Shown in pieces: positions 1 through 32,000 of a stretch of DNA of 32,000 nucleotides. Under the pieces are notes generated by a model. That model was not told where the DNA came from, ran no database searches, and saw only the letters and a program-made list of their open reading frames with translations. The translations under genes were made by a program, and so were the position numbers. The number at the start of each line of letters is the position of its first letter. The stretch's first letter is position 1. Source of the stretch: Candidatus Syntropharchaeum caldarium (GTDB taxonomy: Archaea; Halobacteriota; Syntropharchaeia; Syntropharchaeales; Syntropharchaeaceae); NCBI GenBank assembly GCA_001766815.1, contig LYOS01000003.1, forward strand, positions 256,742 to 288,741. Direction: 5' to 3'.

Positions 1-775
1 TCTTAAATTCGGGTTTTCGCTTCTCAAGGAACGCACTCGTCCCTTCTTTGAAATCTTCTGTCGAGACCGCACTTCCAAAGGCTTCTGCCTCATAATACAG
101 CCCACGATCGAGATCCATCTCTATTCCTTTGTTGACCGTAAGCTTGATCAGTCCAATCGTAACCGCACTGAGCTTCTTGATCTTGTTGATATATTCATCA
201 ACCTTGGCGTCAAGTTCATCCTCGGGGACCGCACAGTTTATGAGGTTCAGCCTTGCTGCCTCTGCTGCATCAATGAGCGCCCCCTGACCGAGCATATTAA
301 TCTCCATCGACTTTGTCCTTCCAACAAGCCGCGTCAATCGCTGGGTACCACCTGCACCTGGAATCAGTCCGAGATTAATCTCTGGCTGCCCAAACTTCGA
401 CTTATCGGATGCGATCCTGAAGTCACATGACATCGCAAGTTCGAGACCACCACCAAGACAGAATCCATTGATCCTTGCGATGACCGGGGTCTGAGATGCC
501 TCAATCTCTTTTGTTATCGATTGAAGCCATATCGACCAGTTGCGAGCCTCTATGGGACTCTTTGTCTGGATCTCCGGTATATCTGCACCTGCACAGAATG
601 CTTTATCTCCTGAACCTGTGATCACGATAACCCTGATCAGCTCATCCTCATTTGCATCCTGAACCGCTGCTCTAAGCTCTGTCATTAACGCTGTGTTAAG
701 TGCATTCAGTGCCTTTGGACGGTTAAGCGTTATCGTTGCCACACCATCTGCCTTTTCAAAAATTATATTTTCCAT
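1..775 (-). CDS. enoyl-CoA hydratase (crotonase family); C-terminus cut by window edge
   Basis: Absent from the ORF track because no stop lies inside the window. The reverse frame from ATG 775-773 reads MENIIFEKADGVATITLNRPKALNAL...VITGSGDKAFCAGADI...INGFCLGGGLELAMSCD...PEINLGLIPGAGGTQRL...FLEKRKPEFK, which are classic crotonase-fold motifs. AAGGTGA lies just upstream of the ATG. Confidence 0.85.
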   Translation of the reverse strand, partial: MENIIFEKADGVATITLNRPKALNALNTALMTELRAAVQDANEDELIRVIVITGSGDKAFCAGADIPEIQTKSPIEARNWSIWLQSITKEIEASQTPVIARINGFCLGGGLELAMSCDFRIASDKSKFGQPEINLGLIPGAGGTQRLTRLVGRTKSMEINMLGQGALIDAAEAARLNLINCAVPEDELDAKVDEYINKIKKLSAVTIGLIKLTVNKGIEMDLDRGLYYEAEAFGSAVSTEDFKEGTSAFLEKRKPEFK

Positions 776-791
776 CTACATCACCTTAGAA

Positions 792-1658
792 CTACTTTGA
801 ATAATCATACCAGCCTCGGCCACTCTTTCTGCCAAGCCAACCCGATCTCATGTACTCCCTCAGAATTGGAGCAGGAGCGTATGTTGGATTACCTGTCTCT
901 TTATAGATCGAATCCAGGACAAAAACACAGGTGTCCAGTCCGATCAGATCCATCAGCTCGAATGGACCCATTGGCCAGTTGAAACAGAGCTTCAGGAGTG
1001 TGTCCGCATCCTCTATACCAGAGAGCCCTTCCGCATGGGTGCGAGCGGCCTCGTTCAGGAGTATGAAAAGCAGGCGGTTTGTTATAAATCCTGGTGAGTC
1101 CTTCACAACAATCGGCACCTTCCCGAGTGACTCAATGAACTTATTTGTAATCTCGGTCGTCTCATCGCTTGTGGCAATAGAGCGTATGATCTCAACGCCC
1201 TTCATCAGGGGTGGCGGATTCATGAAGTGAGTCCCTATGACAAGTTCTGGTCTCTCAGTTACTGCACCGAGTGCCGCAATCGGAAGTGTGGATGTGTTGC
1301 TTCCAAGTATCACGCCTTCTCTGCAGTTTTCATCCAGTTTCCTGAATATTTCTTCTTTGATCTCGAGTTTTTCTGTAACTGCTTCGATGACATAATCTGC
1401 AGCTTTTGCAGCCTCTTCGAGATTCAAGGTTGGCGTAATCCGGTTAAAGATTGCATCAGCCTCATCCTGTGTCATCTTTCCTGACTTAACAAATCGTCCA
1501 AGACTCTTTTTGATGTTGGAGAGCCCTCGTTCAAGGATCTCATCGCTGACATCAACCACGGTGACATCATAGCCCGCACTTGCACAGCTCTGAACAATCC
1601 CGTTCCCCATCACACCGATGCCAAGCACCAAAACCCTTTTTATATCCTTCACAACCAT
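792..1658 (-). CDS. hbd: 3-hydroxybutyryl-CoA / 3-hydroxyacyl-CoA dehydrogenase (NAD-binding)
   Basis: Rossmann motif VLGIGVMGNGI and the HFMNPPPLMKGVEI and SPGFITNRLL motifs typical of Hbd/HADH. I moved the start to ATG 1658 (MVVKDIK), 5 nt after GAGGTG. The track start at 1673 overlaps the DUF35 stop. Confidence 0.9.
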   Translation of the reverse strand: MVVKDIKRVLVLGIGVMGNGIVQSCASAGYDVTVVDVSDEILERGLSNIKKSLGRFVKSGKMTQDEADAIFNRITPTLNLEEAAKAADYVIEAVTEKLEIKEEIFRKLDENCREGVILGSNTSTLPIAALGAVTERPELVIGTHFMNPPPLMKGVEIIRSIATSDETTEITNKFIESLGKVPIVVKDSPGFITNRLLFILLNEAARTHAEGLSGIEDADTLLKLCFNWPMGPFELMDLIGLDTCVFVLDSIYKETGNPTYAPAPILREYMRSGWLGRKSGRGWYDYSK

Positions 1659-1669
1659 GGTCACACCTC

Positions 1670-2137
1670 TCACTCAAGCTTGAAGAGTGGAAAAACGTGC
1701 TCACCAACTGTAAAATCATCGCCAGGTATTGCAACACCCTTCTCAAGAACCACTTTTCTCCCAACAAGTGACATTCCATCATTCTGTGCCTCATCAACAC
1801 CATAGTTCAATCGTCCTGGAACCCAGGGACCCTCCACAGTCTTTACGAGGCAGCAGATATATGGCCCTTCAAACCCCTGAGGGGGGACGGTTATCGTGGT
1901 AAACGTCATAATTTCGCCTTTTCCACTCAGTTCTATTGATTTGAGATTCTTGCTTCCGCATTTCTGGCATACAGCCATAGGGGGACAGGTTATCGCCCCA
2001 CAATCGTCACATTTCAGGCCCATGAGTTTATTCTCAAGCAGCGCATTCTTGTAATCTTCCGCTGTAAGCACATACTTAAAGGCTGCTGCCATCTCTTTCT
2101 CGATCTCTTCGAGTTCTAATCCTGCCATTCCTTTCAC
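1670..2137 (-). CDS. DUF35 OB-fold / zinc-ribbon acyl-CoA-associated protein
   Basis: Rubredoxin-like CDDCG...CQKCG zinc ribbon followed by an OB-fold-sized C-terminal part. It lies 6 nt downstream of a thiolase gene, the usual archaeal pairing. Confidence 0.85.
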   Translation of the reverse strand: MKGMAGLELEEIEKEMAAAFKYVLTAEDYKNALLENKLMGLKCDDCGAITCPPMAVCQKCGSKNLKSIELSGKGEIMTFTTITVPPQGFEGPYICCLVKTVEGPWVPGRLNYGVDEAQNDGMSLVGRKVVLEKGVAIPGDDFTVGEHVFPLFKLE

Positions 2138-2143
2138 CTCCTC

Positions 2144-3334
2144 TCACTTACTCCTTCTCGATCTTCCAAGTATGATGTGTGCAAGCGTTCCAAAATCCCC
2201 ACCAAGATTGTCGGTCATACCAATCTCAGGTAGAGGATCAATCTGATTTCCTTTTGGTGCCTTACCCTTCATCTGTTCAACAACACCATAGATCTGGGAG
2301 ATACCTGTTGCTCCGAGCGGATGTCCTTTTCCAAGCAGACCACCTGACATGTTGGTCGGGATCTTTCCACCGATCTCGAAATCACCCTCCTTACATGCTT
2401 TGTATCCCTCTCCCCACTCATAGAATCCGATCGCTTCCATCAGTATGATCTGTGCGATCGTGAAGCAGTCGTGGACCTCTGCATACTGAATATCATTGGG
2501 GCTTAAGCCTGCCTGTTTGAATGCCATTCTTGCAGATTTTACTCTTGGAACTGGCTTTGTGAAATCCTCCTGACGACCGAGTGCTCCTCCTGATGCCTGC
2601 CCTGTACCCAGGATGTAGATCGGTTCATCGGTGTACTTTCTCGCGATATCAGCAGAACAGATTACCGCCGCAGCCCCGCCATCGGTGAATGGGCAACAAT
2701 CAAGAAGCGTGAGTGGATAGCAGACAACCGCCGATTCCAGGACTTTATCGAGGGTTAAATTTCCCATCTTGCCATAGAACTGTGCATGTGGATTGAGTGC
2801 ACCGTGTTTGTGATTCTGCATTGAGATGTATGCCATATTTTCTCTCAATTCATCGAGTGGAAGATCATACATCCTGGAATAGAGAATGGTGGACATTGCA
2901 AAGACGCCTGGGAAGGTTAGACCGGCATCGCTCTCGTATCTGTCGGTGCTCATATTGAAAGTTCTTGTCGAGAACTCGGTTCCCTTTATGAGTGCGCGCT
3001 CAGCCCCGCCAACAATGACCATATCATACATACCTGATGCAACCCATATATAGGCATCCCTGAACGCAACTGTGGCACTGGCACATGCTCCTTCAAACCT
3101 GGATGACGGTACGTTCTCAAGGCCAATTTCTGTTGCCAGTGATGGAGCGATATTCATGATCCCATCGCCTGCAGGGAAGTAAAAACCAGCAAAGAGAGCT
3201 TCTATATCTTTTTTATCAACGCCTGCCTCATCCATCGCCTCGATAGCAGCTTCACCAAAAAGTTCCACAACATTTTTATCCTTATGTTTTCCAAATTTGG
3301 TATGTCCCATACCTATTATTGCCACGTCTCGCAT
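2144..3334 (-). CDS. thiolase (acetyl-CoA C-acetyltransferase, archaeal/SCP-x type)
   Basis: MRDVAIIGMGHTKFGK N-terminus, catalytic Cys context EGACASA, HDCF and GHPLGATG motifs; 396 aa. Confidence 0.9.
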   Translation of the reverse strand: MRDVAIIGMGHTKFGKHKDKNVVELFGEAAIEAMDEAGVDKKDIEALFAGFYFPAGDGIMNIAPSLATEIGLENVPSSRFEGACASATVAFRDAYIWVASGMYDMVIVGGAERALIKGTEFSTRTFNMSTDRYESDAGLTFPGVFAMSTILYSRMYDLPLDELRENMAYISMQNHKHGALNPHAQFYGKMGNLTLDKVLESAVVCYPLTLLDCCPFTDGGAAAVICSADIARKYTDEPIYILGTGQASGGALGRQEDFTKPVPRVKSARMAFKQAGLSPNDIQYAEVHDCFTIAQIILMEAIGFYEWGEGYKACKEGDFEIGGKIPTNMSGGLLGKGHPLGATGISQIYGVVEQMKGKAPKGNQIDPLPEIGMTDNLGGDFGTLAHIILGRSRRSK

Positions 3335-3437
3335 AAAATCACCCTTTTTAATTTTTAATAGCGAAGATTAGTCGGTGCTGTTAATATTAAAAACTTTTGC
3401 TTTCCTCAAGCTCTCTATTAGCACCCTGCACAGGCTG

Positions 3438-5414
3438 CTATGACCCAAGATATCTCTTTATTCCATCCACCCGGTCATCGTGAGAGAATATGACAAGACG
3501 ATCACCTGCTTCGATAACAGTATCACCTGTTGGTATAATGACGCCATCACTCCTCAATATTGCCACGATGATACCTGCTGGTAGACTAAGCTCTGCAAGT
3601 TTTTTTCCGATCAGCCGGTGGTGAAGAGGTATAGGTACCTCAAAGATTCTTGTTCCATGAATCAATAATCCTTTAACTCCACGCTTTCCCCGTGCTGTAA
3701 GTACATCCCCTGCCATCGCCTTTACATGCGCTCTTGCAATATCAGATCTTGTGAGAATACCAACAAGTTTTTTCGAATCATCCCGATCAACAACAGGAAG
3801 CCTGCCAATATCACGCATGACAAGCCAGTGCAGTGCATCTTCCAGCATATCATCTGGGGTGACGGTAAGAAGTGCAGTGGTCGCAACATCCTTGACGCGC
3901 TTCTCATCCCATTCTTCTGAAGGAACTTTTTCAAGGTCTTTTATTGTGACTATTCCCTGGAGTTTATCATCTTTTACAACAGGATAACCCATATGTCCCG
4001 TCTTCTCCATTAAATCATAAACATGCTTCAGATCATCATCAGGGGAGACGGTAAGTGGGCTGGGGTTCATCGCATCCTTAACCATTATGCTCTCAAGCAC
4101 GTCTACAAGTAGCTCCTTCCTGTGAACAGGAGACCTCATCCTGGTTGATACCTGGCTCTCATATATCGTCCATCTTTCTGTAAACGCATAAACAGTAGCA
4201 TTTGCAAGCATCAATGGGGCGAGAAGTGCATAGCTTCCCGTCATCTCTGAGATCATTATAATCGCAGCGATTGGGACCTTTGCAACACCCCCAAAGAAGG
4301 AACCCATCCCAACAAGGACAAAGCAGGAAGGATTTGTGACAATATGCGGGAATAAAGTATGGGACAGCTCGCCCACCACACCTCCTATCATACCACCGAT
4401 TACGATCGATGGAGCGAATACCCCTCCTGATCCACCAGAACCTACGGTGAAGGAGGTGGCAAGAATCTTTGCAAATATGAGAATGATCATCGCAGAAACC
4501 GCAAGGTTACCAAATAGTGCATCCTGAAGTGCCTTATATCCTGGACCTATAATTCCAGAAATAAGGTCGGGGAATAGTAATATTAAAACTCCTACCCCCA
4601 CACCTCCAATTGCAGGTTTAAAGTAATCTGGAATCCTCAATCTCATGAAAAATTTGTCTCGCACCGAATAGAAAAACCAGACATAGAATATTCCACAGAT
4701 GGCACAGGTAAGCCCCAGTAGCCCATAGAAGACGAGTTCAATTGGTCTCTCAAAGAGGCATTCAGAGGTGATAAATACAGGCCCTGGACCTGTAAAATTG
4801 GCGAATACTGCATAGCCGATGACCGATGACATGATCGATGGCACAATTGCACTCATCTCAAAGTCCCGTTTGTAAAGCACCTCGATTCCAAATAACGCTC
4901 CCCCAAGTGGGGATTTGAAGATGGATGCAATCCCTGCAGATATACCTGCAACCATCATTATACGACGATCACGATCAGAGAGCTTGAGATACGACGCGAG
5001 AACTGATCCCACGCCACCAGCGATCTGTGCGATTGGTCCCTCTCTGCCTGCACTCCCACCAGAACCTATCGTTATGGCAGATGCGATCGCCTTGACGACC
5101 GGAACCTTTCCAGGAATTATACCCCTCGATTGGTGGAACGCTGATATCGCGGTGTCAATTCCCTCACCCCCTGCTTCTGGGGCAAATCGATAGACAATTA
5201 TACTACCGATCAACCCTCCTATTGCAGGAATTATAGCGAAAGGTATGATGGCGGTAAGCCCCTCGCGGAAAAAAATGATTGATATGTTGAGTAAGTATTC
5301 GAAGATCAGGGCAGCGATCCCTGCTGCAACACCAAGTAGGGATGTGTATACAGTCCATCGCTCGATGTATCGTAGTCTTCCAAGTTCTTCATCTGAAAAC
5401 TTAATCAGCCCGAT
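3438..5414 (-). CDS. ClC-family voltage-gated chloride channel/antiporter with C-terminal CBS pair and TrkA-C (RCK_C) domain; start codon unresolved
   Basis: GEGID, GREGP and GGVFAPS ClC motifs, then two CBS-like repeats and a TrkA-C-like end (IIVAILRSDGVIIPTGDTVIEAGDRLVIF). The track start (TTG 5213) removes the first TM helices. The frame stays open to 5432 and encodes RWTVYTSLLGVAAGIAALIFEYLLN. The 5' end is set provisionally at near-cognate ATC 5414; see findings. Confidence 0.8.
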   Translation of the reverse strand: MGLIKFSDEELGRLRYIERWTVYTSLLGVAAGIAALIFEYLLNISIIFFREGLTAIIPFAIIPAIGGLIGSIIVYRFAPEAGGEGIDTAISAFHQSRGIIPGKVPVVKAIASAITIGSGGSAGREGPIAQIAGGVGSVLASYLKLSDRDRRIMMVAGISAGIASIFKSPLGGALFGIEVLYKRDFEMSAIVPSIMSSVIGYAVFANFTGPGPVFITSECLFERPIELVFYGLLGLTCAICGIFYVWFFYSVRDKFFMRLRIPDYFKPAIGGVGVGVLILLFPDLISGIIGPGYKALQDALFGNLAVSAMIILIFAKILATSFTVGSGGSGGVFAPSIVIGGMIGGVVGELSHTLFPHIVTNPSCFVLVGMGSFFGGVAKVPIAAIIMISEMTGSYALLAPLMLANATVYAFTERWTIYESQVSTRMRSPVHRKELLVDVLESIMVKDAMNPSPLTVSPDDDLKHVYDLMEKTGHMGYPVVKDDKLQGIVTIKDLEKVPSEEWDEKRVKDVATTALLTVTPDDMLEDALHWLVMRDIGRLPVVDRDDSKKLVGILTRSDIARAHVKAMAGDVLTARGKRGVKGLLIHGTRIFEVPIPLHHRLIGKKLAELSLPAGIIVAILRSDGVIIPTGDTVIEAGDRLVIFSHDDRVDGIKRYLGS

Positions 5415-5854
5415 GTCGCTTCCTCCAGTAATCTATCAACAGCCGCTTCAATTTTTTCCCTGACCAGATCAACTTCTTCCTCTGTTATGTTGCTCACCCT
5501 TCTTGATGTCTCACCCTTGACAATCCCGATCACCTGGATCGATTCTACCGGTGGAACTCCCATGAACTTTAACATCTCAGTGGCACAGTTCAGTGTACAA
5601 CCGTCAACAGCAATCGTCTTGTGCTTTTTTATCGGTTTTACACCGTGTTTTAGAACGGTTGTATCATTGTACATATACGCCTTTCCAAATCCCCCGATCG
5701 AGATGAGTTCGGTAACGTCTTCGCGGGTCTCATCACACACTTTGATGACAGCCCGCCTCCCCAGTTCACCAACATAATTAAGCCCGCTGCATGCGGTGAT
5801 ATTCACTTTATTTGCCTTTGATGATATACGACCACCACCATCAGATTCATCCAT
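5405..5854 (-). CDS. DGC-domain (putative zinc-binding) protein
   Basis: 149 aa with the ITACSG...IAVDGCTLNCA pattern (conserved Cys residues plus the DGC motif). Its 3' end overlaps the open ClC frame. Confidence 0.6.
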   Translation of the reverse strand: MDESDGGGRISSKANKVNITACSGLNYVGELGRRAVIKVCDETREDVTELISIGGFGKAYMYNDTTVLKHGVKPIKKHKTIAVDGCTLNCATEMLKFMGVPPVESIQVIGIVKGETSRRVSNITEEEVDLVREKIEAAVDRLLEEATSG

Positions 5855-5876
5855 CTCTTATCTGCTATCTATGGGT

Positions 5877-5906
5877 TATATACCTTACACAAGAGAAAGG
5901 TATATA
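5877..5906. promoter_or_regulatory. divergent promoter: two TATA-like boxes forming a perfect 10-bp inverted repeat
   Basis: TATATACCTT (5877-5886) and AAGGTATATA (5897-5906) are exact reverse complements separated by 10 bp. Each box lies about 25-35 nt upstream of the ATG of its flanking gene (DGC gene ATG 5854 on the minus strand, lonB ATG 5941 on the plus strand). Confidence 0.45.
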
Positions 5907-5940
5907 GGTTACGATGATAATTAAATCTTAAAGAGGTAGT

Positions 5941-7851
5941 ATGACAGAAAAAATTGAAGAGGAACCTGTTATAGAAAATGATGATCTTCTTGGTGGATGT
6001 GAGTTTGAGAGCACTGATGATATAGAAGTGCCCAAGTCTCTCATCGACCAGGTGATCGGGCAAGAGCATGCGGTAGAGATCATAAAGAAAGCAGCGACCC
6101 AGCGGCGGCATGTGATGATGATCGGAACACCCGGTACAGGAAAGTCGATGCTGGCGCGCGCAATGGCTGAGCTTCTGCCAAAAGAGGAGCTCCAGGATGT
6201 CCTCGTCTATCATAACCTTGAGGATGCAAACAACCCAAAGATCAGGGTACTTCCTGCTGGAAAAGGTAAGGAAATTGTGACAATTCAGAAAGAGGAGGCG
6301 AGGCGGCGTGCACAGGCGAGAAATACACTCCTGATACTCATTATATTCTCGATCGTGATCTATGCAACCCTGGTTGGGCAGTTCATCTGGGGAATTATCG
6401 CAGCTGCAATGATCTTCATGGCGCTCAAGTATATCATGCCCCGTGAAGATATGCTCGTTCCAAAGCTGCTCGTATCAAATAGCGATAAAGAGAGGGCACC
6501 GTTCACTGATGCGACAGGTGCACATGCAGGCGCACTGTTGGGTGATGTGAGGCACGATCCGTTCCAGTCCGGTGGACTTGAGACACCATCACATGAGAGG
6601 GTTGAGGCTGGTGCGATCCATAAGTCGCATAAAGGCGTACTCTTCATCGACGAGATAAATACCCTGCGAATTGAATCCCAGCAGCAGCTTCTAACGGCAC
6701 TACAGGAGAAAGAATACGCGATAACAGGGCAATCCGAGCGAAGTTCCGGCGCGATGGTAAAGACAGATCCTGTGCCATGTGATTTTATCATGGTTGCAGC
6801 GGGCAACCTCGACGCGATGGCAGGGATGCACCCCGCACTTCGTTCAAGGATCAAGGGTTACGGATATGAGATCTATATGCGGGATACAATGGATGATACA
6901 CCTGAGAACCGCCAGAAGCTTGTGAGGTTTGTCGCCCAGGAGGTCAAGAAAGATGGTAAGATCCCACCCTTTGATAAAAGTGCTGTAGCAGAGATCATAC
7001 GAGAAGCAAAGCGCAGGACAGGTCGCAAGAACAAGCTCTCCCTGATATTGAGGGATCTTGGAGGCCTTGTCAGGGTTGCAGGTGATATAGCAACAGCTGA
7101 GGGGGCAAAGATCACAACAGCAGAGCATGTGCTTCGAGCAAAGTCGATGGCACGATCTGTGGAGCAGCAGCTTGCAGACCAGTATCTTGAACACCGCAGG
7201 GACTACAAATTCTTCAAGAATGAAGGCGAAGAGATTGGGCGAGTCAATGGTCTTGCTGTAATAGGCGATTCAGGGGTGATGCTCCCGATTCTCGCAGAAG
7301 TGACGCCAACCCAGTCAAAGTCAGAAGGGCATGTGATCGCAACAGGTATGCTCCAGGACATTGCGAAAGAGGCTGTCCAGAATGTCTCTGCGATCATAAA
7401 GAAGGTCACAGGAAAGGATATATCAAACAAAGACGTCCATATCCAGTTCATCGGGACGTATGAAGGGGTTGAAGGTGATAGCGCATCGATATCGATCGCA
7501 ACAGCAGTTGTATCCGCCCTCGAGGATATACCTGTGGATCAGCGTGTTGCGATGACAGGATCGCTCTCTGTGCGGGGTGATGTCCTGCCTGTTGGTGGGG
7601 TCACGCACAAGATCGAGGCAGCGGTGAAAGCTGGTGTCAAGACAGTTATAATTCCAAAAGCAAACATGGACGATGTCCTGATAGAAGAGAAGTACAAAGA
7701 TATGGTCAAGATTATCCCTGCTTCGACGATCGAGGATGTATTCGAACACAGCCTGCGTGGCATAAAGAAAGAGCGCTTCCTTGACAAGATAAAGAACTTT
7801 GCATCTGTTGGGATCGGGATTCTTGATATCGATAAGCCGACTGTATCATAA
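5941..7851 (+). CDS. lonB: archaeal membrane-bound ATP-dependent Lon protease (LonB)
   Basis: Walker A GTPGTGKS. A two-helix membrane insertion (LLILIIFSIVIYATLVGQFIWGIIAAAMIFMAL) lies inside the AAA+ module. Walker B is LFIDEI. The C-terminal Lon protease domain has GDSASIS and a Ser-Lys dyad context. Confidence 0.95.
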   Translation: MTEKIEEEPVIENDDLLGGCEFESTDDIEVPKSLIDQVIGQEHAVEIIKKAATQRRHVMMIGTPGTGKSMLARAMAELLPKEELQDVLVYHNLEDANNPKIRVLPAGKGKEIVTIQKEEARRRAQARNTLLILIIFSIVIYATLVGQFIWGIIAAAMIFMALKYIMPREDMLVPKLLVSNSDKERAPFTDATGAHAGALLGDVRHDPFQSGGLETPSHERVEAGAIHKSHKGVLFIDEINTLRIESQQQLLTALQEKEYAITGQSERSSGAMVKTDPVPCDFIMVAAGNLDAMAGMHPALRSRIKGYGYEIYMRDTMDDTPENRQKLVRFVAQEVKKDGKIPPFDKSAVAEIIREAKRRTGRKNKLSLILRDLGGLVRVAGDIATAEGAKITTAEHVLRAKSMARSVEQQLADQYLEHRRDYKFFKNEGEEIGRVNGLAVIGDSGVMLPILAEVTPTQSKSEGHVIATGMLQDIAKEAVQNVSAIIKKVTGKDISNKDVHIQFIGTYEGVEGDSASISIATAVVSALEDIPVDQRVAMTGSLSVRGDVLPVGGVTHKIEAAVKAGVKTVIIPKANMDDVLIEEKYKDMVKIIPASTIEDVFEHSLRGIKKERFLDKIKNFASVGIGILDIDKPTVS

Positions 7852-7854
7852 CGT

Positions 7855-9033
7855 ATGTACCTCCAGAAGGATGAAGAGCAAATTTTGAATGGCGAGAGTG
7901 GAGATAGTCTCCAGAAGATGATGGAGATCCTCGTAACACTTGGAAAGATCTATGATGCAGAGTACCTGATCCCGATAAAAAGTGTGCAGATTGCAGGTGT
8001 CTCGTACAAGACGATCGGGGATGCGGGGCTTGAATGGATCGAAGATATCGATGCACAGGTTGTTGTCCCATCGATACTCAATCCAATGGGCATGGATCGG
8101 GAAAGATGGCGGGAGATGGGCATAAGCGAGGATTTCTACAGGAAGCAGATCGAGATACTCAATGTTTACAGGCGAATGGGGATAAGGATTGAGTGTACCT
8201 GTACACCGTATTATCTTGAAGATAGTATGCCCTGCCTGGGCGACCACCTTGCATGGTCTGAGTCCTCTGCAATCTCGTTTGCAAATTCGGTGATTGGAGC
8301 AAGGACCAATCGAGAGAGTGGGATATCTGCCCTTGCATCGGCACTGCTCGGAAAGACGCCATATTATGGATATCACCTTGATGAGAACCGAGTTCCAACA
8401 ATTGGGATCGAGGTGCCTTTCACACTAACAGGCTCTGACTTCGGGGCGCTTGGATATGTGATTGGAAAGGTTATCGGTGATTGTGTCCCAATCTTTGAGT
8501 TTGCACCCTCGACAAAACCATCAGATGATGACCTCAAGAGCCTTGGTGCTGCACTTGCTGCGAGTGGTGCGGTTGCCCTGTATCATGTGAAGGGGAGAAC
8601 ACCCGAAGCAGATCGTTTTGAGGTGCCAGAAGAGAAGATCGTGGTTGAGGAAGGCGAGATTCGTTCTGTCTATGACGGATCGTCTGAACCCGATCTTGTA
8701 GCACTTGGGTGCCCTCATCTCTCGATAGATGAGCTTGAGCTTGCAGCAGAACTCCTTCGTGGTAGAAAGGTCAAACGAGAGCTGTGGTTGTGTGTATCGA
8801 GGTATCTTAAAGGTAAGCGAGCAGATCTTGTCGGAGTGATAGAATCATCCGGGGCAAAAGTCATCTCTGATACCTGCATGATTGTATCTCCTGCATGTGA
8901 CAGGTTTGATTGCATTATGACCGACTCTGGCAAGGCATTGAACTACATACCCACGATGTGTCAGGCAGAAGCGGTCTTTGGGAGTTTCAGAGATTGTATC
9001 GAGGTGGTGCTTGGTGAGGCAAGGGACTGTTGA
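7855..9033 (+). CDS. aconitase X catalytic-domain protein (DUF521); candidate phosphomevalonate dehydratase large subunit
   Basis: The N-terminus MYLQKDEEQILNGESGDSLQKMMEILVTLGKIYDAEYLIPIKSVQIAG matches the DUF521/AcnX pattern; 392 aa. It starts 3 nt after the lonB stop. The pathway role is inferred from the archaeal modified mevalonate pathway. Confidence 0.75.
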   Translation: MYLQKDEEQILNGESGDSLQKMMEILVTLGKIYDAEYLIPIKSVQIAGVSYKTIGDAGLEWIEDIDAQVVVPSILNPMGMDRERWREMGISEDFYRKQIEILNVYRRMGIRIECTCTPYYLEDSMPCLGDHLAWSESSAISFANSVIGARTNRESGISALASALLGKTPYYGYHLDENRVPTIGIEVPFTLTGSDFGALGYVIGKVIGDCVPIFEFAPSTKPSDDDLKSLGAALAASGAVALYHVKGRTPEADRFEVPEEKIVVEEGEIRSVYDGSSEPDLVALGCPHLSIDELELAAELLRGRKVKRELWLCVSRYLKGKRADLVGVIESSGAKVISDTCMIVSPACDRFDCIMTDSGKALNYIPTMCQAEAVFGSFRDCIEVVLGEARDC

Positions 9034-9598
9034 GGATGCGATTTCCACCCTTAAATCAGGTGGGGTCATCGTCTACCCAACAGAGACGGTCTATGGTCTT
9101 GGCGCGAGTATATACAAAAAGGAGGGTATAGAGAGGATCTATGTGATCAAAGGGAGATTATTCTCAAAACCAGTATCCATTGCTGTTTCGAGTTATGATA
9201 TGATCGATGAGGTGGCCTATCTCGATGAATCGATGCGTAAGATCATCGAGAAGATCCTGCCAGGACCTGTTACAGTGCTTCTTAAGAAGAGGCCGGTTGT
9301 ACCAGATCGTTTGAGTGCAGGTTCAGATCTCATCGGTATCAGATTTCCAGATCACGAAAAAGCGCTTGCGATAATCGAATCCGTGGGTCCAATCACCTCA
9401 ACGAGTGCGAATATCTCGGGTAAGAAAGATCCGATTGCTCCTGAGGAGGTTGAGATTGAAGCAGATTTAATTGTTAATGGTGGAAGATGCAGGATAGGAG
9501 TCTCCTCGACGGTTGTGGATCCTGTTTCAAAGAGAATCCTGAGAAAAGGAGCGGGGTATATGAAAGTTCTTGAGATCTTATCTTCTGAGCATGAATAA
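9011..9598 (+). CDS. tsaC: L-threonylcarbamoyladenylate synthase, short YrdC-domain type (TsaC/Sua5 family)
   Basis: VIVYPTETVYGLGA and TSTSANISG motifs. I moved the start to TTG/GTG at 9011/9014, preceded by GAGGTG (9001-9006). The track start at 8978 lies inside the upstream gene. Confidence 0.85.
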   Translation: MVRQGTVEDAISTLKSGGVIVYPTETVYGLGASIYKKEGIERIYVIKGRLFSKPVSIAVSSYDMIDEVAYLDESMRKIIEKILPGPVTVLLKKRPVVPDRLSAGSDLIGIRFPDHEKALAIIESVGPITSTSANISGKKDPIAPEEVEIEADLIVNGGRCRIGVSSTVVDPVSKRILRKGAGYMKVLEILSSEHE

Positions 9599-9631
9599 CT
9601 TTATCTACCTGATAATACATCTACTCATCGC

Positions 9632-10426
9632 ATGACAGAGATCCCCAGAGACCATCCTCGCTATGAATCACTCTCACTGCGAGAAACGATCACAAGATGC
9701 GTTGAGTTAGGGATTACAAGCAGACAGGGACTTATCGCACACGGCAGAGGCGAGGCTATCGATTATCTGATCGGCGAGAAGACACTTCCAACTGCGCTAA
9801 AGGCTGAAGACGCAGCAGTTGCCACTCTTTTAACCGCAAAAAACCCTGTAATATCTGTGAATGGCAATACCGCAGCCCTTGTACCAGAGGAGACGATTGA
9901 ACTCGCGGAACTTATCGGAGCAAAGATCGAGATAAACCTGTTTCACAGGACAGAAGAACGAATTGCAAGGATAAAAGATCATCTTGAGCGATTAGGTGCA
10001 GAGGATGTGCTTGGTTTAGAGCCTGATGAGAAGATACCCGGTCTCACAAGTGAACGGGCCAAAGTCTCAAAGAAAGGAATATTTAGCGCAGATGCAGTGC
10101 TTGTACCGCTTGAAGATGGTGATCGCTGTGAATCACTTGTCAGGATGGGAAAGATTGTGATCGCGATCGATATTAATCCTTTCTCACGTACATCCAGGAT
10201 GGCGCAGATCTCGATCATCGATAATGTGATCCGTGCGATGCCAAATATGATCGCATGTGCAAAAGTGCTTACCGAGAACGCCGTGCCAAAGAAAGATCTA
10301 CTGGCCATGATAGAGGCGTTTGATAATAGAGAAAACCTGAACGAGACGATTAAAGAGATAAAACGAGGTCTGAATGAGGGACGATTGGAAGAGAGTACGG
10401 GTTATAGCAAATTATCAATTTGGTAG
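9632..10426 (+). CDS. 4-phosphopantoate--beta-alanine ligase (archaeal phosphopantothenate synthetase)
   Basis: HPRYESLSLRE...GLIAHGRGEAIDYLIGE...ISVNGNTAAL...IAIDINPFSRT is the characteristic archaeal PPS (DUF137) sequence pattern. Confidence 0.85.
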   Translation: MTEIPRDHPRYESLSLRETITRCVELGITSRQGLIAHGRGEAIDYLIGEKTLPTALKAEDAAVATLLTAKNPVISVNGNTAALVPEETIELAELIGAKIEINLFHRTEERIARIKDHLERLGAEDVLGLEPDEKIPGLTSERAKVSKKGIFSADAVLVPLEDGDRCESLVRMGKIVIAIDINPFSRTSRMAQISIIDNVIRAMPNMIACAKVLTENAVPKKDLLAMIEAFDNRENLNETIKEIKRGLNEGRLEESTGYSKLSIW

Positions 10427-10835
10427 AGGCGCTGGTCTTGCACTCTTTCCCTCTGAGCCTGAGATCCGTTACTCAAGGACAAAGCGAATACGCCAGCTCT
10501 TCTACGATAATGAGCGAATAGCAACACTTAAGACTGATGGACTATTCACTTTAGGTATTGAGGGTGCGAGGAGATTGCATCGCTATCTGCCATATCCGAA
10601 GATGCGAGTTGTTGTTGCGGACGAGGCTGTACCGTTTGTTCGTGACGGCAGGAGCGCATTTGCAAAGCATGTCGTTGCGGTAGATGATGCGATTCGCCCG
10701 TTTGATGAGGTGCTGATCGTTGATCGGTTCGATAATCTGATTGGAACCGGGAAGGCGCTTCTCTCGGCATGTGAGATCACTTCGTTCATGCGAGGTGTGG
10801 CGGTTGATGTTAGATCTGGAACAGGAGGTAATTGA
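10374..10835 (+). CDS. PUA-domain RNA-binding protein
   Basis: 153 aa. The C-terminal half (VVADEAVPFVRDGRSAFAKHVVAVDDAIRPFDEVLIVDRFDNLIGTGKALL) is a typical PUA domain. It overlaps the upstream gene by 53 nt, so the start is uncertain. Confidence 0.75.
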   Translation: MRDDWKRVRVIANYQFGRGAGLALFPSEPEIRYSRTKRIRQLFYDNERIATLKTDGLFTLGIEGARRLHRYLPYPKMRVVVADEAVPFVRDGRSAFAKHVVAVDDAIRPFDEVLIVDRFDNLIGTGKALLSACEITSFMRGVAVDVRSGTGGN

Positions 10836-10840
10836 GTAAT

Positions 10841-11188
10841 ATGTTTCCAGGAATGGCGGGTGTTAATCCCAAAAAAATGAAACAGATGATGAAACAGATG
10901 GGAATCTCGCTCAACGAGCTTGAAGATGTCCAGGAGGTTATTATCCGAATGAAAGATCATGAACTGGTCTTTCCTGATGCGGTTGTGACGGTGATGAATG
11001 CGCAGGGTACAACGCTCTACCAGGTTGTTGGAACACCAGAAGAGCGAACTACAGCGTCTGTGGTGAGTGATGAGGATATTGAACTTGTTATGGAAAAAAC
11101 AGGTGCATCGAGGGAGATGGCAAAAGAAGCCCTGGAGCGTGCGAACGGGGATCTTGTCGAGGCGATAATGGCACTTGAGGGCAAATAA
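10841..11188 (+). CDS. nac: nascent polypeptide-associated complex protein (archaeal NAC, NAC + UBA domains)
   Basis: GMAGVNPKKMKQMMKQMGI N-terminus, NAC beta-barrel core, and a C-terminal UBA-like DIELVMEKTGASREMAKEALERANGDLVEAIMAL. ATG 10841 lies 11 nt after GGAGGT. Confidence 0.9.
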   Translation: MFPGMAGVNPKKMKQMMKQMGISLNELEDVQEVIIRMKDHELVFPDAVVTVMNAQGTTLYQVVGTPEERTTASVVSDEDIELVMEKTGASREMAKEALERANGDLVEAIMALEGK

Positions 11189-11207
11189 GCAAAACAGGTT
11201 CGTTGGT

Positions 11208-11292
11208 GCGGGGGTTGCCAAGCCAGGTCAAAGGCGCAGGGCTTAGGACCCTGTCTCGTAGGAGTTCGCGAGTTCAAATCTCGTCCCCCGCA
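11208..11292 (+). tRNA. tRNA-Leu (anticodon UAG), class II with long variable arm
   Basis: Hand-folded. Acceptor GCGGGGG/CCCCCGC with discriminator A. Anticodon stem CAGGG/CCCTG with loop CTTAGGA. Long variable arm. T-arm GCGAG-TTCAAAT-CTCGT. No encoded CCA. Confidence 0.9.
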
Positions 11293-11297
11293 TTGTT

Positions 11298-11705
11298 TTA
11301 GCTTTCGTAGCTTCGCACCCTGATAAAGTATACGATCACAGGAAGCACCGCCACCAAAAGCAGAATTTCAGGTCTAACCTCATCGAGGATCAGGAACTCA
11401 TCAGCCTCGCCGAGGAGGTACATCAGATAGTCTGCGCCCATGATCAGGATGTAGAGTATACCAAAGACACCGGTGAGGATCGATCCAACGAGAACGAACG
11501 ATAGCCCTTCTTCTCGCTTTGATAGAAGCTCGCCGATTCCTGAGAGGTAGACTGCTGCGATTACGAGGAGTGCGAATCCTCCGAAGAGGTCTGCTGGTAT
11601 CCAGGAGTCGGTCCCTGTGAAGACGAATATGACCTCGAGTACGCCGATTATTGCGGTTATTCCTCCGATCAAAGCCGAATAGAGACCTATATTTTTAAGA
11701 TTCAT
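11298..11705 (-). CDS. hypothetical 4-TM membrane protein, last gene of the feo operon
   Basis: 135 aa with four hydrophobic segments. The ATG lies 1 nt after the stop of the FeoB membrane subunit. I did not recognise a family. Confidence 0.55.
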   Translation of the reverse strand: MNLKNIGLYSALIGGITAIIGVLEVIFVFTGTDSWIPADLFGGFALLVIAAVYLSGIGELLSKREEGLSFVLVGSILTGVFGILYILIMGADYLMYLLGEADEFLILDEVRPEILLLVAVLPVIVYFIRVRSYES

Positions 11706-11706
11706 T

Positions 11707-12984
11707 TTACAACACCCCTGTTATGAAGTTTCCAGTGAGAACGATTATTCCTGCAACGATGTATGCAAGCACGAGCTGGTATAGCACCATGAACCCTGTC
11801 CACTTCCATGAACCTGTCTCTGCTCTGACTATTCCAAGCGTTGCAAGGCATGGGAGGTAGATCAGTGTGAACGCCATGAATGCGAGTCCTGTTACGGGTG
11901 TCATGTGGGCTGCAACTGCGCCTGTGATTGCGTCTTCGCCTCCGACACCGTAGAGGATTCCGAATGTCTCGACAACGATCTCCTTTGCGAGGAAGCCGAA
12001 GAAGAGTGCGATTGCTGCCATCCAGTCAAATCCGAGTGGTGCAAGGAGTGGTTCAAGTGTGTGTCCGAGCATCCCTGCATAGCTTGATTCGATCTCTCTG
12101 CCCCATGGGAATGATGCCATGAACCAGAGGACGAGTGCGCCACCGAGGAGGATTGTTCCAGCTTTTTTCAGGAATACCACTGCCCTTGACCACATGTAAA
12201 GTAAGACGCTCTTTATAGCGGGTCTGGCGTATGGTGGAAGTTCCATGATGAAAGGGGCTGGCTTTCCTCTGAGGCCTCGTATGAATCGTCTGAAGAGAAG
12301 TGCCATCAGTATTGCGAGCACGATTCCGAGGACGTACATCGAGAAGATCGCACTCCCTGCGTACGTGCCAAAGAGTGCACCTGCGATGAGGACATAGACC
12401 GGGAGCCTTGCACCGCATGACATCAGAGGGTTTATGAGAATCGTTATCAGCCGATCCTTCTCGTCTCCGATTGAGCGTGTTGCCATGATCGCCGGGAGGT
12501 TGCAGCCGAAGCCCATCAGCATCGGTATGAATGACCTCCCGTGAAGCCCGATCCGATACATCAGCCGATCCATCACAAAGGCGGCTCTTGGGAGATACCC
12601 GCTGTCTTCGAGGATTGCGAGTGCGATGAAGAGGAACATGATCGGGAAGATGAAGACCAGTACGAATCCAAGTCCTCCGCAGATCCCGTCAGCCCAAAGC
12701 GATATAAGTGGTGTAGTGGGCTCTCCTAAGAGTCCTCCAAGCCATCCGAATATGCGTTCGAGCATAACCATGAACGGCTCTGAGACTGTGAAGGCAAACT
12801 GGAATGTTGCCCACATGAGAGTCAAAAAGACGGGTATCCCGAGTCTCTTGTGGAGAAATACGCGGTCGAGGAGGTCTGATGTGGTGAGTGCGTGATCCCT
12901 GCGTCCAGCTAGCGAGGCATGGAGGATGCGATCTATCGCCCTGTATCGCTCCTCTGCAAATGTATCTGCGTTCATCTCTACCAT
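11707..12984 (-). CDS. feoB: ferrous iron transporter FeoB, membrane (gate/nucleoside-recognition) portion
   Basis: Begins with the FeoB linker pattern AEERYRAIDRI...LDRVFLHKRLGIPVFL, followed by polytopic membrane domains. The ATG overlaps the stop of the G-domain ORF (ATGGTAG) and is preceded by GGAGGTG. Confidence 0.9.
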   Translation of the reverse strand: MVEMNADTFAEERYRAIDRILHASLAGRRDHALTTSDLLDRVFLHKRLGIPVFLTLMWATFQFAFTVSEPFMVMLERIFGWLGGLLGEPTTPLISLWADGICGGLGFVLVFIFPIMFLFIALAILEDSGYLPRAAFVMDRLMYRIGLHGRSFIPMLMGFGCNLPAIMATRSIGDEKDRLITILINPLMSCGARLPVYVLIAGALFGTYAGSAIFSMYVLGIVLAILMALLFRRFIRGLRGKPAPFIMELPPYARPAIKSVLLYMWSRAVVFLKKAGTILLGGALVLWFMASFPWGREIESSYAGMLGHTLEPLLAPLGFDWMAAIALFFGFLAKEIVVETFGILYGVGGEDAITGAVAAHMTPVTGLAFMAFTLIYLPCLATLGIVRAETGSWKWTGFMVLYQLVLAYIVAGIIVLTGNFITGVL

Positions 12985-13682
12985 CCTGCCACCTCCAGGA
13001 TCTGATCCCGTTTTGGTGACGAGCTTATCCGAGCCATAACACTCTCATCCTTCTCAAGGAGTTTTATGGCAAGCCATCGTGGAGGATAGGTATTTGCGAG
13101 ATAGGTATCGGTGAGGATCAGCTCCTCAACCTCCTTGATGCGAGCCTCGATATCGTCACTGTAGCCGATCGTGACCTTACGATGCCTCTCCCTTCTCACC
13201 GCTGCACTGAGAATTGCATCTCGAAGCTCACCCATACCGCTCTGGGTCGTTGCAACCGTCGGGATAACAGGCACACCAAGAAGGAGTGAAAGCTCTTTAA
13301 TATCAAATTCATAATTCTTTGAAGCTGCAATATCCATCTTGTTCAGTGCGACGACGACGTTTGCCTCAAGCTCCAGCAAGAGAAGTGTTAGATACAGATT
13401 TCGCTCGATATTCGATGCATCAACGATATCAACCACGACATCAGGCTTCTCATCGACAATATAGTCTCTTGCAATCCGTTCATCTATCGCATCTGCTTCG
13501 AGGCTGTATGTGCCTGGAAGATCCACAATCTCCATCTCGGTTCCGTTGTGCGTGCACCTGCCTGTCTTCTTCTCAACCGTGACTCCTGGCCAGTTTCCAA
13601 CATGCTGCCTTGAGCCTGTCAGGTTGTTGAAGATCACGGTCTTTCCGACATTTGGATTTCCGATGAGTGCAACCCTGATCAC
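12978..13682 (-). CDS. feoB: ferrous iron transporter FeoB, N-terminal GTPase (G + helical S domain) as a separate polypeptide
   Basis: G1 GNPNVGKT, G3 DLPGTYSL, G4 NKMD; 234 aa, ending where the one-piece FeoB linker begins. Confidence 0.9.
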   Translation of the reverse strand: MIRVALIGNPNVGKTVIFNNLTGSRQHVGNWPGVTVEKKTGRCTHNGTEMEIVDLPGTYSLEADAIDERIARDYIVDEKPDVVVDIVDASNIERNLYLTLLLLELEANVVVALNKMDIAASKNYEFDIKELSLLLGVPVIPTVATTQSGMGELRDAILSAAVRRERHRKVTIGYSDDIEARIKEVEELILTDTYLANTYPPRWLAIKLLEKDESVMARISSSPKRDQILEVAGW

Positions 13683-13688
13683 CGTTTC

Positions 13689-14105
13689 TCACCTGCCATC
13701 AAGGTCCACAAGTATCTTCATAGCAATACCACGACCGAGCGCAATCCTTGATCCTTTCACATCAACGAGAAGCCCTGGAGATCCTGAGATCACCTTGACC
13801 TTAGAGGACGGCGTGAATCCAAGCTCGAGAAGTCTCTTTGCAACCCCTCTTCCGCCACAGTATCCAAGGATCACACCCTCATCGCCTGCAGAGAGGAGTC
13901 CGAGTGGAACGCCCGACTCCAGACTCTTACTATCTGCGATAAGCTCATGCAGGTGCTCATCGATCTCTTTGAGGTGCGAAGAGAGCTCTTCATCAGCTGG
14001 GTGGGACCTGAGTACATGCTCAACGTCCTCGTGGATATGTTCCACCTTCCTCTCTATCTCATGGATCTTCTTTGCACCAGAGATCCTATCTCTCATCCCA
14101 AACAT
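13689..14105 (-). CDS. feoA: FeoA-domain protein with a His/Glu-rich helical N-terminal extension of about 65 aa
   Basis: The C-terminal 75 aa are FeoA/SH3-like (LSAGDEGVILGY...RLLELGFTPSSKVKV...VDVKGSRIALGRGIAMKILV). I set the start at ATG 14105, which lies 1 nt after the feoA1 stop and 7 nt after GGAGGT. The longer track ORF overlaps feoA1. Confidence 0.75.
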   Translation of the reverse strand: MFGMRDRISGAKKIHEIERKVEHIHEDVEHVLRSHPADEELSSHLKEIDEHLHELIADSKSLESGVPLGLLSAGDEGVILGYCGGRGVAKRLLELGFTPSSKVKVISGSPGLLVDVKGSRIALGRGIAMKILVDLDGR

Positions 14106-14106
14106 A

Positions 14107-14337
14107 CTAAACCTCCACAGAGACGCACGCTGCCTCCTCCTTTCGAAGCGAGAGGTTGTACCCTTTGAGACGAAACTCCACAGGATCGCCAAGAGGCGCT
14201 CTTCTCACAACCTCGATCTCGGTGCCCCGGACAATCCCCATATCCCTGATCCGCCTCTGAACCGTGTTATCACCGCTAACTGAAAGGACTCTCCCCTTCT
14301 CACCAGGCTGCATATCACTCAGGGTCTTCTTCTTCAT
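14107..14337 (-). CDS. feoA: FeoA ferrous iron transport protein A
   Basis: 76 aa; LSDMQPGEKGRVLSV...RRIRDMGIVRGTEIEVVRRAPLGDPVEFRLKGYNLSLRKEEA is canonical FeoA. Confidence 0.85.
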   Translation of the reverse strand: MKKKTLSDMQPGEKGRVLSVSGDNTVQRRIRDMGIVRGTEIEVVRRAPLGDPVEFRLKGYNLSLRKEEAACVSVEV

Positions 14338-14348
14338 CTCATCACTCC

Positions 14349-14362
14349 TTAGGCATTCCTAA
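14349..14362. promoter_or_regulatory. putative DtxR-family operator (TTAGG-N4-CCTAA) in the feoA promoter/5' leader
   Basis: TTAGGCATTCCTAA sits between the TATA-like TTTTTTATATA (minus strand, about 14385-14395) and the feoA ATG (14337), and overlaps the AAGGAG Shine-Dalgarno. It has the same arm and spacing design as the palindrome at 14897-14910. Further TTAGG/CCTAA half-sites lie at 14380, 14401, 14411 and 14428. Confidence 0.5.
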
Positions 14363-14430
14363 CTACCGTGAGTAGTGAATTAGGTATATAAAAAAGATAC
14401 CCTAAAAAAGTTAGGTTCGATACCAGAAAC

Positions 14431-14886
14431 CTATTTTTTGCTCTCTTTACCCTTGCACGAATGCTTCCCCGTCCTGCAGAACTCCTCGAAGTGTCTGAGC
14501 CATTCGGGATAGTCAGGAGCAGTTTTAACAAAGTTTACGAGGTTCTTGAGCTGTTCTATCGTCTTTGGATGGAGTTCATGCTCCATCACACACGCATCCT
14601 CGTCTGCCACCCGTGAGGGAACACGCAGGATCTCAAGTAGCGACCTTATGATCTCGTGCCGCTCTTTGACAACCCTTGCGATCTCCTCTCCCTTATCTGT
14701 TAAAATTATACCATCATACCTTCTATAATTGACATACCCCATCGCGTCAAGCTTCTTTACCATCTCATTGACGCTTGGTGGTGTAATCCCCAGGGCCACC
14801 GCAATATCCTTTACTCTGACATGACCTCTCTCTTCTGTGATCTTTAAGATCGCCTCCAGGTAATCTTCTGCCTTTCTTGAGAGCAT
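14431..14886 (-). CDS. DtxR/IdeR/MntR-family metal-dependent transcriptional repressor
   Basis: AEDYLEAILKITEERGHVRVKDIAVALGITPPSVNEMVKKLDAMGYV winged-HTH, followed by the dimerisation/metal-site region (ARVVKERHEIIRSLL...CVMEHELH). Confidence 0.9.
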   Translation of the reverse strand: MLSRKAEDYLEAILKITEERGHVRVKDIAVALGITPPSVNEMVKKLDAMGYVNYRRYDGIILTDKGEEIARVVKERHEIIRSLLEILRVPSRVADEDACVMEHELHPKTIEQLKNLVNFVKTAPDYPEWLRHFEEFCRTGKHSCKGKESKK

Positions 14887-14896
14887 CCAGAAATAG

Positions 14897-14910
14897 TTAG
14901 GTTAACCTAA
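14897..14910. promoter_or_regulatory. perfect 14-bp palindrome TTAGGTTAACCTAA; putative autoregulatory DtxR box
   Basis: Exact self-complement. It abuts/overlaps a minus-strand TATA-like TTTATATT (14916-14909), about 25-30 nt upstream of the dtxR ATG (14886). The arms match the TTAGG/CCTAA arms of the classical DtxR/IdeR iron box. It overlaps the TAG stop of the upstream ATPase gene. Confidence 0.55.
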
Positions 14911-15791
14911 TATAAATCTTTTGTTACCCCATAATCCGACCTTATCCTCTCGAATATTGCCAGAAACTGCTTTTGCCAGTTACCAATCACTTTTATAAAT
15001 GGAATCCCTTTAGAATAGCTCTCTGCGATCTCCTTCAGGTATGGAATCTCAAGCAGAATATCAATTCCCTCATCGTTGCAGTAATCGTAAACCCCTCTAT
15101 CCCCGATCCCTGATCGATTGATTACGACGCCGAAGGGAATTTCAAGTTTTCTCAGGACTTTTACTGCGATTTTAAGATCGTAGAGTCCGAACGGCGTTGG
15201 TTCTGTTACGAGGATGCAGTAATCGCTATCCTTGACCGATGCGATGACAGGGCATGATGTGCCGGGTGGTGAATCGATGATGACTGTTCCTTCATCCCTA
15301 ATCTCACGCTTAACAGCCCTGACAAGTGGAACTGCCATCGCTTCACCTATATTGAGCGTACCATAAACAAGATCGATCCCCTCTTCTCCCTTTCCTTTTG
15401 CGATCTCACCGATTATGCGCTGCCCTTCGCTTATCGCATCCCTTGGGCATACAAGCATACAGCCCATACACCCATGGCAGAGTTCTGGAAAGTGGATCAC
15501 ATCCCCCTTCACGCCCTTCCCTGGGTTCTTGCCGATGACAAATATTGCGTTGAACTGACAGAACCTCGAACATTCCCCGCAGAAGTTGCATCTGAGTTTA
15601 TCGAATATTGGAACCGTTGTATATACAGGGTTCACCTCTTTTTCGGTTAGATTCAGGAATATGTGTGCGTTTGGCTCTTCAACATCACAGTCAAGGAGTT
15701 GAAGATTCTCGTTTTCAAGCGAGAGGGCAAGGTTGACTGCAACCGTTGTCTTCCCTGTTCCGCCCTTCCCGCTCGCAATTGATATGATCAT
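14907..15791 (-). CDS. MinD/Mrp/NifH-superfamily P-loop ATPase with inserted 2x[4Fe-4S] ferredoxin domain (COG1149-type)
   Basis: Deviant Walker A SGKGGTGKTT. Inserted CNFCGECSRFC and CHGCMGCMLVCP cluster motifs. Walker B-like VIIDSPPG. Confidence 0.9.
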   Translation of the reverse strand: MIISIASGKGGTGKTTVAVNLALSLENENLQLLDCDVEEPNAHIFLNLTEKEVNPVYTTVPIFDKLRCNFCGECSRFCQFNAIFVIGKNPGKGVKGDVIHFPELCHGCMGCMLVCPRDAISEGQRIIGEIAKGKGEEGIDLVYGTLNIGEAMAVPLVRAVKREIRDEGTVIIDSPPGTSCPVIASVKDSDYCILVTEPTPFGLYDLKIAVKVLRKLEIPFGVVINRSGIGDRGVYDYCNDEGIDILLEIPYLKEIAESYSKGIPFIKVIGNWQKQFLAIFERIRSDYGVTKDLY

Positions 15792-16151
15792 CTAATGCCT
15801 GTGCTCTCTGCATGCATTTTCATCGGTTGCCTCAGAGAGCCGCCCCTCCTGCCATGCCCTGATTGCATCTCGTACCGTCCCTGCTGCACCGACAAATACA
15901 TCGATCCCTGCCTGTTCAAACATCATTATCGCCCTTGGACCGAGTCCGCCACAGAGCATAACCTCAACACCCTCTTTTGCAAGTGCCTCTGGTGGAAGTC
16001 CAATACCTCCAAAGTGCTCGCTCGTATTGGGAATGGCTCTAACTTCGCCACTCTCTATATCCAGAATTGTAAAGGTTGGTGCCCTTCCGAAGTGCTCACA
16101 TACTGTATCATCCAGTCCCTTCATCTCATAGGTTGGTACACATACTTTCAT
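15792..16151 (-). CDS. NifX/NifB-C-terminal-like protein (dinitrogenase iron-molybdenum cofactor biosynthesis domain)
   Basis: 119 aa; EHFGRAPTFTILDIESGEV...EGVEVMLCGGLGPRAIMMFEQAGIDVFVGAAGTVRDAIRAW is the typical fold signature. The stop abuts the ATPase ATG (TAGATG) and the start overlaps the upstream stop (ATGA). Confidence 0.85.
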   Translation of the reverse strand: MKVCVPTYEMKGLDDTVCEHFGRAPTFTILDIESGEVRAIPNTSEHFGGIGLPPEALAKEGVEVMLCGGLGPRAIMMFEQAGIDVFVGAAGTVRDAIRAWQEGRLSEATDENACREHRH

Positions 16152-16603
16152 CTCAAATCACCTCGTATATCTTGTATCTTATTCTCAAACCATCCGATCT
16201 TGACCTCATCCGCGCCATCAAATTGAGGCACGTATGGTTTGATATCAATGAGTGGCGTACCATCAACGACATCCACTCCTTCAACCTTCAATATATTTCC
16301 CGCTCGTTCAAGAAGCTTCACGACAGAGACGCCTATGGGATTTGGCCTTCTCGGCGAACGGGTCGTGAAGAGTCCATGCGCTTCTGTATCCCATGGGGTC
16401 GTTACCATAAGCTGATACCCATCCGATTTATGAAGCCAGTAGAGGAGGATCAGGTGAGAGAAGCCTTCGATATCGGTTAAACCAGGCTCAAACTCATCGA
16501 AGACCTCAACCTCACAGATGGCATTTGATCTTGCAGTCTGGTGTGGACACTCGGATGAGGTCTTATAGGGTGTGTGGATTATTCCGATCGGTTCAATCTT
16601 CAA
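16148..16603 (-). CDS. TsaA/TrmO-like (YaeB/UPF0066) SAM-binding protein
   Basis: IEPIGIIHTPY...GFSHLILLYWLH...GLFTTRSPRRPNPIGVSVVKLL...VDGTPLIDIKPYVPQFD are hallmark TsaA-family motifs. Confidence 0.85.
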   Translation of the reverse strand: MKIEPIGIIHTPYKTSSECPHQTARSNAICEVEVFDEFEPGLTDIEGFSHLILLYWLHKSDGYQLMVTTPWDTEAHGLFTTRSPRRPNPIGVSVVKLLERAGNILKVEGVDVVDGTPLIDIKPYVPQFDGADEVKIGWFENKIQDIRGDLR

Positions 16604-17039
16604 CGCTCCTCCTCCTGTAATCTTCTATCGCTTCTTTCAGTGTGTTTACCGCGAGAACCGGGCAGTGGAGATGGTCCTCTGGCAACTCCTCCAGAACCTG
16701 CATGATATCCTGATCCTCGATTCTGGATGCCTCCTCGATCGTTTTACCTTTTACAAGCTGGGTTAATACGGAAGCAGATGCGATCGTGGGACCACATCCA
16801 TCTGTAAGGAACCTGATATCGATGATCCTGTCATGATCGACCTTAAGGGATATCGCTACCGTATCACCGCATGAACCTGTTATCGTTCCTTCTCCATCAG
16901 GGCTCTCGATCCTGCCCACGTTCCTCGGGTTGATGGCTTCCTCAACGACGCGCTCACTGAATTCCTTGAGTGCATCTTCGATGATCGATCGTTGTATCTC
17001 ATCTGCGATCTCATCGAGTGTTGAGGCTTTGGCTGTCAT
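16593..17039 (-). CDS. NifU N-terminal / IscU-like iron-sulfur cluster scaffold protein
   Basis: Three cluster-ligand Cys in the canonical contexts GSCGD, DGCGP and HCPVLA. I set the start at ATG 17039 (MTAKAS); the track start is a TTG at 17054. Confidence 0.85.
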   Translation of the reverse strand: MTAKASTLDEIADEIQRSIIEDALKEFSERVVEEAINPRNVGRIESPDGEGTITGSCGDTVAISLKVDHDRIIDIRFLTDGCGPTIASASVLTQLVKGKTIEEASRIEDQDIMQVLEELPEDHLHCPVLAVNTLKEAIEDYRRRSVED

Positions 17040-17051
17040 GGTATCATCACA

Positions 17052-17101
17052 CAAAAAAATAAAAAGAGCTTAGGCTCACTTAAACCTTACCTCTTAAGCT
17101 C
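17052..17101 (-). terminator. possible terminator: imperfect hairpin plus oligo-U tract after the DUF5320 gene
   Basis: The minus-strand RNA reads GAGCUUAAG-N18-CCUAAGCUC (7 bp, one A.C mismatch, then 1 bp), followed by UUUUUAUUUUUUU (plus-strand A-run 17052-17065). The stem is weak and the loop large. The oligo-U tract alone fits archaeal termination. Confidence 0.35.
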
Positions 17102-17356
17102 TTCCAGTCTTCGCTTTATCTGATCAAGCTGCGCCTCAAGCATCTGGATCTCCTGCTCCTTCGTCATACCTGCAGGTGCTCCCATTGGAGCCTGTTGCGC
17201 CCGCTGCTGCATCCATGAAGTAAACTGCGGCATCTGCCCGGTCTGGCTCAGATACTGTGCTCCTGGTGGCATTCCTCCCCAGCCAGGCGAATAGCCAAAT
17301 CGCATCCATCCAGGCAATCCAGTCGCGTAATACATGTTTCTCCATCCTCTTGGCAT
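17087..17356 (-). CDS. DUF5320-family protein (Gly/Pro/Met-rich N-terminus plus C-terminal coiled coil)
   Basis: Begins MPRG..., has a low-complexity G/P/M/W-rich middle and ends KEQEIQMLEAQLDQIKRRLEELKR. I moved the start to ATG 17356, 6 nt after AGGAGGTGA. Confidence 0.7.
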   Translation of the reverse strand: MPRGWRNMYYATGLPGWMRFGYSPGWGGMPPGAQYLSQTGQMPQFTSWMQQRAQQAPMGAPAGMTKEQEIQMLEAQLDQIKRRLEELKR

Positions 17357-17391
17357 ATCTATCACCTCCTTTTACACTTTTATCGTAAATT

Positions 17392-17568
17392 TCATGGTCT
17401 TATCATCCTCGCCCCACACTTGGGGCATGTCTGCTGGTAGCATGGCACACCACGCTGATGGGGTACTGTTGTTCCACAGCTCGGGCACCTACACTCACCG
17501 CCGGGTCCAAGTCCACGTCCACCGGGCATTCGACCTCGTCCACCACCTCCTCTGCCTATACCTGCCAT
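17392..17568 (-). CDS. 58-aa Arg/Gly-rich zinc-ribbon protein, missing from the ORF track because it is under 60 aa
   Basis: My translation: MAGIGRGGGGRGRMPGGRGLGPGGECRCPSCGTTVPHQRGVPCYQQTCPKCGARMIRP. GGAGGTGA lies 7 nt upstream of the ATG and is embedded in the stop region of the upstream gene. Two CPxCG knuckles. The ORF fills an otherwise empty 208-bp gap in a tight operon. Confidence 0.6.
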   Translation of the reverse strand: MAGIGRGGGGRGRMPGGRGLGPGGECRCPSCGTTVPHQRGVPCYQQTCPKCGARMIRP

Positions 17569-17573
17569 TCATA

Positions 17574-18149
17574 TCACCTCCCAACTTTCCTCTTCACTTC
17601 TTCCAGTTCTTTCTCGAGCTTATCTACACGCTCCAATAACGCATCTATATTCGTGCTCGGCTGAGGTGGCACCTGCTCTGGCATGCCCATGCCTCTGCCA
17701 CCACCTCCGCCACCGCGTCCCATTCCACGTCTTCCGCCCATACCCATACCTGCCCCTCCACCAGCAAATGTTTCAGGTGTAGATGGAGGCATCCCGGCGT
17801 GGCCTGGAACGGTTGCACCAGCGGTCTCACTGAGCTTACCGGCTCTGTACATCTCGATTGCATCCCTGATCGTGCCTGATGCACCTGTTAACACCCGCAC
17901 ACCAGCGGCAGTTAACGTCTGGAATGCATTTGGGCCAACGTTCCCTGAGATGAGGACGTCAACCCCTCTATTTGCAACTGTCTGCGCTGCCTGAATTCCC
18001 GCACCCGATGAAGCCCCGATGCCCTCGTTGGGAATCGCTTCAAACTCCATTGTGTCAGGGTCAATAATCATGAAATACTGGCACCTGCCAAAGCGTGGAT
18101 CAACCTGTGCATCAAGATCGCTTCCTGTCGAAGTTACACATATTTTCAT
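17574..18149 (-). CDS. NifX/NifB-C-like domain fused to a Gly/Met/Arg-rich linker and a DUF5320-like coiled-coil tail
   Basis: Residues 1-110 (MKICVTSTG...DPRFGRCQYFMIID...GVDVLISGNVGPNAFQTLTAAGVRVLTGASGTIRDAIEMY) form the FeMo-cofactor-binding-type fold. These are followed by GGGAGMGMGGRRGMGRGGGGGGRGMGMP and LLERVDKLEKELEEVKRKV. Confidence 0.85.
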   Translation of the reverse strand: MKICVTSTGSDLDAQVDPRFGRCQYFMIIDPDTMEFEAIPNEGIGASSGAGIQAAQTVANRGVDVLISGNVGPNAFQTLTAAGVRVLTGASGTIRDAIEMYRAGKLSETAGATVPGHAGMPPSTPETFAGGGAGMGMGGRRGMGRGGGGGGRGMGMPEQVPPQPSTNIDALLERVDKLEKELEEVKRKVGR

Positions 18150-18167
18150 TCAAACGCCTCCTTATAC

Positions 18168-18184
18168 GAATATATATTCAAAAC
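18168..18184. promoter_or_regulatory. 17-bp motif GAATATATATTCAAAAC (copy 1, contains the 12-bp palindrome GAATATATATTC) upstream of the NifX-fusion gene
   Basis: Exact repeat of 18600-18616. On the minus strand it directly follows a TATA-like TTTAAATA and precedes AAGGAGG and the ATG at 18149. Confidence 0.5.
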
Positions 18185-18187
18185 TAT

Positions 18188-18595
18188 TTAAAGATTTTGG
18201 TCAACACCCCTCCCATGTCTGCCTCGACCTCTGTAAAAAATATTCGTACTACCACAGCTCGGACACCGCTCAGCAAAATCACCCCACTCACTTCTGCAAT
18301 CACGGCACAGATTTCTAAGCGTGTAATCCCCACCATAGACCCGTATAGCCTTTCCATTAACGAGAGCATCCACAACCTTACGCCTCGCCTCTGTCAGAAT
18401 CCTGTGAAATGTAGATTGCGAGACACTCATCATCTTTGCAGCCTCGGTCTGATCCTTCTGGAGAAGATCCTTCAGCCTAAGGCTCTCAAGCTCCTCTACC
18501 TTGAGTATCACCTCTCCAGTGGGCCGTTCTCGCGGCGCAAAATAACTGAAATCAGGATTGAAGCCAACCCATCTGCAACGTCTTGGTCTCGGCAT
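18188..18595 (-). CDS. DUF134 (UPF0251) putative DNA-binding protein with C-terminal zinc ribbon and RG-rich tail
   Basis: Canonical DUF134 start MPRPRRCRWV. HTH region LLQKDQTEAAKMMSVSQSTFHRILTEARRKV. C-terminal CRDC...CPSCG followed by YRGRGRHGRG. I moved the start from the track's 18613 to ATG 18595. Confidence 0.85.
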   Translation of the reverse strand: MPRPRRCRWVGFNPDFSYFAPRERPTGEVILKVEELESLRLKDLLQKDQTEAAKMMSVSQSTFHRILTEARRKVVDALVNGKAIRVYGGDYTLRNLCRDCRSEWGDFAERCPSCGSTNIFYRGRGRHGRGVDQNL

Positions 18596-18599
18596 ACAT

Positions 18600-18616
18600 G
18601 AATATATATTCAAAAC
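18600..18616. promoter_or_regulatory. 17-bp motif GAATATATATTCAAAAC (copy 2) immediately upstream of the DUF134 gene
   Basis: Exact repeat of 18168-18184. On the minus strand it follows a TATA-like TTAATATA and ends 4 nt before the DUF134 ATG. Confidence 0.5.
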
Positions 18617-18712
18617 AGTATATTAATGGTTTGCTGCATGCTCGATATACTGCACGTCAAAATCAACCGCCATCTCAAGTTATGGTTATATATGTTTCAA
18701 TCCCATTCTGAT

Positions 18713-19309
18713 ATGATGTTTCTACAGGTACTGGTTGCCGTATTTGTGATCGCCGATCCTTTCGGGAACACCCCAATTTTTCTCGCACTCACCGAAGGGC
18801 TCGATAGCTCAACTCGTAGAAAAATCATATCAAAAGCTGTCTTTATCGCCACTGCAACATTAATTCTCTTTGGAATGATGGGAAAAGCACTGCTTGGGCT
18901 TCTCGGGATCTCGATCGCCTCTTTCAGGATTGCAGGCGGTATTCTCCTCCTTATAACAGCACTCCAGATGCTTTTCGGGTCACCGAAGGCAGAACCATAC
19001 CTCGATGACTGGGAAGGGATCGCGGTTGTCCCACTGGCAATACCGCTTCTCGCAGGGCCTGGAACCATCACTTCTGTTATGGTCTTTATGAGCGCTGCTA
19101 TGACGATCATTGATCGCATCTCTGTACTTGCTGCAATTGTAATAGCGATGCTCGGCACGTGGGCAATCCTGCTAAACGCTGATCGGCTGTATGTAATTTT
19201 AAAGCGGGAAGGTACGATATACCTGACAAAGATCATGGGAATCATCCTGTCTGCAATCGGAACAGAGATGATATTACACGGCGTTAAGGGCTATTTTTAT
19301 ACTGTCTGA
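18713..19309 (+). CDS. MarC-family (UPF0056) integral membrane protein
   Basis: FVIADPFGNTPIFLALTEGL, a MarC signature, and six predicted TM segments. I set the start at ATG 18713, about 25 nt after a TATA-like GTTATATAT, which would give a leaderless transcript. The track start at 18626 adds a non-homologous extension. Confidence 0.85.
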   Translation: MMFLQVLVAVFVIADPFGNTPIFLALTEGLDSSTRRKIISKAVFIATATLILFGMMGKALLGLLGISIASFRIAGGILLLITALQMLFGSPKAEPYLDDWEGIAVVPLAIPLLAGPGTITSVMVFMSAAMTIIDRISVLAAIVIAMLGTWAILLNADRLYVILKREGTIYLTKIMGIILSAIGTEMILHGVKGYFYTV

Positions 19310-19316
19310 ACAGATT

Positions 19317-19955
19317 TCATTCCTTCTCAACCAGACGCCATGGCACAGAACTCAGAGCATCCTTTGCCATTGTTTCATCCATGCCAGAAAGTTTTGCAAG
19401 TGCGATAATCTCTCTCGGCGCTCGTACACCATAGGTCGTTCTGGCACCAGCGGTGAGCACAACCTGCGTACCGTACTTCCTGACAAGTTTCATATTCTCC
19501 TGCATTATAAAAAGCGCCCTTGTTCGATTCTTGCCTCGTGCATAGATCAGGTCAGAAAGATTGAACTCGATCGCAATTCCCTTGCCTGATGCAAACCTCA
19601 TCATGATGTGATTCATCCTGCCTGGATGTGCAAGGAGATCAACCCTTGAATCAGAAGAAGCAGCACGGTCTATTATCTCATTTCCCCCATGAACAGCGAG
19701 AATATCGACGCTGGGACGAAATTTATTGATCAATCTCCCAAGCTCACGGGGGGAAGATGCTCGTATCTCAACGCCCCAGAACAGCTTGAAACCTGGTGGA
19801 AGTTCGATATCAGGGTATGGGAACCAATTATCTGAGTGGTTCAGAATCACGCACCCACTATACCCATATTTATCAAGCTGCCCCACCATTTGCTCAAGCT
19901 CTGCCTCTCCATCGGGCTTTACATGAACATTGGGATCAATATATGTCCTTTTCAT
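19317..19955 (-). CDS. rnp3: RNase P protein component 3 (Rpp30, PHP/TIM-barrel fold)
   Basis: 212 aa. DILAVHGGNEIIDRAASSDSRVDLLAHP...GIAIEFNLSDLIY...VVLTAGARTTYGVRAPREIIAL follows the archaeal Rpp30 pattern, including its length. Confidence 0.72.
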   Translation of the reverse strand: MKRTYIDPNVHVKPDGEAELEQMVGQLDKYGYSGCVILNHSDNWFPYPDIELPPGFKLFWGVEIRASSPRELGRLINKFRPSVDILAVHGGNEIIDRAASSDSRVDLLAHPGRMNHIMMRFASGKGIAIEFNLSDLIYARGKNRTRALFIMQENMKLVRKYGTQVVLTAGARTTYGVRAPREIIALAKLSGMDETMAKDALSSVPWRLVEKE

Positions 19956-20001
19956 CTTTTCACCTGAATGAACTTCGGGAGCATACTTTCCTCTTTTAAC
20001 G

Positions 20002-20226
20002 TCACTTCAACTTTGAGAGAAATTCCTCTCTTTCTATCTTTGCCTGTTTCATAATAGAGATTAACGTTCCTTTGGCTAATTCATGATGATTCGGAACTGT
20101 AACAAGCAGTTTTTGCTCTTCATTCCACAAATGGATGTGACTTCCAGTTTGACGGTAAACTTGGAATCCAAACTTACTCAGAACTTTAATAACGTCCTTA
20201 GCTGACAGGACGGGAAGTTTGGACAT
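20002..20226 (-). CDS. hicA: HicA-family toxin (mRNA interferase, dsRBD-like fold)
   Basis: 74 aa; LSAKDVIKVLSKFGFQVYRQTGSHIHL...VPNHHELAKGTLISIMKQAKI is the canonical HicA pattern. The codon composition is AT-rich compared with the neighbours. Confidence 0.85.
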   Translation of the reverse strand: MSKLPVLSAKDVIKVLSKFGFQVYRQTGSHIHLWNEEQKLLVTVPNHHELAKGTLISIMKQAKIEREEFLSKLK

Positions 20227-20428
20227 ATTTTTCTACCTCAATATCCAAAAATGAGACTTTCCAATCCTTTGGAGCAAGTTCCATAAGAATTTGATAATGT
20301 TCTTCAAGCCCTTTTTTTAAATTTGCTACCGCTTCTTCTTCTGTCAGTCCTTGATCTGCTACATTTGTTATCAGGTCTACAGCTACAAAATATTTATCTT
20401 CTCTGTATATCTGGATTATAGTTTTCAT
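20198..20428 (-). CDS. hicB: HicB-like antitoxin (UPF0150 N-terminal fold only, no obvious DNA-binding domain)
   Basis: 76 aa; KYFVAVDLITNVADQGLTEEEAVANLKKGLEEH matches the HicB/UPF0150 core. It overlaps hicA by 29 nt. Confidence 0.7.
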   Translation of the reverse strand: MKTIIQIYREDKYFVAVDLITNVADQGLTEEEAVANLKKGLEEHYQILMELAPKDWKVSFLDIEVEKYVQTSRPVS

Positions 20429-20894
20429 ACTATCCCCAAATACATAAGATATAGAACGCTAAATATTAAAAGCATTAATAATATCGCTATTGTTCCACCT
20501 CTGATCACTTTATAATCATCTATCATTTATCCACTACCATGTTACTAAAGTCTCCATGGACTATCTTAATAAGTTCAATTTCTAAATTGAGATTTTGGTT
20601 TGAGTGATCCTGTGTCATGAGGGGAAAAGATTTTTCTTCTGCTATCAAGTATAATTTTACTTCTCTAAATTAATATACTTTTCTATCCCTAATCATAAAA
20701 AAGTCACGATACCCGCCCACATCTTTTTTATCTATGCTCAACCACCCCATGGCAACCCCGTTACCACAGATTGATCAGGACGCCAGTTTTTTAGATGTGA
20801 AATTCGCCGGTGTAATTCATCACTCCATTCCACCTTTTCGATATAAAAAGTTACGGAATACTCTCACTGGTACTGGATGAAGGAGTGGCATGAT

Positions 20895-21857
20895 TTATTT
20901 TGATGCATAAAAATCACTGTTTCTCATCCCCCTGAAATGATCATACCCCAGAGGAGAGAGCCTGTCTCCCGCTCCTTTCGCAACAACAGAGCCGATCACG
21001 GTGAAATCAACTAACTCCTCAAGTTCATCAATTTTCTCACGCCGAACCGTGAAGAGAAGCTCATAATCTCCACCAGCAGACCACGCAAACTCCAACAGAT
21101 CATCAGAATAGACTGGAATCTTCTCTTCATCGATCTTAAAACTGATCCCTGACGCGCGAGAGAGGTCAGAGAGCGATACCAAAAGTCCATCACTGATATC
21201 TGTCATTGAGGTGACATATCCTGAGTTAGAAAGTATCAAACCCTCCTCAACACGAGGAAATGGCTCAAGCAGTGCTTTAACAAGTGGGTTTGTTTGATCA
21301 AGATTCTCATCTTCCTTGAGTAGCCTTAAACCCCCACCAGCACTCCCGAGATACCCTGTAACGCAGACAAGATCCCCAATGCTGGCGCCGGATCTACGAA
21401 CAATTTTGCCATCTCCAGGGGTTCCGATCACGGTTCCGGTGAGTGTTATCTCATCATGCGAGTCGAGATCACCTCCGATCACTTCTACACCAAAACGAGA
21501 TGTGCAGGATTCAATACCCGAAATAAGCTCTTTAAAGGATTCAAGCTCGAAATCAGATGGAAGTCCGAGCGCACTTAAAAAATAAAGTGGTTTCGCACCC
21601 ATTGCAGCAATATCACTCAGATTCACCGCAACAAGACTCCATCCCATCTGGTATGGGGTCATCTGGGCTGGAAAGTCGGTCTTCTGGTGGAGCATATCCG
21701 ATGAAATGAGAATCTGTGCACCCTGTATTTCAACAACCGCGCAATCCTCCTCTTCACAGTCAAAGTAAGATGATACAAGCTCAATCAGCCTTCGCTCACC
21801 CGCATCACGCAGTAACTCGCTCAAAAGCCTCTCTCCTCTCAAGTGGCATGGTCGCAT
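20895..21857 (-). CDS. thiL: thiamine-monophosphate kinase (AIR-synthase-related fold)
   Basis: GERRLIELV, DCAVVEI...ISSDMLHQKTDF and MGWSLVAVNLSDIAAMGAKPLYFLSALGLP are ThiL motifs. The start is uncertain (ATG 21857, TTG 21842 or TTG 21824), and every option overlaps the UbiD 3' end. Confidence 0.7.
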   Translation of the reverse strand: MRPCHLRGERLLSELLRDAGERRLIELVSSYFDCEEEDCAVVEIQGAQILISSDMLHQKTDFPAQMTPYQMGWSLVAVNLSDIAAMGAKPLYFLSALGLPSDFELESFKELISGIESCTSRFGVEVIGGDLDSHDEITLTGTVIGTPGDGKIVRRSGASIGDLVCVTGYLGSAGGGLRLLKEDENLDQTNPLVKALLEPFPRVEEGLILSNSGYVTSMTDISDGLLVSLSDLSRASGISFKIDEEKIPVYSDDLLEFAWSAGGDYELLFTVRREKIDELEELVDFTVIGSVVAKGAGDRLSPLGYDHFRGMRNSDFYASK

Positions 21858-23061
21858 CAATCCCAACCTTTGTTGATGTGCCATCATCTGCCGCCGAAGG
21901 GTCGAGTGATGAACCACGTGCCCCAGGAATCACTACAAGATCCTTATCCCACCTCACACGGGTTGCCAGGGCATATTCAAGATCGTTTGGGTTAAAAAGA
22001 TCGATATCCTCATCCACAACAACAACCTGCTTTACTCCTGGTGCTGCTGCAAGCGCCGCAACTATCGCATTCTTGCCATCACCTTCACGCACCTTTCTGA
22101 TAGAGACGGCTGCATGGAAATATGTGCACCCGCCCGCTGTCATGACAGCATTCTTTGCATCAGCCACATGGCGCACGGCCTTCAGTATCAGAGGCTCGTA
22201 GGGCGTACCCATCAAAAGCTGATGTTCTCTGCCACCAGGTATGATCGAGTGATAGATCGGATCCTTCCTGTGATAGATCTGCGTGAGTTTTATGACAGGT
22301 TCAGAGCGCACTTCGTCGTACGTGCCTGTAATATCTACAAAAGGACCCTCGTTGGCCCTTTCTTCAGGATCGATCTCGCCTTCAAGTACAATCTCAGCAT
22401 GTGGTACAGCAATCCCATTATCGAGCCTGAAAAGCTCAACAGGTGCATTTCTGAGCATAGATGCATACTTGAACTCAAATCCAGGCTCAACTCTTGTCCC
22501 TGCTGCAAATAAGATCACTGGATCTACTCCTATCGCAATCCCAACTTTAAGTCCAACTCCCTGCTCACGCGCTTTTTTATGAAGCAGGTAGGTATGTCTT
22601 GGTGGAACGAGCCGTGCAGCAAGTTTATTTTTACCGATTACCATCAGGCGGTGAAAAGAGGCATTCACGATCCCATCAAACTCAGCCACAACGATCCCCG
22701 ACGTGATGTACGCACCCCCATCTGCCTCAAAGAACTTCATGATTGGGAGTGTGGTAAGATCTGCATCCTCCACAACTTCACGGGTCGGAGAATCATCGAC
22801 CACCCTGACCTCACTCTCGCTGGGGAGATCTACAAGATGTGCTGCGATATGCTCTTTTTTAACTCCAAGCACCTTTGAGAGAATGTTTCTCGACCCGATA
22901 AGATTCACACATGCTCTTTTCCCTGATAGATCTTTGAAGAGTATCGGGCTATCCGTCTTCCTTGCGATCCTGCATGCCTCAAGTTCAGGGGAGACAGGCT
23001 CATCGATCTCGATCAGTTCACCACACTCTTCAAGTTCATCCAGAAATGCTCTGAAACTCAT
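21805..23061 (-). CDS. UbiD-family (prenylated-FMN-dependent) decarboxylase, short archaeal type; candidate anhydromevalonate phosphate decarboxylase
   Basis: MSFRAFLDELEECGELIEIDEPVSPELE N-terminus and overall UbiD architecture; 418 aa. The family call is strong; the substrate assignment is inference only. Confidence 0.85.
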   Translation of the reverse strand: MSFRAFLDELEECGELIEIDEPVSPELEACRIARKTDSPILFKDLSGKRACVNLIGSRNILSKVLGVKKEHIAAHLVDLPSESEVRVVDDSPTREVVEDADLTTLPIMKFFEADGGAYITSGIVVAEFDGIVNASFHRLMVIGKNKLAARLVPPRHTYLLHKKAREQGVGLKVGIAIGVDPVILFAAGTRVEPGFEFKYASMLRNAPVELFRLDNGIAVPHAEIVLEGEIDPEERANEGPFVDITGTYDEVRSEPVIKLTQIYHRKDPIYHSIIPGGREHQLLMGTPYEPLILKAVRHVADAKNAVMTAGGCTYFHAAVSIRKVREGDGKNAIVAALAAAPGVKQVVVVDEDIDLFNPNDLEYALATRVRWDKDLVVIPGARGSSLDPSAADDGTSTKVGIDATMPLERREAFERVTA

Positions 23062-23889
23062 TCAAACAACTCCAAAACGTCTTGATAGTACTGCTGCAAA
23101 TTTAACCGATCCACTGTAACTCCCTCCTGCACGGGACGTGTCAACAAATGTTTTTCCAAGCTCATGGTGAACGGCTGCACCCCATGCACTCCCGCGCCCA
23201 AGAAATGTCAGTGTCCTGAAGATCAGATTGCCTGAAATGCCATCTGGGGCGATTATCAGGTTTGATTCACGAACCGCATCCTCAATCAGAATTTCATGGT
23301 GATGAACAGGATACCCCATCTGGGAGACCACATCAACAAGCGCCTTCCCTTCTTCAAGTGACCTATCGACACGCGCACTCCGTCCAGTATCACCAAGTCT
23401 TCCACCGGAGAGTATTCCAACCCTTGCCTTCATGCCGAAATTCTCAAGGATTCTTATACCATTCTCGATGAGCCTGAGTCTATCCTCAAAATTATCTCCC
23501 TCATCTATTCCAACCGGGGCAAAGAGAAACGGATCGAGATCAACAGGTTTTAGGAGTGCAACTCTTGCAAGGTTTGTGATACCCGACCTTCTTTTAAGAT
23601 AGGATAGCGTACTGGATGCTGGAAGTGAACCCCTGATAGCAGCATCAACCTCGTCGTTCATCAGTAGATCTACAAGTTCCTGCTCTGGTTTATCCGATAC
23701 AATGACTTTGCCCCCAACATCCTTGAGTTTGACCTTTGAACCTGTGACAAAGACCGGTTCTATAATCTCATCAATGCCTTCAAGCATCGAGAATGTTCTA
23801 TCGTCATTGACGCCGATAGCTATCCTGCATCGCCTGGGTAAATTGTTCTCGATGAATGAAAAGAGATTGTTATCTGGTCTAACTGCCAT
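23062..23889 (-). CDS. phosphate acyltransferase (PTA/PTB/PlsX) fold protein, MtxX / methanogen-marker-4-like
   Basis: C-terminal [32 protein letters not shown]...FVDTSRAGG mirrors the PTA-family D.A...PD..xGN..yK...dxSRg pattern. At 275 aa it is shorter than a true Pta. Its stop abuts the UbiD ATG with no gap. Confidence 0.5.
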
Positions 23890-23967
23890 TTCTCAAATCG
23901 CCACTTTTTATGCTCATCTACATAAATGGAGTTGAAAAGATGGGTAGATGACCAAATAAATATTATT

Positions 23968-24040
23968 ACGCCCAGGTCGGGATTCGAACCCGAGTCGAAG
24001 CCTCGACAGGGCTCCATGATGGGCCTCTACACTACCCGGG
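23968..24040 (-). tRNA. tRNA-Asp (anticodon GUC)
   Basis: Hand-folded on the minus strand: GCCCGGGTAGTGTAGAGGCCCATCATGGAGCCCTGTCGAGGCTTCGACTCGGGTTCGAATCCCGACCTGGGCG. Acceptor GCCCGGG/CCTGGGC with one G.U pair. Anticodon loop CTGTCGA. T-arm TCGGG-TTCGAAT-CCCGA. 73 nt, no CCA. Confidence 0.9.
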
Positions 24041-24146
24041 CATAGACGCACTACCCATCCTCTTTGTATTCCCCTTTTAAGATTATTTAAGTATTTCGCT
24101 TAGATCGCAAAAAGATTATAATAGAAGAGTTGTGATTATAACCGTG

Positions 24147-24584
24147 ATGTACAAAAAGATTCTTGTTCCTTACGATGGATCATCTAACGCTGAGAAGGCG
24201 GTTGGGCATGCGATCGAACTTGCAAAAGCACTTCCTGAAACGCCACAGATCACATTGCTCAATGTAATCGATGTTCACTACATTGTGCAGATCGCAGAGA
24301 GTATATATGTCGATATGGAGAGCCTTGAGGCATACAGCAGATCTGTGCTGACTGCTATGAAAGAAAAGATCAAAGATGACATTCCTGTAGAGATCGCGGT
24401 CAAGAGTGGGAGGCCATGGGAGGAGATCGTCAATGAGGCAGAGGAGGGCAAGTACGACCTCATCGTCATGGGGTCACATGGACTTGGTTTCATCGATCGC
24501 CTGCTGGTTGGAAGTACGACGCAGGGGGTTCTGAGGCATGCTAAATGCCCTGTACTTGTTATAAACTCTGATAGGGAGGGGTAA
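24147..24584 (+). CDS. universal stress protein (UspA family)
   Basis: MYKKILVPYDGS...DLIVMGSHGLGFIDRLLVGSTTQGVLRHAKCPVLVI. ATG 24147 lies about 25-30 nt after a TATA-like GATTATAATA. Confidence 0.9.
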   Translation: MYKKILVPYDGSSNAEKAVGHAIELAKALPETPQITLLNVIDVHYIVQIAESIYVDMESLEAYSRSVLTAMKEKIKDDIPVEIAVKSGRPWEEIVNEAEEGKYDLIVMGSHGLGFIDRLLVGSTTQGVLRHAKCPVLVINSDREG

Positions 24585-24585
24585 A

Positions 24586-25512
24586 GTGGCAGATGGGTTT
24601 GGTAATGTTGAGAAGATCTGGATGAATGGTAAGATCATCGATTGGCATGATGCAAAGATCCATGTCCTCTCACATGGTCTGCACTATGGATCGGGTGTGT
24701 TTGAAGGTATCAGATGTTACAGCACGCCCAGAGGGTCTTTTGTATTCAGGCTGACAGACCACCTTAAGCGGATGTTCAGGTCTGCAATCCCCTACAAGAT
24801 GCAAATTCCATACAGTCTTGATGAGCTTAAAAAGGCTGTCATAGATACAATCAAGGTGAACGGACTTGATTCATGCTATATACGTCCTATCGCATTCTAT
24901 GGGTATCACAGTCTTGGTGTTATACCTAAGAATTGTCCTGTCGAGTGCGTAATTGCAACATGGCCATGGGGCACGTATCTTGGAGAAGAGGCACTTGAAA
25001 ACGGGATCAGGTGCACATTCTCGGCATGGACAAAGATTCATCCAAAGATGTTGCCTGTGGGTGCAAAGGCTACGGGACAGTACATCAACTCGATGCTTGC
25101 AGGCTTTGATGCAAAGGAGAAGGGGTTTGATGAAGCACTACTGCTTGATAACGATGGATATGTTGCAGAAGGTCCTGGTGAGAACCTCTTTGTAGTCGAT
25201 GACGGCGTGATACACACTCCAACGCTCACATCAGCGCTTCCAGGTATCACGCGAGATGCAGCGATCAAAATCGCAAGAGACCTCGGCTATGAGGTGGTCG
25301 TCAGAAGTATCACGCGGGGTGAGGTGTTGACCGCAGATGAGCTCTTTTTCACTGGAACAGCAGCAGAAGTAACTCCAATCAGGGAGGTCGATGAAGTTAC
25401 AATTGGAGATGGAAAAAAAGGACCTGTAACTGCAGCAATCCAGAAAAAATTCTTCAAGATTGTGAATGCAGAAGAAGATGCATATATGGACTGGCTTGAA
25501 CCCGTAGAATGA
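24586..25512 (+). CDS. ilvE: branched-chain amino acid aminotransferase (PLP fold type IV)
   Basis: IWMNGKIIDWHDAKIHVLSHGLHYGSGVFEGIRCY, the catalytic Lys context (GAKATGQY), and EGPGENLF...GITR motifs; GTG start. Confidence 0.9.
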   Translation: MADGFGNVEKIWMNGKIIDWHDAKIHVLSHGLHYGSGVFEGIRCYSTPRGSFVFRLTDHLKRMFRSAIPYKMQIPYSLDELKKAVIDTIKVNGLDSCYIRPIAFYGYHSLGVIPKNCPVECVIATWPWGTYLGEEALENGIRCTFSAWTKIHPKMLPVGAKATGQYINSMLAGFDAKEKGFDEALLLDNDGYVAEGPGENLFVVDDGVIHTPTLTSALPGITRDAAIKIARDLGYEVVVRSITRGEVLTADELFFTGTAAEVTPIREVDEVTIGDGKKGPVTAAIQKKFFKIVNAEEDAYMDWLEPVE

Positions 25513-26519
25513 ACATAAACTGGAACATAACAGCTGCCTGCAATCTCCGCTGCAGTCATTGCTACTATGCGTCTCACAGCCGCGAGGGGGAGCTTGACAC
25601 AGAAGAAGCGATCAATCTGCTTGCTTCGATCAGATCATATTTTGGTAGTGGAACAAATATTACACTTGGTGGGGGAGAACCGCTCATGCGAGAGGACGTT
25701 TACGAGATAATCCAGCATGGATCTAAACTTGGGCTTAATATGATGCTTGGAACAAACGGTACGCTCATAACCCACTCTATCGCCAGTAAATTGCTGGATT
25801 CAGGCTTGAAAGAGGTTATAATCTCGATCGACGGTATGGAGGAGTGCCATGATCTGATACGGGGCAAAGGTACATTCAAACGCTCGATTGCAGGTGCAAA
25901 AAACTGCCGCGATGCAGGGCTCAGTCTTGTCATCGATCCCTGCCTCATGGATGAAAACGTGGATCAACTCACACAGATCCTCAATCTCTGTGAAGAACTG
26001 GGTGCAAGACAGTGCAGGGTATTCCATTTTGTTGAGATGGGGCGTGGCGGTCGCAATCGGGCTGGATCGTCACTCAATCTCGCTTCATATACAAAAAATC
26101 TATATGACCTTTATGATGAGCAGGTTAAACGCAAACATCTGGAGATCTGTACAACCCAGGGCTGCCAGTACTGGGTGGTTCTGAAGCAGGCAGAAGCAGA
26201 GGGTAAGTTTATCCCAGATTTTTATCTCAGGGAGGCCCCGGGTTGCAGGGCAGGAATTGCGCTCTTATCGATAAAGCCAGATGGAAATGTTGTGCCATGT
26301 CCACTGCTTCCTGTTGTGATTGCTAACGTGCGCGATACGGGTCTTGATGAGATAATGCGGTCTGAGATCATCGAGAAACTCAGGAGGCGCGATGTTAAAG
26401 GTAAATGCAAAGTCTGTATCAATAAAGATCTCTGCGGCGGTTGCCGTGTGCGCGCCTACATTGCATCAGGAGATTATCTTGGCGAAGATCCACTCTGTGG
26501 AGAGGTGTTTATGCGATGA
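25509..26519 (+). CDS. radical SAM protein with C-terminal SPASM domain (NirJ/AhbC/AhbD-like)
   Basis: CNLRCSHCY cluster motif at residues 11-19, the GGGEPL SAM motif, and a C-terminal Cys-rich SPASM region (CRAG...PCP...CKVC...CGGCRVRA). The ATG overlaps the ilvE stop (ATGA). Confidence 0.85.
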   Translation: MNINWNITAACNLRCSHCYYASHSREGELDTEEAINLLASIRSYFGSGTNITLGGGEPLMREDVYEIIQHGSKLGLNMMLGTNGTLITHSIASKLLDSGLKEVIISIDGMEECHDLIRGKGTFKRSIAGAKNCRDAGLSLVIDPCLMDENVDQLTQILNLCEELGARQCRVFHFVEMGRGGRNRAGSSLNLASYTKNLYDLYDEQVKRKHLEICTTQGCQYWVVLKQAEAEGKFIPDFYLREAPGCRAGIALLSIKPDGNVVPCPLLPVVIANVRDTGLDEIMRSEIIEKLRRRDVKGKCKVCINKDLCGGCRVRAYIASGDYLGEDPLCGEVFMR

Positions 26520-27685
26520 CCACTCAATTAATTCCACTCCTCATACTTATCAACATAGTCGTCATCACCGTAATTGCGATCAGGCGATGGGAGGGGTACT
26601 ATGAGGATATGCGGTTTGCCTTTGCAACACTGACCCTCCTTTTTTTTGCACAGTTCCTCGGTCTCCCGATATCTCTTCTTGGATCGTCACTTGCACTCCT
26701 TGCAGGCATCTATGCCTTCAATACCCTGCACGAGAAAGGGATCGTCGAGCGGGTTTTAGCATTCTTTGCAACAGGGATCACACTCTCATTTATTGCAGGG
26801 CTACTGATCACCTACTTGATTGGGTCTGTGCCCGATCTTGCATTCATCCTTTTTCTGGTCATAATCGGGACGGCTGCAGGCATGCTGATGCACCTCATCC
26901 GTGAGGACGCGGTTTTCACGATTGTTGGAGCATGTATGGTGATGTGGAGCTTTATCTACTTCGGGATCGAGGTCGAAGTGCTCAACGTACTCTTTGCGTT
27001 TCTCTTCTCACTCATACTTGGGTTTATCTCTTACAGGGAGCGGGCAATCGAGATCACAGGCGTTCTTGGTGGTACAATTCTCGGAATGCTTCTCATCATC
27101 TTCGGCGATATACGGTGGTTTGTGATCATCTTCATCTTCTCGATGCTTGGAAGTATATTCACACGCTACAAATTTGAGTCAAAGCTCAAAGCAGGGATTG
27201 CAGAGTCAAAGAGCGGGATTCGAAACTACAGAAACATCTTTGCAAACGGGCTGGTGGGGCTTCTGATGGCGGTTGCCTATGGTAAATACCATGACCCTGT
27301 CTTCATCGTGGCGTTTCTTGCATCTTTTGCCAGTGCAACCGGGGATACACTTGCATCAGAGATTGGACAGACATCACACGATCAACCGGTCATGATAACA
27401 ACATTTGAGCCTGTTCCACCTGGTACAGATGGTGGAATAACCGCGCTTGGTGAGCTTTCTGCACTCTTTGGTGCATTTATCATCGTGCTTGCTGCATACA
27501 TCATGGGGATGAGTGACGGGACATGTTTCCTTTCAGCGCTCATCGGTGGGTATCTTGGTGTGAACTTTGACAGTCTGCTTGGTGCAACGCTTGAACGAGA
27601 TAAAATTATTGGCAACGATGGTGTGAACCTCGCTTCAACCGCTTTTGCAGCGATTGTTGCCTCGGCGATATTTTATATAATCTGA
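26516..27685 (+). CDS. polytopic membrane protein with C-terminal DUF92/TMEM19 (COG1836) domain
   Basis: NYRNIFANGLVGLLMAVAY...ASATGDTLASEIGQ...GTDGGITALGE...DSLLGATLE are DUF92 signatures, preceded by about 170 aa of additional TM helices. I set the start at ATG 26516, which overlaps the radical SAM stop (ATGA). The track start at 26441 lies inside the upstream gene. Confidence 0.75.
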   Translation: MTTQLIPLLILINIVVITVIAIRRWEGYYEDMRFAFATLTLLFFAQFLGLPISLLGSSLALLAGIYAFNTLHEKGIVERVLAFFATGITLSFIAGLLITYLIGSVPDLAFILFLVIIGTAAGMLMHLIREDAVFTIVGACMVMWSFIYFGIEVEVLNVLFAFLFSLILGFISYRERAIEITGVLGGTILGMLLIIFGDIRWFVIIFIFSMLGSIFTRYKFESKLKAGIAESKSGIRNYRNIFANGLVGLLMAVAYGKYHDPVFIVAFLASFASATGDTLASEIGQTSHDQPVMITTFEPVPPGTDGGITALGELSALFGAFIIVLAAYIMGMSDGTCFLSALIGGYLGVNFDSLLGATLERDKIIGNDGVNLASTAFAAIVASAIFYII

Positions 27686-27723
27686 GTGTAATAATAGTTG
27701 AAAGTATAATAGGAATGAGGAAC

Positions 27724-28473
27724 ATGTTTAAAGGTAGTATCAGGACATCAGTATTGAGAGAGGCGATTGACGCCATTCGTGCCATCGTTGACGAGGCTAA
27801 ATTCAATCTTACACCCACAGGTATATCAGTAAGGGCAGTTGACGCTGCAAATGTTGCAATGGTAAGCCTTGAGCTTCCTGATTCAGCATTTGAGTCATAT
27901 TCAGTGGAGAACAAAATTACCATCGGTATCGATCTTTCAAAGTTTGCGGATCTTTTGAAAATGGGAGATCCAGATTCGATATGTGAGCTGGAGCTGGTTG
28001 ATTCAAGCAGACTGAAAATAAAGATGGGAAGCTTAAATTACAGTATCTCACTTCTTGAGCCATCAACAATCAAACGTGATCCCAAGATACCTGAGATCGA
28101 GCTTCCAGCAGAAGTAATACTGAAGGGAAGCGATTTCAGGAGGGGAATAAAAGCATCAGAGCCCATCGGTGATTATCTTGTTATTGAAATCAATACAAAA
28201 CCTGTGGAAACATTCACAATGGAAACAGAGGGTGATGTGGATAAAGTTACGCTGAGTCTGACCAAAGATGATGTATTCTCAATTTCTGTCGTGGGGGAGG
28301 AGAAGGTAAGATCGATGTTTGGTATCGAGTATCTCAAGGAGATCAGCAAGGTGACATCTGGTGCAGACGAGGTGAAACTCAAGGTTGGGAATGACTTCCC
28401 TATTGATATAAGTTTCCTGCTCGGTGATGCGAGCGTACGGTATCTATTAGCTCCAAGAATTGAGGCTGATTGA
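27724..28473 (+). CDS. pcn: DNA polymerase sliding clamp (PCNA)
   Basis: MFKGSI...LREAIDAIRAIVDEAKFNLTPTGISVRAVDAANVAMVSLELPDSAFESY ... YLLAPRIE. The typical archaeal PCNA N-terminus begins at ATG 27724. Confidence 0.9.
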   Translation: MFKGSIRTSVLREAIDAIRAIVDEAKFNLTPTGISVRAVDAANVAMVSLELPDSAFESYSVENKITIGIDLSKFADLLKMGDPDSICELELVDSSRLKIKMGSLNYSISLLEPSTIKRDPKIPEIELPAEVILKGSDFRRGIKASEPIGDYLVIEINTKPVETFTMETEGDVDKVTLSLTKDDVFSISVVGEEKVRSMFGIEYLKEISKVTSGADEVKLKVGNDFPIDISFLLGDASVRYLLAPRIEAD

Positions 28474-29494
28474 GGGGCTTGAGAGGTTGGAACTCAGTAA
28501 AATTGCGAGCTACCCATTCCTACCTGAAGCATCAAAATATGTGAGTGAGCTTGGTATATCTCCCGATGACCTTGTTTACAGGACAGAGTTCGCACATGCG
28601 AGAAGTCGTGGAGCAGAGCGAGTTCTTGATGCGTTGGAGGGTAATGTATTTGAAGAGGGCGGCAAGATCCCAATACTCGATCATGCAAAAGAGAGCCGTT
28701 TAGTGACAGAACTCCTCTCATATCCGTTTTCAAGGATGATAATTTCTGTGATCAATGATCCATATCTCACGAGGCGGTTTGCGGTGGCTGAAGCAAAGAT
28801 CGCGCATCGCAGACTTCAGCGTGAACCACCATCATTCACGGTATATCTTGGCAGTGATCTTGGTCTTGATCTTGATCTTGAGAATGATGATCGGATCAGG
28901 ATACACTTTCTGGATTACATACGTGTCTCCTCAATTCTGCGTGGTATCGAGTGGAAACTTGTCAATCAGCGAATCAGAAAGGGTTGGGTTATTCTCAACT
29001 TCAAAGATTATCTCAGAGTTTTGCAGGAATTTATACGACTTAAAAATGAGGATGGCCTTCCAGCAAAAGTTTCAAGAGGGCTTAAGGCAGGAATTGAAGC
29101 ATATCTACCTCAGATCCGTGAGAAACTCGCAGTACGCACGGCGCAGTTTGAGCATGAGATTGCAGTCGTTGATCCTGAGAAGTTCCCGCCATGCATCAGG
29201 GCGATGATCCGTGATATTTCAGCAGGGGTCAATATCTCGCATTCTGCACGGTTTACACTGACTACTTTTCTCCTGAATATCGGGCTATCAGAGGAGGATG
29301 TTATCAAGATCTACCGTAGTTCTCCAGATTTTGATGAATCAAAGACGCGTTATCAGGTGAAGCACATCGCATCAAAGGAATATACGCCTCCTTCCTGCTC
29401 GACGATCAAAACATATGGTAACTGCACGGCCACATGTCCCCAACCGAGCCATCCGCTGACAATATACAAAAAAGCGCTTGAACGTGGAGCATGA
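28460..29494 (+). CDS. priL: DNA primase large subunit PriL
   Basis: N-terminal ASYPFLPEASKYV and a C-terminal Fe-S domain with PPCIRAMI...HSARFTLTTFLLNIGLSEEDVIKIY...YTPPSCSTIKTYGNC. No ATG is available, so the start is TTG 28460 or TTG 28487. Confidence 0.85.
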   Translation: MRLIEGLERLELSKIASYPFLPEASKYVSELGISPDDLVYRTEFAHARSRGAERVLDALEGNVFEEGGKIPILDHAKESRLVTELLSYPFSRMIISVINDPYLTRRFAVAEAKIAHRRLQREPPSFTVYLGSDLGLDLDLENDDRIRIHFLDYIRVSSILRGIEWKLVNQRIRKGWVILNFKDYLRVLQEFIRLKNEDGLPAKVSRGLKAGIEAYLPQIREKLAVRTAQFEHEIAVVDPEKFPPCIRAMIRDISAGVNISHSARFTLTTFLLNIGLSEEDVIKIYRSSPDFDESKTRYQVKHIASKEYTPPSCSTIKTYGNCTATCPQPSHPLTIYKKALERGA

Positions 29495-29531
29495 TGCACA
29501 GTTAAATATATCTTGGGAGCAAGAGTAGAAT

Positions 29532-29975
29532 ATGGATGGCATTCTGGTCGAGGTGAAAGGGGTTTATCTTGGAAAAACACCTCAGGGTGGTGCACCGCTT
29601 GTTTTACTCCAGGCGAATAATCGTGTGATGCCAATATACATTGGTATTCCAGAGGCTATTTCGATAAGTTCCGCATTAAAAGACCAGACCGCCCCACGAC
29701 CGATGACACATGATCTGATCGTCTCAATGCTGGAGAGTCTGCACTGTGCGATTGAAGGGGTCTATATCGATGACTTCTTTGATGGGATCTACTACGCCAA
29801 GCTGACAATCTCAGACCACACCGGCAGTAAGGAACTTGATGCACGTCCAAGTGACTGCATCGCAATTGCTCTTAGAACAGGGACGGACATTTATGTGCGA
29901 AAAGAGATCTTTGAGGGGGCTTCAATGGATGAAAAAGATCTCAAAGACGTTGATACAATGTGGAACTTGATTTAG
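29532..29975 (+). CDS. bifunctional nuclease family protein (DUF151/BFN domain)
   Basis: PLVLLQANNRVMPIYIGIPEAISI...RPMTHDLIVSMLESL...YYAKLTI...ELDARPSDCIAIALRTGTDIYV is the canonical DUF151 pattern. Confidence 0.85.
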   Translation: MDGILVEVKGVYLGKTPQGGAPLVLLQANNRVMPIYIGIPEAISISSALKDQTAPRPMTHDLIVSMLESLHCAIEGVYIDDFFDGIYYAKLTISDHTGSKELDARPSDCIAIALRTGTDIYVRKEIFEGASMDEKDLKDVDTMWNLI

Positions 29976-29992
29976 AGATAAGGGTGTGCTGG

Positions 29993-31141
29993 ATGGAGAT
30001 TGTGAAGTCGATGGACTTTGATGGAACTTCTTTTATCTACACAGAAGAGGCCAAGGGGGTAGATCATCGCCTTACATACAACTACAAACAGTGTACTGGA
30101 TGTGGGATATGCACAAAGATCTGTCCGACTGGTGCACTGGAGCTTGGTCCAATCCCTGAGATTGCAACAGGACTTGATGCCCCGCCTGTGATGCTCGATC
30201 TTGATGCGTGTACATTCTGCGGTATGTGTGCTGCATTCTGTCCGGAGCGAGCATTCAGGTTCACGATTGACGGGATTGATATCCGCAATCTTGCAGAGTA
30301 TCCTCACCTTGAATCCTCGATTACAGTGAATGATAACTGCATCCCCTGCCTGATCTGTGAAAAAGCCTGCCCAAGGGACGCAATCACGCTCAAACTCTCG
30401 ATCCCAAAGAAAGAGGATCTTCTCCACTTTGATGAGACAGCAGAAGGCGAGATCAAAATCGATGAGGATAAATGTAACCGATGCGGCATCTGCAAAGCGT
30501 TCTGTGATGCTTTTCTTCTCTTTGAGCGAGATCCTGAGAAAATCAATCCTGAGATGCCTCATGAGTTTGAACCAGTGGTAATAGACCCCGAAAAATGTGA
30601 TTACTGTGGTTTGTGCGTTGATCTATGTCCTGAAGATGCGATCGAGGTTATATCTGAGAAACGGAATGTAAACGTCGATCTCAAACCGCCCGTAATCACA
30701 GGTGAGATTGTAATTGATGATGAGATCTGTGACCGTTGTGGCTGGTGCGTCTTCAGATGTCCCTATAACGCCCTTGAGATTGAGAAGCCGTTTGAAGGTG
30801 AGATCAGGATCGTTGATAATAAACTCCCAGCATGTGATCCCGTGGGTTGTCATGCGTGTATCAATATCTGTCCATCGAAGGCATGGTACATACCCAGCGA
30901 TGATAAGATCGCAGTTGAGGAGTCGTTATGCACGTACTGTGGTGCGTGTGTTAATTCATGCAGGTTTGATGTGATCGATCTTTTGAGGACGGATGTTAAG
31001 CATTCACCTGCTATCGAGACTCCGTGGAAGAAACAATGGCTTGATACAATCGCGATTATCAGGGGAGAGAAGGAAAAACGAGATTATGCAGGTTTGAAGT
31101 TCTTCAGAAAGAATGAAGAGGGAGAAGTGGTGTGGAGGTAG
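29993..31141 (+). CDS. polyferredoxin with eight [4Fe-4S]-binding motifs (FwdF/MvhB-like)
   Basis: Eight Cys clusters read in the translation: CTGCGICTKICP, CTFCGMCAAFCP, CIPCLICEKACP, CNRCGICKAFCD, CDYCGLCVDLCP, CDRCGWCVFRCP, CDPVGCHACINICP, CTYCGACVNSCR. The start is uncertain (ATG 29993 or GTG 29960). Confidence 0.85.
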   Translation: MEIVKSMDFDGTSFIYTEEAKGVDHRLTYNYKQCTGCGICTKICPTGALELGPIPEIATGLDAPPVMLDLDACTFCGMCAAFCPERAFRFTIDGIDIRNLAEYPHLESSITVNDNCIPCLICEKACPRDAITLKLSIPKKEDLLHFDETAEGEIKIDEDKCNRCGICKAFCDAFLLFERDPEKINPEMPHEFEPVVIDPEKCDYCGLCVDLCPEDAIEVISEKRNVNVDLKPPVITGEIVIDDEICDRCGWCVFRCPYNALEIEKPFEGEIRIVDNKLPACDPVGCHACINICPSKAWYIPSDDKIAVEESLCTYCGACVNSCRFDVIDLLRTDVKHSPAIETPWKKQWLDTIAIIRGEKEKRDYAGLKFFRKNEEGEVVWR

Positions 31142-31204
31142 GTGGGGTTGGGGGTAAGGTGTTAGGTGAAATACCCAAGCCCGCAAAATTAAAAATCAGG
31201 AAGG

Positions 31205-31693
31205 ATGAAAATTATGCATAAGAAAAGTACTGGTCACTTAATTGGTCACATAGCATATATTGGCTTATATGGAGTATTGATAATATCTACAATTTTTCTT
31301 TATAATTCTGCTAATTTAGCGAAATTACTTTATGCAGGATGGATAATTTTGGCATTTGGAATTATTTTTCTGTTGTGGTCAAGCAAATCACGAAAGAAAG
31401 GGCATGAAGAGGGTATTGGACTTGTTGAAAGTGGCATGTATGCCTTTGTTCGCCATCCTGAATTCCTGGGGCATATATTGATAATTTTTGCTTTGGTTAT
31501 TATTTCACAGCACTGGATCGGCTTAATTGTTGGCGTAATCTTAATTATTTTACTGTGTCTTGCCATGATAGAAGAAGAAAGGGGAAACATAGAAAAGTTT
31601 GGCGATGCATACAGGGATTATATGAAAAGAGTTCCGAGAATAAATCTAATAGCTGGAATTATTAGGCAAATACATAGCAAGAGAGAAAAATAA
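31205..31693 (+). CDS. isoprenylcysteine carboxyl methyltransferase / phospholipid methyltransferase family membrane protein
   Basis: GMYAFVRHPEFLGHIL...EEERGNIEKFGDAYRDYMKRVP is the ICMT/PEMT C-terminal signature, with 4-5 TM segments. The codon usage is clearly more AT-rich than the flanking core genes. Confidence 0.8.
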   Translation: MKIMHKKSTGHLIGHIAYIGLYGVLIISTIFLYNSANLAKLLYAGWIILAFGIIFLLWSSKSRKKGHEEGIGLVESGMYAFVRHPEFLGHILIIFALVIISQHWIGLIVGVILIILLCLAMIEEERGNIEKFGDAYRDYMKRVPRINLIAGIIRQIHSKREK

Positions 31694-31855
31694 AGATGGA
31701 AATAAGATGTGAGAATCGCTCTGCCATGCTTCGCACCTCGCCCTTCGGGTCATATAAACAAGCGGGTACGCGGTTCGCTTCGCGACCCTTTCGCATACCC
31801 CTCAGCCGAAATTTTTTATAGTCTTATTCAAATACTATCATGGAGGTGTTCGCCT

Positions 31856-32000
31856 GTGGAAACAAAAGTAAAAGATCTAACTATCGAAGAATTACGATCA
31901 TTGATATCAGACACTGTCCGAGAAGCTATGAATGATTCAATCGAAGATATGCTGGCACTTTCAAGTGACGAATACCTAAAATCCATTGAAGAAGCGAGAA
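31856..32000 (+). CDS. partial small ORF, possibly a type II antitoxin-like protein (N-terminal 48 codons only)
   Basis: The GTG start lies 7 nt after GGAGGTG. It translates to (M)ETKVKDLTIEELRSLISDTVREAMNDSIEDMLALSSDEYLKSIEEAR, a helical acidic pattern reminiscent of small antitoxin/addiction-module components. It is cut by the window edge. Confidence 0.3.
   Translation, partial: METKVKDLTIEELRSLISDTVREAMNDSIEDMLALSSDEYLKSIEEAR

Follow-up and report, generated by a model that had tools for sequence, protein, structure and literature searches.

The closest described system is the ORP ('orange protein') cluster of Desulfovibrio, which comprises the ATPases Orp3 and Orp4, the NifX-domain protein Orp8, and MrpORP. 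Orp3 and Orp4 co-purify with Orp8 and, in vitro, take over Fe-S clusters from MrpORP (PMC6345978, PMC8359166). The Desulfovibrio authors lean to a link between the complex and cell division, yet call its role unclear (PMC8359166). IssA and IssX are NifX-domain proteins with cationic tails (PMC5524996). In Methanococcus voltae on pyrite, levels of NifX-domain 'IssA-clade' proteins increase along with those of FeoAB and DtxR (PMC8516115, PMC9431491).

The locus described here, from Candidatus Syntrophoarchaeum caldarius, is an archaeal variant of the ORP cluster, which is widespread in anaerobes. It lies in a 32,000-nt stretch of DNA (the window). Re-reading of the ORFs bore out the preliminary description of eight co-directional genes, all on the minus strand, upstream of dtxR-feoA-feoA-feoB (Table 1). 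The same gene calls were obtained in an independent assembly (Logan SRR3669912). The tight junctions were likewise seen by direct reading: an 11-nt overlap TTGAAGATTGA between the IscU and TrmO-like genes, with AGGAGG upstream, an ATGA overlap between the TrmO-like and second NifX genes, and TAGATG where the latter abuts the ATPase gene. A gap of 20 nt separates the ATPase stop from the dtxR ATG. The DUF134 start was moved from TTG 18613 to ATG 18595, which an independent gene call confirmed; the DUF5320 and IscU starts were corrected as well. The scanned ORFs of the window include no gene for nitrogenase, NifEN, or NifB, as had been claimed; one SPASM-type radical SAM gene does occur. The domain identities given earlier are upheld by Pfam and NCBIfam profiles, except for the labels 'zinc ribbon' and, in its specific sense, 'NifH-like'.

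Table 1. Features of the locus, in window coordinates.
Feature	Position	Strand	Basis
17-mer GTTTTGAATATATATTC, candidate DUF134 operator	18600..18616; palindrome core 18600-18611	-	exact repeat
DUF134 helix-turn-helix regulator, 135 aa	18188..18595	-	Pfam PF02001, 90.7 bits
17-mer, second copy	18168..18184; core 18168-18179	-	sequence repeat
NifX-domain protein with tail, 191 aa	17574..18149	-	Pfam PF02579 91.2 bits, PF17253 29.3 bits
Six-Cys protein, 58 aa	17392..17568	-	alignment of 40 family members
DUF5320-type protein, 89 aa	17087..17356	-	Pfam PF17253, 20 bits
DUF5320-IscU intergenic element	17053..17083	-	sequence; putative function
IscU/NifU_N-type Fe-S scaffold, 148 aa	16593..17039	-	Pfam NifU_N, 119 bits
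TrmO_N-only protein, 151 aa	16148..16603	-	Pfam TrmO_N, 128 bits; TIGR00104
Second NifX-domain protein, 119 aa	15792..16151	-	Pfam Nitro_FeMo-Co, 85.8 bits
MinD/Mrp-type deviant Walker A ATPase, 294 aa	14907..15791	-	ParA/CbiA and Fer4 profiles
Perfect palindrome TTAGGTTAACCTAA (TTAGGN4CCTAA box), DtxR-type operator candidate	14897..14910	.	sequence
DtxR/MntR-family metal-dependent repressor, 151 aa	14431..14886	-	Pfam PF01325, PF02742
Perfect TTAGGN4CCTAA box, TTAGGAATGCCTAA on minus strand	14349..14362	.	sequence
Ferrous iron uptake genes	11707..14337	-	Pfam; junctions read
feoA	14107-14337	-	
feoA2, His-rich N-terminal extension	13689-14105	-	
FeoB G-domain ORF	12978-13682	-	
FeoB membrane ORF	11707-12984	-	
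Radical SAM gene, SPASM type (only one in window)	25509-26519	+	

In the ATPase, switch I is followed by a 2x[4Fe-4S] insert of the ferredoxin kind. This COG1149 type is the architecture of Orp3 and Orp4, so the module has a precedent. 'NifH-like' is valid at the level of the SIMIBI superfamily only; by sequence and by fold, the protein is closest to archaeal MinD, ApbC/Mrp, and ParA. Among 158 homologues, the eight ferredoxin cysteines are conserved in 99-100%, C180 in 98%, and C35 in 87%. The AF2 model (pLDDT 85.6) includes a predicted C-terminal helix at residues 272-286. Typical clusters contain two paralogous ATPases, whereas this locus has one.

A census anchored on the ATPase covered 80 genomes of both domains, with co-directional genes counted within 6 kb. 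NifX-domain genes were present in 91% of loci, the 58-aa six-Cys family in 46%, a Mrp-like ATPase in 45%, IscU in 35%, DUF5320 in 34%, and DUF134 in 23%. DtxR (5/80, 6%) and FeoB (3/80, 4%) were rare. The closest archaeal loci (L006-L008, L082, and L085) show the same gene order. Synteny of the ATPase with the NifX-domain, six-Cys, IscU, DUF5320, and DUF134 families is thus seen repeatedly in both archaea and bacteria, and supports the proposal of a co-encoded, Fe-S-related protein set.

All cluster ligands are present in the IscU protein. In the PDB, it is closest to 7c8m ('nitrogen-fixing NifU domain protein', 1.1e-28), which we take to be a methanogen IscU; the scaffold Cys and the His-Cys pair are aligned. 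In the relative L082, only a remnant of IscU is left, indicating that the other module components do not require the scaffold. The TrmO-like protein scores 156 against a cut-off of 93 for TIGR00104 and matches AF_0241 in the PDB (1e-38). It is an AdoMet-binding beta-barrel of class VIII that lacks the C-terminal DPRxxY domain associated with tRNA. Residues Q22, R82, D111, and K122, all invariant, match the AdoMet ligands of AF0241 (PMC4132733). The protein belongs to the archaeal YaeB/UPF0066 branch, which has no known substrate.

The 191-aa protein combines a Nitro_FeMo-Co domain with a DUF5320 match above the gathering score. Its tail runs from a Pro-rich part through a Gly/Arg/Met-rich cationic part to a C-terminal DUF5320-type coiled coil. 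It resembles IssA/IssX, but residues 109-165 (pI 11.5, 20 Gly, 4 Arg) contain no Trp or Tyr, whereas aromatic residues are characteristic of the IssA tail. The 89-aa DUF5320 protein falls below the Pfam gathering score of 27 but reaches 124 bits with a local family HMM. Its N-terminal part is basic and rich in Trp, Tyr, Gly, Met, and Pro, and its C-terminus is a coiled coil. The second NifX-domain protein has an N-terminal CEHFG motif and a Cys/His-rich C-terminal end (ACREHRH). It matches TM1290 (3.7e-16) and the D. gigas orange protein 2wfb (4.7e-10).

The 58-aa protein has an RG-rich N-terminus followed by six conserved Cys and a His (CxCPxCG..PHQ..PC..CPKCG). Labelled a 'zinc ribbon' earlier, it matches no curated family above threshold in Pfam or NCBIfam; the module probably binds metal or Fe-S. 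The family comprises 1248 representative clusters (E<=1e-3). The module is fused to a NifX domain with an RG tail (L028), to DUF134 (L014), to CDF transporters (P0205, P0259), and, as repeats, to PDZ and NifX domains (P0151, P0153, P0155).

The DUF134 protein has a conserved N-terminal PRPRRCR motif and a C-terminal CxxC...CxxC followed by an RG-rich tail; a search for a PDB relative found none. The 17-mer GTTTTGAATATATATTC is present exactly twice in the window. The first copy is separated by 4 nt from the downstream ATG of DUF134 and follows the TATA-like TTAATATA at a distance of 2 nt. The second abuts the TATA-like TTTAAATA and precedes the NifX-tail gene, from whose ATG it is 18 nt away; AAGGAGG lies within this interval. 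The position of the second copy is kept in L008 and L082. Both palindrome positions of the window are conserved in L082. In L007, L008, and L082, the DUF134 start carries this same palindrome, and bacteria have variants of it. In the 80 loci (1.12 Mb), GARYATATRYTC has 11 exact matches versus 1.34 expected. Of 13 exact copies, including the window's own, 6 are at DUF134 starts and 4 are upstream of NifX-domain, NifX-tail, or tail genes. The palindrome marks the promoters of DUF134 and module genes across phyla, which supports the suggestion of a dedicated regulator. It is a candidate DUF134 operator, through which DUF134 may regulate its own gene.

The DtxR protein matches MntR-type NCBIfam models below their cut-off. 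The box TTAGGTTAACCTAA shares bases with the stop codon of the ATPase gene and precedes the dtxR ATG by 10 nt. The feoA box lies 11 nt upstream of the ATG, overlapping the ribosome-binding site, with a TTTATATA element upstream. The Altiarchaeota locus L031 has the gene order of the window (ATPase, dtxR, feoA, feoA, split feoB), the same box type at the dtxR start, and, 14 nt before feoA, an exact box. Exact copies of TTAGGN4CCTAA are confined to dtxR and feoA starts, in the window and L031. A one-mismatch DtxR-like box (17070-17083), unique to the window, precedes the IscU gene; after it comes a T-run CTTTTTATTTTTTT (17053-17066) that is likely an archaeal terminator and/or TATA element.

The preliminary description treated the eight genes as one operon running into feo. 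At least five promoters are suggested by sequence features, so this is probably not the case. The putative units would be DUF134, autoregulated via GAATATATATTC between the TATA-like element and the start codon; the NifX-tail, six-Cys, and DUF5320 genes, behind the same box; four translationally coupled genes from IscU to the ATPase, after the T-run and the one-mismatch box; dtxR, after a perfect box; and feoA-feoA-feoB, after a further perfect box.

It is likely, with a probability of about 0.58, that the locus is an ORP-type Fe-S handling cluster with IssA/IssX-like components beside an iron regulon. The NifX-domain proteins would carry labile Fe-S or metal-sulfide species, which the cationic RG tails, the aromatic and Gly-rich DUF5320 protein, and the six-Cys module would hold or buffer. 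The DUF5320 protein may pair with the NifX-tail protein through their common C-terminal coiled coil. ATP and electrons, the latter via the ferredoxin insert, would power loading or unloading by an ATPase dimer, with transfer between the IscU scaffold and carrier or storage proteins, or further on to apo-proteins. Such action would be comparable to that of Mrp/NBP35 and other SIMIBI metallochaperones. How much of the carrier/storage branch is made would depend on DUF134. Fe(II)-DtxR would repress iron import and, in this organism, possibly the scaffold/ATPase branch as well.

This Fe-S handling reading is supported by the domains, the census and the shared gene order, the co-purification and Fe-S transfer of the ORP proteins (PMC6345978), the Rosetta-stone fusions, the enrichment of GARYATATRYTC, the DtxR boxes in the window and L031, and the co-rise in M. 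voltae. Against it, ORP-type complexes have no demonstrated function, and their authors prefer the division link. The window encodes neither a cysteine desulfurase nor a Mrp-like partner. The rarity of DtxR/Feo adjacency, the mismatch of the box before IscU and its restriction to the window, the IscU remnant in L082, the tail without IssA-type aromatics, and the reliance of promoter and terminator assignments on sequence also weigh against it.

The linkage to DtxR-Feo is facultative, as it is absent from an 80%-identical relative, in which the genes downstream of the ATPase encode a radical SAM protein and a ModE-like regulator instead. It is possible, though we do not favour it, that the adjacency is incidental and that the module obeys DUF134 alone, in response to redox, sulfide, or cluster status, with no specific tie to ferrous iron uptake. 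The low census counts fit this, as does the nearest relative, which has neither DtxR nor Feo. Moreover, dtxR is equipped with a TATA-like element and box of its own, as is feoA, and the total of TTAGGN4CCTAA in census loci (2 versus 1.2 expected) is not above chance. However, five loci (L011, L021, L028, L031, L057) have DtxR or Feo directly next to module genes, and the linkage arose repeatedly in lineages distant from one another: Altiarchaeota, Clostridia, Bathyarchaeia, Methanocellaceae, and Methanohalophilus. The dtxR gene is inside the module in L021 and directly after DUF134 in L011, and the DtxR-like box of the window sits exactly in the gap upstream of IscU. The co-induction in M. voltae (PMC8516115) also weighs against an incidental adjacency.

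It is unlikely that the cargo is a Mo/W or other heterometal sulfide, with NifX-domain carriers and ATPase-powered insertion of Mo/W-S or Mo-Cu-S clusters serving Mo/W enzyme maturation or thiometallate detoxification. In favour of this, the orange protein, itself of the NifX-domain type, is a binder of a [S2MoS2CuS2MoS2] cluster (cited in PMC6345978), and the second NifX protein of the locus matches it. In the 80%-identical relative, the radical SAM gene is translationally coupled to the ATPase gene, and the ModE/Mop molybdate-type regulator lies ~2 kb further downstream. The best match of that radical SAM protein is a tungsten-cofactor oxidoreductase maturase, but a weak one (54.8 bits versus a cut-off of 380). 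Against it, genes for Mo/W transport, ModE, and pterin are all missing from the window, IscU is a frequent cluster member, and the recurrent regulator/transporter neighbour in the census is DtxR/Feo, not ModE.

A role of the ATPase in positioning or division, like that of MinD, with the Fe-S neighbours as mere maturation or redox-sensing accessories, is suggested by its match to archaeal MinD, its predicted C-terminal helix, the morphological defects of an orpR mutant, and the polar location of MrpORP (PMC6345978, PMC8359166). It is very improbable, as no MinC/E, FtsZ, CdvABC, or ParB gene is linked in the window or recurrent in the 80 loci, cluster carriers, a scaffold, and Cys-rich modules are the constant partners, the fusions link the module to NifX domains and metal transporters, and the Desulfovibrio authors themselves leave the role unclear.

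Two recurring components of the module had previously gone unrecognised. The six-Cys module is a new, unannotated recurring component, and members of the archaeal YaeB branch, as newly seen here, often lie inside IscU/ATPase clusters. The palindrome GARYATATRYTC and the boxes before dtxR, feoA, and IscU offer testable candidate binding sites for regulators.

The eight genes all lie on the minus strand in the order DUF134, a NifX-domain protein with a C-terminal tail (NifX-tail, 191 aa), a 58-aa protein with six cysteines (six-Cys), DUF5320, IscU, a TrmO-like or YaeB-type protein, a second NifX-domain protein (NifX2, 119 aa) and an ATPase, followed by dtxR-feoA-feoA-feoB. Reading of the window sequence confirms this arrangement, as the preliminary description had given it. 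Searches with Pfam and NCBIfam detected DUF134, Nitro_FeMo-Co (PF02579, the NifX domain) with a DUF5320-type C-terminus, NifU_N, TrmO_N, a second Nitro_FeMo-Co and a ParA/CbiA ATPase with a dicluster ferredoxin insert. The tight junctions reported earlier are also present in the sequence: the NifU and TrmO-like genes overlap by 11 nt (TTGAAGATTGA) with AGGAGG before the overlap, the TrmO-like and NifX genes share ATGA, and the NifX and ATPase genes abut at TAGATG. The ATPase stop lies 20 nt from the ATG of dtxR. Gene calls are identical in an independent public assembly, which fixes the starts of the DUF134, DUF5320 and NifU genes. The DUF5320 name of the 89-aa protein falls below the Pfam threshold (20 bits against 27), but the protein is a clear member of the family with a locally built HMM (124 bits). 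A protein of Candidatus Syntrophoarchaeum caldarius, an archaeon that oxidises butane, matches the ATPase with 100% identity.

No Fer4_NifH, NifB or Oxidored_nitro match was found among the scanned ORFs of the window, in agreement with the earlier statement that nitrogenase, NifEN and NifB are absent. The radical SAM gene of the window, considered as a hidden NifB, is of the SPASM type. An apparent second ATPase is a polyferredoxin without a P-loop, matched because the HMM includes the ferredoxin insert; this 393-aa protein has multiple [4Fe-4S] motifs and is encoded downstream of a bifunctional-nuclease-domain gene. Elsewhere the window holds ordinary archaeal housekeeping genes (RNase P p30, LonB, PCNA, primase, NAC and two tRNAs), and the two tRNAs, both outside the locus, were the only structured RNAs in an Rfam scan of the window. 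A gene for a HicA toxin (74 aa) overlaps an upstream 76-aa gene, probably for a HicB-type antitoxin. The pair lies in a kilobase with a GC content of 0.37, the one markedly AT-rich kilobase of a window that is otherwise at about 0.47, which suggests a small inserted element. Upstream of the locus, genes for a UbiD-family decarboxylase, a 275-aa protein without a Pfam match and an AIR-synthase-related protein are co-directional, and the three are also adjacent in the independent assembly. FeoB is encoded by two ORFs, one for the G-domain (234 aa) and one for the membrane part (425 aa), which overlap at ATGGTAG. The break between them is within the FeoB_Cyto helical domain. Separate FeoB-N and FeoB-C genes are also observed in two of the compared loci, L031 (Altiarchaeota) and L005, so this may be a genuine split gene, with a sequencing error as the alternative. 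The second FeoA (138 aa) begins 1 nt past the stop of the first. Its FeoA domain is preceded by an N-terminal extension rich in His and Glu, with about 8 His among 45 residues, and this extension could be a metal-binding segment.

Coordinates of features in the window and, in the last row, in the relative with the 80%-identical ATPase
Feature	Position	Strand
FeoB, two ORFs	11707-13682	-
Second feoA	13689-14105	-
Eight-gene module	14907-18613	-
NifU (IscU) start	17039	-
DUF5320 start	17356	-
DUF134 start	18595	-
AT-rich kilobase	20001-21000	
HicA-toxin gene and overlapping 76-aa gene	20002-20428	-
UbiD, 275-aa and AIR-synthase-related genes	21805-23889; 20895-21917	-
Class IV aminotransferase	24586-25512	
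Radical SAM gene, SPASM type	25509-26519	
Polyferredoxin	29960-31141	+
IscU remnant, radical SAM and ModE features of the relative	L082: 7049-7177, 8813-11286; L083: 8861-9688	

Two sets of palindromic motifs were observed. The 17-mer GTTTTGAATATATATTC, which contains the perfect palindrome GAATATATATTC, has exactly two copies in the 32 kb, one directly 5' of DUF134 at 18600-18616 and the other directly 5' of the NifX-tail gene at 18168-18184, and both are at most 2 nt downstream of a TATA-like octamer. The second motif, TTAGGN4CCTAA, is perfect over the ATPase stop at 14897-14910, 10 nt 5' of dtxR, and again at 14349-14362, 11 nt 5' of feoA. A copy with one mismatch at 17070-17083 lies between the DUF5320 and IscU genes, beside the T-run CTTTTTATTTTTTT, which looks like an archaeal terminator or TATA element. 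The two sets divide the locus, suggesting five transcription units rather than one long operon. These would be DUF134; NifX-tail, six-Cys and DUF5320; IscU, the YaeB-type protein, NifX and the ATPase; dtxR; and feoA-feoA-feoB. A scan for sigma70 promoters and intrinsic terminators gave results at or below chance and is uninformative for an archaeon.

A gene-neighbourhood census, as proposed in the preliminary description, shows that the synteny of the module recurs in archaea and bacteria. The census was anchored on the ATPase and covered 80 loci from different species at 49-61% identity, including Bathyarchaeia, ANME-1/Methanophagales, Thermoplasmata, Altiarchaeota, Omnitrophota, Desulfobacterales, Dehalococcoidia, Planctomycetes and Clostridia. 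Co-directional genes within 6 kb were annotated with family HMMs built iteratively from the window proteins, and a P-loop was required for an ATPase. The NifX domain was found at 91% of the 80 loci, the six-Cys family at 46%, an Mrp-like ATPase without ferredoxin (sometimes fused to NifX) at 45%, IscU at 35%, DUF5320 at 34%, DUF134 at 23%, NifX with tail at 21% and a TrmO-like protein at 5%. A tandem pair of ferredoxin-insert ATPases is encoded at 77 of the 80 loci, and thus the single ATPase of the window is atypical. The closest archaeal loci (L006-L008) have the order DUF134, NifX-tail, six-Cys, DUF5320, IscU, NifX, ATPase, ATPase.

The closest known system is the orange protein (ORP) complex of Desulfovibrio vulgaris and D. 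alaskensis, which consists of Orp3, Orp4, Orp5, Orp7, Orp8 and Orp9 (MrpORP) with the regulator OrpR. By its described architecture, it shares with the locus a MinD-type ATPase with two [4Fe-4S] ferredoxin motifs (Orp3/Orp4), and NifX-domain ("Di-Nase") proteins are encoded beside the ATPase in both. NifX2 is a single-domain NifX protein like Orp8, the orange protein, and in a PDB search its residues 6-110 matched the D. gigas ORP structure (2wfb; E = 4.7e-10). In contrast to the ORP operons, the locus has one ATPase instead of the tandem paralogues Orp3/Orp4, lacks the Mrp-NifX fusion (Orp9) within 32 kb, and has DUF134 with a palindromic box in place of the sigma54 activator OrpR. No Mrp-like gene was found in the window, where NF041136 gave only partial, sub-threshold matches. 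IscU, the YaeB-type protein, DUF5320 and the tailed NifX protein are extra members, and DtxR-Feo adjoins. Since the ATPase type and the NifX proteins are shared while the ATPase pair and the Mrp-NifX fusion are not, the locus belongs to the ORP kind in part. The novelty claimed earlier was too strong, because the core module is already known as a kind; what makes the locus a distinct variant is that it has only one ATPase, a YaeB-type protein embedded among the other members, DUF134 as regulator and DtxR-Feo next to it. In Desulfovibrio, Orp3/Orp4 co-purify with the NifX-domain protein Orp8 and take Fe-S clusters from MrpORP (PMC6345978). The ORP operons are activated at low redox potential by OrpR, and their role was called unclear by the authors; they are restricted to anaerobes and have been suggested to originate in archaea (PMC8359166).

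The tailed NifX protein can also be compared with IssA, the thioferrate storage protein of Pyrococcus furiosus, and IssX. In these, a NifX domain (IPR003731) at the N-terminus leads into a Pro-rich segment, and the tail that follows is cationic, Gly-rich and probably disordered (PMC5524996). The same order is seen in the 191-aa protein, where PF02579 covers residues 13-102 (91.2 bits) and residues 109-165 contain 8 Pro, 20 Gly and 4 Arg with a pI of 11.5, no Trp or Tyr and one Phe. In contrast to IssA, the tail has Met in place of aromatics and a coiled coil at its end, and the aromatic/Gly-rich chemistry is on the separate DUF5320 protein. The protein thus appears to resemble IssA/IssX in domain order and tail charge, not in aromatic content. 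In a Clostridia homologue, the same tail runs into the six-Cys module, and so the tail may be a linker rather than mineral-binding.

The locus is best read, with a probability of about 0.58, as a module for Fe-S carriage or storage and delivery. The NifX domains would be the carriers, with the RG-rich tails, DUF5320 and the six-Cys module retaining or buffering labile species. Transfer to or from IscU and client proteins would be driven by the ATPase together with its electron-transfer insert. DUF134 would control the carrier branch, and DtxR would control iron import.

The DtxR protein of the window carries PF01325 and PF02742, and its best NCBIfam matches are MntR models, below their cut-off. 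As in DtxR/IdeR-Feo regulons, exact candidate TTAGGN4CCTAA boxes lie 5' of both dtxR itself and feoA. The actinobacterial DtxR/IdeR box is TTAGGTTAGCCTAACCTAA; the core is similar, but the palindrome is 14 bp here versus 19 bp there. The boxes are conserved in the Altiarchaeota locus, which has the order ATPase, ATPase, dtxR, feoA, feoA and split feoB. Elsewhere, dtxR-feoA-feoB is directly 5' of the module (Clostridia, L028), dtxR lies within the module (Methanocellaceae, L021) or it follows DUF134 (L011, a MAG labelled Nitrososphaeria). Three exact copies of TTAGGN4CCTAA are present in 1.13 Mb of loci, and each marks the start of dtxR or feoA, either in the copy of the window or in L031; this total is not above chance, and the evidence therefore lies in the positions. 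In proteomics of Methanococcus voltae, NifX-domain "IssA-clade" proteins increased with FeoAB and DtxR on pyrite (PMC8516115, PMC9431491). The repeated linkage, the box positions and these proteomic data make a functional tie to iron status probable. The direct link to iron import and its repressor, as first described, is real as an adjacency and recurs in distant lineages, but it is facultative and rare (DtxR at 6% and FeoB at 4% of the 80 loci). That the adjacency of dtxR-feo is incidental is the less probable view, though one to be taken seriously, and it is compatible with the reading as an Fe-S delivery module. DtxR possibly controls the IscU-to-ATPase genes, the scaffold/ATPase branch, as well. 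No DtxR-type boxes were found 5' of IscU or TrmO in the Syntrophoarchaeum relatives.

The closest relative, GCA_029933905.1 (loci L082 and L083), has an 80%-identical ATPase and encodes DUF134, NifX-tail, DUF5320, a TrmO-like protein, NifX and a single ATPase. Of its IscU only a C-terminal remnant of 42 aa is left, with Gln-Ser in place of the His-Cys ligand pair. The ATPase gene overlaps a radical SAM gene, a ModE/Mop-type regulator is encoded further downstream, and dtxR-feo is absent. In Syntrophoarchaeum WYZ-LMO15 (68% identity), the order is DUF134, DUF5320, NifX, IscU, TrmO-like, NifX, two small genes and the ATPase. By the gene content of these relatives, having one ATPase and an inserted TrmO-like gene is a trait of the lineage, and adjacency to DtxR-Feo is not. 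A role in handling Mo- or W-sulfide species instead of Fe-S clusters is unlikely, though the Mo-Cu cluster of the orange protein favours it, as do the genes for a radical SAM protein and a ModE-like regulator downstream of the ATPase in the closest relative. The radical SAM protein of the relative is not NifB; its weak best match is a tungsten-cofactor oxidoreductase maturase.

The ATPase has more than 8000 homologues at E<=1e-10. It shares the deviant Walker A (GKGGTGKT) and the dimeric ATPase fold with Mrp/NBP35/ApbC and NifH/BchL of the SIMIBI class. In contrast to these, it has a ferredoxin insert of roughly 90 residues with two [4Fe-4S] motifs (CxxCxxCxxxC) after switch I; it lacks the CxxC bridging motif of Mrp, and no nitrogenase-like catalytic partner such as those of NifH/BchL is encoded here. 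No solved structure with this insert architecture was found in the PDB search. The AF2 model is confident (pLDDT 85.6), and in Foldseek archaeal MinD, ApbC and ParA came first, followed with similar scores by BchL and NifH; Cfd1 was also among the matches. The name "NifH-like" thus holds at the superfamily level only, as no Fer4_NifH match was found and MinD/ApbC/ParA rank first. Specific kinship to NifH was rejected, and only two cysteine positions recall it. Among 158 homologues, the eight ferredoxin cysteines are conserved at 99-100%, C180 (PPGTSC, 7 residues past the Walker B Asp) at 98% and C35 (DCD, switch I) at 87%. C35 aligns with Cys38 of Azotobacter vinelandii NifH, and the spacing of C180 after the Walker B Asp is that of the switch II cluster ligand of NifH. 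It is possible that C35 and C180 form a further metal site at an interface. A MinD-like positioning role, which the order of the fold matches would recall, is very improbable.

IscU is full length and has three Cys and one His ligand, including the His-Cys pair, aligned to its top PDB match (7c8m). It is a canonical ISC scaffold, for which Archaeoglobus IscU (4eb5) is the other reference. In contrast to ISC operons, no IscS/NifS desulfurase, HscAB or ferredoxin gene is adjacent, and the scaffold is translationally coupled to the YaeB-type protein. The window contains no aminotransferase class V gene for a cysteine desulfurase; its sole aminotransferase is of class IV.

The closest structural relative of the TrmO-like protein in the PDB search is Archaeoglobus AF_0241 (1e-38), and it scores 156.5 against a cut-off of 93.25 with TIGR00104. 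The AdoMet-contacting residues of AF0241, Gln22, Arg82, Asp111 and Lys122, are invariant, and the beta-barrel AdoMet-binding domain with all four contacts is that of the TrmO/YaeB tRNA m6t6A methyltransferase (PMC4132733). The protein ends at residue 151 with a TrmO_N match only, and the C-terminal DPRxxY domain is absent. This domain is required by E. coli TrmO for tRNA methylation and is missing from archaeal YaeB; m6t6A has never been found in archaeal tRNA, and archaeal YaeB may use another substrate (PMC4132733). A second census was anchored on the TrmO-like protein and covered its 80 closest relatives in metagenomes, counting co-directional module genes within 1.5 kb. Such a gene was found at 36 of the 80 loci and at 15 of the 28 with full flanks. 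The neighbours were IscU (14), ferredoxin-insert ATPases (13), ferredoxin fragments (13), Mrp-like ATPases (6) and NifX (5), with ATPase-TrmO-ATPase, TrmO-IscU and IscU-TrmO as recurring orders. The TrmO-like subfamily is thus no passenger but a recurring component of the module. No statement of a link between YaeB-type proteins and an Fe-S module was found in the literature searched.

For the 58-aa protein, the earlier label "zinc ribbon" is not borne out: six Cys and a His are conserved, and no curated model of Pfam or NCBIfam matched. Alignment of 40 family members gives the common pattern GxGRGGxGRGRMGG..GPxGxCxCPxCG...PHQxGxPC....CPKCGxxMxR. In an exhaustive search at E<=1e-3, 1248 representative clusters were recovered, all of them without a Pfam family and named "hypothetical protein" at the source. 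The module occurs at the C-terminus of cation-diffusion-facilitator transporters (P0205, P0259), is repeated 3-5 times between the PDZ and NifX domains of proteins about 770 to 1430 aa long (P0151, P0153, P0155), is joined to a NifX domain via the same RG-rich tail in the Clostridia locus and is fused to DUF134 in L014. Such fusions point to a module that binds metal or clusters, is portable and works with NifX domains. At many loci in the census, the six-Cys gene is directly 5' of the ATPase pair, in the position of Orp5. By this position and its Cys content, the six-Cys protein probably corresponds to Orp5/Dde_3197, which is reported to bind [2Fe-2S] (cited in PMC6345978). P0151, P0153 and P0155 (772-1430 aa) each have two PDZ domains, 3-5 six-Cys copies and 1-3 NifX domains, and resemble scaffold versions of the module on a giant scale. 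P0151 appears to have a membrane anchor at its N-terminus, and its six-Cys copies are spaced by Pro/Gly/Gln repeats.

Comparison of upstream regions showed that the palindromes 5' of DUF134 genes are related across phyla. The GAATATATATTC form is found in Syntrophoarchaeum and ANME-related archaea, and GAACATATGTTC, GAGCATATGCTC or GAACATATGCTC in Desulfobacterales, Zixibacteria and other bacteria; Ignavibacteria and Chloroflexota have the palindrome with one mismatch. Exact matches to the consensus GARYATATRYTC number 11 in the 80 independent loci, where shuffles gave 1.34 ± 1.07 and never more than 5. With the window's own copy there are 13, of which 6 are at DUF134 starts and a further 4 are 5' of NifX-tail, tail or NifX genes. 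Both GAATATATATTC boxes are kept at the same two positions in the 80%-identical relative. The enrichment and the positions at DUF134 and module gene starts support the idea of a dedicated regulator and give it a concrete candidate site. In four Bathyarchaeia-type loci (L003, L010, L011 and L020), repeated ATGCACA / GCATATGCAC elements lie 5' of DUF134 instead of GARYATATRYTC; they may be a diverged operator with a common CATATG-like core. No functional literature on DUF134/UPF0251, DUF5320 or COG1149 was found in the literature searched, and the PDB search gave no solved structure related to DUF134.

Three leads appear unreported: the DUF134 box, the six-Cys module with its fusions and the link between YaeB-type proteins and Fe-S clusters. 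That archaeal YaeB/TrmO-like proteins, DUF134 and the six-Cys family, three orphan families, jointly find their function in one module is a tentative and rather doubtful proposal. If so, the YaeB-type protein may be a partner of IscU and the ferredoxin-insert ATPase instead of a tRNA methyltransferase, acting for example by methylation, or by another use of AdoMet, on a cluster carrier or on a species bound to a cluster. DUF134 may be a cluster- or metal-sensing regulator that binds GARYATATRYTC in archaea and bacteria, and the six-Cys module may be a new portable Fe-S or metal-binding domain linking NifX carriers, regulators and CDF transporters.

ORP-type clusters are present in very many anaerobic archaea and bacteria, and their function has been open since the orange protein was described. 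Three experimental handles come from the locus and its relatives. One is the candidate DUF134 operator, conserved between archaea and bacteria; the second is the set of naturally fused proteins in which the six-Cys module is tied to NifX carriers or metal transporters; and the third is the DtxR boxes, which connect part of the module with iron status. The locus is also the first genomic context that points to a role for archaeal YaeB, whose substrate has been open since 2014. Syntrophoarchaeum-like alkane and methane oxidisers rely heavily on Fe-S enzymes, and how they acquire, store and deliver the clusters is poorly known (PMC8351635). The locus thus bears on Fe-S supply in alkane- and methane-oxidising archaea.
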